From Trypanosoma brucei (taxonomy: Eukaryota): DNA of 64,000 nt. Below the pieces are notes generated by a model. It had not been told where the DNA came from. It ran no database searches and saw nothing but the letters and a program-made list of their open reading frames with translations. Position numbers and translations under genes: made by a program. The stretch spans positions 576,001-640,000 of the forward strand of contig CP000068.1 of assembly GCA_000002445.1 (NCBI GenBank). The letters run 5' to 3'. Each line of letters starts with the position of its first letter. Positions within the stretch are counted from its first letter, which is position 1. Shown here in pieces: positions 1 to 64,000 of this stretch.

Positions 1-1
1 G

Positions 2-1795
2 AAAAGCCTCTCAGACATCATACCCATCACTCAGCGGGAGGCAGAGGAGTTAGGGAGAGAGCGACACTTCATCGAGAGGATACTCGGCAAGGCATCACGC
101 CTAAGCCAACGTAACGTGACAGTGAGGGAGGTTGAGGCTGACGAGGTAGCAATGGAGTTGATATTTCAAAGCGAGGATCTCTCTCAGGCGTACAAGTGTC
201 AAGTCTCACTTCTTGCTAAAGCATACCTTGAGGAGGTTGAGGCTGCGGCTGTTCGACGGGTTATCGAATTGTCTAGGGGCTCCCCTCGTGCGGATACTTT
301 ACAACATGCGCTGGCGGTACGTGAAGGTCGGCGGATGCAACTTTCAGAGAAGGCAGCAAACGAGATGAAGGCTGGGACTGCTATTCATAACGGTCCAATC
401 GACAGAGCCAACCCCCGTGGCGTGCCCCAGCCCTGGGCGCACCTGTGCCACCACGATCTAGTGGCAGATGGCAACGCACAAGCTATCGCTGCTGCTTGTA
501 GAGGTGCCCAGCATTTTGGCACGAAAATGTTTGCGTACATTTGTGAGCTGTCGAAACAGAAGGAGGAGAAGAATGAGTCAATTTTCAATAAGTACCCATT
601 CTTACCGCCGCTACCGTACGGTGTTCCTCTGTCGGACATAGAACTTTCCACCGACCTGGAGTTTAGGCAGTGTGCACTCAAGCTACGGGAGAATCCCAAC
701 GACGAAGGCAGTAAAGATGAGATGCGCTGTATTGTGTTACGACTTGCAAAGGTCCATGCGATCGACCGCGTTAACACGGCTCCCGAAGGGTTAAGAGGGC
801 TGTGGGATACAATTTTGCAACATCATCCTGTATCCGAGTGTGATAACGGGAGTGGCTTCTATGGCAACACTGCGGTTTGTGTTGATGAGGATCGTCTCCC
901 GCAGCTTACTGGCCCAACTGTTGCCGATGTGAGAGTACTGCGGGGATTGGGCGGTGGGTCTGCTTATAAGCAATTCATTGCCTGTTGCAGGAAAGACCTA
1001 CCCTGCGCGTTGAAACGGTGGGGCACGCAGCTGGCACTTGGTGGAGCTGATGCTTTTCACTTAAGCACAGAGGACCTCGGACTCATCAGGGGTTTCTATA
1101 ATGGCGCAGCAGGGGGCAGTGGCAAGTTGTTGAGCTACGGAAACTTCGAGGAGTTTTTGGTGCAAACTCTGGGAAGTCGTCCAGACGTAACATTAGCGGG
1201 GCTCAACCAGCTGCTCCAAACGACATTTGCAGCACTGAGTAGACCACATGTTGTAAAGTTTGATGACTTTACCCAGTTCCTTACGGCGCTTGCTGCTTGC
1301 GAGTATCTTGGTGGTGGCAACCCTCTTCCAGCAGTGAGACGGCGCCCTGCTGGGAAACTGGCCCCTCTGCTGGTAACACCTCCTCGTGCATCCGTGGCGA
1401 CGCGTTTCCCCGATTCGTCGAGACATCGCTTCGATTTAGTCCCACTCTGCCCAAGAGAAACACGGTTACAGCCTTTAAGGGTTAATAAGACAACTGACTC
1501 TCCTGTGCCTGTATCGGTCGCCTCTGAAACGACAGAGGTGACTACGTTTGCAGGTGATGGTGCACACGAGCGGCGGTGCAGCACCGGAGCTGGTGGTGCG
1601 TTCCGACGCGCCGCGCTGCAGCGGCCATCAACTGCTCAGTGGAGCGTTGTGCCGAGAGAACGTGTTCCGCAACACGCGTCACCGCCCTTGATGCCACGCA
1701 ACGCAGAGGTATGGACACCTGAGGTTACTGGAAAAAGCGGAAGTGAGTCTGTTACGCCTGAAAGCACATCGGAATCGGGAAATGAAGAGGCGTAA
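2..1795 (+). CDS. Hypothetical protein. The frame is open from the left window edge, so the gene may be 5'-truncated; otherwise it starts at the first in-frame ATG at 152.
   Basis: A 560-codon open frame (ORF track 116..1795, track start is GTG). No stop codon in this frame between position 2 and 116. Codon usage is typical of the other genes here. No recognisable domain. Confidence 0.6.
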   Translation, partial: KSLSDIIPITQREAEELGRERHFIERILGKASRLSQRNVTVREVEADEVAMELIFQSEDLSQAYKCQVSLLAKAYLEEVEAAAVRRVIELSRGSPRADTLQHALAVREGRRMQLSEKAANEMKAGTAIHNGPIDRANPRGVPQPWAHLCHHDLVADGNAQAIAAACRGAQHFGTKMFAYICELSKQKEEKNESIFNKYPFLPPLPYGVPLSDIELSTDLEFRQCALKLRENPNDEGSKDEMRCIVLRLAKVHAIDRVNTAPEGLRGLWDTILQHHPVSECDNGSGFYGNTAVCVDEDRLPQLTGPTVADVRVLRGLGGGSAYKQFIACCRKDLPCALKRWGTQLALGGADAFHLSTEDLGLIRGFYNGAAGGSGKLLSYGNFEEFLVQTLGSRPDVTLAGLNQLLQTTFAALSRPHVVKFDDFTQFLTALAACEYLGGGNPLPAVRRRPAGKLAPLLVTPPRASVATRFPDSSRHRFDLVPLCPRETRLQPLRVNKTTDSPVPVSVASETTEVTTFAGDGAHERRCSTGAGGAFRRAALQRPSTAQWSVVPRERVPQHASPPLMPRNAEVWTPEVTGKSGSESVTPESTSESGNEEA

Positions 1796-2528
1796 GGCAC
1801 AAGAGGGGTTATTATCTCCTCTTTCTGTTTTGTATGAGGCCCGTTGCGTCAAGAGGGACCGTGAGCTACGGGATCCCTCAGCGGGGGCTGTAGAGGGTGG
1901 AATTATGAGCTTGGCTGCGAGCAGCACTGGAGCTTCTGTACGTTCGTGTGGGAGGTGGGGTACGAAAAAAAGCAAAGGGGACCTTTACTGTTTATGGACG
2001 GGTGACATTATCTTTTGTTCATATTTTCCAAAGAATGAAAGGGGCGTTGTGTGACCAAGTGATACATATTTTTTGTGATTGCTTTAGTTTTGCTATCAGA
2101 TGCACTTCACGTTATGGATAGCAGATGTTTAAAACGACTATTGTGTGTATACATTTAGTGTTTACCTGCAAAAGCAGGAAATGGAATATTTGAAGGACGG
2201 ACGCTAGTGTATAATGTTTTTATGATCCGCCACAGTTGTGTGAATATCGTATTTTAAGTGTTTTTAATGTTTTTGCATGCTTTTTCTAGTGACTCAAAGG
2301 AGGTGGCACTTTCGCCGTGTTATACTTATCGAAAGCAACATGATGCATATGTACATATGTACTTGGTCAAATTAATAGTGCTAGTGAGGTTCTAACTCTG
2401 TCACTCGTTTCGATCTGTGACTATCCTTTTCTCCCATTTTATTTTACCTTATTTTTTATCATTATTGTTTGGGAAATATCAGATGTTATGGATAATCCAG
2501 TAGGGTAGGCTCACAAGGGAAAGGAAAG

Positions 2529-4058
2529 ATGCAATTCTCGACCTACATGACGAATATTGTTTCGGAGGTGAAGTCCTTTGGGAAGGCATATGTTGACTCG
2601 TTGGTGGCCCCCCAAGATGATGAAGATAATAAGAAGGAGCGTAGTGTTGGCGCAACCTTTGGGAGTGCAAGTGACGGCACTGATGTCGGCCATTCTTCGG
2701 TAGGCGCACTCGGGGATGTGCTCAGCAATTTAGTTTCAACCGCATCGCCTTCCGGTTCTCGTCTTATGGATGATAATGATGATGCTAACAGTGCCGGAGG
2801 CTTGAGTAAAATTGTAGAGCACGGGACTATGTGTAGTCATAACACCTGGGAGAGTAATTATTACAACGGCGCGGCGGTGTGGGAGCGCGGTACGGTAGAA
2901 CAGGGCTTCGCTGAGTGTGTGTCAGACGGCTCCGTCCATCCGTCACCCCTTGTTTTCAAGACGTCGCCAGAGACCACCGAAGCGCCATTAGTGGCATCGA
3001 CGACGAGCCTGCAGAAAAAAAATCTCAAGAGAGGAAATACGATCCGGTCTAAATTTGGTGCGGTGAAGCTGGTGTTGGACACTGCGCCCACATCTTCAAG
3101 TGCTGCTTTGACAGATACCGCTTCGGTTCCTCAAATCAGTCGGAGGCACGCGGAGGTGAATATGGTTAAGTTACCGCCCACACCATCGCCATGGGAAGAA
3201 AGGAGGGGCGCCGTGCTTCAACTCCTTAACCGCCACGCAAACAGGCGGTCGCTTCTGGTCCCATGGGCGCGCAATTTTTTGCGCAGCTTCGTTGACAGTG
3301 TGGCCAACCAGCTTCCGCCAGCTATCACGGAGAAGGGATTATCACTCGAAGCGGCACGACAATCAACGGAGCAGCTGCCGTTGGAAGGTTCATGGAACGA
3401 AATAGAGTCCTCGCTCAGGAAATGTTTGACACAAGCCATACCCATAGAGGTGTGGGGCCCTTGTGCCGGGAGCAGAGTGGAAGCTATTACCACTCCTCCC
3501 AAGTCGAGCCCGCTGTGCTCCTTTAACAATGCAGATTTGAGCCTATTGCTTCAGAGCTCGCTGCAGTCGCTACAGCAATGGCATCATCGCAGGCAGTTGT
3601 ATTCGGTGCTGGTATCTAAAAAGCAGGTGCAACGCCACCAGCGCCACTCACTGGATCATGCGGTGGAGCAGTGCATGATAGACATGTATTCCTCTTGTTT
3701 TTTTCCACACATACGTGTGGCGGCTGAGAGGGCGAAAGAATTACTGCAGCGTTGCGTTCCTCAACATGAGGAGGTAAAGGGACCAATGCAAGTCGCTACC
3801 CTCAATAATTCATTCGACCAGTGGGTAGCGAAGGTAATGTCACTTTTTTGTTCAGAGCTTACTGCTGCAGACGGCGAGTGGCAGCGCAGGGTCGACCACA
3901 CGGCGGGCGCAACTACATGCACCGCATCCGACAGTGAGGACGTTGTAGATGCTGCCGTAAGCGGTGTGGAAAGTGGAACGGCTGCGCTGTGGCTCATGTG
4001 TGAGGTGGCTGTGATGTCGTTGTTATTGGTTTGTACTCTTTTCTGTGAAGCTGAATAG
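2529..4058 (+). CDS. Hypothetical Ser/Thr-rich protein (509 aa)
   Basis: Long ORF with a true ATG at 2529, preceded by an AT/T-rich intergenic region. Same strand as its neighbours. No recognisable domain. Confidence 0.6.
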   Translation: MQFSTYMTNIVSEVKSFGKAYVDSLVAPQDDEDNKKERSVGATFGSASDGTDVGHSSVGALGDVLSNLVSTASPSGSRLMDDNDDANSAGGLSKIVEHGTMCSHNTWESNYYNGAAVWERGTVEQGFAECVSDGSVHPSPLVFKTSPETTEAPLVASTTSLQKKNLKRGNTIRSKFGAVKLVLDTAPTSSSAALTDTASVPQISRRHAEVNMVKLPPTPSPWEERRGAVLQLLNRHANRRSLLVPWARNFLRSFVDSVANQLPPAITEKGLSLEAARQSTEQLPLEGSWNEIESSLRKCLTQAIPIEVWGPCAGSRVEAITTPPKSSPLCSFNNADLSLLLQSSLQSLQQWHHRRQLYSVLVSKKQVQRHQRHSLDHAVEQCMIDMYSSCFFPHIRVAAERAKELLQRCVPQHEEVKGPMQVATLNNSFDQWVAKVMSLFCSELTAADGEWQRRVDHTAGATTCTASDSEDVVDAAVSGVESGTAALWLMCEVAVMSLLLVCTLFCEAE

Positions 4059-4366
4059 CAAATTGAAGAGTAGGTGCATAAATATTTGTCTGCTTTGTCC
4101 ATTGCTTTTGGTTTTGCTTTGCTTTGCTTTGCCATTAGCCACCCGTCCATAAATAAACACAAACCTTAACTTCAGTCCTTTGGTTCTATTTGAACCGTAT
4201 ACGTATACCTCGACATCGTTTCTTCAACTCTTTGTTTCTTCTCTTTCCTCCCCAATTCCATGTTTTTGGTTGAATGAACGTCCCTTTACTCAGGGTAGGC
4301 TACTCTGCAAAGCAGAGCAGGACATAGCTGCAGTCCCCGGTGGTTGCACCGGAGTTTACGTTTCGG

Positions 4367-7030
4367 ATGCTTTCATGTTTGCGTCAGATCCATCACAGGA
4401 AAAAAAAGGAACCATGCGTGCTTTCTACTGCCCCTGCAGAGGAGGGGGCGAATCTGTTGCGGCGCGCTGTGTACGACACGATTGTTTCCAGTGAACACCA
4501 TCATATTCAGACACTTCAGGAAAGTCAGAGAATAATAGAGAGTAGTGAGTTTGAAACACTCGAAGAGAAAAAAGCTATGCAGCGGATGGGAAGCTTCATG
4601 GTAAGCGTTGTCCAGAAGCATATGCAAGCGGTCACGTTTGAATCTACGCTTGCTGCAACCTGTCGTAAGCAGCAAAGACAGAAACCGCGAGGCGTGAGCA
4701 ATGTCATTATGGGAAGTGAGGAGGAGGTAGGGCAGCTGCTGCTCATGAACCGCACTATGGCGCTTGGTACAACATGTACGTTTCTAGAGGGCCTGATAAA
4801 TCACGACAAAGAACTCGCGTTGGCACCCATCTTATGTACGAGTGAAGAGCGCGAGGCAGAACCTGTCCGTCACCCCAGCGTGCAGGATCCGGTGCCTTTC
4901 CTTCGGCAGTCACATCCGGCGCTAGGGGCGATTTTGTTGGACACAGCAGAACAGGCGGTCGGTGCCACACAGAAAGACGGCAGAGAGCTCTCTATGACTC
5001 AAGGCTCCGGTACACTGAGCCAACTAGGTAATCGTTTCACTCAGTCGACTCTGACACAGCAGCGCGAAGGAGTTCTCAAACGGCGACGGCAAGACGACAA
5101 CAGCGACAACGACAACGACGGAAGTGTCACATCCTCGTGCAAGCGGAATCCCTCTTTTGTGGTCAGAATTGGCGAAGGGGTTTTGAAATCACGGAAACAA
5201 TGTGATCCCGACGTAGAAGGTACAGTTACTGGCAGCCTCCCTACCCCGGCGACCGACCAAACAAAACGACAGGAGACCCAGCGGTCTGAACAGAACAGAA
5301 TCGTTCAATCCCAGCGGTCCGCCACTTCATCACAACCGCATACCCAAAAAGGTCAACCGCTGCCGTCAGGTACCACCGACGAGAACAGCGCCCCCCGTCT
5401 GTCTCCTCTCACGGGAAGCACAGCAAAGGTTTCCGGGAGTCTGCAACGTTCTCAATTGGCCTCGGGCGAGGGAGAAGCAATTGAACGCGCGGAAAATTCG
5501 TCCACTGCCAATCGTAGGGGAGACCCTTGGACAGGTCGTCACAACGCTCACGGCAGCAGAGCTGGTAAAGGGGGCGACGAGGAAAATGAACGGGGACCTG
5601 GGAGCAGCGCCGGCGGCTTTGTTACTGCCTGTGAACAACTGAAAATGGACTTGAAGGCGGGGCGCGGGGTGCCACCTCAGTTTTCTATGGAGCGGCGAAA
5701 GCCGGCACCAGGCGTGCGATACCCGGGTTTCACACCACCGTTTCAGCGACAACCCGTGCGACCCAATGGTGATGTGCCGTCAGCTGACAAGGGAACTCAA
5801 GATTCTACTGGTGGCACTCCTCCTCCTCCTCCTCCGACAGGATCGGTAAGTTCCACCGTCAAAAGTAACAGATTGTCTCCGGCGCGGAGACTGAAGCAGC
5901 GCTCAAGAGCCTCCAGCTCCGACGATGACCGTAGCGATTTCCCCTCCTCTCTACTCCTGCCGGATGGCAGTATTCCTCCGATCCTCCAATCGCTGGATGC
6001 ACGTCTTGTAGCGCAAGTTGCTTCAGAAATCATTGAGCACAGCGGTGGTGGGGGTGGTGTTGGTTGGAATGCCATTGCAGGTCTTGAGCACGCCAAACGG
6101 AGCGTGGAGGAAGTGATTGTGTGGCCGCTGCAGCGACCGGAGTTTTTTGTCGGTCTTCGAGGTCCGCCGCGTGGGCTGCTGCTGTTTGGTCCACCAGGCA
6201 CGGGGAAGACGATGATTGCTCGCGCCATTGCGAACCGTGCACAGTGCACCTTCTTCAACATTAGCGCCTCTTCTGTGATGTCGAAATGGATGGGTGACGG
6301 TGAAAAGTTAGTTCGTTGCCTCTTTGCCGTTGCCGTGGTGAAGCAACCGAGTGTTATCTTCATTGATGAAATCGATTCCCTCCTCTCCATGCGTAGCGAG
6401 GGCGAAATGGACGCTGTGCGGCGCGTGAAGACCGAGTTTCTCGTGCAACTTGATGGTGTTGCCACGAACCAAGGGGACCGTGTCCTTCTCATTGGCGCCA
6501 CAAATAGGCCTGACGAATTGGATGAAGCAGCAAGGCGGCGGTTGGAAAAGCGGCTCTACATCCCCCTTCCCGACATCAATGCGCGCGCTCAGCTTATAAA
6601 GATGCTACTTGAACAGACAGGTACTAACTGTGGGCAGGCTGTTGGTCAAAGTGCGGAGAGCGCTGGAAAAGCCGCTTCTAGTGTGAGTGATATGGACGAG
6701 AAGAGCATCATGCATGTTGCCACGGCAACTGAAGGATACTCGGGTTCGGACATTAAACAATTGTGTTCTGAAGCGGCAATGTATGCGGTGCGTGAGCTTA
6801 AGGAGAAGCTGAAGGATCTCGAAATACGTGAGCTAAGGCCTATCCAAAGAAAGGACTTTGTTAGGGCGCTACGACGCTCTCGACCAAGTGTCGGGGCGGA
6901 TGAAGTTCGTCGTTATGTGGAATGGAATAAAAAGTTCGGCTCCTTTCCAACAGGAGTGATGGACGCGGATGAGGAGGAGGAGGAAGAGGACGAAGGTGAA
7001 GGTGAAGGTGAGGCAACCATCAAACGGTGA
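4367..7030 (+). CDS. AAA+ ATPase of the meiotic clade, fidgetin / fidgetin-like-1 type (katanin-spastin-fidgetin family), with a long low-complexity N-terminal extension
   Basis: The C-terminal ~300 aa contain Walker A (LLFGPPGTGKTMIARAIA) and Walker B (VIFIDEIDSLL). They also contain SASSVMSKWMGDGEKLVRCLFAVA, TEFLVQLDG, LLIGATNRPDELDEAARRRLEKRLYIPLP and a C-terminal helix, a pattern very close to fidgetin-like AAA domains. The track start at 4340 is GTG; the first in-frame ATG is at 4367. Confidence 0.85.
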   Translation: MLSCLRQIHHRKKKEPCVLSTAPAEEGANLLRRAVYDTIVSSEHHHIQTLQESQRIIESSEFETLEEKKAMQRMGSFMVSVVQKHMQAVTFESTLAATCRKQQRQKPRGVSNVIMGSEEEVGQLLLMNRTMALGTTCTFLEGLINHDKELALAPILCTSEEREAEPVRHPSVQDPVPFLRQSHPALGAILLDTAEQAVGATQKDGRELSMTQGSGTLSQLGNRFTQSTLTQQREGVLKRRRQDDNSDNDNDGSVTSSCKRNPSFVVRIGEGVLKSRKQCDPDVEGTVTGSLPTPATDQTKRQETQRSEQNRIVQSQRSATSSQPHTQKGQPLPSGTTDENSAPRLSPLTGSTAKVSGSLQRSQLASGEGEAIERAENSSTANRRGDPWTGRHNAHGSRAGKGGDEENERGPGSSAGGFVTACEQLKMDLKAGRGVPPQFSMERRKPAPGVRYPGFTPPFQRQPVRPNGDVPSADKGTQDSTGGTPPPPPPTGSVSSTVKSNRLSPARRLKQRSRASSSDDDRSDFPSSLLLPDGSIPPILQSLDARLVAQVASEIIEHSGGGGGVGWNAIAGLEHAKRSVEEVIVWPLQRPEFFVGLRGPPRGLLLFGPPGTGKTMIARAIANRAQCTFFNISASSVMSKWMGDGEKLVRCLFAVAVVKQPSVIFIDEIDSLLSMRSEGEMDAVRRVKTEFLVQLDGVATNQGDRVLLIGATNRPDELDEAARRRLEKRLYIPLPDINARAQLIKMLLEQTGTNCGQAVGQSAESAGKAASSVSDMDEKSIMHVATATEGYSGSDIKQLCSEAAMYAVRELKEKLKDLEIRELRPIQRKDFVRALRRSRPSVGADEVRRYVEWNKKFGSFPTGVMDADEEEEEEDEGEGEGEATIKR

Positions 7031-7504
7031 GCGAAGGGTAGACCGAGCATGAATTAGGCAGAATGGAGTAGTGGGTGCTTTGGTCTTTGCGTGTGTGAAA
7101 CAACGCGTTTGTGCGACGGTAAGCTGGGGAGGTGTAAATCATGGGAGGGGGGGATATCTTTCTCTTGTGCGTCAGTGCGGTATCTGCCCTCCATACTTCA
7201 CCATTTGTTCTGTTTTGCCATTGCCCACCTCCCTCGCGCGTTTGTTATCATCGTTTTGTACAAGCGTTGGCATCCAACCCTGATTAAAAATAACTCTTTC
7301 TTTTGTTGCTGCAAACTTTGTGACTAACTCGTGCCATTTCAGCTTTTCCATTTTTGTCGTGTTTTGTTGGAAGTTTACGAACAAGTAGAACCACCATATA
7401 TCATAAATATTGTATTGCTCTAAAGAGGGCGCTGAGTTACCCGCGAAAGGAAGCGAAGCGAAGAAAAAGTTCGAAAGAGGAAACAAAAGTAAGGGGGGGA
7501 AGAA

Positions 7505-7969
7505 ATGACAGACCGACCTCCGACACTCGCTGACTTCAAGGCCCCTTACCCTGAGCCGGGTCCCGACCAGACCTGCTGCATTATACTGCTCGAAGAGAAA
7601 CCAGATGAAGAGGAAAACTACCGAGTGGAGCTCATCCCAGGTCGTGTGATGGAGGATGGGTTGGCCACGGGTACGGTCTCCGGCGTGGTGAGGGAGGAGG
7701 TTATTCACGGCTGGGGATATAGCTACTACGTGGTAGAGATGGAGCCACTCGTAACCACGCGTAGATCAATCCGTTCTTTCCACCGACCGACTCGTTTCGT
7801 CCCCGTTCCGACCAAGCACTTCATTCGTTACAACAGCCAACTACCAGTGGTAGTGTATCTCCCCCATAATACGGAGCTGAGGTATCGCGTGTGGACACCC
7901 ATTGATATGCAGAAGGTGGAACCCACAGAACCGGAGGGTCTGCTCAAGATCGAGGAGAGGGCGGGTTAG
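7505..7969 (+). CDS. Small hypothetical protein (154 aa)
   Basis: ATG at 7505 after a purine-rich, G-run-containing intergenic stretch. Same strand as the cluster. Compact and non-repetitive sequence. Confidence 0.5.
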   Translation: MTDRPPTLADFKAPYPEPGPDQTCCIILLEEKPDEEENYRVELIPGRVMEDGLATGTVSGVVREEVIHGWGYSYYVVEMEPLVTTRRSIRSFHRPTRFVPVPTKHFIRYNSQLPVVVYLPHNTELRYRVWTPIDMQKVEPTEPEGLLKIEERAG

Positions 7970-8840
7970 CTACAGTTCGTATGGATTCGTACGTTGTGTT
8001 TGGAGTGAATGGCTTAATGTACTGAAGAGTAAGCGGCAAAGAGAAGAGCCTCTCCCCTGTGGAGGGGGAAGAGAATACCTTTGTCAATACCCGGGGTGTG
8101 TGTGTGTGGGGGGGGGGGTAATGTTGTTAGGTGCCACCTTTGGTGGTTGCGTGCCTGTGTGTCATGTATTATTTTTTTTCAGTTGCTCAACTCTCGCCTC
8201 GTAAGGACCGCACATGGAGCAAAGAAAATGAGACAAAACAAGGAGGCAAAGAGTGGAATGAGTGATATGTACTAGTGTGGCCGTCAGTGTGCGTGTAACA
8301 TACCGAGTATGTATATATATATATATATCAAGATACACATATATCTGTTGCCATATACCGGGCATACAAAATCTAAAGAATATATGTATGTATATATGCC
8401 TCGATCTCTCCTCTTCTCATCTGTAAACGCTCAACATCGCTCGCGCGGTCTTTTGTTGCCTTCCGCAGTGTACCCACGCGGACCTTGGCACACTGTACCA
8501 GGGGAAGAGGGAGGTACTTGGTGTAGCAAAAGCACCCTTTAGTAGTACGGAGCGGTGCTGTGTTGGTGTCTGCGGCGAAGGGGGGGAAGGATATAGGAGG
8601 CGTAAGAACTCCTTTTTCGTGTCCCCTTTCAAACAGTTCAACGCGCCACCACCACCAACACAGTCACTCACAGCGTCACCTCGCCTGTCTTAAATAACAT
8701 CGCGGGAGGTGTAAAAGCGACCCAGAACTTGTTTACCTCTAATTTTGGGTGGCGCAGGCATAAATATATATATATATATATTTATTTATATATAAACGGC
8801 AGTCAACGCCGGGCGAGTGGCCTGTCAAAACTTGCGGCGT

Positions 8841-11800
8841 ATGCGGAGTTCCGACTCACATGGTGATCCACGTGTGGCGGATATGTCATCGGAGGGCCCT
8901 GGCTCATCGGGAGGGTCATTACACTTTAGTGGAGTGACAGATATGTTGTTGGGTGGCCTTCAACGGAAGGAAACATCCGCGCCACTCCACCCAACAGATA
9001 TAGATGCAGCACAACCATGTTCGGTCGGTGCCGCATTCGACGCTGTTATGCAAAGTGCATCAGATGAATCTCGAAGCGCAGATATCAATAGTGAGAGAAC
9101 TCGTAAAGTCAAGTCTTCTCAGTTAGTTCAGGACAGTGTGTGTCCGGGCTTCGTCCAGTCGAACGGAGTCACGTCGAGCGCTCATTACTTGGGAGTGAAA
9201 TATCAAGGGGGGTTAGTGCAAGAGTTGCAACAAAGCGGCCGGTCCCAAGAGGAAATGGATTTGTCTTCGTGTGGTCCAAAAGGTATGGAGGGCCAATCCT
9301 TGTCGATGGTGATAGAGGTGTCGAAGCAACGAGAAGGAGTATGGGGTGAATTCGCGGAAATCACATCCTGCAGCGACGCCACACCCCGTCGTGCGTCACC
9401 TGCTGCACAAACCTCCAGTATTCAACCCACACACAGCAGCATATTTTATCCCTACGGATTAGAGCACCTACCACCGGTGCTTTTGCACTACGTGACGTTG
9501 GGCGGTTGGCGAACTGTGGCTGGTGGTTGGGATTACTTCAGCCACAGGCGACTAGGAGACGGGGAGGTCAGTGGTCACACAGTACGTTGGCTCCACAATG
9601 CACGGCCACGTGACCGTTTCGCTTTTATCATCAGTCCCGTGGAGCGCAGGGACAAAACATCGCGGGACACATTACGAAATAAGCTTCGCAAGTATTTCTT
9701 TGGTACGCCGCCTGCATTCGCGGACTGTGGAAGGCAGTCAACTTTTCGGTGTGTACCGAGGGCGGATTGTGAAGAGTCGATGGAAAACTCATCAGCGCTG
9801 CCGCCGCTGCCTTTGCGTGGGCTTTTTCAGAAGAAGATAGGAGGTGCCATGTCAGGCAGTTGTGCGTCTAGCAAAGCGGAGGATCACAGTACAGTCGGTG
9901 TAGAAGTAGTTGAGGTGAAGCATGAAGATGTGACTGCAATGGACTACAACCCGCGCCTGGTTTCCAGTCGCTTTGCTATTGAAGCCAAGGTGGTTAATGT
10001 ATACTTTTTTCCAACATTAGAAGGAGCATTGGAGTACTACAACTGCCCCGGTGATCAGTACCTGATGGATCAGCAGGAGCAACGCGGGATAACGAACGTT
10101 TTACCGTGTGTTGGGGTTAGGCGTCACAAATATGCTGGTTGCACGGGAAGCTGCACAGGCTTAAGCCCTGCGCGTAGCCATGCGTCAGTGAGCACTGCAG
10201 CAGCTCCTCCTGAGATGAGTGCGGGAGAAGGGCGGTGGATACATGCAACACGGCAAGAACCGAGTATGCGCTATGCGGAGCATTCTGCAGCGCTTGATGA
10301 TTGCGGCAGGTGCGACTGCCGACAGCAACAAAATACAACAAATGATTTTCCCCGGGACGACGGGTGGGTGGGGACGTCATTGACACCTCAATGTAGCTTC
10401 GGTACTCGACAAACGAGTCAGCAGACAGTTGTGACGAGCGTGCAAACCGATCCGACAGTCAGCACAGGGGAGGGGAACGTGCTGCATGAAAGCGCGGAGA
10501 AGTTCCACTTCCTTCCTCAAATTGCGCCTACCATTCGGTCTCGTTTAATGCCGGAACTAACCGCTGTGCATTTTGATACAATTGTCACGCTGTATTCGGA
10601 AGACCCAAACTTTAATGCTGTGCTGCGGGAGGTGCTGATGCCTGAGCCCGGGACGCATCCCTACACCGCGTCCCTTAGGGAGCAACGACGCATGCTTGCC
10701 ATGTATGAGTTGGGTATGCCGACGTGGACAGTGTTTCTAGCGTCTACAGGTCTGCCATACAGGCGGGCTCTGCGGTTGACATTTGTAGGTTTGGTAAATA
10801 TATGGCCCATCATTTCTCTGTTTGTTGGACTCTATGATCTTTACAAGCATTTGCCACAAATGAAGAGGTTTTTCTCCTCTACGTTTGAGCCACTTCTGAT
10901 TTGGCTAGAGGAGCATGTTACCGTGCGTGTTTCAATGATGATAACGTACACGGTGTCCGTTTGTGTTACCGTTGCGTCCGCACTCGTCAGTTTTCTGACT
11001 CAGTTCTACCCACTGGAAATTGCGTCCTACCCGTTGAGTATTATAGTTTTTCTGTTAAAGCATCCGTCGCGGCTGTTATTGGATACCCTGTTAGCGTTTG
11101 TTTCGATCGTGGCATCGCTCGTGAAGCTTTTGTGGATTACAGTAAAGATCCTTTTTGCTGGGCCGTTCTTATTGGTGTCGAACTTCGCTTCTTTAGAGAT
11201 TGGCTGCTTCGGTGTTGGTGGGGGCGGCGGCGCGGTTTTCCCCGCTGCTGTGGAGGGCACATCTCTCACGTTGAAGTGGTGGCGTGCTTGGCAGGAGTTT
11301 TGGGTTACTGTTGCCGCTCCCGTGAAGAACCTTGCAAAAGCATGGTACGACAGCATCGTGCACGTTTGTGTCAGCGCTACACGACGTGAGGCATCGATAC
11401 GCCGATGGTACACGGCAAAACTGCACGGTATCACGCTCCTCACGGAAGAAGTCCATGAGGCTGTCGAACCTTCCCTCGTGACGTTGTGGGGACGAACAAG
11501 GGTGTTTGTGATTCCGCTTGTTTGTTTGGTTTGCCTTCTGTATTGGTTCTTTCTACCGTACGTGAGCGCGCTTGTGAGGGAAGAGATCAGCGCACTTACA
11601 AATCTGATGAGTGGAAATATAGGAAGCACGCAGATGGAATATGGTGAAGGTACGGTAAGTATCCCTGGAAGAGCAGAGGAGAAGGCCCCGCTGGAAGTGG
11701 ATAAACGCGAGTGGTCGTCCATGTTTGAGCTGTCGCAGCTTTACAATGGCGATATCTACCATTTGGCTGTTGAGTGCTTAACTGAGTCGAACGCTGGTTG

Positions 11801-11846
11801 GTTCTTGTTGTGGGCAATTGTTGAGACACTAGTCTACAAGTGGTGA
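8841..11846 (+). CDS. Large hypothetical protein with a C-terminal multi-pass transmembrane region
   Basis: 1009-codon frame (track start 8817 is GTG; first ATG at 8841). The C-terminal ~350 aa contain at least 6 hydrophobic segments of about 20 aa, for example VSVCVTVASALVSFLTQFY, LSIIVFLLKHPSRLLLDTLLAFVSIVASLV, VFVIPLVCLVCLLYWFFLPYV and GWFLLWAIVETLVY. Confidence 0.6.
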   Translation: MRSSDSHGDPRVADMSSEGPGSSGGSLHFSGVTDMLLGGLQRKETSAPLHPTDIDAAQPCSVGAAFDAVMQSASDESRSADINSERTRKVKSSQLVQDSVCPGFVQSNGVTSSAHYLGVKYQGGLVQELQQSGRSQEEMDLSSCGPKGMEGQSLSMVIEVSKQREGVWGEFAEITSCSDATPRRASPAAQTSSIQPTHSSIFYPYGLEHLPPVLLHYVTLGGWRTVAGGWDYFSHRRLGDGEVSGHTVRWLHNARPRDRFAFIISPVERRDKTSRDTLRNKLRKYFFGTPPAFADCGRQSTFRCVPRADCEESMENSSALPPLPLRGLFQKKIGGAMSGSCASSKAEDHSTVGVEVVEVKHEDVTAMDYNPRLVSSRFAIEAKVVNVYFFPTLEGALEYYNCPGDQYLMDQQEQRGITNVLPCVGVRRHKYAGCTGSCTGLSPARSHASVSTAAAPPEMSAGEGRWIHATRQEPSMRYAEHSAALDDCGRCDCRQQQNTTNDFPRDDGWVGTSLTPQCSFGTRQTSQQTVVTSVQTDPTVSTGEGNVLHESAEKFHFLPQIAPTIRSRLMPELTAVHFDTIVTLYSEDPNFNAVLREVLMPEPGTHPYTASLREQRRMLAMYELGMPTWTVFLASTGLPYRRALRLTFVGLVNIWPIISLFVGLYDLYKHLPQMKRFFSSTFEPLLIWLEEHVTVRVSMMITYTVSVCVTVASALVSFLTQFYPLEIASYPLSIIVFLLKHPSRLLLDTLLAFVSIVASLVKLLWITVKILFAGPFLLVSNFASLEIGCFGVGGGGGAVFPAAVEGTSLTLKWWRAWQEFWVTVAAPVKNLAKAWYDSIVHVCVSATRREASIRRWYTAKLHGITLLTEEVHEAVEPSLVTLWGRTRVFVIPLVCLVCLLYWFFLPYVSALVREEISALTNLMSGNIGSTQMEYGEGTVSIPGRAEEKAPLEVDKREWSSMFELSQLYNGDIYHLAVECLTESNAGWFLLWAIVETLVYKW

Positions 11847-12123
11847 ACTGTGCATGCAGCACGAGTGTTTAGTAGCGTCTGTGGATGTGGCGCCCTGTGT
11901 ATATTTTCTGCTGCCGCAATTTCCCCCTTTCTTATCCCGCAGCGCAACATTATTTCTTCACTGAGTCAGTGAGGAGTGAGCAGTGTTATCATTGCGCAGT
12001 GATGAAAGCGTGTGCATTGCATATGTTGGGGGTGCGAACGACTTCACCGATGGGTATCAAGGAAGGGACGCCGGGGCAGCTTCCGAATAGGGGGAAACGG
12101 AAATTAAAGTGCCTCAGTAATGA

Positions 12124-12127
<4 letters not shown>

Positions 12128-12166
<39 letters not shown>
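12128..12166. repeat. (AC)n microsatellite, about 19 units
   Basis: Read directly, downstream of the 8841..11846 gene. Confidence 0.9.
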
Positions 12167-12168
<2 letters not shown>

Positions 12169-13039
12169 TCTTTCGTTTCTTGTCGCATTTGTCTTGTGAT
12201 GTGCTCCGCAAACTCATTAAGTTGTCATTGTGTTGATCTGTCATGTTTCCACCATCCCTCTGCCGCACATCAATGTCGTGTATGGTTACATCTGTAGCGT
12301 AAGAATCACAGTTTAACTCTAGGGAAGAGAGAATATGTGTAAGACCGACCGAACGCGAAGATATGAGGGTGTAAACGTTAGAAACGACTGAAAGGGAAGA
12401 TCTGCTCCTCAAAGGTGGTGAGGTTGGAAAGAAGTGAACCGTATCATGTGTAAATATGTGTTGCTGTGATTTTCACGCTCGAGCGTAAACGTCTGCGTGC
12501 GCGGTTCAGTGAGGAATGGGTCTGCTGTGCCCATTCAGCCTGTATTATTCCTCTTTCCCATTCCTTTCATTTCCCATCCGTGTTAAGTTTGTGGCCATTA
12601 CTTTGAACAGGCATGGATGATGCGGGGTATGGAAGGAAAAAGGGGTGTACGCCCTGCTGCAATGCGCACGGGACATTTAAGGGAGTGCGGCTGGGTGTTG
12701 ATGCAGCAAGAATATGTCACTTCGTTGTTCGTCACCTTTGCCTCTTTTTTGTTCACTTATGTGCACGTGTTTTTTCCCTCTTTCGTTTGATTACTTTAAT
12801 AATTTCGACTTGCTGTAGGACAACGTTTCTCACACTATCCATTCAGAACTTGCAGTTATCGCCTTCACAAAAGTAATGTGCGGAGCACTTAAACTGTGTG
12901 CATAGCAGTTAATGTATAATGACAACCTTTACTATCACCCGCGTTGTCGCTGCTTGTATTATCTGTTGTTTATTTATTTTTTTCTCTATGATGGAGAGGT
13001 ACTTTCGCGATTTTTTCCCCCTTCGCAATGGTCTCTTCG

Positions 13040-13204
13040 CGTCTATTCGTGCCAATGGGGATCCCTTTTGTTTCTCTTCTCCACTGCTTTGTTAATCCTT
13101 TTCTGTGTGTGTGTGTGTGCACATGTCATTTCCTGCTGTTCCCTCCTCCCACTTTTGCTCTCCGTCTCTCACCTTTTTTTTCCTTATTATTCTACTTTCC
13201 TGCT
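13040..13204 (+). promoter_or_regulatory. Polypyrimidine tract and AG upstream of a CDS; likely trans-splicing / polyadenylation control region
   Basis: About 160 nt of T/C-rich sequence (ttttgtttctcttctcc...ctctcaccttttttttcc) immediately 5' of the ATG at 13205. This is the typical kinetoplastid splice-acceptor context. Confidence 0.5.
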
Positions 13205-15076
13205 ATGGCGAGAGTAGTAGGTGGCAAAAAGGGTAAAGGGCAAATGCACGAAGAGGACCCCGAAGTGGCCAAGTATAAGCAGAGCGTTATCGATGTGGGG
13301 CAACGAACACAGTTGGAGCTCCTGCAGGCAGAAGTGCGGCACAACAAAGAATGTCTCACAGCTTTGCGCCTGGAAAATAAACGACTTAATGTAATTCTTC
13401 AGCAGGCGCAGCGGGGTCAGCGACGCGGTGTAGAGATCGATCCGCTGCGCCGTGAGGAGGAGCAACTGCATAACAAACTTTGCTTGCTGAAGCGCAGCCT
13501 CAACAGTGTGCACGGAAAGAAAGAGGAGCTCACCAAAGAGATTGCGCGGACTGTAGAGGAGACGGGATATATTCTCCAGGAGGGAAAGTTCACAACGGAC
13601 AACTCCGCCATGGGCCAAAAGATTCGTGGCCTTGAGAACCGTTTGGACAAGTGCCTCATTAAGCACAACGAGGTGAATGCCATTCGCCGCACATACGAGG
13701 CGCTTTTGGAGCGGTTACAGCAAGAGCAGGCGGGATTTGATACTCAGCTCGCAGCAATGGAAAAAACGTTGCAGAACAAAGAGAAGGATCTCTGCGATCT
13801 CAACACAGTAGCAGCCGAGGCATCGAACGGAAGGGATGCGGCTAAGGCAGAGGTGCTGCGGCTGAAGGCACAACTTACGCGGGAGCGCCGGGCACAAAAT
13901 AAGGATCTGGAGGAGAGGCGGGCATTTGTGATGACGAAACAAAAACAGTTGGACCGCAAGGCGCAGCGGTTAAAGGATAAAATTGAAAGGGATGAGGAGC
14001 GTCGTGCTGGTCAGCACATGGCCGGTGGGAACCAACAAAAGAAAGTCTCTCGGGTGACCACACAGAAGCCAGAAAGGAGGGAGGATGTAGAGCAACAGCA
14101 GCAGCTGCGTGAGGCTTACAATAAACTCAAAGAGGTCACTATGAGTAACACAGTGGATGAAGTCATCTCAAAACTACAGGAGCGCCAGGATGCGAACGCC
14201 CAGCTAATGCAGACGGCGGAAGAGGCGGAGGAAGCAGATGCCATGCTAAAGGAGGAGCGAAGCCAACTTATGGAGGAGTGGGAGAAATTACAACAGCAGA
14301 ATGTTGTTCACAGGAGTGTGTTGAAGGGCGAAAACCAAAAGCCGCCGGCGACGGAAGAACGCACCACTGGGGGCGCGAACTCTGTCGCGAATGTTGCCGA
14401 GCAGCGCGCACTTGTGCGCCGCCGTGTGCTGGAAGAGTTTGAATCGTACCTCAACGATCGGAAGAACGAGCTTAATGTGGCGCAGCGCGTACAAGAGGGA
14501 CTTGGGCAGCTGCTGATGGATCTTGGCGCTGGCGTGCAGCGTCTAGCAGACACCGTGGCTTGTGCCACGATCAATGTCATGTCCGCTTCTACACACGTGT
14601 CGATGTTTGATGAGGTGTGTGAAGATGAATTAGCCTTCTGTAATGCACGCGGTGACTCAATCGTTAGCGTATTGAACTCGACGGCAGCAAAGCTGGAAAA
14701 TATGTTAGAGCTTGTGGATGTGGAGGATGTGGCATCGGTGGCGACGTCCATTTATAACTGGCGTTATTCTCTTCCTCCAACAAACGTATGCATTCGTCTC
14801 GAAACCTCCGCCACACCGGCAGATGGCGGGAGCGGTGAGTTGGGCAGTGATCACTCGGATTCCGGTGGTGTGAGCGGTAAAGGACGCCGCACTTCGGCGG
14901 ATGAAATGCCCGTCGGCTGCCGAAGATGGTTTGGACCAGCTCCTACCGACGATTTCCCAGAAAATGAAATTCACGATCGTCATGAGCTGAAGCAGATGTC
15001 CATCGCAACCGTAGAGAGGGAGCGGAAGAAAGCGCGGAAGCTGCAGCAGCAGCGAGTGAAGGATGAAACCATATGA
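13205..15076 (+). CDS. Coiled-coil protein (about 623 aa), hypothetical
   Basis: The track ORF 13028..15076 begins inside a polypyrimidine tract. The plausible start is the ATG at 13205 (MARVVGGKKGKG). Composition is strongly E/K/Q/R/L-rich and heptad-like over about 450 aa, with an acidic C-terminus. Confidence 0.65.
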   Translation: MARVVGGKKGKGQMHEEDPEVAKYKQSVIDVGQRTQLELLQAEVRHNKECLTALRLENKRLNVILQQAQRGQRRGVEIDPLRREEEQLHNKLCLLKRSLNSVHGKKEELTKEIARTVEETGYILQEGKFTTDNSAMGQKIRGLENRLDKCLIKHNEVNAIRRTYEALLERLQQEQAGFDTQLAAMEKTLQNKEKDLCDLNTVAAEASNGRDAAKAEVLRLKAQLTRERRAQNKDLEERRAFVMTKQKQLDRKAQRLKDKIERDEERRAGQHMAGGNQQKKVSRVTTQKPERREDVEQQQQLREAYNKLKEVTMSNTVDEVISKLQERQDANAQLMQTAEEAEEADAMLKEERSQLMEEWEKLQQQNVVHRSVLKGENQKPPATEERTTGGANSVANVAEQRALVRRRVLEEFESYLNDRKNELNVAQRVQEGLGQLLMDLGAGVQRLADTVACATINVMSASTHVSMFDEVCEDELAFCNARGDSIVSVLNSTAAKLENMLELVDVEDVASVATSIYNWRYSLPPTNVCIRLETSATPADGGSGELGSDHSDSGGVSGKGRRTSADEMPVGCRRWFGPAPTDDFPENEIHDRHELKQMSIATVERERKKARKLQQQRVKDETI

Positions 15077-15834
15077 GGTAGCGGACTGGGTGATTTTTGA
15101 TAGTGGTGAACTGAGCCCACTTTTTTAATTATTTTTCCTCACTGTTGTTAGCGTGTGTGTTGAGGGAAAGGGGGGGGAGGTGATGTTGTGGTAAATGACG
15201 GAGTACTTTCACGCCTGGTAGAGGTTGTGGAAGGATGGTGCGGTAGGGGGAGGGGCCCTCTGCCTGCCCAATGTAAAGGAGTGGATGGAAGGAGGTAAAC
15301 GGCAGGAAGACAGAGGTAAAGGAAAGGGATTGAAGAGAAAGGGGACGTGATCACATAAAAGCAAAATTAGAAGTAGGGACCAGCTTGGCAGACTGCGCGA
15401 AGAGAGCACCATGTGCATACCAAACAAACTGAAGCAAACAAGAACCCGAACAGGTTATATAAATTTGGTGATTTGGTTTCTCTTGTTTGGCGGGCTGGCT
15501 TGTTGCTTCTCACCGCTTTGTAGTTGTGCTTGAGAGGCTTGTGAAATTCCTCTCGCTAGTTTTCACCTCCACGCCTTACATGTATTTGTTCCCTTTTATT
15601 TTGTCACTTCCATTCAACTCGTTAAACGGTACACCCGTCTGTATATGTATATGTATATATATACACAGGTACTGTTTAGGGAAACAGAACGATTGATGTT
15701 TATTGATGCCCTGCTGCGGCTGCGATTGCAGAACTCAAAGACAAAAAGATATTGAAAAGAGGAAAGGACTCGAGGCGAAATGTTGGCTTCACGTTGCCAC
15801 CCTCGCCTTCGTGTGAAAATAATTCTCTGTGTGT

Positions 15835-15954
15835 TGGCCTGCTTTTTCCAATTTCTTCCATGATTTTCTTTTTCTCACGTTCTGTTTTTCCTTTTGTTTC
15901 TGCTTGAATATCACCGCTAACCCACAAGGCAGTTGTTTATCCAATTGTTACCTC
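15835..15954 (+). promoter_or_regulatory. Polypyrimidine tract upstream of a CDS; likely trans-splicing acceptor region
   Basis: CT-rich run (ttttccaatttcttccatgattttctttttctcacgttctgtttttccttttgtttctgc) ending about 20 nt before the ATG at 15955. Confidence 0.5.
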
Positions 15955-18900
15955 ATGGAGAATCTCTCTGATGAGGATAAATCCATCGGAGCCTTTGGTA
16001 CCAGACCTGGCACCCACCGACGGAAAAGACGTTACCGCCATTCGTATGCGGAATCCGACCTCTCGCGGCGAATGTATTTACTTGCAGCTTCCTTGTCTAT
16101 CGAACCGAATCTATTGCGCCACTATGTCGCCAGCGTGCGTGGCGGGGTAGTCCGGGGTCGGCGTGTAGTAGATACGGATAAGGATTCAATTAGTGAAGAG
16201 GGGTTGCTAGTTCCTACAGTTGATGTTTTTCAGCAGTCCGTATGCTCGCCGCTGTCGAGCGAAGCGGCGCCTTGTACAGGGGATGCGATCGAGCAGAACA
16301 TTCCGTCAGAACTCCAGGCAATACTTGAGGCGCTGGTCCTGCCTTTTGCAAAGAGGCAGTCGAATTTTAGAAGTCCCACGAGAAGGAAAGGTCCCTCTTC
16401 CGTACCAGTGTCAACCAATAAGTTGCTACTCAGGAAAAATAGGAAGGTGTCAAGTTTACATTGGGAAGTGACCGGGGGGACGTCCACTAAGAAAAATGGG
16501 AGTCATGCTGGAAGTTGGGGATGGGGTTCATTCATGAAGTCAGATGTAAGAGCATCAACAGCAAGCCGCAACCCACTCAGTTGCTCAGACCATGACGGTC
16601 TCGAATCAGCGTGTTATGAGGATAGGAGGGGAGATATCCGTAGTTCTAGCGCCACTATGATCAGCACGTGTAGCAGTTTTAGTAGCAGTTTCTCTTCCTC
16701 CTGTAGCCAGGGGAGCTACGTGCGTGAGGAAGAAGAAATATCGAACGGAGCATTTCCACTTTTGCTTGGGGAAGAAGGGGAACCTCAAAGTATTGACCCT
16801 CTCCCGTTCGATACGGCAGCGGAGGCAGAAATGCCGGTACCGAGGCGTCGTTGTAACAACGCAATCGAAGGGGACAACAGTTCCAACATGTGCCACGCCA
16901 CAGAAAAGCTTTTAGAGGAGTTGGTGAGGCCTCTTCTTCTGGCTCGAGAAAATTTGCGGCCACCTACCATTTCAAGTGGTGATGGCAACGCGAATAAGGC
17001 GGCTTATTTGGGACAGTGCATGCAGCTTCTGCCGCAGGAACTGCGCACCACAGCGGGGGTGACCCGACTATGCAGTCTGTACCCTCCATTCGCCTCATTG
17101 CTCCTCGAAGCATTCGTCAAGGAGAGTGCACAGAGATGTTCAATGAGTGCGATTACTCGCATCGTTGTCTCGCGTCTTACAGAACTTGTGGCTCCTGTTC
17201 TTCTTTCGCAACGGATGCGGCCGCGTAGCGATGACTGCGTCGACGTGGCGAAAACACCTGAGAAAGTGACCGGGGTACCCCAAAGCGAGACTTACCACAC
17301 CATGGCGATTCGTGCGCAACAATCTCTAGCAAGAACAATACTGTCCCTTGTTGGTATGCTTGATGACTCTTTGTGGACACTCACACTCTGCGGTATCCTC
17401 ATCCGATTGCAGCTGGTGAGCCCCACGGAGCTTTACCCTATACTTCACCGCCACGCACATGAGCTCTCCAAATTACCTCAGCAGTGGACACACGAAGTTG
17501 CACTTGCTTACTGCATTGTTACATACGAGGGATTGAAATGGGCGGCGTTGGCGGAAGAGGAGAGGTGTAATAATAAAAAAACATTCAAACAGGAAGAGAG
17601 TCTGTTGTCAGTTGGCAAGGAAGAGGGAGCACAACGTGCAACTCAGGACGGTGAGTCGGAGGTGATATCACAGATCAGTATCACACAAATTTTCATTGAA
17701 GACACGTTTGGCAGGACATCGGGCATCCCGAATGCGCGAGGCGGCGAACACAAGGAGATTGAAGAGCACGACTTGACAAATGTCTTTGAGATGATGGTGA
17801 GCTCTATGAAAGGCCAGAACATAAATTATACACAAGGCGAAGGAGGAGGCATCACTCCTCCCATTAATGCTCCATCTCCCTCCGCCGAAACGGCGTTGGC
17901 CGTGCCCCATCAACCACACGATGTTCAAAACAGCGGAAACAGTAAATCTAATTCGGTTGCTACTAATGAGGTTCAGTGGAACTTCCCAGAGAAGGTTCCC
18001 ACAGAAGTGTCGGTCCCCGTGGCTACTGTTATGACTTGCATGATGTTATGCGCCGGACCGCAGAGCGAACGAACTGTCGTAAAACTTGGGCAGTGGTGTC
18101 TTCGCTGCCTGATTGTCTTGCGTGCTGCACCGTGCGCAGTGGGGCTTACACATATCATGTTGAAGTACCCGCATATTTTGCAGAAGGCAGTAGTTCATTC
18201 AGTATTTCTTGAGCAAAACATTAACTATGTCTCGGCCTTGTTAACGGCAACCAATTCATTCAACACATCAAACGTTGGATCAAATGAAGGTGGTAACAGT
18301 AAGGGCGCCAACTCGAAGGCAACGGTTTCGTTTTGCGAGGCTGTACTCATGGAGGGTTGCCGCCTGGCTGATGCGGCACTACAGGAACAGTCACGAGTAC
18401 TCGCAGCTGGCCACCTGCGCTTTGTGTGGGACAATAGCGCACAAGCAAATGGCGCGTTCGTTGGCAAATTACATCCCTTGTTGTACGAGCTACAGGAGGT
18501 TCAATGCTACTTGCTCATGGTACTTCAGGCGCTGATAGTGCTGCGCACGGCCTCTCTCTGCAATGAGGCACAAGAGCAGTTGGCCAATTTGTTCGTAACT
18601 AGTGCTCGCCTGCGTGTGGCCACGGCAACCACAGGGGCAAATAACACGACCGCGCCCGCGGATCGAGGAGTTGGTGACAGTTGTGAAGAGAGTAGCTTGG
18701 TCTCAAGTCAGTTCGTGCAACTCGTAGACGAAGTGTTTCGCACAGTAGCGTGCGCTGCTGACGTTTTCCTGCATTTTTCTACTGGTTGTCCACGGCGGTT
18801 CTGCGAGTCCCTTGGGCCTTTGTCAGAACCTCAAAACACATTGTTTGATGAACTTCGGCGCAGTGGGGCATGGGATGCACACGTTGAGTATCTTGAGACT

Positions 18901-19458
18901 GTACAAGCTGCAGCAACCGCGTACTCCGTTTTACCACCTTCCCCTCTCATATCACATCCCTCAAAAACCAATGATAAGGGCGCAGAGGCGTCACATGCCG
19001 CCACGACTTCGTCAAGTGAACCACATGGTGAGGTGGCATGTGACTCGACGCATATGACGCCTTTGACGGTACGAGAGATGATTGCGCATACTGAAGCGGT
19101 GGTGGGGGACGCAGTTTCTCAACAGGATGGGGGTGAAGGTGAGACGCCACTAGTGGCTGGGAGGCTACCGTGTTCTGGCGAGCCCTTTAGTTTCTCGGAA
19201 GCAGTGGAAGAATGCAGTAATGGTAGCGCTGCCGGCGTTGGAGGTCTTACTGCAAGACAGAAGCATTGGTGGCTGCGGCGCATGATTGTATATTTTATGG
19301 AGCGGTGGTGGCATTGCCGGGGTGGTGTGCAGGTGGTTTTTCCGTTTGCCTCTTCGTTAGTTGGGTATGACAACCTCGGGTCAAACGCTGACAACCTTAA
19401 GTTGCTAAGCGGTGTCGCTGAGAGAAGTTTCCTTCAGTGCTGTGCCCAATCCTTCTGA
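15955..19458 (+). CDS. Large hypothetical protein (about 1167 aa)
   Basis: The track ORF 15829..19458 reads through a CT-rich tract. The plausible start is the ATG at 15955 (MENLSDEDK). Long uninterrupted frame, no recognisable domain. Confidence 0.6.
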   Translation: MENLSDEDKSIGAFGTRPGTHRRKRRYRHSYAESDLSRRMYLLAASLSIEPNLLRHYVASVRGGVVRGRRVVDTDKDSISEEGLLVPTVDVFQQSVCSPLSSEAAPCTGDAIEQNIPSELQAILEALVLPFAKRQSNFRSPTRRKGPSSVPVSTNKLLLRKNRKVSSLHWEVTGGTSTKKNGSHAGSWGWGSFMKSDVRASTASRNPLSCSDHDGLESACYEDRRGDIRSSSATMISTCSSFSSSFSSSCSQGSYVREEEEISNGAFPLLLGEEGEPQSIDPLPFDTAAEAEMPVPRRRCNNAIEGDNSSNMCHATEKLLEELVRPLLLARENLRPPTISSGDGNANKAAYLGQCMQLLPQELRTTAGVTRLCSLYPPFASLLLEAFVKESAQRCSMSAITRIVVSRLTELVAPVLLSQRMRPRSDDCVDVAKTPEKVTGVPQSETYHTMAIRAQQSLARTILSLVGMLDDSLWTLTLCGILIRLQLVSPTELYPILHRHAHELSKLPQQWTHEVALAYCIVTYEGLKWAALAEEERCNNKKTFKQEESLLSVGKEEGAQRATQDGESEVISQISITQIFIEDTFGRTSGIPNARGGEHKEIEEHDLTNVFEMMVSSMKGQNINYTQGEGGGITPPINAPSPSAETALAVPHQPHDVQNSGNSKSNSVATNEVQWNFPEKVPTEVSVPVATVMTCMMLCAGPQSERTVVKLGQWCLRCLIVLRAAPCAVGLTHIMLKYPHILQKAVVHSVFLEQNINYVSALLTATNSFNTSNVGSNEGGNSKGANSKATVSFCEAVLMEGCRLADAALQEQSRVLAAGHLRFVWDNSAQANGAFVGKLHPLLYELQEVQCYLLMVLQALIVLRTASLCNEAQEQLANLFVTSARLRVATATTGANNTTAPADRGVGDSCEESSLVSSQFVQLVDEVFRTVACAADVFLHFSTGCPRRFCESLGPLSEPQNTLFDELRRSGAWDAHVEYLETVQAAATAYSVLPPSPLISHPSKTNDKGAEASHAATTSSSEPHGEVACDSTHMTPLTVREMIAHTEAVVGDAVSQQDGGEGETPLVAGRLPCSGEPFSFSEAVEECSNGSAAGVGGLTARQKHWWLRRMIVYFMERWWHCRGGVQVVFPFASSLVGYDNLGSNADNLKLLSGVAERSFLQCCAQSF

Positions 19459-20007
19459 TCGTCGCCTTTCTGTTCACTTCGTTAAACCCAGTGCGTGTGT
19501 GTGTTTGTGCACCTTCACTCTGGACTACGAGCAACTCGGTGGAAAGGCGAAGTAAGGAAGGGGGACAGGGTATTACAGTTGATTTCGATGCAAACACACC
19601 CCTTAAAATCGAACAAAAAAGTGCCATTTTGCCCCTTCCAAGGCAAAGGTGAGGGCCAGGACAAAGTACAGAGGGGTGCGTACACGTAATTGTACAACAC
19701 ATGAAGATCGTGTACGCTCATGTTGCTGACATGTTGATTGGTATTCACCCCTCGGTGCGGCTGTGCGTGTGGCCAAGTTTTTGTGCTTCATATCGTACCC
19801 CCCCCCCTACCTCCCGCATTTTCCCCTCTTTACTTTTTGCTTCCCCTAATCCGGGTGCTGAGTTACACTCGGTACTTTAGCCGCATCTCAAGGGTTCAGC
19901 AGCGGCATTGAAAGAAAAAAAAAGAAAGGTAACCACTGTTATCGAGAACTAGTGGTGCAAGTGATTGACCACCTTCATTTGGCGTCGTGGCGTATGTTAA
20001 CAGCGCT

Positions 20008-21906
20008 ATGCACGCGGGAGGAACAAGTAGTAATTCCAGCGGTCACGATCCGGTTATGGATGATATCGCGGAATTGAAAGCACTGCTGCAGAACGGTGGT
20101 TTGACAAGTGATATTTTGGAGGGGAAATATTTAAACCAGCTGCGGCGTGCAAGGCAGTTAAATGTCCAGTTGGAGACTGAGCGGACACGCGCACGACAGC
20201 TAACGGTGCAGTTGGAAGCGCTAAGGGAAGAAAAGCGAAAGGCTGGTGATCGAAACTCTGAACAGGCAGGAAAGGAGGGCCGTCGGCGCCGTCAATCATC
20301 GGAGCGGGCCACGAACAACGAATCTGATGAAGGACAGCAAAATGTCACAGCTCTTCGCGAGCGCCTCGATAGGGCTTTTGTACAGTTAAGTGATGCCAAA
20401 GTACAGTTGGAGGAGCAGAAAAAGGAGTCACAGCGACTGCGAAAGATCATTCAGCAAGAGGTGGGTAACCCTCCACAGGATATAGAGGCACTGTTGAAAG
20501 GGTCATCCGATAGTTCGCGCGGATGGCGCGGCCGCGCACAGCAGATTGTGCTACTGAAAAGCAAGGTGAAGGAATTAGAACGGGCTCTGGGGGCAACTGG
20601 GGGCAGCTCGCCGGCAGCGATCGATGGTGGTGGTACTCCGTGTGTGACAAAAACGAGCACGCTCTCACTTACGACAGACGCCGTTACAACCACCACAGCG
20701 GGGGTGCGTGATAGGGATGACGTTGCGCGAGAGCATGTGGTGGAACTGCAAAGTCGGCGCCTGCTGCAGCAGCGCGAGCTACAGGATGAACTCGCCCGTC
20801 AAAAGGCGGAGCTCGATTCTATGAAGTTACGGTTGACAGCCTCTCAGTCAAGGCACGCCAATTTGGAGGCAGACAACAGGCAACTACGGGAACACCTGCA
20901 AGCTGTGCTTCAAAAAACCCAAAATGACAACGACCTGATTGATGCCTACCGTGAGGAGATGGAGGAGTTGCGGCACGTGAAAGTGGAACTGCACCAAGCT
21001 AAGGTGGAGCTGCAAAAATGGGAAGAGTGGTGTAGCAGCGCGCAGCAGCGGAACCCACGAGAGTTGGAACGTTTGGAAGAACAAACCCCTGGCATGTGTG
21101 ACAAGTCACGGGATGCACGGTATCGGACGGACGGTGGTGATGCAGGAATTGACGTGAATACTGCTGTGGCTCTCGCCGGTGCCGACACTGCCATTGAGTT
21201 GAACCGTTTGAGGCTGGAGAATTTGCAACTCAAGAGCTTGCTTACGCGTTATGAAGATCATGGCGATGGGGGTGCTTTAGGTAACGAATCTCCAACAGGA
21301 CAGAATAAGGGGCAGCAAGATGATATGGCGCTCTTAATGCATTGGTTGAAGAGTTTCATCTCTCCGCGGTCGGGTGAGGCTGACACCAACAAGGGGGTGG
21401 GCTCGCAGGCGGTGGTGAGTGATTCTGTTGTAGGGGTGGATTGGCAGGGGAGGGTGGCGGAGGTTTTGCGACGAGCTCATAGCGCCGTTACCTTTTTGGA
21501 GAAACAGCAACAAGAACAGGGTGAGAGGTTAAGCAAGTGCTATGAGACAATCCGGCAACTGCAGGCCGAACTGAAGCAACGACCCGGGAAGCGAGAGAAG
21601 AAACCGAAGGGAAACCATGTAGGTGATGGTGATGCAACCGGTGGTGAGAAGGATGATGATGATGGCGAATTGGTGAACATTCTTTTGCAGGAGAACGTGG
21701 CTTTGAAGCAACGTGTGAAAGTTATGCAGGACCTACTCAACAAAGAAAGGGCTGCGTACGAATCGCTGCGTTCCTTTTCAGCCGCATCAGGCACCAGCGA
21801 TGCGCCAACAGCAGCGGCGTACCTGAAGCTGAAGCGCGATTATGAGGAACTGCGTGCTGCTTTCAATTGTGCTCAGGCGGAGCTTCTTCGAAACGATGCG
21901 GCGTGA
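20008..21906 (+). CDS. Coiled-coil protein (about 632 aa), hypothetical
   Basis: Track start 19987 is GTG; the first ATG is at 20008. It has long Q/E/L/R-rich heptad-like stretches (LQLETERTRARQLTVQLEALREEKRKA, LENLQLKSLLTRYED) and an acidic patch. Confidence 0.6.
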   Translation: MHAGGTSSNSSGHDPVMDDIAELKALLQNGGLTSDILEGKYLNQLRRARQLNVQLETERTRARQLTVQLEALREEKRKAGDRNSEQAGKEGRRRRQSSERATNNESDEGQQNVTALRERLDRAFVQLSDAKVQLEEQKKESQRLRKIIQQEVGNPPQDIEALLKGSSDSSRGWRGRAQQIVLLKSKVKELERALGATGGSSPAAIDGGGTPCVTKTSTLSLTTDAVTTTTAGVRDRDDVAREHVVELQSRRLLQQRELQDELARQKAELDSMKLRLTASQSRHANLEADNRQLREHLQAVLQKTQNDNDLIDAYREEMEELRHVKVELHQAKVELQKWEEWCSSAQQRNPRELERLEEQTPGMCDKSRDARYRTDGGDAGIDVNTAVALAGADTAIELNRLRLENLQLKSLLTRYEDHGDGGALGNESPTGQNKGQQDDMALLMHWLKSFISPRSGEADTNKGVGSQAVVSDSVVGVDWQGRVAEVLRRAHSAVTFLEKQQQEQGERLSKCYETIRQLQAELKQRPGKREKKPKGNHVGDGDATGGEKDDDDGELVNILLQENVALKQRVKVMQDLLNKERAAYESLRSFSAASGTSDAPTAAAYLKLKRDYEELRAAFNCAQAELLRNDAA

Positions 21907-22352
21907 TACCATAGATATTCTATTGTTGTTTAATATTGTGGATTTCAAATGGTGGTGGCGTGTTACACGCCACGCGTACTTTTGTCCGTCCACACATTCC
22001 CTCTTCTCAGAAAATGGTGGGTGAATACGTTTCCTTCTCCCCCTTCCCCCAACTGCGTGCGATGAGATGTTTTCCACCGTGCGACCCATTTATTTTTTTA
22101 TTACTCCCCTAACCTGCGTCTTCCCGTAATGATGTATTCACTGCTTCTTTTGTTTTCGTAAAGTGTTTTGAAAAGGAAAAAGAACAGAAGGCAATAACCC
22201 GAAAGGGAGGAGGGGGGTATAATATAATATACGAGACAACAGTGGTAAACGCGCGCCAAGTGGGGCGGGGTTTCACATAACTTATTTTCATTTCCGTTCT
22301 AAGGAAATAGTAATACAGAAGTATCTCCATATTGCATAAGTTGCTGAGGAAA

Positions 22353-23000
22353 ATGCATTCCCTTTGGGTGCGCGTGGCAGAGATTTGTTCAATGGCTATG
22401 ATGAGTTGCTTTACTGGTGTTATGCTTCTCGTGGCTAGCAGCATCGTCATGTCGCAACTCCAGCCCCCGAAACCCATTATCAAAGATTTTAATGTGGGAA
22501 TTAGTCCATTGGTGCAAACGCGATTACCTCTCGTCTTTGCTCAGGGTGAATACCCCCCGCCTATGCAAGATGTGTTGTTGGTTGGAATTAGCCTCAAAGC
22601 CGATTTCTCCGCAGTGTGGGATTGGAACACAAAACACATGTACGTCGCTTGCATCGGCCGCTACCACACCAAAAGCAACATGACCGTTGGAGGAGTGAAT
22701 CTACAAAAAACACATGATGTGACGATATTTGACAAGGTGCTGCGTAGCAAGGAGGAAGCAGCCAATTGGACACTCGACAACGCGAAGAAGTACGCCCTCG
22801 AGAACGAGGAACTCGGTTCACTTGCAGGAGCGGCTGTGGAATTGATGATCCTATACCACCCGATGCGGCATTACGGGTACTCACCGTACTATACAGTACA
22901 GCCTGGTAAGAATCCGGTGATGTTCCAACTGCCAACCGCTTATGAGAAAAGAACTGAGGAGGACGACAAGAATGCCATGTGCAGCAGAGGATACGCGTAG
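22353..23000 (+). CDS. Signal peptidase complex subunit 3 (SPC22/23, SPCS3) homologue
   Basis: Track start 22332 is TTG; the ATG is at 22353. An N-terminal signal-anchor TM (LWVRVAEICSMAMMSCFTGVMLLVASSIV) is followed by FSAVWDWNTKHMYVACIGRYHTKSNMTVGGVNLQKTHDVTIFDKVL. This resembles the conserved SPCS3 core (DWN.K.L.Y....Y.TK.N..NQV.LWDKI). Confidence 0.55.
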   Translation: MHSLWVRVAEICSMAMMSCFTGVMLLVASSIVMSQLQPPKPIIKDFNVGISPLVQTRLPLVFAQGEYPPPMQDVLLVGISLKADFSAVWDWNTKHMYVACIGRYHTKSNMTVGGVNLQKTHDVTIFDKVLRSKEEAANWTLDNAKKYALENEELGSLAGAAVELMILYHPMRHYGYSPYYTVQPGKNPVMFQLPTAYEKRTEEDDKNAMCSRGYA

Positions 23001-23754
23001 ACGCCAAGTGAAACTGTAAAAAAATAAAGAGAAGACATTGCGATGTGGCTGTGGGCCAAACTGACGGCAGCGGGAGGAGGGGGAGGAGAAACGAGTCCGG
23101 CACGCATTTCAGTTGTAATGGTCGTCGTATGCCTGGTTCCCTTTTGCGTATCGTTTGTGAGTCTTGCAGTCATGTCGCATGCGCTTGTTGGTGCCAATGA
23201 GGGTGGGCGCACAGGTGAGTGATGTTGGACGCCGTTAACTGTAAATGTTGCGTGTTTTTTTTGGGGGGGTGAAAGAGGGAAGAAGGGGAAATGTGTGTGT
23301 TTGTGGTGACGTCATATTTTCATCACGGTCATCACAAACATAAGGAACAGTTCGCTGCTCTATTTCCTATTGTTGAAGTAATTGGGGAGGATCATCCGTC
23401 TTTGTTTCGTCTACTTGCCTCCTTTAGCTCTGTTTCATCTGCTATTCCCTTGTTAAATTTTAGGCCCTGATTCCTCGTGAGAAATTTGTTTACCCTTTCT
23501 CTGGCATCATATGCATACACGCATTTGCATACGTTAGTGTGTGTCCGTGTGCATGCATCTGTGTGTTCGACATGGCTTGCCCCATTTCCTCTGTTGTGAA
23601 GCCACCCTGGTTTACTTGTACCTTTGTGCTCTCCATCCTTCTCCCGTGTATTTCCTCTCGTTGCTGGAATCTCGTGCGCGTCAATTTCCGTGTGCACTTG
23701 GGACCTCTTGATTTGCTGCCCACCGTTGCATATCTGCAATCTGTGAGGTGAGTG

Positions 23755-23788
<34 letters not shown>

Positions 23789-23870
23789 TATATATTTGTT
23801 TACCTATTTGTCGGTTTGTACGCTTAGGTATATTCTCATTCGAGGGACCGTCATAATAGGCGATTAAAAA

Positions 23871-24446
23871 ATGCCAAAAAAGAAGCCACCATGTCCATCG
23901 GTTACGCCGCAGTTGTACGAGAAGAGCCATAAGCCTTCCGTAACGGTTGGTATGGGAATGAAGGGCAGCGCCGCCTCCACCGCGTGCTGGCGCGACCAAG
24001 TGGATAAAGAAGAACAGCTGCACGCCATTTGGGCAAAGCGGTACGACCGGCGGAGCAACGCACGGCTTGTAGAATCACTGAAGCGGACACTACAGCGAGA
24101 AAAGGACAGTGCTGAGCAGTATCGCAAAGACAATGATGCGTTGAGCACCATTTTATTCAGCAAAGACGTCTCTGATGCCGGGCGCCTGACAACTGTATAT
24201 TTAAAGGCTCGTAATCGGCTGGCGCCACAGGAAAAATATTTGAGAGCGCAAACAGCAGCACAAGAGGTGGGTTGGGGGATTCCTGAGGCCATGCGAGGTG
24301 GTGACAGCGTGGAATTTACCGGTACGCCTGCACTTCCTCGCCTAACAAAAGCATCTGCGATGGCATATAGGAGGCCGGACGACGAGGACCATGCGGAGTT
24401 GTTCGGCTACACATTGATGTGTTCGTTTTGCGGTGGGAAACCGTGA
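23871..24446 (+). CDS. Hypothetical basic protein (191 aa)
   Basis: ATG at 23871 directly after an A-rich leader. Same strand as the cluster. No recognisable domain. Confidence 0.5.
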   Translation: MPKKKPPCPSVTPQLYEKSHKPSVTVGMGMKGSAASTACWRDQVDKEEQLHAIWAKRYDRRSNARLVESLKRTLQREKDSAEQYRKDNDALSTILFSKDVSDAGRLTTVYLKARNRLAPQEKYLRAQTAAQEVGWGIPEAMRGGDSVEFTGTPALPRLTKASAMAYRRPDDEDHAELFGYTLMCSFCGGKP

Positions 24447-24532
24447 TTGTGTAAAGCCGCGGACAGGAGATGTAACGTCAGTTAGTGGGGATATGTAGAG
24501 AGGGAGAAGAAGAGAGGTGGTGTGGTGTCGTG

Positions 24533-24558
24533 TGGGATGGGATGGGATGGGATGGGAC
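24533..24558 (+). repeat. (GGGAT)5 pentanucleotide repeat with G-quadruplex potential
   Basis: tgggatgggatgggatgggatggga read directly, about 90 nt downstream of the stop of the 23871..24446 gene, preceded by ggtggtgtggtgtcgtg. Confidence 0.8.
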
Positions 24559-24951
24559 GACATGAGATGAGATTAATTGTCAACAACAATAACAAGAGCG
24601 GAGGCTGGGCTGAGGTCTGCGTGTGCGTGTGTGCAGCTGCAGTTGGTATGTACTAGAGAGAAGTGCGTGTACCGTGCACGGTTAGCCACAGGTGGCTGGG
24701 TTCCGAAACGGTCTGAAGTGTGTGCCTTTGGATTTTAAGCTATATGTGTATGAATGGAAGTGTACGGAAGCGATGGAGTAGGGAAAATGTATAAATATAT
24801 TTATTTGTTTATACAAACAACGTGCTCGTAAACGTGCGATTTACGAGGGGAAGGGGTCTATGTGTTTTACCTCTTTTCCTTACTTTTGCCGTTTGCAACT
24901 GATCTCCACTTCACTGTAATATTTATTTGACAAGAATTAGACAAGTAAACA

Positions 24952-24983
<32 letters not shown>

Positions 24984-25909
24984 CCACGCTGTTCCTTGAC
25001 TGATAGTACCGTAACTGTCTTGTGTCATTTCCTTTTTCCCCCGCTCTGGTGATATCGTTATTGATCCTCCGCTGCCCGTATCATTTAGTGAAGTTTCCTC
25101 CAAATAGATGTTCATATGTTGTTAGCGACGAGTCAATCACTAAGGGAGTCCGTAATTGTCCCGTAAAAGGATGTACGCCAATAAAATCCAGCAGGAGAAT
25201 GCCGAGGTGCATCAGAGCCCCGCACGATAAAAGAGGCGAAGGGTGAGGTTGCTCATACACTGTGAATTGGTAGTGTAGCGAGCGGATACTTTTCTTTTTT
25301 TAGGGGGATTTTTTTTTTCGTATGTCCGTTTTCGGGTGTTCATATGGATAGAAATATTCAAATTACACAGCACATACACTGTGCAGGAGAGTAGTAGATG
25401 TTGCCTCAGTATTTTTAAACTTTGTTTTGTTTTATTTTCTTTTTTCAAAGAAAAAAAATTCTGACAAAGGGGCCGCAAGGATGGATACGTTTGTGTGAAC
25501 AGTAGCATCATATGGTATGATCGTGCATGTATGTGTTTCTATCCTTGTGCTGATAATAATGATAGCTCTTGTACTTTCCCTCTTCTCCCTATTCATTCTC
25601 CACGTTTTTGTAATGTCACAGCGCGATACCACCACTTGTGATTAAAAAAGTGGGGAATTGGATAGAGCCCGCATCGCCGCTAGTGAAGAAAGCATCACAG
25701 CGGCTGCAGTTTGCGCATTTGAAATAGCGGTGGACACAAAGTGGGAAGGAAGGAAGACAATTTTACGAGCTTGCAGGCGAAAAGAGATTTAACACCGTCG
25801 CGTAGGTGAGGAGTACCCCTTCAAGTTGCGCCCATCACATCTCCAGGCGCGCACACGCGTACACAAATATATATATATATATTTGTGTTTATATAATTAG
25901 CTCCCTGAT

Positions 25910-27745
25910 ATGGAGGAAGTGCAACCGCTCAACGTCCGCATTGTGCGCGAAGCGGGGGATCGTAGAAAGGTGAAGCTCTTTTTGCATAATACATCAGGTA
26001 CAGAGCGGGAAGGGTACCCCGTCATGTTTTCGATTAGGTGCTGTGAACCTGATTTCTACATCCCTGTTGGTATAGAAACCACAGATGGAATATTGCTTTC
26101 AGGTGAGTGCCGTGGCGTGTTGCTTCAGCTCCGTGACCCGAAAAAACGGGCGCAGAGTTGGGGCATGGAGCGCGAGGGGAAGTTTGTAAAGTGGGGTGTT
26201 ATAAACGAACAACAGATGAGGGTGTCGTGTGGGCCGAATGTGCGAGCTTCTGTGGAGGCCGTAAGCCGTTTTGGTAATGGTAGTTTGGATGCACTGCACA
26301 GCTTTCGGGATTCGGACAGCTCTTTTTTGACAACTGGAAACAGGTATGATTTTGGTGTAGAATCGAGTGGGGGTGTTGTGAGAGGATCACCTTTGCAGCG
26401 CAGCAGTGTGAAGTCGTGGAATGCGGTGGTGCCATCCGTACTGCCAAGTGATGGTGGCAGCGCGAAACACTTGAGGTTATCCGCATCCGAGGAATCACAC
26501 ACCCCAGGCTCTCTGGAAGATGAGCTGGTTCATTCCAGTGTTCGCAGCTCGCGTTCTCCACTTTGTACGGATAGTTCCCGTTGCTCATCTTCTCTCTTTG
26601 TGCATTACACACGCTTGGGTGGAGAAAAACGGTCCATAGCTGCTGCTAAGGAGTGGTTGGAGGCTCAGCAGAGTAAGTACAACAGATGGTTGGAGAAGGT
26701 CCACCGCTTACAAGGAAAAGACACTGCTGGTGTGAATTCACCGCCAACAACTGTCGCCTCTGCCCCGGCTCCTGCCACCCCACATTTTTCGGCACTTTGT
26801 GAGCCAGTGCGCTGGGTGAAGAGGCCGCAAAAGGCACCCGCAAATCTGAAGTTGTCAGCTTTTTGGCGCAAGCCCTTTAGCAAGGGTTCAGCTAAACTAT
26901 TGAAGGTGGGAAAGGAGTCAAATCTCTGCATCCGAGTGTCGTGTGAACTCGACGATCCCAACAGGAGCGCAACGGACATCAAACATTCAGGGGGACCGCT
27001 ATCAGACGGACTGTTGCGTTTGAATACAGCGCCCTCGCACATTGGGTTTTTAAGGAGAGAACAACCACCGGTCACCGGTGAAGTTCAGCGGTACGAGCAT
27101 TCCGAAGACGTGCGGAGTAGCAACGGGAACCGCCGCAAAATCCCTGAGGACACAACAGATCGTAGTCCTACAGCACTATTCCGATTGGAAAGGCATGAGA
27201 ATCAGGTGGCCACCGGTCGCATTCCATTCGGGAAGTTGGACCCCCCTGCACGTGGTGATGTGGATGTGGGTTGTTCCGCATCAACTCGGTCGGATTTCGC
27301 TGCAACGCTGAATGGAAAACAATCCTTACACGCAGAGCCGCATGTTGTTCACAAGGAAGTGACAAACTGCCCGACGCCAAATGGCTCGGCTTCACCTTTA
27401 GACGATAGGGCTGACAAGCCGAGTATGTCAGAGAAACTGCATCTGATGCGGTGGGACAAAACCATGAGTATATTGAGGAATTTAAGTGCTCCACAGATGG
27501 GTGCTGCAATTTGTGAATTTGTTAAGCGGTGTTCTCCACATCTGGAGTCGTTGGGGACTGTGACTTTGAATACGGTGGTACGAGGCCTGCATTCGGTTGG
27601 TAACACAATTGAAGGTTCCATTAACACTTTGCACGTTGTAGTGTTATCTGTGCTTTTCGTGGCGACGATTTGTCTTTTGTTTGCTATTATTAGGGGGGAT
27701 AGTTACAGTAATGAATTAGATATTGCTATGAGTGAAATCGGCTAA
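25910..27745 (+). CDS. Tail-anchored protein with an N-terminal MSP (major sperm protein)-like domain; possible VAP-family protein
   Basis: The N-terminus (VKLFLHNTSGTEREGYPVMFSIRCCEPDFYIPVGIETTDGILLSGECRGVLLQL) follows the MSP-fold pattern L.L.N.S...V.F.I......Y.P..G.I..G. There is a single C-terminal TM (LHVVVLSVLFVATICLLFAII), about 30 aa from the end. Confidence 0.45.
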   Translation: MEEVQPLNVRIVREAGDRRKVKLFLHNTSGTEREGYPVMFSIRCCEPDFYIPVGIETTDGILLSGECRGVLLQLRDPKKRAQSWGMEREGKFVKWGVINEQQMRVSCGPNVRASVEAVSRFGNGSLDALHSFRDSDSSFLTTGNRYDFGVESSGGVVRGSPLQRSSVKSWNAVVPSVLPSDGGSAKHLRLSASEESHTPGSLEDELVHSSVRSSRSPLCTDSSRCSSSLFVHYTRLGGEKRSIAAAKEWLEAQQSKYNRWLEKVHRLQGKDTAGVNSPPTTVASAPAPATPHFSALCEPVRWVKRPQKAPANLKLSAFWRKPFSKGSAKLLKVGKESNLCIRVSCELDDPNRSATDIKHSGGPLSDGLLRLNTAPSHIGFLRREQPPVTGEVQRYEHSEDVRSSNGNRRKIPEDTTDRSPTALFRLERHENQVATGRIPFGKLDPPARGDVDVGCSASTRSDFAATLNGKQSLHAEPHVVHKEVTNCPTPNGSASPLDDRADKPSMSEKLHLMRWDKTMSILRNLSAPQMGAAICEFVKRCSPHLESLGTVTLNTVVRGLHSVGNTIEGSINTLHVVVLSVLFVATICLLFAIIRGDSYSNELDIAMSEIG

Positions 27746-29543
27746 TGCGAGGTTTTGATGAAACGGAAAAGGAAAGAAAAAATATGAAACAGTGACAACC
27801 GGACTGCTGGCGGTCATGGCGGAAAACGTTTGTGATAAGGAGCCATATGCCCAATTCAGTAACGAAATAAAAGACGCAGGAAAAGGAAAAGAGGTTTTCG
27901 TTTTGTTTTTGTTTTGTGTTTCCCTACTTCTAATAAGTGCACGATAACAAGATATGAATGCGTCCGCGTGTGCAGGATATGCACACATATGTTCATGTAG
28001 GGGAGTAATGCAATTCGTCGGCGTAAGGAGGCGGCTGTGCGCTGGTTTATTAGTGACATGTGTGTGATTCCACACTTTCACATTTTCCCCGATCTCAGAT
28101 GAGCAAGGTGTTTCATCGTTCCTTTATATGTGTATCCTTACACTCTGTGCTTCATTTATTTATTTATTTCTTTTAAAACATGTTTATTTTGGTTCATCCC
28201 TGGGTCCGAGCGTAACTTACTCCGATTGTCTACAATTATTACTATTATTATTATTATTATCGTCCCACCCATGTGCCTCCGTTTCTTCTTTGTTGTTGTC
28301 CTTCCGGCAGACCTATGCATATCCGAAAGGGAGTTCAAGGGTAGTCGTGCGAATTTGTCGCTGGATGCTTTTCTTTTTTTTGTGTGTGTTATTGCTTGTT
28401 TCGTTTGGGCGTGTGATTATGAAAAGATGTGTGTGGGGAAAAGGGATTCTAAAGAAGGAAGAAAAAAAAACAATTTAAAGGGGAGGGGGAAAAGAAAAGG
28501 GGAAAGGGGGGAGGGAAGATGCACAAACACACGAATGGATGAAATTCTTTGCTGGTATATATATATATATATAATATAATATAATATTACTATATTTTCA
28601 TAAGTAATATGTGTTCCCATATGCATGAATGCCTGAGTGTATGTTTGTGCGTTAACGCACACCGTTTGGAAAGTCATTAAATCACTCGAGCGGTTCAAAA
28701 AAAAATAAATTGGAATCCAAGCAGTCGACTAAAGCAGTGGAGCGAATAGTGACGGGGGGGAAAAAAAATAAAAATGAGGAAAAGGAAAAAGGATCCGGTT
28801 AAAATATGCAGCGGAATAGTGCAAAGATGCTCAGTTCCCTCTTGGGTTGCGCTCAGTTGCCATTTTTTTTTCTTTTTTGCTTAACTGCCATATTTCACTT
28901 TAACCTATTCCCCTCTCATGTCTTCCAACCAAAGAAAAAAAAGAGAGAGATCGCAACGTTTTCACGGGCGCGTAACGCAAACGTAAAAATATAATCAAAG
29001 CAGTGGCTAAGGTTTGCAAAGGAGCGGCGGTAAAAGGAAAATGAAAGAAAAGAGGAAGATGTTGGGGTGCTGTCCTCTTTTTTTTTTTATTTCTTCACTT
29101 TTCTTTCCCAGCTCCGCCACCTCTGTTACCTTTTTTTTTTGATTTATTGTTTTTTTTTTAATTTTCTTATTTAACTTTTTATTTCGCTTTCAACCCTTTC
29201 AAAACAGAGCTCGTCAAAAACCCTTGCGACTTTAGCTCTTCTTTTTTTGTTGTTTTTATTCGTATTTGCTTGGGAAGGGGTGCGGGGCTTGCAGGAAAGG
29301 AAAGTGTGGGAATCTTAAAGGAAAATTAAAGTGCTAAATCTTTTTTTGTTTTGTTTTTTTTTTTGCTTCACTTTGGTGGTTTGGGTCAGTTCTGTAAATT
29401 TTACCGGCAGTTCGGGGCATCTGCTGGTGTTGAAAAGAAACGAAGAGAAGGAGCAGATATAAGCGTTGCTCATTTCCTTCATTTCTTGCCATTGTCTTCT
29501 TCTATCAGAAGAAGAAAAACAAAATGGAAACGTAAGCTCAAAC

Positions 29544-29546
<3 letters not shown>

Positions 29547-29582
<36 letters not shown>
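29547..29582. repeat. (AT)n microsatellite, about 18 units
   Basis: Read directly, in intergenic DNA. Confidence 0.9.
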
Positions 29583-29584
<2 letters not shown>

Positions 29585-29899
29585 GTATACGTGTGCCTGC
29601 GGGTGAATGCGTGTTTAACTGCTTGTAGCCGTATTTGCTCATGTGACGTGAAATTAGCAGACAAATATGTACGTATGTTTGTGTGTACAGTTTGTGCGGG
29701 TGAAAGAAAAGGAATGTTTTGATATGTTTAATGATATAGCATATGTGCTTGTGTATGGGCTGTCATTCTAATTGGCCGGGACCTGAAGCAAATTTTCTGT
29801 TTTGTTCTATTCTGTTTGTTTTATATATTTGCTCTTTCAACCTATAGCTGTAGTCCACGCACTGTGGTGAGGTAACTGGGTTTGTGCGTGTGGCTTTAA

Positions 29900-31042
29900 A
29901 TGATCAATGAAGCAGCTGCTGAAACCTCAAGCAGTACTGCTGTAGCGCCGCTAAACCCGATAGAATATCCCATCGTCTTTACTAAGGAAGATGGGGTGAT
30001 ACCTGCAGTGGGAATATTTAACGCACTACAGTGGTTATTGCCCCTGTTTCAACTTGCCACGTGGTTACCGAAACATGTCGGGCGCGAAGGGAATATAAAA
30101 GGGCTTGCGTCGGCCACAAAAAACACTTCTACAGCTTCCGAGGAGGAAATTGAGTTAACCCGCAGTCTCCTTCCTCATTTTGAGCAGTTCTTCACTGTGG
30201 AGAGTAAAGTTGTCCCCAACGGCTCGATGTTGCGCTCAGTGCAAACTTTCCGCTACCCAACGCCACGAGGGCCGCGTACCATCACACGAGCATTAGTTGA
30301 AGCCCCTAATAAATACTTTTCGCCTCTTCATGCAGCAAAGGGGGGTGGCCACTTCTTGTGTTGTTACGAAGACAGGGAGTTGTTACGTCATTTCACCTAC
30401 CTCGAACTGGACCAACTTCGCTTTGCATGGGTTGCGGGGAAGGAGTTGGTGGCGGAGCATAAAGCAGTACATCAGACGGACGGCACACTCACCGGGCTCG
30501 CCAGGCGCGATATAAAAAATAATAACAGCGGCACTGCTGCAGAAAATGGAGAAGGGAATGTTACAAACTCCCGTGCTGGACAGGGATGTTATGGCAATGG
30601 AAATAATAATAACAACAACAACGATAATGTGGCTGCTGGCAATGGCGCTACGGCTCCACCACCTGTGGTGAGGCGGCCGCATCCCAGCAGTAATGTTATA
30701 ACCGGCCCTAGTCAGGAGTTGCGTAAAGCAAGAGAAGAAAAGCAGGAAAAGAAATATATGAGTGATTTGTTGCGTGACGAATGCACCACCCGCTGGCCAC
30801 ACACACCAGTGCATAAATCCGTCATTTTTAGTTTGGAGGAACAACAGGCGGAAACCGTTGGGGGACGGCCAGGCCGTAAGGGTCCGCGCATGTACTTGGC
30901 AACGGTGGAGCTACCGCTGCTTAATGGTAAGAAAGGTGGAACCGCTTCCTTTAAGGCACAGCAGTGGTGCACAACAAAAAAGGATGCGGAGAATGCAGCG
31001 GCTGAGGTGGCGCTGCGTGCGTTGAGAACATTAAAACTATGA
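29900..31042 (+). CDS. Hypothetical protein with a C-terminal dsRNA-binding-domain-like motif
   Basis: ATG at 29900. The C-terminal 70 aa (...GPRMYLATVELPLLNGKKGGTASFKAQQWCTTKKDAENAAAEVALRALRTLKL) resemble the beta3-alpha2 part of a dsRBD (G.G.SKK.A...AA..AL..L). An N/G-rich low-complexity stretch lies in the middle. Confidence 0.5.
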   Translation: MINEAAAETSSSTAVAPLNPIEYPIVFTKEDGVIPAVGIFNALQWLLPLFQLATWLPKHVGREGNIKGLASATKNTSTASEEEIELTRSLLPHFEQFFTVESKVVPNGSMLRSVQTFRYPTPRGPRTITRALVEAPNKYFSPLHAAKGGGHFLCCYEDRELLRHFTYLELDQLRFAWVAGKELVAEHKAVHQTDGTLTGLARRDIKNNNSGTAAENGEGNVTNSRAGQGCYGNGNNNNNNNDNVAAGNGATAPPPVVRRPHPSSNVITGPSQELRKAREEKQEKKYMSDLLRDECTTRWPHTPVHKSVIFSLEEQQAETVGGRPGRKGPRMYLATVELPLLNGKKGGTASFKAQQWCTTKKDAENAAAEVALRALRTLKL

Positions 31043-31061
31043 CTGCACCACTGTTTAGGGG

Positions 31062-31063
<2 letters not shown>

Positions 31064-31106
<43 letters not shown>
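31064..31106. repeat. (TA)n microsatellite, about 21 units
   Basis: Read directly. It begins 22 nt after the stop codon of the 29900..31042 gene. Confidence 0.9.
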
Positions 31107-31109
<3 letters not shown>

Positions 31110-31843
31110 TATGTGTGTGTTGCCATGCACACAATACGTAGTGCAACGATATGGTTTATTTTTCCGAAATTACTGTGGCATTCAATTTTTTGGACGTATC
31201 GCTTACACTACGAGATGGCTCTTTGCAGATGTGCAAAGTTACGTCTTTTTCCTCCTTTACACAATATGTCGCTGTCGCTCCGTTTTCCTGAAGTAATAAT
31301 AATAACGATTACAACTTACAACTTGGACGGCAATGGTTGTACATTTCTGGAATTTGCCAGCGCGCAAACGGGTTTGCACAGGAATAGTACGTTGTGTAAA
31401 GAAAAGAGGAAAAAGATTGTCCTTCGCGGTTACGAAGTGTGTACAACTTGGGTGGGAGAAAATGCATATGTGTGCTTGTTAGTTTCTTTGTTTGCTTGCA
31501 TATATAAGTACATATCCTGTGTCTCCCTTTTTTTTCTTTTTTTTTTGTGTGTGTGTGTGCATGCGTCGTGGTTTCCAAGGTGAACAACGAAACAACAACA
31601 GCAACAATTTTGTAGAACGCGTTAAATCTCAGTAGCGACACAACCACGCATTGGTGAAGAAGGAACCGAAGGAAAAGGAGCTTGAACTAAAAAAGTAATA
31701 CGGTGGAAACAAAAAATACCTAAAGAGAGGCAATTGAGGAATATATAGGTGGATTCTTCCCTCCTTGCCTTTGTTATATTTGTTACTCGGTTTTGCACCC
31801 TCAAAACAAACAAAGACAAAAAGACAAAAAACAAATTTTTGAA

Positions 31844-32671
31844 ATGGAGTCATATCCCAACAGCCCAGACTCGAGTCCGTGCGAGGAACATGCGGCAGTG
31901 GTTCATGACCACCAACAATACCACGACATAATTGATGACATTCCCGTGGTGGAATCTTATGATTGCTCCCGCAGCTTCACAGTAACGGAATACAACCCCG
32001 TGACAGAAATACCCCATTCAGAGGAGGATGGTAGCGAAGGGGATTTGCAATATGATTTCATCAATAGGGGTGATGTCTTCTCAGAACTTGGTGGCGCATT
32101 GGCAACAGAAGGAATAAGCACCAGATCCAGTGGTTTTGTACCGGCTGTGGAATCGGAAGGTGATTGGTCTCCCACATTACCACCGCATCGTGCCGCTCTT
32201 TCCATGGATCGTATGGATGGTATTTCTGAGCCCCAACTGCGGATGGAGCGCGTGGCACCACACCGCACCCTCACACCAGAGGAAGTTCGCGAGCTCTTAA
32301 ATAAGAGAAATGAAGCCATAAAGAAAGAAAGAGCGTTTCCTCTTAGGGGTGGATCGCGTTACACTTATCATCAGCAGCGGCAATACCGACCTGTGCGACG
32401 TGCAGGAGGCCAAATGCGGCACTACACGCACACGAGTGGGCAAACGGAAAATCTCGTGCTTTTGGTTCCTCATGGAACTGCAGCGACGGCTACGGTGGTT
32501 CCAGACGCGTGTATGCAACAACCGCAATTTATTGGTGTTCAGGCGGTGGTATTAAACGCTGGGCAGCGGCCATTTGGTCTGCCGTCATCCCCGCAACAAC
32601 ATGTGTGCATGCATCTGCAACCGTCTCAACTGCAGCCGCATCATGGGATTGGGCAGTTTTACTATTTTTAA
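31844..32671 (+). CDS. Hypothetical protein (about 275 aa)
   Basis: The track ORF 31793..32671 starts in an A-rich leader. The plausible ATG is at 31844 (MESYPNSPD). Acidic N-terminus and Q/H-rich C-terminus. Confidence 0.5.
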   Translation: MESYPNSPDSSPCEEHAAVVHDHQQYHDIIDDIPVVESYDCSRSFTVTEYNPVTEIPHSEEDGSEGDLQYDFINRGDVFSELGGALATEGISTRSSGFVPAVESEGDWSPTLPPHRAALSMDRMDGISEPQLRMERVAPHRTLTPEEVRELLNKRNEAIKKERAFPLRGGSRYTYHQQRQYRPVRRAGGQMRHYTHTSGQTENLVLLVPHGTAATATVVPDACMQQPQFIGVQAVVLNAGQRPFGLPSSPQQHVCMHLQPSQLQPHHGIGQFYYF

Positions 32672-35126
32672 GTCTTTGCAGTATTGCCTTCAGTGAATTC
32701 CACCACATGTGGTGAAGAAAAGTACAAGAATAAAGCAGAAAAGAGGAAGTGAGAAGTAATGTGGAATTTTTGACGGATGGTAGTTCATGTTCATAATAGA
32801 AAAGTGTGTGCATATTTTGTTTTTTTTTTAAAGACGAGGTCTATCATATGTGTAAACATATACATATATATATATATAAATAAATGCATTACCTTTTCAT
32901 TTGTTCTCACAGAAACACGCTTAAAATATACGCATATGCATGCATAGATATATTTATCCAAACTCCATACAGAAGTACATATATATATATATATATATAT
33001 ATGAACACATTTTTTTTATAAATTATATATATATATATATTTACATGTGTTTTTGTTATATACACAGTTATTTGGTTATGCGTGTGTGTTGGTGTTGGTG
33101 GTGATTTGGAATGGGTTTATCCTGTTTTTAGGTTGTTGTTGTTGCTGTTGTTGTTGTTGTTTACTCCTCTTTTCTTTTGGTATTCCAAATACTTATCTTT
33201 TCACTGCGTGCATGATATCGCGGTGTGTAGAGGAAGTGATTTTCGTATTAACGCATACACTCACGTCTATATTTCATTTTGAAAGCTTTTCTATATATTT
33301 ATCCGCATTCGTGTTTATGTTTGTGTTCATTTATGTTTTTTTTTTACCTCTTTCACAGTAACGGTGCGATTTGCTGCTTCCATTACTTCGTCATGTCATG
33401 TTATCCGGCGTCCGCCTCTCTGTGCCTGTGCCTGTGCGAATGGTGGGAATTTGAGCGGCATGACATGTCAGTTGGTTTTATTTATGTTTTTTTTTCTTGT
33501 TTTATTATTTACTCCTACCCTTTATTGTTTTTTCCTCTTTTTATTTTATTTTATTGCTTGCTTTTGAGGATAATTGATTTGAAATAATCGTTTTCCCCGC
33601 CCACCCCTCCCTTCTTTTTTTTTGTTTTTTCGTCTTTTTGAAACTGTGACTTGGCACTCATCGTCTTCAAGCTTCAACGCTTTCATTGTTACATGCGTTT
33701 TGATATTATAACTAAGTAAATAAAATTGCTTTTATATGTTGTGTTTTGATTAATTTGAATAATAGTCAAGCGGTGAGAGAAAAAAAATAATAACCCAAGG
33801 AGGGTGTAAACAACAACAAAAAAAGAGAGAGATATGGAGACACCGAATAGTGATAAAAATAAAAATAACAAAAATGAAAATGAAAATGTTGTTGTCAAAC
33901 ACACACACATATATATATATTTATATATATATATATATATACATCCATTCCAAGGTAACTATACGTGTTTTGTTTGAATGTAAATAAACACATGTGTGCA
34001 TTTGTTCAAGTATGATAACATGAGCGTGAGGAGCAGATGCAACATTAATAATAATAATAATAATAATAACAGTGATAATAATTTTCATTGTTTAATATAT
34101 ATATATATATGTTTTGTGTGCTTGTGTGTTTGTTTTATTTCACCCCCTTATTAGTCACTTACTAATTTACTTCCTACAATGGAAAGGATAGTTGTCACCC
34201 ACATGTAATATGTGTCCTTTTTTGTGTTTTTTCTTTCTTTTTTTTTTCTTTTACGTTTATGCCCTTCTGTTTGTGCTTTTTTTTTTACTTATTTTCATTT
34301 GTTTTGCTTTATTTTCTTCCCTTTTATTTCCTTTTCCCCCTCCTCTCTTACTACTGTTCTTATTTATTCTAATTGCAACAAAAGCAACAATAGTTATAAT
34401 AACAAAATAATAATAATAGTGATTTTCTTTTTCTTTTTTGATTTGTGTGCATCGGAATGGATGGATGCAAATTCATGGAGGTGAGAGGAGGAATGGAAGG
34501 AAGTTTTCTTTTCTTTTTTGAAAAGAAAGAAAGAATTTCAATGGTGATTTGCACCGATTATTTCACAATATAAAAACATCACACCAACAGACAAGATATT
34601 ATTGTTTGTTGTTTTTTCCTTTTATTTAATGTGCGGCAAATGTGTGTGGTGTGTTTGTGTGTGTGGAAAAAGAAAAAAAGTGGGGGGAGGGGGAAAATAT
34701 TTTATTTATTTTTTTTTAAAAAAAAGAAAGACGAGGAAGCAGGGGGAAAAGAGGGGGGGGTGTACAAAGGAATAATATTTTTGCTTTAGTGGGGGAAAGT
34801 CATACGAATGCACAGACCGGAAGAAAAGAAAGTAAAATGAATTAGTCGAAGCAAAAAAAAAAGATAGGAAAGGAAAGGAAGATTAGGGTTTGGGAAAGAT
34901 GAGACTGCGGCAAAATAAAGCCGAGTGGAGTTAAGACCCTTTCTTCTTTTTTTTCTTTTCTTTTTTTTTCTTTTTCCTTCTGTTTCTGTTTCCATTTCTG
35001 TTTTTCTTTTCTTTTATTTTTCATTTTTTGTCTTTTGTGCACCCGTCCGTCGCAGGTGGGGGGAAGCTACCTTTCCTCAACAGCCATTCAGGGGGGAGGG
35101 GGGGGGGATATTTATATTGCAACATA

Positions 35127-35159
<33 letters not shown>

Positions 35160-35406
35160 GATTTTGTGTGAGACTGAGGTGAAGCCACTGATGGATTCCC
35201 TCTTTGCTCAACTTTTCTTTTCCTCATATTTAATATGCCCTTGTTTTGCTATTCTCATTGCTTTTTTCTTGTAACATCTTTTCTTTTATTCCATCGCAGC
35301 AGCTGGCACAGCTGCCGAAAAGAAAAAGGAAAAAAGAAGTTTAAGAAGTCCCAAACAACTGTGTATTTGGATATACACATCTACCGATTGTATACTCTCG
35401 GTAGCA

Positions 35407-37356
35407 ATGATACCGAGGCATTATGTAGCAATGCATCGGTTGCACGATCACGGAGTCAACAAAGTAGCCATTAGTTCCAGTTCCACTGATGCGGCATTGA
35501 AGTCCTTATATACACCAGAGGAATTAAACCAACCCCTGCAACAAACCCCTCAAGCGCGCAGTGGACATTTATTGCTTTCCTGTCCACAACGCCGAAGTAT
35601 TATACTACACGGTGGACTTAGCAATGGCCCTTTAGGGCTCATGAATGACACATGGGAGTTCTTAGTTGATTATCACCGGTGGGTGCGGTTGATATGCCGC
35701 GGTGAGCCACGTAAGGAGTTAAACTCATCGGAATACGCGACACTTCAAAGCGAACGCAACACGACGCACTCCTCCATATTTAGAGATGATTATTATGATG
35801 ACAATGACAGCGACGATGCGGAAGCGTCAGTAGCGGGAGGATTAATGCCACCGAGGGCGTTCGGTCAATGTGGCGTCCTGTATGGTGAAGGGCGTTTTCT
35901 TTTTGTGCATGGTGGTGTCACAACATTAGGGCGTACAACTTCTGATGCTTTTCGACTTGATATTGAGAGGAGGTCGTGGGCGCGGATACCTCTTCTGCAG
36001 CCGATGCCCTCCATGTGGGGTTCTGCTGCGCAGGTTGTGCGGCTTCCAGTAAAAGCGCTCGTCGCCGCCGGACAGATCAGCACAACCGGTAATAGTTGTG
36101 AAGAAGAAGAACAAGAAGGCCGCGTTGTGGAGGTCGTCGTTCTCTTTGGTGGTATGCATCAGGCCAACGCCTTCAACGACACATACTTTTTGTACCTCAC
36201 GCAACCGCCGCCATCAGAAGGTCGTACATCGTATAAGGAAGGTGAAGGACGTGTCGTGGTGAAGCTGCCACCAGTACCAAAGAAGATCTTTCCCGGGCGG
36301 CGTCGGGCTTGCTCTGTTGTTTGTAACAACTACTTCCTTTTTATCTTTGGTGGACGGGACGAGAATTACTTCTATAATGATATGTGGATCCTAAACACCT
36401 TAACGAGGCAGTGGGTGATGGTACGGGGTGAAGTCCCGCAGCTTTACATGCAGGAGTTTTTTCGCTTTCCCTGCAGAACCGCACCAGGGATACGCATTAT
36501 GGGACTTGTAGAAGAGATACTTCGCTTCCGGCGCAAGGCGGTAGGCACAGACGGTAAAGATAATCCGCATAAGTCACGTCGTTACAACAGTTCCGCGTAT
36601 TGGCGGACGGGCGCCACAATGGTCAATTATGGAACTGAGGTATTTGTGTTTGGAGGTTTCACCATGGATCAGTTCGGCTACATCATAACGCATCGGGACG
36701 TGCACGCGTATGATTATGTGCATCACGTGTGGCGGGAAGTAGAGGTGGAGGAGGGTCGCTCGCTTCCGCCATTTCCACCGGGTTATTTTCGATCTTCTTG
36801 TTTGGCTGGTGAGGAGCCACAACCCCAGTGGGAGTTGCTGCGGGGAATTCCCTCAATGTTTTCAGAGGGCCGCACGATGGCGGCGATGTGTCGTGATCCC
36901 ATACGACCCTCCTTACGCTTCTTTATGTTTGGTGGTCGTATGGAAGATGATCCCTGTGGTGACCTTTTCGACGTACGTATTCGTGTAGAATTCCAAGGGC
37001 CACCACCTGCTAAGGATCAAATGTTGGAACGTCAACGGCAGTTGGCTCGTTTATACTTCACCACACCGCAAGCGCGAGCGCCATGGGAAATGTCACCGTG
37101 GGGTAGGCGAAGCCTTTTGCTTCAATTGCTTGATTGGACGCGAGCAGTAGTAACGGAAGGAGAGGCGCTTAATGCAATTCAAAATATGAGGCCTCGGACA
37201 TCTCGGGAGGTGCCACCATTACATAAGGAATGTGCGGCTCATGCAACTGAAGTGGAATCGACGTTACGCAATAAATTGAGTATTTTGCCGAAAGTAGTGA
37301 ATGAACAGGTGTTGTTGCCTCAACCATTTGTGTTGCCCGAGGAACTGAGGGGTTAA
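35407..37356 (+). CDS. Kelch-repeat beta-propeller protein
   Basis: ATG at 35407. Six Kelch-like units with GG doublets and aromatic/W positions: HGGLSNGPLG..W, VHGGVTTLGR..W, LFGGMHQANAFNDTY, IFGGRDENYFYNDMWIL, VFGGFTMDQFG..VHAYDYVHHVW, MFGGRMEDDPCGDLFD. Confidence 0.6.
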   Translation: MIPRHYVAMHRLHDHGVNKVAISSSSTDAALKSLYTPEELNQPLQQTPQARSGHLLLSCPQRRSIILHGGLSNGPLGLMNDTWEFLVDYHRWVRLICRGEPRKELNSSEYATLQSERNTTHSSIFRDDYYDDNDSDDAEASVAGGLMPPRAFGQCGVLYGEGRFLFVHGGVTTLGRTTSDAFRLDIERRSWARIPLLQPMPSMWGSAAQVVRLPVKALVAAGQISTTGNSCEEEEQEGRVVEVVVLFGGMHQANAFNDTYFLYLTQPPPSEGRTSYKEGEGRVVVKLPPVPKKIFPGRRRACSVVCNNYFLFIFGGRDENYFYNDMWILNTLTRQWVMVRGEVPQLYMQEFFRFPCRTAPGIRIMGLVEEILRFRRKAVGTDGKDNPHKSRRYNSSAYWRTGATMVNYGTEVFVFGGFTMDQFGYIITHRDVHAYDYVHHVWREVEVEEGRSLPPFPPGYFRSSCLAGEEPQPQWELLRGIPSMFSEGRTMAAMCRDPIRPSLRFFMFGGRMEDDPCGDLFDVRIRVEFQGPPPAKDQMLERQRQLARLYFTTPQARAPWEMSPWGRRSLLLQLLDWTRAVVTEGEALNAIQNMRPRTSREVPPLHKECAAHATEVESTLRNKLSILPKVVNEQVLLPQPFVLPEELRG

Positions 37357-40010
37357 TCGGAGTGACGTACTGGAAATTAGATCCTCCTACATACACATAC
37401 AGAAGCACGTCTGGCGTTTTATTTTTATTTTTTTTTATTAAAAAAAAAATTGTTCACCGTATTTTTGCCGCTGAGGTGCCGTCACTCGGAGTGGATATGT
37501 TGATACATGAGGAAGGAGTGCTCGAAACGTCTTTTTTTCTTTTTTCTTAAGCGCTGACTATTATGGCTGCTTAATAATTGTGTTCCACTCCCTTACTTAT
37601 TCCGAGAAAAAGAAAAAAAGGAAGACAGGGGGAAAAGAGCCTCCAGCACTGTGTCGTCCACACGCTCCTGCAAAAGAAGAAATAATAAAAAATACGGATA
37701 CGTGCAAGTTGTTGTATGTGGAGGAGGATGAGGAGGAAGTGAATACGTCTGGGTTGCTTTTTTTTTTTCAAAAAAAAAAATATTATTATTATTATTACTT
37801 TATTCTCGTTTTCTGTGTCGTCTACTACTCAACATGATCCTTTATATATATATATATTCATACCAACCCATATCCTTCCCTCATTTCCTTTTCTTCCTTT
37901 TTAGGAACAAGTGGTGGGCCTCATTAGCGGAAGTTTGAACGGCGCGGAAATCGACTAAAGGCGCCGAATGGAGGAATGAACCGGAAAGTAAAAGTAAAAA
38001 CAAAACAAAACAAAATAAGGCAGAAGGAAATAGAAGAGTATTTATTTTATTTTTATGTTTATATATTTTTGTAGTAGAGTGAAGTATTGTGTGTTGTGAA
38101 GCGTAACGAGTTCGAAGGCTACCGCGTGATGCAGTGAAATGAAATGCACGTTTGGAAGCTTTTGCGGGAAAAATAAGGTTGGAGGAGGAGGAAAGAAAGA
38201 GATTAGAAAAGAAGGAAAGGGTAGGGGGGGGAAGGGAACAGTATTTTTGTTGTTTCATTTGTTAAATTTGATTACTTCCCTTTCAACTGCTGCTCTTTTT
38301 CTTCTTCCGTCTTTGTGCATTTCCTCTGTAAATCTATTTTAGCTCCCATTTTCTTTTTATTCTTTTTATTTTGGGGGAAGAAAAGGGAGGTGTTTACTTT
38401 GCTTGTCTGTCCAGAGGAAGATGTACCCTGGAAATATTCATATATACTAATATATACATATATATGCATGTATGATTTGGTACGAGTGTATCATATCTTT
38501 ATGCGCGTTTAGTTATTTGATTTTTAGGGAGCATAATTTCGTTTTCTGACGCGGGAATTTGTGGATAAATATGCTTTTGTTTTATTTCATTTCATTTCAT
38601 TTTATCTTATTTTATTTTATTTTGCTCTGTTCTGTAAGAGAGCGGGAGGAGGGGGAAAAAAAAAGGGTGGGGGCATGGAATTATTTTTCAATTGTTTTGT
38701 TCAGCTTCCCGTTAAAATATTGGCCTCAATGTGGGCGCCATCGACGAGTGGAAATGACAAGTTAAGAAAAAGCAGGTAGAGAATGAGTGTTACAAACGGT
38801 AGTTTATGTTGTTTATGAGCATAAACCCAAAACGTATACGTCAAAAGAAAAGTAGAAAAAGATCGGATGGCATCTCTAACGTGTGGAGGAAATGGAATGA
38901 AATGAAGTGGTTTCTTCCCTTCATCACTTTTGTTGTTGTTGTTGTTGTTTTTGCAACGAGTGGCGGCTTCCGTTTGTCCGCGTTTTTTGATAGTTTGTAT
39001 GCTCCAAAGTAAACAAAGTAAATAAATGTGGTTTGTATTTGTTTCTACTTTCCTTTCCTTTTCCATGCAAACACATTGCACCGTACTACATTGATCTGTT
39101 GATTGTACACCTCCCTTCCGCGTGTTATTGTTATAATTGTGATTTTGCGATGTGGAAAAGAAAAAAAAATTAAGAGGAAGATGAAGAGGAAATATACGAA
39201 CAACCCTTATTGATATTTTACTCAATGAAATGCATGTTATCGCCTGTGTTCCCCCCTCTTTTTTTTTTTAATGTTTCCCATTCTCTTCTGTTGTTGGTTG
39301 TGTTCCTGTATTGTTATTTTTTAGTATCCATTTCCATTTCAATATCTGCCCCACTGTATTGCCGCATTTCTTGTGAGTCTTCCCATATTTTTCTACTTTT
39401 CAGCATTTTATGGGAGGCGAGTTGTGTTGATGTTATTTTTATTTTTTGAAAAGGGATTCCTTTCTTACGCTTAGATTGTCAGGTGAAGAACCGAGTTATT
39501 GAACTGTTTTTTTGTGTGTGTGTGTGCGTGCATGTGTGTTTGCGAAAAGAGGAGAAAAGAAAGCTACAACAAAAAAAAAAAGGAAGGTGCGTTACACTGC
39601 AGGTGGTGTTAGAAATAAGCTGATGAGGGTTTTAAAAAAACCGGCGGGATTGTGAATGAAAAGTGAAAAGTATTTTTGTCTACATTTTTTTCTCGCGCCG
39701 ATGTTGTGTCCCCAAATAACTCCTGGTGGTATTTTACACATGCCTAAAACACATTCGTATACGTATAAGTTTACGTATTTGTATATTTGTGAATGTCCAT
39801 ATGTCTGTTTCGTTTTTACTCGGATGGCAATTATTTATTCTTTCCTTCCAACAATTTCTACTTACCGAATATATATATATATATATATTTCACGTATTAT
39901 TGTGTATTTACATTTGGCATAAGGAAGAATCCACAAAGAAAAAAAAAAGGAGAGAAAGAGAAAGAAAGAGAGAGAGAAAGAGAAAAGAAAAAAAAAGAAG
40001 CAAAGGAGGT

Positions 40011-40805
40011 ATGACGCAATCGCAATCGCAAGGACATCCACGGGTTGGGCCTGCGCCCCTCTGTATCGATTACCCCACGCAACAGCCCCTTTGCCCAGAG
40101 TTTACGTATACCACTGATATCATCGCGTTAATGGCGCCACCTCGCATAGCCGCTAAGTTTTCACCATGTTTTCGCAAATACAGTTGGGACCCGTATGCGG
40201 TGCTGCTCACAGATCACGATTTAGAACGTGTAAAGAAATCATACAGGCGTGCAACGGCACCTCCCGCCATCGCCTCGTCACCAACGCGGCAACCCCCTCA
40301 GCAAAATCCTGCTGATATGGATATCAATGATAGTCACCATAATCACAATATTGATCATTCGCCATCACGGCTGCCACAGCTTTGCCAACAACAACAACAA
40401 CAACAGGAACAGCAACAACAGGAACAGCAGGAGCAGGAGCAAAGCCTACAACAGCAACATCAACAACTGAAACTACAGCAACAGCAACAGCAGGAGCAAC
40501 AGCAACTAAAGCAGCAAAGCCTCCAACAACAACAACAACAACAACACCAACAGCAGCAGCAGCGACTGAAACGACAATCATTACAACAACATCAACATTA
40601 TCATCAACATCATCATCGTCGATATCACCCGTATGCTCAACTGCATCACGGCGGTGGCCATCAGAGCCGCGGGGTGCATCATCCGTCATGGCATAACCGA
40701 CAGCCGGTGACTTGGAGGGCAATGGGACCCAATCAAGATTCTGAATTCAAATCTGCAGGAGGGCGTTCAGCTGCTCGAGGTTCCAGCGCCCGCTTCAGTC
40801 GCTAA
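40011..40805 (+). CDS. Gln-rich low-complexity protein (about 264 aa), hypothetical
   Basis: The track ORF 39726..40805 starts in low-complexity DNA. The plausible ATG is at 40011 (MTQSQSQ). It contains a KYSWDPY motif, then about 70 aa of poly-Q/QQE/QQL encoded by CAA/CAG repeats at about 40385..40580, and an H-rich tail. Confidence 0.5.
   Translation: MTQSQSQGHPRVGPAPLCIDYPTQQPLCPEFTYTTDIIALMAPPRIAAKFSPCFRKYSWDPYAVLLTDHDLERVKKSYRRATAPPAIASSPTRQPPQQNPADMDINDSHHNHNIDHSPSRLPQLCQQQQQQQEQQQQEQQEQEQSLQQQHQQLKLQQQQQQEQQQLKQQSLQQQQQQQHQQQQQRLKRQSLQQHQHYHQHHHRRYHPYAQLHHGGGHQSRGVHHPSWHNRQPVTWRAMGPNQDSEFKSAGGRSAARGSSARFSR
40385..40580 (+). repeat. Imperfect coding (CAA/CAG)n repeat encoding poly-Q
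   Basis: caacaacaacaacaacaggaacagcaacaacag...caacaacaacaacaacaacaccaacagcagcagcag, lying within the 40011..40805 CDS. Confidence 0.85.
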
Positions 40806-42294
40806 GCGGTGCACGAGGTTTCAAAACAATACAAATAAATATATATATATATATATATATATATTTGTATATATACATATATATCTACATTTATAAATAA
40901 ATATATAAATAAATATATAAATATTTATTTATACAAACAAAAAAACAAACAAGTAAATAAATAACTGACAACAGCGAGAAGAAAAGAAGAAACAGGAAAA
41001 AAAAAGTGATGAAATGAAATGAAATAAAATAAATAAATAAATAAAAGGCGGTAGTGTTACGTGAAGAGGGAGCGTAAACGGGAGGGGAAGGAAGAGAAGA
41101 GCAAAAGGAAAAAAAAATGAGACGATGATGATTTTTTAAAATATTGGATGAAATAAGGGTTTCGTATATGCGCGTAACAAAGTAAATGAGTAAATCAAAT
41201 TGCATTCATAAATATTTATACTTTCTATGATATTTATACTCATGTAATTTATACATTCATTTAATGTAATTGATTTTTTTTTTAAAAAGAAAGAAAAGAA
41301 AAAAATCGGATAAATTTTTGTCAAATCAGGGAAAAGAGGAAAAAGAAAGAAAAAATAGTAATTTTTGAAGTCTGGTAAATAAATAAATAAATAAATAAGT
41401 GTATAAGTTCAGAAATAATTTAAGTAACAAAGCAAGAACAAAGAAAAGAAGTGCAGAGGTAGGGGAGAAGGGAGGAAAAGTAAAACAAAAACACACACAC
41501 ACACAAAAAAAAAAAAGAAAGAAACAAAACAACACGTAATTAAAGGATTGGAGGAGGAGGAAGAAAAAAAAAAAGGGAAACAACCCTTGCAGCTGGTTCT
41601 GCATCTGGAAGCAAAAAAGAAAAAAAGAAAAAAAGAAAAAAGATAAGCTCGAAAGAGAGAAAGAAAATAGTTGCAGTGTTTCTATTAAGTAATTCTTTTT
41701 TGCTTTTGTTTGTATTTTTGTTTTGCCCAGCATAACCTGATCATTTGGCATTTTACTGGAGCTGACAGAAGAGGAAAAAAAAAAAAAGAAGAACACACAA
41801 AGGTGTGCTTTGCTTTTTGATTTTTTTAAAAAAAATTAATAATTGCCATGACCATCATAATTACTACTAATATTATCTTTATTGTTATTTTCATCATCAC
41901 TACTATTATTATTATTGTTGTTGTTATAACTATTACAGTTGTAGTTGTTATTACTATTGTTATTGTTTCATTTGCTTTGAACAGTGCATGTGTGTATACG
42001 AATCCCTTCATTTATTCATCCATTTCATTTTATTAACAAGTTTTTAAAAAAAAAACGAACCGCAACAAAAAGAAAACGAAAAAAAACAGAAGAACAACTG
42101 GTCCGTTGAGAACTTCTCGAGCCTTTGTCTTTTTTTTTTTTAGTTTGCTTTTCTTCTCTTTCCCCCCCCCCCGCATTATCTTCATATTTGTACACGTGAA
42201 CAATTTTTTAAAAAAAAAAGAAAAAAAAACATTTATTTGCTATTTCTTTCCTCCCGCTTTTTCCCACCAATTTTCTATTCGCTTGCCCTTACCC

Positions 42295-42295
<1 letters not shown>

Positions 42296-42330
<35 letters not shown>
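42296..42330. repeat. (ATT)n trinucleotide microsatellite, about 11 units
   Basis: Read directly. Similar (ATT/AAT)n runs occur at about 28,240, 34,040, 41,850–41,950, 48,120–48,240, 49,720, 50,705 and 51,860. Confidence 0.85.
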
Positions 42331-42331
<1 letters not shown>

Positions 42332-45075
42332 CCATTCCTATCTTTGTCTCTTCTCTTTTTTTTTCTTCTCTTTTCTTTTCGTTTCCTTTCTTTTTTTCAC
42401 TTTTAATTTACCTTTTCACCCCCAAAAAAAAAACAACAAAAAAAATCATCTTCGCATATATCCCTTCACATATTTTAACTTCACCGCAGTGTTTGTTTTT
42501 TGCTTTTGTTTTTAATGAAAGGAAAAAAAATATGCCACCTTCATAATAAATTTGCCGTTTTAGTGTTGGAGGTTGTGTTGCATGAGGGAGAAAAAAAGGG
42601 GGGGTATTTTTTTTTTTTACACAAAAAAGAAAAGAAAAATAAGCCTGCGAGTTGATAACGAAGCGGAAATAAGAATCTTTTTTTTTTTCAAAAAGAAGAA
42701 AAGGGGAAAAAAAGTAAAAAAAAAGTGAGGAAATATATATATAATATATAAAAGTAAGGAATGTGAGATGGAAATGATGTATAAATGATAGTTTTTATAT
42801 TTGAAATGTATGATCATGTGTGCTTTAATTTTTTCTTCTGTTTCTTTTCTTTTTTTTAAAGTTATGTTTTATTTTATTGTGTGTTGAATCTACGATTCTT
42901 TGCTCATTTTTGCTTTTCTTGTTGTTGTTGTTGTTGTCGTTGTTGTTTCTTTCTTTTCCTCTATTGTCAGTTTTTGTTTGTTTGTTTTTGTTTTTGGAGG
43001 TGTTTTATTGTCATTGTCCCTCTTTTTGTTGTTGTGTTGTTTGCTTGTGTGTGTGTTCTTTGTTTGTTTGTTTGTTTGTTTTTTCCCTTCTTTTTTTTTT
43101 TTAATATCTTTTTATGCATTCGCGCTTTGTGTTTGCGCCATCAGAAGTGAGTATGGGAACTCCGTCTCATATGGCGGCTGTTTTCATTTCTCCTTTCATT
43201 TCTTTATTCCCTTTTCAAAACGAAACAAAACAAAAAAAAACATACACAAGTTCAAAAAAAAAAAACCTCCCCAAACAAAACAAAAAAAAATGGAAAGAAA
43301 AAACGCCCAGACAACTCGCAGAAATCGTCGCGTTCCCGCGTTGGTTGATTGAATCTTTTTGTTTTTGTTTTTGTTTTTCCTCCTTGATTTATTTTATTTT
43401 ATTTTATTTTGGTGTTTGTTTGTTTGTTTGCTTGCTTTCATTTTGTTATCACATCACGATAACCGAAAAAAGAAAACAAAAAAAAAAAGCAACTGCCGGG
43501 CCTTTTTGATGACAAGTTGAACTTTTCATTTTTGTTGCGGCACCGTCATCTTTTCACATCCGCGCTGTGTTGTTTGATTGCTTGATTGATTGATTGTTTA
43601 TTTGATTGTGATTTCTTTTTTTTTTCTTTTTTTCTCCTCATTTTCTGTTTTTTTTTTGTTTTTTTTTGTTGTTGTTGGGTTTCAGGTGCCTGACGCCATT
43701 CGTGTGCTTCTGTTCAGTTGGTACTATTTGCTGCTTTGTTATTGTTATTATTATTATTGTTATTATTATACCACTTTCTTTTTTTTTGTTGTTGTTGTTT
43801 TTCCTGTCTATCTTTTCCATTATATAATTCTTAATACTCTGTCGTCACTAATTTTTTTACTTCCTCTTTTCTTTTCTTTTTTTCTTCTTCTTTATATAAT
43901 AAAATGAATAAAAAAAAGATTAAAAAAATTTTTTTCCTTTTCACCTTTCTTTTGTTACCTTATGGATCTCCGTGTCGTTTGGCCAAGGGCAAAAGGTGGG
44001 ACTGCCAGTTTGAAATTCATTAAATTAACGAAAGAAAAAGTTTTTTTTTAAAAAAAAAGAAAAATGGCGTAACAAAAAAGGAAAATAAAGGAAAAGGGGG
44101 GGAAAAAGAGAAGAAGTGAAAAAAAAGGGGGAGTGAGTTGAGGGAAAATTTGGGCAAATGAAACGATGAATTAATGAGTGAAGAAGGAGGATGAACAAAA
44201 AAAAAAAGAAGAAAAGGAAATGATGGAAATGTGACATTATCTATCAAGTCGCCTCCAAGTTGTGTCGTTTCTTTCTTTTTTTTTTTCTTTTTTCTTTTCC
44301 CCCCTTCCCTCCCCCTTTAAAAAAAAAAAAATTCGCCTCTCAATTCCCGTCACATTTGCTCTGCGTCTTTCGTTGTCGTTATAATTGTTTTCAGTGATAT
44401 GTTGCAACCTCCAATTTCATCTTAACTCCTTCTCTCCTTTCCATTTTTGATTAATTTTCTTTTTTCCTTTTTCTTTTTCTTTTATATTTATTCACTCCTA
44501 TTTGTTTGGACGTATCGTCTTCTCTAAAATCCGGCACCAAAAACCGAAGGAAAAAAAGAAGTGATAAAACGTACAAGGAAGGAGAGAGGACGAAGGGGAA
44601 AAAAAAAAGAAAAGAAGGAAAATACATAGCTGGAACGCGCCTCCAAAAGACCGGGGCAAAAAAAAAAAAGAAGCGAAAGACGAGGCGAAGCGAAGAAATT
44701 AAAGAAAATAGGGACAGCGCGGTCGTAGCATTACGAGATTTATACGAGCGAGAAAATACAATCAGTCAATAACCTCAACGTGGACAAAAGGGGGGAGCAA
44801 AGAAAACAACAACAACAACAGCAACGAAGGAATAGAAGATTAAAACCAAATTCAGGCGGCACAAGTTTGAATCAAAGGAAGAATTGGTGGAAGAGTTCGC
44901 CGTAGTGAAGGGAAACTAAGGGGTTAGGGGGAAAAGAAAACTATATAAAATAGCGAAAAGCCACCGCGCCAAGGAAAGAGGAAAAGGATTTTAAAAAAAT
45001 AAAAAGCGGTCAATTCTGGTAACGACAGGAGGAACCAGCTCGATTCAGCGTTTGTTTTCACGGAGTCCACGAATA

Positions 45076-46161
45076 ATGCGCCCCACCGGAGTACGCTGTC
45101 TTGCTTCACCCCTCAGCTTAATGAGAGTTACCGGAACCCCCAACACCGGCCCCCGTGTGTTGTCGCCTGATGGTACGAAATTTTCATGGGATCCCTACAG
45201 CGGTGCATCCGTTGATGGAAGTGAAGTTTTCACCCAGTCACCTCATCTCGCCGCGCAGTTCCCCGGTCACGCGTCTCCTATTCAACTCCCTCCGCCCAAT
45301 GTGGCGTCGGATGGTGTCTCTTTTGCATCGACACTTAATTGGCAATCTCAAGGGGATGGCGGAGCAGCATATGATTCCTCAGTTGTTGGGTACTGGGAAG
45401 AAACCGGTCCCAACCGTGGCGCACTGCGACTTGGTTCCGATGAACAACAACAACAGCAACAGCAACAACATCAGTTATATCGGACAGGCCCACTCGCGCA
45501 AACGTTCTTCCAGACGACCGGCAGCGGTGCACCTCCCTTCGACAACGCCGTTGTTACGCATGGTGATGCTAACTTTAATTCAGGTTTTGGTGTGGTGGCA
45601 TCGCCGCATCGCCCATCATCGCGAGCGGGACGTTACGGCACTTCACGTGGTGTTTCTTTATCCGCCTCTCGAGGAAGATCTTTTGAATCCACTCCATTAT
45701 GGGGCCACGGGCAATCCGGAGCCGCAGAGAGAAAGCTTCCATTTAGACGTATGATCCCTCCGCCCGTCCCTTATGAACTTGCATTGCGTCAACTCTCCCG
45801 TTCGGGTCTTGCCGATCCCGAAAGGGTTCTCGAAGGAATTCTTCGTCACTGGCACAGGTCTACACAAGTTGCAGTCGGTGTACTTCGTAGCGAAGCTGCT
45901 TCTTCAGTTGAGGAAAGTTGCCCGTCCCCTCCTTCAGGAAATGACCGCGAAGCAATAGTCGAATGGGTGACACGTTGCGAGGGATGGTGGCAACAGAATT
46001 TTGGAACCCAACCCCGCAGCGGTGCTGACCGGCAAAATGCGGCTCATACGTTTAATGGAAATCGGGGACACAGATCCAATGATGGAAGGCGTCCTCATAC
46101 ATCAGGGGCTGCAAGTAGGAATAATCATGCATTCGCCGGCATGAACGGAAGAAGGGGGTGA
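45076..46161 (+). CDS. Pro/Ser/Gly-rich protein with a short poly-Q (about 361 aa), hypothetical
   Basis: Track start 45052 is TTG; the first ATG is at 45076 (MRPTGVRCL). It contains KFSWDPY (compare KYSWDPY in the upstream gene) and a poly-Q (EQQQQQQQQHQ). It is an isolated gene surrounded by more than 4 kb of low-complexity DNA on each side. Coordinates are ±1. Confidence 0.5.
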   Translation: MRPTGVRCLASPLSLMRVTGTPNTGPRVLSPDGTKFSWDPYSGASVDGSEVFTQSPHLAAQFPGHASPIQLPPPNVASDGVSFASTLNWQSQGDGGAAYDSSVVGYWEETGPNRGALRLGSDEQQQQQQQQHQLYRTGPLAQTFFQTTGSGAPPFDNAVVTHGDANFNSGFGVVASPHRPSSRAGRYGTSRGVSLSASRGRSFESTPLWGHGQSGAAERKLPFRRMIPPPVPYELALRQLSRSGLADPERVLEGILRHWHRSTQVAVGVLRSEAASSVEESCPSPPSGNDREAIVEWVTRCEGWWQQNFGTQPRSGADRQNAAHTFNGNRGHRSNDGRRPHTSGAASRNNHAFAGMNGRRG

Positions 46162-46199
46162 GAACAGAAGATTAAAAATGAAAAAGAAAAAGAAAAAAA

Positions 46200-49100
46200 A
46201 GGGGGGAGAATCAACAAGGTGGACATGTTGATTTCCCCCCCCCTTTTTTTTTCTTTTTCTTTTTTTGTTCTTCTTTTTCGACATGTGTCTGTTGTGCCCC
46301 TTCCTTCTATTCTCTCTTCACTCCACGCCTCCCCTCTCCACACACACATATATATATATAATATAATATATGATATATATATATATATATACATTTCTCC
46401 GCACCGGCTTTTTGTCGTGTGTTTATTTTTCATTTTTCTCTTTTTATTTAATTTCCTTTGTGAAGTTTCAACCAAAACAACACCAAACCATTTAAAAAGA
46501 AAAAAGATTTTTCTACCTTTTTTTGTTTTAACCTTGCGCGTGTGTCTTTTCCATTTTGGTTCTACCTGTACCTGTTGGTTCGTTTTTTTTTTTCTTTCCA
46601 CCTTTTAGACACTTTGGCGGATAATGATCTTCAGTGCTAAAATTGAAAATAACAGGAGTTGATCGAAAGTCTGATTTTTGTTTTCATTTTTTAAAAAATA
46701 TATTTTTGATATATTTCCCCTCCTTTTTTTAAAAAAGAAAAAGATGTCAGATAAGTGGGATAGAGGAACGACGGAGATAAATATAAATAAATATATATAA
46801 ATATATTAATACATGTGTTTCAACATATATATATATATATATTTACATGTACTTGTTTGTTTATATGTATTTATGCGCATAACAATAGCAGCGGAAGTGC
46901 GCTCGAGTGTGTAACTAGATGTTGTGATGGGAAAGAGAAAGGGGAAGAAGGGTGGGGGAAAAAAAGAAAGAAAGAAAAAACAGCGATCAATAAAGTTAAT
47001 AATAATTCCGCTAAGGGTTTACTCACAGGTGGCGTGTGTACGCAACCTGGGTGATGCAAGTGAAGAGGAGAAATTAATAAAATAAATTAATAAATTTATA
47101 AATATATAAATATATAAACATGTATGTATATATGTATGTATGTTTTCGACTGGGTTAGAGTAGATAAAGTGGATAAAACGGGAAAAGGTGAAAAAAAAAA
47201 ATACTGGATGACGAAGTGAAGAAGTGGAAGACTTGTTTTGTTTTTTTTTGTTTGTTTGTTTTATATCAACCATAATTTTGTTTCTTTTTTCATTTTCAAT
47301 CTGTTAGGTCAAATTAGGATGTTTTGTTTCTTCATTAGTGAAATATGTTTACTTATTTCATTTTCGTTTGTATGATCGCCTGTTTGTTTTCCATTTTGTT
47401 TTTGTTTTGGAAAAAAAAACTTTTGGTGGCGAGTTATATATTTCATATATTTTTATACTCTTTTACTACACTTCGTTTTTTTTTTCTTTGGGTGGAGGCC
47501 GCGTTTGTGTTTCACAGCAGCAAAAAAAAAAAAAAAGAATTCAATACCAAGAGCGATATAAAGTATATATATTATATACATATATATATATTATATTTTA
47601 TATTTTATATGTGTATATATGTGTGTGTGTGTGGATATGTGTGTGGATGCGTTGGGGGTTTTCCTTTTTTTGGGAGTGGTGTGTTTGTGTGTGTGTGTGG
47701 GAGAGAGAGAGAGAAAAAAAAAAATAAATAAATGGAAAATTAGGAAAAAGTGCAGGAGATTCTGTCGACTCTTTTCTAAGAAAAAAAAAATATATTCACA
47801 AGAAAGAAAAGAGAAAAAGTAAAAGATGAGGGAACAGTCCCTCTTTTTGTTTGTTTATTTTTCTTACTTTCTCTTTTTTTTTTTCATGATCTTCCTTCCC
47901 TTTTGGTTACAATCATCTTCCGTTTTTACCTCTTTTTTTAAAAAAAATTTTCCTTCTCTACTTTTTTTGGCGTCCCGCACGTCTGTCTGAGATTTCCCAT
48001 TAATTGTCCATTTAATCAATTTTTTTTAATAAAAAAAAGCGTTTTTTTTTCACTTTTTAGTAATAATAATTATTATTATTTTGTCTTTTTTTTCTTTTTC
48101 TTTTTCCTGGCTTCTTCCCATCCTTTTATTATTACTACTATTATTATTGTTATTGTTATTACCATTATTATTATTATTGTTATATTATTACCATTATTAG
48201 CATTTTTATGGTTATTATTATTATTATTATTATGTTCATTACAACACTCTTCCCCCCCCCCATATCCTCTCTCTTTTTTTTTTCCCCTCCCTCCCTCTTT
48301 CTTCTCCTCCTCCTTCCCTTTCTTTTTTTTTTCATCTCGACTTATTTTGTTACGAGATTTTTTGTTTTTGTTTTGTTTTTAATCCTTTTGGTTTTCACTC
48401 CCCAAATTAGGGCGGTTACGTAAAAAAAAAAACAAAATTTTTTTTTTCTTTTTATTTCCCCCTTTTTTGTTTTTTTTTTGGGTTTCTCTTTTCTTTTGTT
48501 TCTTTGTTGTTGTTTTTTTGTATTTTTCTTCTTATGAGGAGCGAAAAGGGCAGGGGAGAGGATTAAGGGGGAAAATAGGAAGAAGAAAAAATAAAAATAA
48601 AGAAACGAAACAAAAGGAAAGAAAATTAATAAATGGATAGATGAAAATAATCAACAACGATTTTTTTTTTTCCCCCTCCCCTTCCTAACAAAAAAAGAAA
48701 AAGGGGGTGCGGATTATTGTAATGACGACAGCGATAATAATCGCAATAAAAAGAATAAAATGTATAAATATATATATATATATATGTCTAAGCGCTCACG
48801 TTCGCAGTGTATCCCGTGATAATTTTACCTAAAAGAAGGTACGTTAAATAGGAGGAAAAGAAACAAACGAACATACACACACGCAAAAAACAAATAACAA
48901 ATAAGAAACAAACGAAAAGAGAAAAAGCGGAAATAATGAATGATAATACTTCTTGAGTTTGGCTTGTGTTGTGTGGTGCCTCACTTGTCAAAACACGACA
49001 AAACAAAGCAAAGAACTGTAAAAAACAAAAAAAAAGAAAAGAAAAGAAAAGAAGAACGGAAGAGGCGCGGTATAACAATGAAGAGCAAACGGATGTGGTT

Positions 49101-51859
49101 TGTTTTTTTTTTTTTGTGTGTGTGTGTTTGTTTGCCGCTGCTTCCCACGTTTCTTTATCTTTTTTTTTTAGAGGTAATAATAGTGTTGTTTTTGTTGTTG
49201 TTGTTGTTTTTTTTAATGCGAGAAAAGCGGAAGGAAAATTAGGAAGGAATGCGTTTAATTTCTTTTTTTAAAAAAAAAAAATAATAATAATCGTCATTAT
49301 TAATTTTTTTTGTCCCCGATGATTCCCATCCGTCACCATTTTTTTTTCTTTCCTTTTTTCTTTTTTTTTTTTGTTTATGTATTATTCGATTCGGTAAGTG
49401 CACAAAAAGACACCTTCGGGAACCGAAACCCTTAGTGGTAACCTGTTGTGGATTTTCCTTTTTTTTTCTTTTTTTTTTTGAAAGGAAAAGACAAAAATAA
49501 AAATAAAGGACAGAGCGGTGATTAAGTGAGCGATTAAAAAAAAAAAATAGAAGAAAAATATATACGAAGACATAGGAAAGAAACAAACATATATATATTA
49601 ATATGTTATATTTATATTATATTTATATATTATACAAGTTTCAATATGTATTCCAATCCTAAACAAGAGATGATAATGCACACACCGAAACGCAGAAACG
49701 GGTGCAATAATAATAAAAATAAAAGTAAAATAACAATAATAATAATAATAATGGTGGTGGTGATGGTGATGATTATGGAAATTGTTGTAAGACATTTATT
49801 ATTACAATAATTATTATGATCATCACAAGGCCCAATGAAGGGAGGGGGAAAAAAAAAGAAATAAAGTGAAACTTATAAAAACTCATTCCTTCCTATTCGA
49901 TCTTCCTACGAACATCTTTCAACGTAAGTGATAAAATTTGAGAAGTGAAAAAAAAACGAAAAGGAGACGCCAGTTAACACTTTCATGAAGTGGAGTTACT
50001 ATCTTGTTGTTACGAACCCGTGTTTTGTTTTTCCTCTTTCCTTCTCTATCTCTCTTTATTTTTATTTTTGTAACAAAACAGAAATAAATAAATAAGTGAG
50101 GTTTTTTAAATTTTAATTTTATTCATTGATGGATATATTTATATATTTATTTATATATGTTTATATTTATTTTTATTTTTCTCCCCCTTTCTTCCATTTC
50201 TTGAATTAGCAGCGGTTCCCACAAATACAAATACAAATACACCTCAACCTTAAATGATTATTTGGTGATGGTGATGATGATTAGAGTGGTACGAGTGACA
50301 CAACAACAACAAAAAAGAAAAAAAAGAAAAACACATAACATGACATAACATAAAATAAAATAAAATGCAGAAAAGGAAAAAGAAAAAGAATGCAAAGATA
50401 GAAAAGAAATAAAGCGAAGTGGCCGCCACTTTTGTTATCGATAAACGGAACCAATGCAAAAGCACAGGGTGAAAGGGACAGGAAAAAAAAAAAGGGAAAA
50501 GCGAAAACGAAAAAGGAAAAAAAAAAGTGACTAAAGGTATGTTTTTACATATTTCTCTGTATAGGAACTTATGTCGCGAATCGCCTGAAGAAAAAAAAAA
50601 GGGGCTAAAGAAAAATAGAAAGAAAGAACACAAAATGAACGAGGGAAATGAAAAGGTTTTTTTTTAAAAAAAAAGAAGCAGCAATCCGCTTCACTGTCAT
50701 CAGCTTTTTTTTTGTTTCTATTATTATTATTATTATTATTATGTTGTCTTTTACTGTTGTTGTTGTTGTTTCTTTCCCGTTTCTCCTACCTTATTTTCCT
50801 GGTCGTCGCTGATGCTGGAAATTCAAGAAAACACACACACAATTGAAAAAAAAAAAGCAAAAGCAATTAAATCAAAGGTGGTCACGGTTTCGCCAGGGTG
50901 ATGATCATATTTACAATAATTTTATCTTAGAAAGCTCTGGTGGTTAAATACAAGATGGAAGAGGGGATGGGAAAAAAAAAAAAGGAATACCGTGAACATA
51001 TATTACAGAGACCGGCTACTTGTGTAAATAAAAAGTGAAAAAAAAATCTTTTTTTTTTGGGGGGGGGTGGAGGGAGGGGGTTTCTCCCTATATTTATTTA
51101 TATTTGATATTTTTGTACCTTAAGATGCGGTATCGGTTGGGAGAATGGAGAGAGTTGGTGGGGAAAAAAATTGGGTCAAACATCAGAAAATGGAATGTGG
51201 GAAATTCGTATCAAACACTTAAGCGAAATTATCCAAATTTAACAAAGAAAAAAGGGAAAGTACTTTTTATAAATTTGTGATAGTACAAATGTTAACATGA
51301 ATAATTAATGAACCATAAACAAATGAATTTTAAATTCATTGGTGTTTGTACTTATATATATCTATATATTTACGGGTTTGCCATGTAGGCACTTTCTTGA
51401 GTTGAAAGGATGAAATTTCAGGGGTGGGGAGAAACAGCCGTTAAGGAGGAGTAAATAAAATGAATGAAAACAAAAACAGATGTATATAAACGTGCGTGTA
51501 AGCATAGCTGCATATTTATATTTGTGTGTTTTTGTTTTGTTTAAGTTCCTCCCCCTTTTTTGGCGGCGTACACCACGTAATTTTTCTCTTTTCCTCCGAT
51601 TTGTGTTGTGCGTGCGTATGTATGTGTATGTGTATGTGTGTGGTGGGGAGCAAAGCAAACGGAGGAGACGGGGAAATGGAAGGAAAATATTTAAAAAAAA
51701 AAGAAAAGACAAAGTAGAAGTGAGAGAAAGTAAAGAAACATAAATATAATGACACACCACCTTCCCATCTACCGGCTCCGTTTGAATTCTTTCAACTTTT
51801 CCATCCCTCGTTATTTTCAGGGAGCAGCTGTTGTTATCATTGTTATTACCTGTGATTGA

Positions 51860-51893
<34 letters not shown>

Positions 51894-52950
51894 GATGTTA
51901 TTCGTGTTCCCCTCCCTTTCTGTCCCACTTTCCCTCCTCTCTCTCTTTTTTTTTTTTTACCTCCGGTATTTCTGGTTTTCCGCTTATGTTTTTTCTTTCG
52001 AATTTCACTAAAGTAAACCACAACATCACAGTTATTTGATGTTGAACACCACCACCACCCCTTCCAAAAAAAAAAAAAAAAATCGAAAGCGGAGATAATG
52101 ACGATGAATGCGAGGAGAAGGTGTGATCGACGTTGCGATGGAAATGAATAGGAAAAAAAAAGGGGAACAATGATGTTAAGGAAAAAAAGCAGAAGAGAAA
52201 GAAAATGATGTCCTTCAGAGTGAAAACAACAGCAATAGTGACGATATGATAATAATTAACAAAAACAAGGATGGTGATGGCAATGATGATGTGAGAGAAA
52301 AGGAGAGAGAAAGAGTAGTGGAAATAAAGCGAGAGCCCGTGTACGAAAAAGAAGAGAAAAATTATATATGTATGCGAGAATATGTGCCTGTTTTCCCCCT
52401 ACAAGCTTTTTTTCCTTCTGCGCTTATCACTATTATTCATTTTTTTTATTTTTGCGCCATGGTGGTAGCGGATTTTAGTTAATGAAACGGGAAAAGAATA
52501 TATTGTTGTTTCTTCCGCTCCACCGACCTTACTTTTTTTTCATTTTTTTAAATTATTTTTGAAAATGCCATCGTTCGTTCTTTGATTAATCCGTCTTTTT
52601 TCCCCCGTCGTTTCGTTTGTCTTGTTTTGTTTTTCACTCGGTTTCTGTTTAACTTATTTCGTAGTGCAGGGTGAGGAGGTGGTCTGGGCCAATGAATAAT
52701 AATGACCATGCTAATGATAATAACGACAATACCAATTGGGGCAGTGGAACGCCGCTCCGGGAACATATAGCGAAGGACGAGGGCGGATAAGCGCAAGCAG
52801 AAGCAAAACTAGGGAAGGAACGTGGCGAGGCGGGCATATTCAAAAAAAACACATGAGAGTGCGCACAATGCCGTTTGCACGCATGAGGATACATGCATAT
52901 ATTTTTATATGTATGTTGTTTCACTTAAAATATATATTTACATATACGTA
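46200..52950. other. Gene-free low-complexity AT-rich region downstream of the last + strand gene
   Basis: No ORF with credible composition on either strand. It consists of alternating homopurine blocks (for example 48,540–49,080; 50,290–50,560; 52,140–52,340) and homopyrimidine blocks (46,230–46,600; 47,830–48,520; 49,080–49,460). These are interspersed with (ATT)n, (TA)n, poly(A) and poly(T) runs. Confidence 0.7.
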
Positions 52951-54049
52951 TATATTTTTAAAAGAATGCGTGTGTCCCGTCATCTCGTCGTCACACGTAG
53001 CCACCGGCTCGTGGACATGCGAGTGAAAACGGGTGCGGATGAGCATGCATGTGCGGTTGTGCGCGCGGGCGCGACTGCGTATGAATGTTTGCGACCGCCT
53101 GAACATGTTCGCAAATGTGTGTCCGGTGCCGGCGCACATTTGTGTGATATGATCATGGGTGATGGTGCGCGAGCAAAAGCATTCATCCAGCAACATGTAT
53201 GGTGCGTCGGTGGAAATACCGAGTTCCTCCAAGGGAACGTGAGCAGGGTCTCATGTTTTTTGAGGAAACCGGCCCGCCGGCGCCCGCGCTCCGGCGGGTG
53301 CACACTCGCATCATGGGATCACGCTTTAGTGTGCGTTTTTGAATATGCCTGCCACAACCCCGATCCAGTAGTTTTGTCTTTTCCTAAGCGTTGTAGCGTG
53401 CGCGGGGCGGGTCCCGTCATATACACGAGGACGTGCGCCTTCGCGGATGGAAATGGGTGGGGGTTTTGTGTGTGTCGTTTCCTTTAGCGATTAGCATTTG
53501 GTGGGCTTCGCTGAGGATGCAAAACGTCAGCACACCCCCCGCTTATTCCTATCTTGGAATGAGAAGAAAAGCACGCGCGCGTTTCGATCGCGGCCCTTTG
53601 GCGGTTGTTTGCCCTGTATCGGCCCTTCGATGCGATCGTGTCTTGTTCCTTTCACGAAGCACGCCGCTCATCCCCCCTTTGAAATTTGGGCTCAAATCGC
53701 CGTGTCGGTTTCCGGTTCGCGGTAGTCCCTTCTTTTCCCACCCCAAGAGGAGTCCCCAAGCTTTTTACCCCTTTTTAAAATTAAAATAATAATTTTCGGC
53801 CCTGGCGATCCCCGACCCTCGACTTCAGTAATCACCGAGTCCCATCGACCTGCTTTCTTCCACATCAAATTTTGAGCACCCCCCCCCTTTCTGCTGCTTT
53901 TTGCTGATACGCCCCCCCGGCCGCCCGCCGCTTTCTCCTCCGTCTCTTAACATCACCCCCCTCCCCCCATTCCTCCTTTTCTTTCATAGCATAGGTTATG
54001 CCCGCCCGGCCCCGCGCCCTTCCGCCACCACCCCCCCCCCGAACCGGCG

Positions 54050-56562
54050 CCCGTCACGGCCGCCCGACTTGCCACGGAAACATTCCTTCGCAACAGACGT
54101 CTCCCCCCCCCCCCCAACCCGGACACCCGACGGCGACCCCATTGAAACGCGCCCCTCTCGTTCTTACCGGTGAACAAGCTGTCCCCGCTCGGCACTCAAC
54201 CCTTCTGTTGCCCCACCTGCTTTTCTTTCACCTTTCTCGCCAAAAAATAAAATAAAATAAGGGAAAGCCACGCCGCGCGGTCGCGACGAGCGCGTTTTCA
54301 AAAGAAAAAAAGATTAGCTCAGGCGGAACCGTATCTCTCGTTTCGGAGAGGTTCTTTTTTATCATCTTTTAGAGAAAATTCGCCCAACGCCCGAAATCAT
54401 GGCGGGTTTCAATATCGACGGAAGGGTCGGACACCCCGGCCGGCTCTCGGGTCCGCCGGGGCGTGTACCGGTGCCTCAAAGTGGCCACCCGAACCCGGTG
54501 GCGGTTTATTGGCAGGCCGCGCCCTTCCCCGTGACCGCGGCATTCGCTGCCCCCCAACTCGTCGGGCCACCCCCCGTCTTTTTTTACCGAAGGGGGGCAA
54601 ACCACCCGGGTCCCGCCCCCCGACCACCAGCACCACCCCCTCGCCGTCATTTGGGAGTCGGCCCGAGCCCGCCGCCGCCTCGCTTTCGCGAAAACCGCAA
54701 TTTGTTTTCGGCGGGGGAGGTGGTTGGTTTCATTCGGTTGGCCCGGCGATGGGATGAAAAGGTAGCGGGGAGAGGGGCCGCCCATCACGCCCGCGGACCT
54801 CCGAATTTCGAATGGCCGCCGGAACCCGAGGACCCCTGGAAGGTTTTGGAGGATTGGTCGGAAACCCGAGCACGGTGGTGGCGCACCAGTCGGGCGGATC
54901 ATCGGGCACCGCGGCGCCGCCGGCCCTCAGGACCCCGCAGCAAAAAAAAAAATTTAAGACCTTTGGAAAAGGGGGTCGAGGTGCCTCGTCACTGATCCCC
55001 CCTCGCCCACGGTGTTTGAAAAAGCGACGACGCTGCCCGCCCACCCGCATTTTTTAAAAACGCGGTTCTTTTCGAAAACTCTAACATATCCTTTCCTGTT
55101 CGAAAAAACGTGCCGCTGTTCACAAACAGCCGCCACCCCTTTGCTACTCCAAAAAGCGTGAAGCTTTTTTGAATACAGGATATTGTCCCTTTTCCCTTCC
55201 CTTCGAAACAAATGGTGACTGTTCAGCACCGGTCCCCCGCTGCCCGTGTTCGGAAGGGGGCCTCGCCTTGCCTTACCTTGCCTCACCCAGCCCCACCTTG
55301 CCTCACCCAGCCCCACCTTGCCTTGCCTTTAAACGGAATACAAAAAACCTCATTCCCCCCGCACAAAAGTTCGCCCCTGGCGCGGTTAAGAGGTCCGGCG
55401 CAACGCTCCGCTTGCGTGGAGGGGGGCGAAGGTGGCCCGGGTGGAACCCGTCAGATTTTTTCCTTAGGAATTAGCCACGGGGCGGCATCGCCTTTGGGCC
55501 CGGCTACTCGCCGCCGGCAAGGAGAGTGGCCCCGCGACACACCCCCGATGAGGGCGGCTGCGATGACCGCCACGCCCTGGCGACGCCGGCCACCTCCACG
55601 TGGTGCCAGGGTCCAGTACCCCGCATCATCGGGGGAAGCCAAGAGCCAGCAGAGTTCCTTTCATGGGGAACACTGCTGTGCTCTGGCCTCGGCATCATAC
55701 AGCACAGGGATCAGCAGCGTCTTGCTGGGACACCGTTTTTCATTTGTCGGTCCCTGGGTCCGTGCCAGCGTGCCATCAGCAGTATCATCCGCACTAAGAT
55801 GCTGCTGTCCGGTGATGTGGAACTCCAAAAAAAAGGATTGCCAATTGACATCTTTTGGAGAGTCCGGGGTGGGAGGCCTCTCGCCCCATCTGCTGTATTC
55901 CGTTCAAATGCGGAAATACAACAAAAAATTATAGAGGGTGTGTTAGGATGAATGAAAAAGGGAGACTCTGCCACAGTCGCCAGACCGATAGCATCTCAGG
56001 GCTCTACGGTGATGGCTGATGGCCGCGCCAGTGGGGGGAAACTCTCACGAAGGCACGAAGAAAATTTCAAAAAAAAAAAAATGACCGTCACGGTGTTTGC
56101 GGCCGCCAACACGCCCGCGCATGGGTTTTTGGCTGCGTTTTCAAGGAGGATGAAGGGACACACGAGTTGGACGGCGGGGGATCAGGAACCCGCGGCGCCG
56201 GAAAAATGCGTTCGAATGTTTTGTTTGAGGGCGCCAAAGCACGCCTCGGGGGGTCGGGATGGCGGACGCCGATTTGCCCACTGCATCGGCGCTATGGGGA
56301 CGCGTGCTGGGGGCCCTAAGGCGGGTGAAAGTTCTGGGGAAACGGAAAGTTTGGCCTTCCGAAAAATGAAAGACGGCGGCGCCGGCGCCCCGGGTTTGCC
56401 ATAAGAAAACATCGAACCTTTATTTTTCTTTTAACCCCCGCATCATTGAGGGCGTTTCGCCGCACGACACCACCGGGGCGGCGCCGTGTCGGACAAAAAC
56501 CGGGCTAAGGGGGCGAGGCACCCCCATCGCTTTCGTCGAGACCCGGGAACCCCCCTTCCGTA
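54050..56562. repeat. Repeat copy 1 (2507-bp period; carries a 19-bp internal duplication and a C13 tract)
   Basis: Copy 1 contains cctcacccagccccaccttg twice (55,290–55,330). It occurs once in copies 2 and 3. About 10 point differences separate it from copies 2 and 3. Confidence 0.8.
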
Positions 56563-59054
56563 CGGCGCCGCCCGACTTGCCACGGAAACATTCCTTCGCA
56601 ACAGACGTCTCCCCCCCCCCCCAACCCGGACACCCGACGGCGACCCCATTGAAACGCGCCCCTCTCGTTCTTACCGGTGAACAAGCTGTCCCCGCTCGGC
56701 ACTCAACCCTTCTGTTGCCCCACCTGCTTTTCTTTCACCTTTCTCGCCAAAAAATAAAATAAAATAAGGGAAAGCCACGCCGCGCGGTCGCGACGAGCGC
56801 GTTTTCAAAAGAAAAAAAGATTAGCTCAGGCGGAACCGTATCTCTCGTTTCGGAGAGGTTCTTTTTTATCATCTTTTAGAGAAAATTCGCCCAACGCCCG
56901 AAATCATGGCGGGTTTCAATATCGACGGAAGGGTCGGACACCCCGGCCGGCTCTCGGGTCCGCCGGGGCGTGTACCGGTGCCTCAAAGTGGCCACCCGAA
57001 CCCGGTGGCGGTTTATTGGCAGGCCGCGCCCTTCCCCGTGACCGCGGCATTCGCTGCCCCCCAACTCGTCGGGCCACCCCCCGTCTTTTTTTACCGAAGG
57101 GGGGCAAACCACCCGGGTCCCGCCCCCCGACCACCAGCACCACCCCCTCGCCGTCATTTGGGAGTCGGCCCGAGCCCGCCGCCGCCTCGCTTTCGCGAAA
57201 ACCGCAATTTGTTTTCGGCGGGGGAGGTGGTTGGTTTCATTCGGTTGGCCCGGCGATGGGATGAAAAGGTAGCGGGGAGAGGGGCCGCCCATCACGCCCG
57301 CGGACCTCCGAATTTCGAATGGCCGCCGGAACCCGAGGACCCCTGGAAGGTTTTGGAGGATTGGTCGGAAACCCGAGCACGGTGGTGGCGCACCAGTCGG
57401 GCGGATCATCGGGCACCGCGGCGCCGCCGGCCCTCAGGACCCCGCAGCAAAAAAAAAAATTTAAGACCTTTGGAAAAGGGGGTCGAGGTGCCTCGTCACT
57501 GATCCCCCCTCGCCCACGGTGTTTGAAAAAGCGACGACGCTGCCCGCCCACCCGCATTTTTTAAAAACGCGGTTCTTTTCGAAAACTCTAACATATCCTT
57601 TCCTGTTCGAAAAAACGTGCCGCTGTTCACAAACAGCCGCCACCCCTTTGCTACTCCAAAAAGCGTGAAGCTTTTTTGAATACAGGATATTGTCCCTTTT
57701 CCCTTCCCTTCGAAACAAATGGTGACTGTTCAGCGCCGGTCCCCCGCTGCCCGTGTTCGGAAGGGGGCCTCGCCTTGCCTTACCTTGCCTCACCCAGCCC
57801 CACCTTGCCTTGCCTTTAAACGGAATACAAAAAACCTCATTCCCCCCGCACAAAAGTTCGCCCCTGGCGCGGTTAAGAGGTCCGGCGCAACGCTCCGCTT
57901 GCGTGGAGGGGGGCGAAGGTGGCCCGGGTGGAACCCGTCAGATTTTTTCCTTAGGAATTAGCCACGGGGCGGCATCGCCTTTGGGCCCGGCTACTCGCCG
58001 CCGGCAAGGAGAGTGGCCCCGCGACACACCCCCGATGAGGGCGGCTGCGATGACCGCCACGCCCTGGCGGCGCCGGCCACCTCCACGTGGTGCCAGGGTC
58101 CAGTACCCCGCATCATCGGGGGAAGCCAAGAGCCAGCAGAGTTCCTTTCATGGGGAACACTGCTGTGCTCTGGCCTCGGCATCATACAGCACAGGGATCA
58201 ACGGCGCCTTGCTGGGACACCGTTTTTCATTTGTCGGTCCCTGGGCACGTGCCAGCGTGCCATCAGCAGTATCATCCGCGCTAAGATGCTGCTGTCCGGT
58301 GATGTGGAACTCCAAAAAAAAAGGATTGCCAATTGACATCTTTTGGAGAGTCCGGGGTGGGAGGCTTCTCGCCCCATCTGCTGTATTCCGTTCAACTGCG
58401 GAAATACAACAAAAAATTATAGAGGGTGTGTTAGGATGAATGAAAAAGGGAGACTCTGCCACAGTCGCCAGACCGATAGCATCTCAGGGCTCTACGGTGA
58501 TGGCTGATGGCCGCGCCAGTGGGGGGAAACTCTCACGAAGGCACGAAGAAAATTTCAAAAAAAAAAAATGACCGCCACGGTGTTTGCGGCCGCCAACACG
58601 CCCGCGCATGGGTTTTTGGCTGCGTTTTCAAGGAGGATGAAGGGACACACGAGTTGGACGGCGGGGGATCAGGAACCCGCGGCGCCGGAAAAATGCGTTC
58701 GAATGTTTTGTTTGAGGGCGCCAAAGCACGCCTCGGGGGGTCGGGATGGCGGACGCCGATTTGCCCACTGCATCGGCGCTATGGGGACGCGTGCTGGGGG
58801 CCCTAAGGCGGGTGAAAGTTCTGGGGAAACGGAAAGTTTGGCCTTCCGAAAAATGAAAGACGGCGGCGCCGGCGCCCCGGGTTTGCCATAAGAAAACATC
58901 GAACCTTTATTTTTCTTTTAACCCCCGCATCATTGAGGGCGTTTCGCCGCACGACACCACCGGGGCGGCGCCGTGTCGGACAAAAACCGGGCTAAGGGGG
59001 CGAGGCACCCCCATCGCTTTCGTCGAGACCCGGGAACCCCCCTTCCGTACGGCG
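56563..59054. repeat. Repeat copy 2 (2488–2492 bp)
   Basis: Full-length copy. It differs from copy 3 at only a few positions (for example catacagc vs cgtacagc; ggcgcctt vs ggcgtctt). Confidence 0.8.
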
Positions 59055-61467
59055 CCGCCCGACTTGCCACGGAAACATTCCTTCGCAACAGACGTCTCCC
59101 CCCCCCCCCCAACCCGGACACCCGACGGCGACCCCATTGAAACGCGCCCCTCTCGTTCTTACCGGTGAACAAGCTGTCCCCGCTCGGCACTCAACCCTTC
59201 TGTTGCCCCACCTGCTTTTCTTTCACCTTTCTCGCCAAAAAATAAAATAAAATAAGGGAAAGCCACGCCGCGCGGTCGCGACGAGCGCGTTTTCAAAAGA
59301 AAAAAAGATTAGCTCAGGCGGAACCGTATCTCTCGTTTCGGAGAGGTTCTTTTTTATCATCTTTTAGAGAAAATTCGCCCAACGCCCGAAATCATGGCGG
59401 GTTTCAATATCGACGGAAGGGTCGGACACCCCGGCCGGCTCTCGGGTCCGCCGGGGCGTGTACCGGTGCCTCAAAGTGGCCACCCGAACCCGGTGGCGGT
59501 TTATTGGCAGGCCGCGCCCTTCCCCGTGACCGCGGCATTCGCTGCCCCCCAACTCGTCGGGCCACCCCCCGTCTTTTTTTACCGAAGGGGGGCAAACCAC
59601 CCGGGTCCCGCCCCCCGACCACCAGCACCACCCCCTCGCCGTCATTTGGGAGTCGGCCCGAGCCCGCCGCCGCCTCGCTTTCGCGAAAACCGCAATTTGT
59701 TTTCGGCGGGGGAGGTGGTTGGTTTCATTCGGTTGGCCCGGCGATGGGATGAAAAGGTAGCGGGGAGAGGGGCCGCCCATCACGCCCGCGGACCTCCGAA
59801 TTTCGAATGGCCGCCGGAACCCGAGGACCCCTGGAAGGTTTTGGAGGATTGGTCGGAAACCCGAGCACGGTGGTGGCGCACCAGTCGGGCGGATCATCGG
59901 GCACCGCGGCGCCGCCGGCCCTCAGGACCCCGCAGCAAAAAAAAAAATTTAAGACCTTTGGAAAAGGGGGTCGAGGTGCCTCGTCACTGATCCCCCCTCG
60001 CCCACGGTGTTTGAAAAAGCGACGACGCTGCCCGCCCACCCGCATTTTTTAAAAACGCGGTTCTTTTCGAAAACTCTAACATATCCTTTCCTGTTCGAAA
60101 AAACGTGCCGCTGTTCACAAACAGCCGCCACCCCTTTGCTACTCCAAAAAGCGTGAAGCTTTTTTGAATACAGGATATTGTCCCTTTTCCCTTCCCTTCG
60201 AAACAAATGGTGACTGTTCAGCGCCGGTCCCCCGCTGCCCGTGTTCGGAAGGGGGCCTCGCCTTGCCTTACCTTGCCTCACCCAGCCCCACCTTGCCTTG
60301 CCTTTAAACGGAATACAAAAAACCTCATTCCCCCCGCACAAAAGTTCGCCCCTGGCGCGGTTAAGAGGTCCGGCGCAACGCTCCGCTTGCGTGGAGGGGG
60401 GCGAAGGTGGCCCGGGTGGAACCCGTCAGATTTTTTCCTTAGGAATTAGCCACGGGGCGGCATCGCCTTTGGGCCCGGCTACTCGCCGCCGGCAAGGAGA
60501 GTGGCCCCGCGACACACCCCCGATGAGGGCGGCTGCGATGACCGCCACGCCCTGGCGGCGCCGGCCACCTCCACGTGGTGCCAGGGTCCAGTACCCCGCA
60601 TCATCGGGGGAAGCCAAGAGCCAGCAGAGTTCCTTTCATGGGGAACACTGCTGTGCTCTGGCCTCGGCATCGTACAGCACAGGGATCAACGGCGTCTTGC
60701 TGGGACACCGTTTTTCATTTGTCGGTCCCTGGGCACGTGCCAGCGTGCCATCAGCAGTATCATCCGCGCTAAGATGCTGCTGTCCGGTGATGTGGAACTC
60801 CAAAAAAAAAGGATTGCCAATTGACATCTTTTGGAGAGTCCGGGGTGGGAGGCTTCTCGCCCCATCTGCTGTATTCCGTTCAACTGCGGAAATACAACAA
60901 AAAATTATAGAGGGTGTGTTAGGATGAATGAAAAAGGGAGACTCTGCCACAGTCGCCAGACCGATAGCATCTCAGGGCTCTACGGTGATGGCTGATGGCC
61001 GCGCCAGTGGGGGGAAACTCTCACGAAGGCACGAAGAAAATTTCAAAAAAAAAAAATGACCGCCACGGTGTTTGCGGCCGCCAACACGCCCGCGCATGGG
61101 TTTTTGGCTGCGTTTTCAAGGAGGATGAAGGGACACACGAGTTGGACGGCGGGGGATCAGGAACCCGCGGCGCCGGAAAAATGCGTTCGAATGTTTTGTT
61201 TGAGGGCGCCAAAGCACGCCTCGGGGGGTCGGGATGGCGGACGCCGATTTGCCCACTGCATCGGCGCTATGGGGACGCGTGCTGGGGGCCCTAAGGCGGG
61301 TGAAAGTTCTGGGGAAACGGAAAGTTTGGCCTTCCGAAAAATGAAAGACGGCGGCGCCGGCGCCCCGGGTTTGCCATAAGAAAACATCGAACCTTTATTT
61401 TTCTTTTAACCCCCGCATCATTGAGGGCGTTTCGCCGCACGACACCACCGGGGCGGCGCCGTGTCGG
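59055..61467. repeat. Repeat copy 3 (lacks the last ~75 bp of the unit)
   Basis: Homology to the copy-2 junction sequence (acaaaaaccgggctaaggggg...) is lost after ...ggcgccgtgtcgg at about 61467. Confidence 0.8.
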
Positions 61468-64000
61468 TGGTGAAATGTTAGTGGGGCGTTTAGCGCGTGC
61501 CAAGTGGGGTGAGGTTATCCAATTTGGAAAGGTGCATACCTGGTGGGGTGGGGTTGGCGATAGGTAGTCCTCGGAGGGTCTCGTTGTCCGCATCAGTCGT
61601 TGCGTATGATGGTCTTTTTGCGCAATTTCATTGTGAAATTGTCGTCGTTGGTCTTGTTTATGGAATTGCTGAAGTGTTCGGTAAATGCCCTAATTGTCTC
61701 CTGTTGTTGGTGGTGGTGGGGAGGGAAGATTCGACTCTCCCTTTTTCCCAAGCCCCCACAATAATTTACGACGGATGATGTAATCTTTTACTGGAAGTGG
61801 GGCTGTCGCCGAAAGCTTTGTCCTAACACCCCTCAATTTGTTCGCATTCCCTCTTGTCCTCGCCTTGCTTCTTGCGGTGGTGTGTGTTATGTAGGTTTCT
61901 GAACGCTACGGTTTCAAACAGCCGCATTTCCGTTCAAACATGTTTAGTGTCGGATAATTTCCGACACCGCATATCTGTTTCCTTAGCTTCTCCACTCTAA
62001 ATGTCCGGTTTAAAATATACTTTTATACTTAGCCATTGAACTTCTCTGCTGCGTTTCTGATTCTTCATGCTCCTCCACTGGTTTGTGGCCTTTGGTAGTG
62101 GGAATTTTTGAGGGAAAGTAACACCAACTCCCGTAACGTCGTCGCTATGGAATTCAGGCCTGTGGTTGCTATGTCGCTGGATTAGCGCTACGGTAACGAA
62201 AAAGCACGATGCCCCATTTTTTAATCCACATTGCTCAAATCTTCCCACATGCTCACGGGGATGTGAAGGAGACGGACATAGAAGACTTTTTATCGTTCTT
62301 TCCCAAATTTTAACCAAATTTCCTCCTCCACCAATTATTGAAGATCCTTTGGAAGAGACCCCCCTCCAGCCCTTTACATCACCCAATTTTCTTGGAAACT
62401 TCTTGCTTGATTCTCTGACGAGGAGCATCCTCTACCGAGATAAGTTTCGCCTCCTCCATTGCCAACAAACACAAGCGTCCCGGGGACTATCGGAAAGCGT
62501 TGATATTCTTGTTGGATTAATAAAGCTGAAAAAAAAAAGCCCAACCTTCCTGCGACAAGCCCTGCTGTCCCTACGGCCGTGTATCCAATGTATCTCAACC
62601 TTTTCAACTCTCCTCTTCACTTTATTCCCCACGCGCTTCAAAAATATCGTAATTCCTTTGTGAAAGGCTCGGATATTAACGTCCTCCTCCTTTCTTCTAA
62701 CCCTCAAAATTCTCAACTCCATCAACTTGACAGTACCTTCACTCTCTCACTTTCTCTGTTTCGCATTTCGTTTCCGCATGGGTGAAGGCGTACAGCGATT
62801 TCGACCCTTTTTTGCCGCACCAAAAAGTGCGTGTTCACCGTCGCTAAAACTCAACCTTTCGCCGTCTACGGCCACAGAACTTCCAAAGAGAAGGAACACA
62901 GCCACCGACACTCTCGTATCCGCATATGAAATACGCGTGTTTCCGCGGAGTCGAGGGGAAAAGCCGTGACAGCCATTTTAGGGAGTACGCGAAGGGTGGG
63001 GCGGCTTCAACGAGAATGGATATTCTCCTTTGTTGACTGTTATTTTCTGCTTATTGGGCAACACCGGGGTGGAAGTGATGACGATTGATGGGAGAAGGGA
63101 AAGTGATACGAACAGGAACGTTTATATTTAACTTTCCCCGAATAACATGGCTAGGAAGATGGGCTGAACCGCGTCGATGAGACGTACCAATCGGGGCGCC
63201 AGGAGACCCACGTAGAAATGCGAGCATGGATGCGGGTGTGACCGTGGTGTGGGGCTTTTGCTCTGGGGAGGTGAAGGAACTGCGCGAAACTGCCAGGAGT
63301 TCGCCTCGTCCTCCCAGCTGTTGCCTGCGTGAGGGAAGTTTTTATGGCCAACTGAAATGGAGAGTCATAACCACATTCTATTTGGCGAATGAGCACAATA
63401 ATGGCAGGGATTCGTTTAGGACAACAGCGGTGACGAGAGCGGGGAGCATACTCACGGCGCGAATGTTAGTTGGGAAGCTTCAATATTCTATGGAAGAACG
63501 GCAAAAAGTACAGTTGTCTGTTTTCTGCCAACAAAGGTTCACCACCAGCCCCACCGCACAACTAATGATGCGAGCAAGGTGTGTGCAAATACAAAATAGG
63601 AACTGAACGGTGGGAATTACACCATTTTGCGCATGGACTATTGGTGAACACTTGAAAACATCATTTGGGGACAACCCTCTACCGTTACAAAGTCTAAAGG
63701 GGAAAAAGCAAAGAAACGCAACGCGACCGCGTTGTGACACAAGTTCCATGTGCGTTGAAAGTTGAATCTGGAAAATCGGCTCTGTCAAGCACCGGTGACG
63801 AGCACACGGCGATGGAAGTAAAGGAACTGGCAACCATTCGAAGTCGGAAATGTCAAGGTTCACTTGTTCTCTCTTGCATGTTTCGCGGTGAGCGGGCTCC
63901 AAGGAGAAATGAGACTATTGGACGCAACGTATTAGCCAACCTTGAAGGTGAGAGACGCACAACAACGGGGAACATTGGGACATTTTCAGTTCGCACACCC

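What the first reader, a model, noticed from the sequence alone, without database searches (positions are those of the whole stretch)
46162..64000. About 18 kb protein-gene desert ending the + strand gene cluster; candidate termination, strand-switch or centromeric domain
Upstream, sixteen genes in 46 kb all lie on the + strand. After the stop at 46161 there are no credible ORFs on either strand for the rest of the window. The tail comprises 6.8 kb of extreme low-complexity AT-rich DNA, an 8.5-kb GC-rich island and 2.5 kb of unique ORF-poor sequence. In trypanosomatids such long non-coding stretches at the ends of polycistrons are where transcription terminates or initiates and where centromeres map. 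They are also where RNA polymerase III genes sit.
Basis: inference. Interest (0 to 1): 0.6.

Follow-up and report, generated by a model that had tools for sequence, protein, structure and literature searches.

The report
Convergent transcription-end zone with RIME repeats
The 18-kb gene-free tail is most of a roughly 19-kb region on Trypanosoma brucei chromosome 5 where two gene clusters run head-on and transcription should end; it is not the centromere, and its GC-rich island is a strain-variable tandem repeat that carries RIME retroposons, so it is an ordinary and largely already catalogued kind of feature.

Summary
After the stop at 46161 there is no credible protein gene. The three blocks exist: AT-rich 46162-52900, GC-rich 52950-61470, unique 61471-64000.

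The window is T. brucei TREU927 chromosome 5, and the last gene is Tb927.5.2000. In the collinear T. b. gambiense locus the next real genes lie on the minus strand. The first ends about 1.5 kb beyond the window edge. The tail is therefore a convergent strand-switch region of about 19.3 kb, where RNA polymerase II transcription is expected to terminate.

It is not the centromere. That maps between Tb927.5.600 and Tb927.5.610, and the tail has no long AT-rich tandem arrays. No tRNA or other known RNA genes were found.

The GC island holds 2.97 tandem copies of a 2.49-kb unit. Each unit is a 1.97-kb GC-rich sequence of unknown origin plus one 506-bp RIME retroposon. Each RIME has a Pr77 5' end, an A tail and a 12-bp target-site duplication. 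The same site is empty in another strain. Copy number varies from 1 to 3 among strains.

The one annotated ORF in the tail, Tb927.5.2010, is broken in two subspecies. This is a known kind of feature, of low interest.

The parts
45076..46161 (+). Tb927.5.2000, the last credible gene of the + strand cluster
   Evidence: Exact match to XP_844874.1 / AAZ11315.1. Divergent syntenic orthologues exist in T. vivax, T. cruzi and T. theileri.
46168..46279 (+). Near-perfect hairpin of about 110 nt (purine arm paired with pyrimidine arm), directly after the stop codon
   Evidence: Many sub-threshold microRNA-precursor (hairpin) models hit this spot. Folding gives -65.7 kcal/mol, z = -6.2, and 0 of 200 shuffles fold as well.
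46162..52900 (.). AT-rich, low-complexity, gene-free block. It has the same composition as the long intergenic stretches upstream.
   Evidence: 31.8% GC. Only micro- and minisatellites of up to about 170 bp. Divergence from gambiense is 1-2.2% substitutions plus many indels.
52909..53487 (+). Annotated ORF Tb927.5.2010 (192 aa); not a conserved gene
   Evidence: Identity to AAZ11316.1. Premature stop in gambiense and a 4-bp frameshift in L004. No Pfam hit. Codon score -0.024.
52950..54054 (.). Unique GC-rich left flank of the tandem array
   Evidence: 56% GC. About 3.3% substitutions against gambiense. The T. equiperdum OVI contig ends at about 54040.
54055..61470 (+). Tandem array of 2.97 copies of a 2.49-kb unit. 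Units start at about 54059, 56566 and 59054. The third copy lacks the last 95 bp or so.
   Evidence: Spacing 2507 and 2488 bp at 98-100% identity. Copies 2 and 3 differ at 3 positions. There is a single copy in L004 and at least 2 in gambiense.
55575..56080 (+). RIME retroposon, copy 1. Pr77 hallmark at 55575-55650, A-run at the 3' end, 12-bp target-site duplications at 55563-55574 and 56081-56092.
   Evidence: Alignment to the published L1Tc Pr77 sequence. The core motif occurs 3 times with 0 expected. Filled-site and empty-site junctions were read directly. The ORF is homologous to ingi N-termini.
58062..58567 (+). RIME retroposon, copy 2
   Evidence: Same tests as copy 1.
60550..61055 (+). 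RIME retroposon, copy 3, with a perfect 12-bp target-site duplication ATGACCGCCACG
56093..58049 (.). One full copy of the GC-rich host sequence between two RIMEs (about 1.97 kb including the 12-bp duplication at its right end); origin unknown
   Evidence: 60.7% GC. No internal repeat and no similarity to any flank or to the T. vivax, T. cruzi or T. theileri loci. No Pfam hit in six frames. No Rfam hit.
61471..64000 (.). Unique block that continues about 1.5 kb beyond the window to the stop codon of the first minus-strand gene. It may be the 3' untranslated region or downstream region of that gene.
   Evidence: 99.1-99.5% identical to gambiense without indels, as conserved as coding sequence. 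ORFs are within chance. In gambiense the 869-aa minus-strand gene ends at L008 12272, equivalent to window position about 65497.

Best explanation
The tail is the greater part of a convergent strand-switch region of about 19.3 kb on T. brucei chromosome 5. It lies between the + strand cluster ending in Tb927.5.2000 and a minus-strand cluster that ends in an 869-aa MutL-like gene, probably Tb927.5.2020.

RNA polymerase II complexes arriving from both sides are expected to terminate here. Leftover convergent read-through would give double-stranded RNA and small interfering RNAs.

The region is long for three reasons:
(i) about 6.8 kb of ordinary AT-rich intergenic or UTR-type DNA;
(ii) a T. brucei-group-specific GC-rich sequence of about 2 kb that received a RIME (or ingi) retroposon and was then tandemly amplified by unequal recombination, giving 3 copies in TREU927, at least 2 in gambiense and 1 in a T. 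b. equiperdum assembly;
(iii) about 4 kb of conserved unique sequence next to the minus-strand gene.

Shown: gene orientation in the orthologous gambiense locus, absence of genes, the RIME anatomy, and the copy-number variation.

Inferred: termination itself, its chromatin marks, and the order of the insertion and duplication events.
For: - Identity of the locus: exact protein matches to TREU927 chromosome 5 genes.
- Orientation: gambiense locus L008 is collinear with the window to its last base at 98.9% identity. It then carries genes of 869, 403, 326 and 368 aa, all on the minus strand.
- No credible ORFs in the tail.
- RIME features are listed under parts.
- Array structure and variation between strains.
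- Literature: all 49 convergent units surveyed in T. brucei give DCL2-dependent small RNAs. Chromosome 5 has one such unit at 630.6-639.8 kb, the only listed one in the expected coordinate range. Cohesin accumulates at convergent termination sites. Retroelements accumulate at strand-switch regions.
Against: - The right-hand genes were seen in T. b. gambiense, not in TREU927 itself. The window stops about 1.5 kb short of them.
- No RNA-seq, H3.V, H4.V or base J data could be consulted, so termination is inferred from orientation alone.
- The match to the published small-RNA unit CTU13 rests on approximate coordinates only.
- The 1.97-kb GC-rich host sequence is unexplained. A function of its own is not excluded.
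Confidence: 0.85

Rival explanations
1. It is a centromeric domain of chromosome 5.
For: It is a long gene-free strand-switch region with retroposons. A GC-rich, retroelement-bearing region of this kind of about 10 kb is what T. cruzi centromeres look like.
Against: The chromosome 5 centromeric 148-bp AT-rich array maps between Tb927.5.600 and Tb927.5.610. The tail has no tandem array with a period near 147 or 30 bp. T. brucei centromeres are GC-poor.
Confidence: 0.02
2. It is a head-to-tail boundary or merely a long UTR or intergenic stretch inside one + strand cluster, with + strand genes resuming to the right.
For: In T. vivax the gene after the Tb927.5.2000 orthologue is on the + strand, after a 6.3-kb gap.
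Against: In T. b. gambiense, which is 99% identical and collinear to the window edge, the next four credible genes are all on the minus strand. The only + strand ORFs there are ones the gambiense record itself labels 'hypothetical protein, unlikely'.
Confidence: 0.05
3. The GC-rich island is a functional unit in its own right, for example a long non-coding RNA locus, a replication origin, or a Pr77-driven promoter array, rather than passive repeat DNA.
For: Each unit carries an intact Pr77 with the CCACC...CGTG core element, which acts as an internal RNA polymerase II promoter in L1Tc. The island is present in all four T. brucei-group assemblies examined.
Against: Copy number varies from 1 to 3, and the RIME is absent from the single copy in one strain. 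The island diverges faster than its flanks, about 3% substitutions against 0.4-2.2%. This argues against sequence constraint. There is no structured-RNA match.
Confidence: 0.08

Closest known systems
Convergent strand-switch regions (transcription termination regions) of T. brucei
   Same: Two polycistronic gene clusters face each other across a gene-free interval. Retroposons are present. It is probably one of the 49 convergent units already surveyed for small RNAs.
   Different: At about 19 kb it is longer than the windows listed for most such units, which run 3-23 kb and mostly 6-12 kb. It has no tRNA genes. It holds a GC-rich tandem array.
TbRIME, the non-autonomous ingi/L1Tc-clade non-LTR retroposon
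   Same: The Pr77 5' hallmark, a length of about 500 bp, an A tail, a 12-bp target-site duplication, and the ingi leader ORF up to the 2A site followed by the internal deletion junction.
   Different: Three copies arose here by tandem duplication of the host sequence, not by three separate insertions. All three share the same target-site duplication.
T. cruzi centromeres (GC-rich strand-switch domains with degenerate retroelements)
   Same: A GC-rich island of about 8.5 kb, containing retroposons, in a strand-switch region.
   Different: Different species. The T. brucei chromosome 5 centromere maps elsewhere. There is no L1Tc, VIPER or DIRE coding remnant in the host sequence. No functional data exist for this locus.

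Membership tests
Convergent strand-switch / RNA polymerase II termination region | Left cluster on the + strand ends at the region | tested here: met
   Sixteen + strand genes end at 46161.
Convergent strand-switch / RNA polymerase II termination region | Next credible genes on the opposite strand, pointing inward | tested here: met
   Gambiense L008 carries minus-strand genes of 869, 403, 326 and 368 aa. The first stop codon is equivalent to window position about 65.5 kb. This extends to TREU927 by collinearity only.
Convergent strand-switch / RNA polymerase II termination region | H3.V, H4.V and base J enrichment; drop in RNA-seq coverage | not testable with these tools
   No chromatin or transcriptome data were available.
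Convergent strand-switch / RNA polymerase II termination region | DCL2-dependent small RNAs from both strands | tested here: inconclusive
   Published unit CTU13 on chromosome 5 (630.6-639.8 kb) has 2401 reads, falling to 1.1% of wild type without DCL2. Its identity with this locus rests on approximate coordinates.
T. brucei centromere | Maps to the topoisomerase II / kinetochore site of the chromosome | tested here: not met
   The chromosome 5 site is between Tb927.5.600 and Tb927.5.610. This locus is at Tb927.5.2000-2020.
T. brucei centromere | kb-scale AT-rich tandem array (units of about 147 bp or about 30 bp) | tested here: not met
   Tandem Repeats Finder reports only arrays of up to about 170 bp in total length.
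RNA polymerase III gene cluster at a strand-switch region | tRNA, snRNA, 5S or 7SL genes | tested here: not met
   No tRNA gene. No Rfam match at gathering score. Only hairpin noise at relaxed threshold.
TbRIME retroposon | Pr77 hallmark at the 5' end | tested here: met
   Positions 1-75 of the 77-nt L1Tc Pr77 align at 55575-55650 and twice more. The 29-nt core occurs 3 times with 0 expected.
TbRIME retroposon | About 0.5 kb long, with an A-rich tail and a target-site duplication of about 12 bp | tested here: met
   506 bp, A12-13 tail, ATGACCGCCACG on both sides.
TbRIME retroposon | Empty site at the same position in a related genome | tested here: met
   L004, and the last gambiense copy, read straight across the site with one copy of the 12-mer.
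TbRIME retroposon | ingi 5' leader joined to the ingi 3' end by an internal deletion | tested here: met
   The ORF matches ingi-type N-termini up to ...LLSGDVE. In P0037 and P0041 this continues with ENPGP. In P0054, a more distant relative, the equivalent GDVERNPGP is followed by a Pfam-confirmed endonuclease domain. The window instead follows the RIME-type junction also seen in P0036 and P0048. P0040 is named 'Tbingi protein' by its source.
[quoted passage not shown] | Remnants of the endonuclease or reverse-transcriptase ORF, and its own Pr77 | tested here: not met
   No Pfam hit at E<=1 in six frames. No tblastn hit outside the RIMEs. No further Pr77. This is a weak test, because no full-length ingi protein was available as a query.

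The most novel reading that the evidence does not exclude
The GC-rich, retroposon-bearing island in this unusually long convergent region may be the relic of an ancestral centromere of the T. cruzi/Leishmania type. It would have been inactivated when smaller ancestral chromosomes fused to form T. brucei chromosome 5.

A change of gene neighbour at exactly this point between T. brucei and T. vivax would fit a fusion or rearrangement joint.
Probability: 0.05. Interest if true: 0.7.

Novelty: already known. Interest (0 to 1): 0.2.

Why it matters
This settles what the gene desert is. It is a normal boundary between two transcription units in a reference trypanosome genome, not a centromere.

The result warns against reading GC-rich islands in T. 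brucei by analogy with T. cruzi centromeres. It also documents a small case of retroposon insertion followed by tandem amplification that varies between subspecies.

The only open point is where the 1.97-kb GC-rich host sequence came from.

Tried and rejected
- Rfam at gathering and relaxed thresholds, and ARAGORN: no RNA genes.
- Pfam on individual tail ORFs and on six-frame translations of the island: nothing.
- A concatenated query of tail ORFs against the large protein collection returned nothing. This null is void. The query contained the Tb927.5.2010 sequence, which is in the collection, and it was not found.
- A search with the T. vivax RING/LRR N-terminus also returned nothing, not even its own source protein. 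It is therefore uninformative.
- blastn and tblastx of the tail against the syntenic T. vivax, T. cruzi and T. theileri loci and against the upstream 46 kb: only low-complexity noise.
- Host unit against all flanks and against itself: no older copies.
- Pyrimidine-tract strand asymmetry and G-quadruplex motif counts gave no clear switch point.
- Rejected ideas: rRNA or spacer remnant, snoRNA cluster, spliced-leader or 5S array (no Rfam hits); RHS pseudogene (no Pfam hit); assembly artefact (the three copies differ from one another, and the junctions exist in independent assemblies).
Full report
**Where the window comes from.** Proteins encoded in the window are identical to annotated proteins of Trypanosoma brucei brucei TREU927 chromosome 5, a record of 1,608,198 bp. 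The ORF ending at 46161 is Tb927.5.2000 (XP_844874.1). A T. equiperdum OVI contig is collinear with the window at 98.8% identity. It ends at window position about 54040.

**Checking the observation.** They are 46162-52900 at 31.8% GC, 52950-61470 at 55-63% GC, and 61471-64000 at 47.9% GC. All long ORFs upstream are on the + strand, and the T. equiperdum numbering gives sixteen genes up to Tb927.5.2000.

- In the GC island and the right block, the longest ORFs are no longer than dinucleotide shuffles produce.
- In the AT block, a 297-codon open stretch exceeds the shuffles, but it is low-complexity sequence.
- Codon-usage scores of tail ORFs are -0.09 to +0.035. The training genes score 0.12-0.30 and two held-out real genes score 0.03-0.05, so this test is only weakly discriminating.
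- The reference annotation does contain one ORF in the tail, Tb927.5.2010 at 52909-53487. It carries a premature stop in T. b. gambiense and a 4-bp frameshift in a T. b. equiperdum assembly. It has no Pfam domain.

One correction is needed: the AT-rich block has the same composition as the long intergenic stretches at 33-35 and 41-45 kb, so it is not a distinct kind of domain.

**What lies to the right.** A 126-aa ORF at 63226-63603 is identical to a T. b. gambiense ORF that the record itself labels 'unlikely'. This allowed the gambiense chromosome 5 locus L008 to be fetched.

L008 aligns with the window up to its last base at 98.9% identity. It then carries four genes, all on the minus strand:
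- an 869-aa gene with a weak MutL C-terminal match;
- a 403-aa gene;
- a 326-aa gene;
- a 368-aa methyltransferase gene.

The stop codon of the first gene corresponds to window position about 65.5 kb. By collinearity, the desert spans about 19.3 kb and is a convergent strand-switch region. The gene numbers Tb927.5.2020 and Tb927.5.2030 (TbOxa1-3) fit the first two minus-strand genes. That assignment is inferred, not shown.

**Not a centromere and not an RNA polymerase III gene site.** Obado et al. place the chromosome 5 centromeric 148-bp AT-rich array between Tb927.5.600 and Tb927.5.610. Tandem Repeats Finder finds only short micro- and minisatellites in the tail. There are no tRNA genes and no Rfam matches at gathering score. 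At a relaxed threshold the only cluster of hits is a hairpin at 46168-46279.

**Anatomy of the GC island.** It contains 2.97 tandem copies of a 2.49-kb unit at 54055-61470. Copies 2 and 3 differ at 3 positions. Copy 1 differs from them by a 20-bp decamer-repeat indel, 2 substitutions in the host part, and 9 substitutions in the RIME part. The copies are distinguishable, so the array is not an assembly artefact.

**The RIME retroposons.** Inside each unit lies a 506-bp element, at 55575-56080, 58062-58567 and 60550-61055.
- It starts with the Pr77 hallmark of L1Tc/ingi-clade retroposons. The published 77-nt L1Tc sequence aligns over positions 1-75. The CCACC...CGTG core promoter element is intact.
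- A 29-nt core of Pr77 occurs exactly three times in the window, where none is expected by chance.
- It ends in A12-13.
- It is flanked by the 12-bp duplication ATGACCGCCACG.
- In the T. b. equiperdum assembly, and in the last gambiense copy, the site is empty and has a single 12-mer.
- Its ORF matches short proteins spread over many T. brucei chromosomes. One homologue, from T. grayi, is named 'Tbingi protein' by its source. Two homologues (P0037, P0041) continue past ...LLSGDVE into ENPGP. In a more distant homologue (P0054) the equivalent motif is followed by an endonuclease domain that Pfam confirms. The window instead shows the RIME-type deletion junction.

That ingi carries a 2A-like sequence just upstream of its endonuclease domain is stated in the literature. 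The exact ingi 2A peptide is from my own memory and is corroborated by P0037 and P0041. These elements are RIMEs.

**The host sequence.** The remaining 1.97 kb of each unit is 60.7% GC. Its origin is unknown. A very degenerate DIRE cannot be excluded, because no full-length ingi protein was available as a query.

**Variation between strains.** The T. b. equiperdum assembly has one unit without a RIME. Gambiense has at least two units, separated by an assembly gap, and the last one lacks a RIME. Upstream of the segment that matches the RIME 3' half, gambiense has C2H2 zinc-finger coding sequence. By established knowledge this is typical of the ingi 3' region, so gambiense probably carries an ingi where TREU927 has a RIME.

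Substitution divergence between TREU927 and gambiense:

| Segment | Substitutions |
|---|---|
| Coding sequence | 0.4-0.5% |
| AT-rich block | 1-2.2%, plus many indels |
| GC island | about 3% |
| 61471-64000 | 0.4-0.9% |

The island is the fastest-evolving part of the region. This argues against sequence-level constraint.

**How it most likely works.** By established knowledge of trypanosome gene expression (Siegel 2009 and later work, not re-tested here), RNA polymerase II terminates at convergent strand-switch regions marked by H3.V, H4.V and base J.

- All 49 convergent units surveyed yield DCL2-dependent small RNAs. The list includes one unit on chromosome 5 at 630.6-639.8 kb, which is probably this locus.
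- Cohesin accumulates at convergent termination sites.
- Retroelements accumulate in strand-switch regions.

The length of this region is explained by ordinary AT-rich spacer, a retroposon insertion, and unequal-crossover amplification of the GC-rich unit. Termination itself, and the order of these events, are inferences.

**Novelty.** Convergent regions and RIME elements are well known and annotated in this reference genome. I rate the finding as already known and of low interest. The most novel reading not excluded is that the island is a relic of an ancestral centromere of the T. cruzi type at a rearrangement joint. Two observations prompt it. The island resembles T. cruzi centromeres in GC content, size, retroposon content and strand-switch location. 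The gene neighbour changes at this point relative to T. vivax. I give this about 5%.

Noticed in passing
window 46168-46279: A near-perfect hairpin of about 110 nt lies directly after the Tb927.5.2000 stop codon. One arm is polypurine and the other polypyrimidine. Folding gives -65.7 kcal/mol with z = -6.2. It draws many sub-threshold microRNA-precursor hits.
   Followed up: partly
window 45076-46161; L005 13867-14946; L006 14575-15885 and 20683-22002; L007 17142-18380: Tb927.5.2000 is labelled 'T. brucei spp.-specific', yet it has divergent syntenic homologues in T. vivax, T. cruzi (two paralogues) and T. theileri. tblastn E-values are 7.8e-17 to 6.9e-7. The shared region is a C-terminal domain.
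   Followed up: partly
window 55575-56080 compared with 58062-58567: Between array copies 1 and 2, the RIME part has 9 substitutions in 506 bp, while the host part has 2 in about 1980 bp. Ectopic gene conversion by other genomic RIME or ingi copies is a possible cause.
   Followed up: no
window 61471-64000: This ORF-poor block is 99.1-99.5% identical to gambiense without indels. That is as conserved as coding sequence and far more than the adjacent GC island (about 97%). It may be a long 3' UTR of the minus-strand gene or a conserved non-coding element.
   Followed up: no
L008 4102-5580 (T. b. gambiense): Where TREU927 has the first array unit, gambiense has about 590 bp of unrelated sequence, then a 100-N gap, then C2H2 zinc-finger coding sequence running into the segment that matches the RIME 3' half. 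This suggests a full-length ingi, or a misassembly, at that spot.
   Followed up: partly
L005 14946-21281 (T. vivax): After the Tb927.5.2000 orthologue, T. vivax has a 6.3-kb gene-free gap and then a + strand RING/LRR gene. T. brucei has minus-strand genes at the equivalent place, so gene order changes at exactly this point.
   Followed up: no
window 40386-40561 (in the ORF 39726-40805): A CAA/CAG (polyglutamine) repeat lies inside the penultimate gene. The strains differ here by many in-frame indels: 23-75 gapped bases across the coding sequence.
   Followed up: no
window 55260-55323: A decamer repeat (GCCTCACCTT) is 20 bp longer in array copy 1 than in copies 2 and 3. This accounts for the 2507 versus 2488 bp spacing.
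   Followed up: yes
tool behaviour: Two searches of the large protein collection returned nothing, although sequences identical to part of the query are in that collection. Those null results should not be counted as evidence.
   Followed up: yes

What the first reader, a model, noticed from the sequence alone, without database searches (positions are those of the whole stretch)
54050..61467. Unclassified GC-rich 2.5-kb tandem macro-repeat (×3) at the end of the polycistron
Three head-to-tail copies of a ~2.49–2.51 kb unit, about 99% identical and above 60% GC, sit in a gene-free zone flanked by about 35–40% GC DNA. The unit has no credible protein-coding frame. Its ORFs are P/R/G-rich artefacts of GC-rich sequence on both strands, and a 19-bp indel in copy 1 shifts and fuses them. 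I found no SL RNA, 5S, rRNA or tRNA signature. The unit does not resemble the kinetoplastid repeat classes I know (147-bp or 177-bp satellites, 50-bp or 70-bp repeats, telomeric repeats, SL or 5S arrays). Its position after the last gene of a long unidirectional cluster suggests three candidate roles. It could be a structural chromosomal element (centromere-associated or strand-switch), an array of non-coding RNA genes, or a set of degenerate retroelement-derived repeats.
Basis: partly seen in the sequence, partly recalled or inferred. Interest (0 to 1): 0.8.

Follow-up and report, generated by a model that had tools for sequence, protein, structure and literature searches.

The report
Tandem-duplicated GC-rich spacer carrying RIME retroposons
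The three 2.5-kb repeats are real, but they are a recent, strain-variable tandem duplication of non-coding spacer DNA where two gene clusters converge on Trypanosoma brucei chromosome 5, and each copy carries a known RIME mobile element, so this is ordinary structural variation, not a new chromosomal element.

Summary
Window 54059-61467 contains 2.97 head-to-tail copies (periods 2507 and 2488 nt) that are 98.6-99.9% identical and about 60% GC. They show no coding signal and no known RNA family.

The window is T. brucei brucei TREU927 chromosome 5. The array lies after Tb927.5.2000, in a convergent strand-switch region, because the next genes in the syntenic DAL972 locus are on the minus strand.

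The unit is not wholly unclassified. About 20% of each copy is a 506-nt TbRIME retroposon. It consists of the ingi 5' end joined to the ingi 3' end, has a poly(A) tail, and is flanked by a 12-nt target-site duplication. Other strains have an empty site.

The other ~1.98 kb of each unit is unique GC-rich DNA. It shows no similarity to ingi proteins, no Pfam hit and no excess RNA structure. It evolves faster than the neighbouring intergenic DNA.

Copy number and retroposon occupancy differ between strains (one copy in IVM-t1, two in DAL972).

The chromosome 5 centromere maps elsewhere (Tb927.5.600-610). The locus probably corresponds to the published siRNA-producing convergent unit CTU13.

Verdict: a recent segmental tandem duplication in a transcription-termination zone. 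Interest is low.

The parts
54059..61467 (.). Tandem array of 2.97 copies of a 2488-2507-nt unit, about 60% GC
54059..56566 (.). Copy 1 (2508 nt). It carries one extra 20-nt microsatellite unit at 55275-55294.
56567..59053 (.). Copy 2 (2487 nt)
59054..61467 (.). Copy 3 (2414 nt). It is truncated and lacks the 74-nt junction segment. It differs from copy 2 by two substitutions and one 1-nt indel.
55575..56080 (+). TbRIME retroposon in copy 1. The 5' half matches the ingi 5' end (94.8% identity), the 3' half matches the ingi 3' end (92.2%), and it ends in A12.
58062..58567 (+). TbRIME retroposon in copy 2
60550..61055 (+). TbRIME retroposon in copy 3
55563..55574 (+). 12-nt target-site duplication ATGACCGCCACG, left of RIME 1. 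The right copy is at 56081-56092. The same pairs occur at 58050-58061/58568-58579 and 60538-60549/61056-61067.
   Evidence: Empty sites ATTGCCGCCACG and ATGGCCGCCACG in IVM-t1 and the last DAL972 copy are shown.
56493..56566 (.). 74-nt junction segment between copies, also present at 58980-59053. It has no match in either flank. The same segment is present in DAL972.
55275..55323 (.). 20-nt microsatellite (ACCTTGCCTCACCCAGCCCC), 2.5 units in copy 1 and 1.5 units in copies 2 and 3. This explains the 20-nt indel.
52750..54058 (.). Non-repeated GC-rich shoulder (54% GC) to the left of the array. It is part of the same GC-rich island.
45076..46161 (+). Tb927.5.2000 (T. brucei spp.-specific protein), the last annotated gene of the plus-strand cluster

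Best explanation
The feature is a recent, strain-polymorphic tandem segmental duplication in the convergent strand-switch (transcription-termination) region downstream of Tb927.5.2000 on T. brucei TREU927 chromosome 5.

Each unit has two parts:
- about 1.98 kb of locus-specific, non-coding, GC-rich spacer;
- one 506-nt TbRIME non-autonomous retroposon in the plus orientation.

Inferred history:
1. A single-copy GC-rich spacer, the state seen in T. b. equiperdum IVM-t1, was duplicated in tandem. A 74-nt filler was left at the junction.
2. An ingi/RIME element inserted into one copy by target-primed reverse transcription, creating the 12-nt duplication ATGACCGCCACG.
3. In the TREU927 lineage, unequal crossing-over or gene conversion spread the RIME-bearing version to all three copies.

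The array most likely has no dedicated sequence-specific function. It is passive DNA in the zone where the two converging polycistronic units end. By inference, transcripts from both strands overlap there and are processed by DCL2 into siRNAs, as published for all T. brucei convergent units, including CTU13 on chromosome 5. The Pr77-type 5' ends of the three RIMEs may add plus-strand transcription.

Shown: repeat structure, RIME identity, polymorphism between strains, non-coding nature, fast evolution, convergent context. Inferred: the order of events, the equivalence with CTU13, and the absence of function.
For: Locus identity:
- Exact matches to TREU927 chromosome 5 proteins, including Tb927.5.2000.
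- The downstream genes in syntenic DAL972 are on the minus strand.

Repeat structure.

RIME identity:
- The first 249 nt are 93.6-94.8% identical to the 5' end of a 5265-bp ingi, and the last 254-258 nt are 92-93% identical to its 3' end.
- That reference ingi carries the Exo_endo_phos, RVT_1 and RNase_H ORFs.
- The element has a poly(A) tail and an exact 12-nt direct repeat on both sides.
- A 12-bp TSD is the rule for Tbingi/TbRIME (PMC3820030).
- The element starts CCCTGGCGGCGCCGG. The L1Tc Pr77 5' primer is CCCTGGCTCAGCCGG.
- Translated relatives include ingi 5' ORFs and the old T. brucei 'ORF 1' entry.

Polymorphism between strains:
- IVM-t1 has one copy with an empty site.
- DAL972 has two copies with the same 74-nt junction. 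One has ingi 3' sequence at the same site and one is empty.
- A Logan contig from another isolate has the occupied site.

Recency: outside the RIME, the copies differ at about 2 of 1981 positions.

No constraint: substitution divergence between strains is 2.6-4.5% in the GC island, against 1.3-1.8% in AT-rich intergenic DNA and 0.4-0.55% in CDS.

Non-coding and non-structured.

siRNA link: CTU13 at Tb927_05_v4 630600-639800 gives 2401 reads from both strands, reduced to 1.1% of wild type in dcl2-/- cells.
Against: - The origin of the 60% GC spacer is unexplained. It is about 25 percentage points above its left flank.
- The 74-nt junction filler has no identifiable source.
- The link to CTU13 rests on the order and spacing of convergent units and on DAL972 and IVM-t1 coordinates. 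I could not obtain TREU927 coordinates.
- The single copy in IVM-t1 and the gap-containing DAL972 region could partly reflect assembly collapse.
- 'No function' is a negative inference. A sequence-independent role, such as termination, R-loop formation or recombination, is not excluded.
Confidence: 0.72

Rival explanations
1. The GC-rich island is a functional, sequence-composition-dependent element of the convergent strand-switch region. It could be a Pol II termination or boundary element, or an R-loop or G4-prone block. The amplification in TREU927 would then change its strength.
For: It sits at the point of convergence. Its composition contrasts sharply with the flanks. GC skew changes sign within each unit, and each unit has one C-tract G4 motif on the minus strand. 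Convergent units are known siRNA sources.
Against: It has the highest substitution rate in the region. Copy number varies from 1 to 3 between strains, and there are indels of 49-50 nt. There is only one G4 motif per 2.5 kb. I found no literature describing GC-rich blocks as a general feature of T. brucei convergent regions.
Confidence: 0.1
2. The whole unit, not only the RIME, derives from retroelements. The GC-rich 1.98 kb would be an ancient DIRE-, VIPER- or SIDER-like remnant too decayed to recognise, into which a RIME later inserted.
For: Retroposons of this clade accumulate in strand-switch regions (PMC4748587 abstract). T. cruzi GC-rich strand-switch domains are made of degenerate retroelements. 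The GC part contains internal A-runs (A11 at 54942). Ingi/RIME elements often insert next to one another.
Against: tblastn with all ingi ORF pieces gives nothing below E=0.1 outside the RIME halves. BLASTN against the full ingi gives only the RIME halves. No RVT, Exo_endo_phos, RNase H or integrase Pfam hit is found at E<=1 in six frames. There is no period-3 remnant. The 198-aa and 240-aa unit ORFs have no relatives at other loci except RIME/ingi copies.
Confidence: 0.1
3. The array is a set of non-coding RNA genes, such as snoRNA-cluster-like or lncRNA genes, repeated in tandem.
For: Trypanosomatid snoRNA clusters are tandemly repeated units of similar size (my own knowledge). The array has three near-identical copies.
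Against: There are no Rfam matches, and the only weak C/D-box hits score far below their gathering scores. Folding z-scores are -1.13 and +0.87. The sequence is the fastest-evolving in the region and is single-copy in another strain. It lies beyond the last gene, in a termination zone.
Confidence: 0.04
4. The array is a centromere-associated structural repeat.
For: It is a tandem repeat at a strand-switch region with a retroposon, which resembles the general setting of trypanosome centromeres.
Against: The chromosome 5 centromere is mapped to the 148-bp, 62% AT array between Tb927.5.600 and Tb927.5.610. [quoted passage not shown] No 147-bp array exists in the window. The unit here is GC-rich and present in only 3 copies.
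Confidence: 0.02
5. The array is an assembly artefact, a collapsed or over-expanded repeat in the reference.
For: IVM-t1 shows one copy. The T. equiperdum OVI contig stops 19 nt before the array. DAL972 has a gap here.
Against: The copies carry distinguishing variants: a 20-nt indel and about 12 substitutions between copy 1 and copies 2/3, and two substitutions plus a 1-nt indel between copies 2 and 3. The same copy-to-copy junction with its 74-nt filler is found independently in DAL972.
Confidence: 0.04

Closest known systems
TbRIME / Tbingi non-LTR retroposons (ingi clade)
   Same: The 506-nt segment in each unit has the RIME architecture: ingi 5' ~250 nt joined to ingi 3' ~255 nt. It has a Pr77-type start, a poly(A) tail and a 12-nt TSD. 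Other strains have an empty site, and DAL972 has an ingi at the same site.
   Different: It makes up only about 20% of each unit. Its three copies arose by DNA-level duplication of the host segment, not by three separate retrotranspositions, because the TSDs and flanks are identical.
T. brucei convergent transcription units (CTUs) that yield DCL2-dependent siRNAs (Tschudi et al. 2012, PMC3447711)
   Same: The gene clusters converge here. It is the only convergent unit in this part of chromosome 5. CTU13 spans 9.2 kb, close to the 9-kb size of the GC-rich island.
   Different: The paper does not describe a macro-repeat or a GC-rich block. The coordinate match is inferred, not verified.
T. cruzi GC-rich strand-switch centromeric domains made of degenerate retroelements (Obado et al. 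2005, 2007)
   Same: It is a GC-rich domain between directional gene clusters and contains a retroelement.
   Different: In T. brucei, centromeres are AT-rich short-repeat arrays, and the chromosome 5 centromere is elsewhere. The GC-rich DNA here is not recognisably retroelement-derived.
Segmental tandem duplications with concerted evolution, as seen in trypanosome gene arrays
   Same: The copies are head to tail and near-identical, with a copy number that varies between strains. Variants are homogenised within a lineage: the DAL972 copies share DAL972-specific SNPs, and the TREU927 copies share TREU927-specific ones.
   Different: The duplicated segment contains no gene.

Membership tests
TbRIME (non-autonomous ingi-clade retroposon) | The 5' part is identical in origin to the 5' end of ingi | tested here: met
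   249 nt at 93.6-94.8% identity to L005 2486-2734, the 5' end of a 5265-bp ingi. In translation it matches ingi 5' ORFs up to just before the 2A/endonuclease region.
TbRIME (non-autonomous ingi-clade retroposon) | The 3' part is identical in origin to the 3' end of ingi, and the internal coding region is deleted | tested here: met
   254-258 nt at 92-93% identity to L005 7497-7750. There are no APE, RT or RNase H hits. The total length is 506 nt.
TbRIME (non-autonomous ingi-clade retroposon) | 12-bp target-site duplication and a 3' poly(dA) tail | tested here: met
   ATGACCGCCACG lies on both sides of all three copies, with one T/C mismatch in copy 1, and the tail is A11-12. The 12-bp rule is stated in PMC3820030.
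TbRIME (non-autonomous ingi-clade retroposon) | An empty site exists in related genomes, which proves insertion | tested here: met
   IVM-t1 and the last DAL972 copy have ...GGCTGCG-AT(T/G)GCCGCCACG-GTG... with no insert.
TbRIME (non-autonomous ingi-clade retroposon) | The conserved ingi4-type endonuclease recognition pattern lies upstream of the insertion site | not tested
   The consensus is shown only in a figure of PMC3820030, which is not held as text.
T. brucei centromere | An AT-rich array of short (~30, 120 or 147-bp) repeats at the mapped topoisomerase-II site | tested here: not met
   There is no such array in the window. The unit is 60% GC and 2.5 kb long. The chromosome 5 site is Tb927.5.600-610.
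T. brucei centromere | Kinetochore protein (KKT) occupancy or etoposide cleavage | not testable with these tools
   This needs ChIP-seq or cleavage data mapped to the locus.
[quoted passage not shown] | Residual protein-level similarity to the ingi/L1Tc APE, RT or RNase H domains | tested here: not met
   tblastn gives nothing below E=0.1 outside the RIME halves. There is no Pfam hit at E<=1 in six frames.
Convergent transcription unit / termination region | Two directional gene clusters point towards each other | tested here: met
   Plus-strand ORFs run through the window up to 46161. In syntenic DAL972, minus-strand genes start 2.3 kb beyond the equivalent of the window end.
Convergent transcription unit / termination region | siRNAs from both strands; H3.V, H4.V and base J enrichment | tested here: inconclusive
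   Published siRNA counts exist for CTU13, but its identity with this locus is inferred from position only. Chromatin marks are not testable here.
Structured ncRNA gene array | A match to a known RNA family, or excess or conserved secondary structure | tested here: not met
   No Rfam match. Folding z-scores of -1.13 and +0.87.

The most novel reading that the evidence does not exclude
The unique, fast-evolving 60% GC island at the exact point where two polycistronic units converge could be a recombination and GC-biased gene-conversion hotspot, or a composition-dependent termination or siRNA-generating element. Its copy number (1 to 3 between strains) would then tune read-through and dsRNA production at this locus. 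That would make it a natural allelic series for studying Pol II termination in trypanosomes.
Probability: 0.08. Interest if true: 0.5.

Novelty: new member of a known kind. Interest (0 to 1): 0.2.

Why it matters
This matters little beyond genome annotation. It shows that a conspicuous 'unclassified' macro-repeat in the T. brucei reference is a polymorphic segmental duplication carrying a RIME.

It is a compact example of how strand-switch regions change: tandem duplication, retroposon insertion, RIME/ingi exchange at one site, and homogenisation of copies.

It is relevant for read-mapping artefacts at this locus, such as apparent siRNA or ChIP enrichment, and as a possible strain marker.

If the GC island turned out to influence termination, the natural 1-3 copy series would be a convenient test system.

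Tried and rejected
- Rfam at gathering score on the whole window and at E<=5 on 52500-59200: nothing credible. tRNA scan: none.
- Pfam on the unit ORFs and on all six frames of 52700-57000: nothing.
- Exact look-ups of nine ORFs in and beside the array in the protein collection: none on record. A tenth ORF, in the right flank at 63226-63606, is on record and was used to fetch the DAL972 locus.
- Homologue search with the 198-aa unit ORF: only the DAL972 and Logan allele, so that part of the unit is single-locus.
- Exhaustive HMMER search with the 240-aa ORF: the only hits besides the DAL972 allele fall in the RIME segment. This was the lead to RIME.
- Look-up of TREU927 coordinates through P0019: not on record, so the CTU13 match stays inferred.
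- Search for the source of the 74-nt junction filler and of the 593-nt DAL972 piece next to its gap: no match anywhere in the sequences held.
- Sensitive self-comparison of the single-copy GC island for older internal repeats: nothing meaningful.
- The bacterial promoter and terminator scan is not applicable to a trypanosome and was ignored.
- G4 scan: one motif per unit, not remarkable.
- Centromere idea: rejected from the literature.
- rDNA-spacer idea, prompted by RIME's history: rejected because no rRNA model matches.
Full report
**Where the window comes from.** The 369-aa ORF at 45052-46161 is 100% identical to a 'T. brucei spp.-specific protein'. Exact look-ups of five window proteins return Trypanosoma brucei brucei TREU927 chromosome 5 entries on a 1,608,198-bp record, among them Tb927.5.2000. 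All large ORFs of the window lie on the plus strand, so this is one polycistronic cluster. Tb927.5.2000 (45076-46161) is its last annotated gene.

**The observation.**
- The repeat finder and a self-BLAST show 2.97 head-to-tail copies between 54059 and 61467. The periods are 2507 and 2488 nt and pairwise identity is 98.6-99.9%.
- GC is about 0.60 across the array.
- The GC-rich zone is wider than the array. A non-repeated 54% GC shoulder starts near 52750.
- The left flank beyond the shoulder is 25-40% GC. The right flank is 44-51% GC.
- The indel that distinguishes copy 1 is 20 nt. It is one extra unit of a 20-nt microsatellite.

**Coding and RNA tests.**
- The period-3 spectral signal is 1.0-1.9 in the unit and its flanks. 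It is 5.3-10.6 in four genes of the same window and about 1.4-1.5 in shuffles.
- Six-frame Pfam scans give nothing at E<=1.
- Rfam gives nothing at gathering score and only chance-level matches at E<=5. There is no tRNA.
- Folding energies of the first 1 kb of the unit do not differ from dinucleotide shuffles on either strand (z = -1.13 and +0.87).

**Genomic context.** I fetched the syntenic loci through flanking proteins: T. equiperdum OVI (L001), T. b. gambiense DAL972 (L002, L004) and T. b. equiperdum IVM-t1 (L003). In DAL972 the genes beyond the right end of the window are on the minus strand. They include an 869-aa protein with a weak MutL_C match. The array therefore lies in a convergent strand-switch region, where two polycistronic units end.

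**Centromere.** The chromosome 5 centromere has been mapped by etoposide cleavage to a 148-bp, 62% AT array between Tb927.5.600 and Tb927.5.610. [quoted passage not shown] No such array is present in the window. The centromere reading is rejected.

**What the unit is made of.** A multiple alignment was made of the three TREU927 copies, the IVM-t1 sequence and the two DAL972 copies.
- A ~506-nt segment is present in all three TREU927 copies but absent from IVM-t1 and from the last DAL972 copy.
- The segment is bounded by the direct repeat ATGACCGCCACG and ends in A11-12. The empty sites read ATTGCCGCCACG and ATGGCCGCCACG.
- An exhaustive HMMER search with the 240-aa unit ORF found relatives only in this segment, apart from the DAL972 allele.
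- Those relatives are T. brucei 'unlikely' ORFs. One continues into ...LLSGDVEENPGPSLRGMQWNCAGL..., which I recognise from my own knowledge as the 2A peptide and endonuclease start of ingi/L1Tc. One cluster contains the old GenBank 'ORF 1 [Trypanosoma brucei]' entry.
- A search with the first of those relatives returned proteins named 'Tbingi protein' and 'Endonuclease-reverse transcriptase'.
- Fetching the DNA around one of these gave a complete 5265-bp ingi with Exo_endo_phos, RVT_1 and RNase_H ORFs (L005 2486-7750).
- BLASTN shows that the first 249 nt of the segment match the ingi 5' end (93.6-94.8%) and the last 254-258 nt match its 3' end (92-93%).

This is the architecture of TbRIME, an ingi with its interior deleted. 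A 12-bp target-site duplication is the rule for Tbingi/TbRIME (PMC3820030). The element begins CCCTGGCGGCGCCGG, close to the L1Tc Pr77 5' primer CCCTGGCTCAGCCGG.

Each unit therefore carries one RIME in the plus orientation, at 55575-56080, 58062-58567 and 60550-61055.

**The remaining 1.98 kb per unit.**
- tblastn with every ORF piece (>=40 aa, three frames) of the full ingi finds only the RIME halves. Nothing scores below E=0.1 for the endonuclease, reverse transcriptase, RNase H or zinc-finger regions.
- BLASTN against the whole ingi also finds only the RIME halves.
- The 198-aa ORF of this part has no relative among 5.8 billion clustered proteins other than its DAL972 and Logan allele.
- The N-terminal part of the 240-aa ORF likewise hits only the DAL972 allele.

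The GC-rich part is thus a locus-specific, non-coding sequence and not a detectable DIRE. Its origin and the reason for its 60% GC remain unexplained.

**Variation between strains.**
- IVM-t1 is collinear with window 50001-55574 and then jumps to 61060. It has one copy, no junction and an empty RIME site.
- DAL972 has two copies joined by the same 74-nt junction segment as TREU927 (98.6% identical).
- The last DAL972 copy has the empty site. In the first DAL972 copy, the RIME 3' half is preceded by ingi internal 3' sequence (L004 4796-5580 matches L005 6711-7495 at 95%). So an ingi occupies the site where TREU927 has a RIME. The 5' side of that DAL972 copy is lost in an assembly gap.
- A short-read contig from another isolate (ERR7929156) shows the occupied site with the same target-site duplication.
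- The T. equiperdum OVI contig ends 19 nt before the array, as expected if short reads could not cross it.

Within TREU927, the copies differ at about 2 of 1981 positions outside the RIME but at 10 of 506 positions inside it (Fisher p = 5e-6). This suggests ectopic gene conversion with other RIME/ingi copies, or a higher local mutation rate.

Between strains, substitution divergence is 2.6-4.5% in the GC island. It is 1.3-1.8% in the adjacent AT-rich intergenic DNA, 0.4-0.55% in coding sequence and 0.6% in the right flank. The island is the least constrained sequence in the region.

**Most likely history (inferred).**
1. A single-copy GC-rich spacer was duplicated in tandem, leaving a 74-nt filler of unknown source.
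2. An ingi/RIME element inserted into one copy.
3. Unequal crossing-over or gene conversion then produced three RIME-bearing copies in the TREU927 lineage. DAL972 kept one occupied and one empty copy.
4. IVM-t1 either retains the single-copy state or collapsed back to it.

**Function.**
- Nothing points to a sequence-specific role.
- By position, the array is part of a termination zone.
- All 49 convergent units surveyed by Tschudi et al. accumulate small RNAs, nearly all DCL2-dependent.
- On chromosome 5, the only convergent unit between 450 and 870 kb is CTU13 (630.6-639.8 kb). It has 2401 reads from both strands, falling to 1.1% of wild type in dcl2-/- cells.
- The syntenic locus lies at about 584-592 kb in DAL972 and about 678 kb in IVM-t1. 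CTU13 is therefore very probably this region, and its 9.2-kb span is similar to the 9-kb GC island.
- I could not obtain TREU927 coordinates to prove the match.
- The three RIME 5' ends carry the Pr77 hallmark, which acts as an internal promoter in L1Tc (PMC4748587). They may add plus-strand transcripts. This is inference.

**Comparison and verdict.**
- The RIME segments pass every family test I could run.
- The array fails the tests for a T. brucei centromere, a DIRE and a structured ncRNA array.
- It fits a convergent-unit spacer that has undergone a recent segmental duplication.
Its interpretation is partly supported: strand-switch location yes, retroelement in part, centromere and ncRNA no.
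- I did not find this macro-repeat described in the papers I searched, but it belongs to known kinds (retroposon plus segmental duplication). Interest is low.
- The one open oddity is the unexplained, fast-evolving 60% GC island itself.

Noticed in passing
window 55575-56080 vs 58062-58567 and 60550-61055: Differences between array copies are concentrated in the RIME: 10 of 506 nt, against 2 of 1981 nt elsewhere (Fisher p = 5e-6). At these sites copy 1 and copies 2/3 each match a reference ingi at some positions. This suggests ectopic gene conversion with other RIME/ingi copies after the duplication.
   Followed up: partly
L004 4102-4694 (DAL972 FN554968.1, about 584.2 kb): In DAL972 the left flank stops at the equivalent of window 54021. 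It is followed by 593 nt that match neither ingi, nor the window, nor any fetched locus, and then by a 100-N gap. This may be a misjoin or an unknown insertion. The retroposon's 5' junction in DAL972 is therefore unresolved.
   Followed up: partly
window 61468-64000: The right flank diverges by only 0.59% from DAL972. That is as low as coding sequence and 3-5 times lower than the GC island. A 126-aa 'hypothetical protein, unlikely' ORF (63226-63606) is identical in DAL972. This could be a long 3' UTR of the converging minus-strand gene, or an unannotated feature.
   Followed up: no
protein P0027: A 67-aa 'hypothetical protein Smp_186500' annotated in Schistosoma mansoni clusters at 90% identity or more with the old T. 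brucei 'ORF 1' entry (P0029). P0029 aligns with the ORF that spans the junction of the two RIME halves in the unit. This looks like trypanosome contamination or an annotation artefact in that Schistosoma record.
   Followed up: no
window 38000-52700: The last ~15 kb of the plus-strand cluster is gene-poor and only 25-37% GC. It has many microsatellites ((ATT)n, (TTA)36, (TA)21, (ATAT)n). It contains only the T. brucei-specific gene Tb927.5.2000 and one 359-aa ORF. It looks like a lineage-specific, decaying end of the polycistron.
   Followed up: no
alignment A1 columns 1123-1171 and 1271-1321 (window ~55180 and 55275-55323): IVM-t1 and DAL972 share a 49-nt segment that TREU927 lacks, and they lack the ~50-nt microsatellite block that TREU927 has. 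The GC island accumulates medium-sized indels as well as substitutions.
   Followed up: no
L001 end (T. equiperdum OVI CZPT02001654.1), equivalent to window 54040: The OVI contig is nearly identical to TREU927 in this region (0-0.8% divergence). It terminates 19 nt before the array starts. This suggests that the strain also carries a repeat that short reads could not resolve.
   Followed up: no
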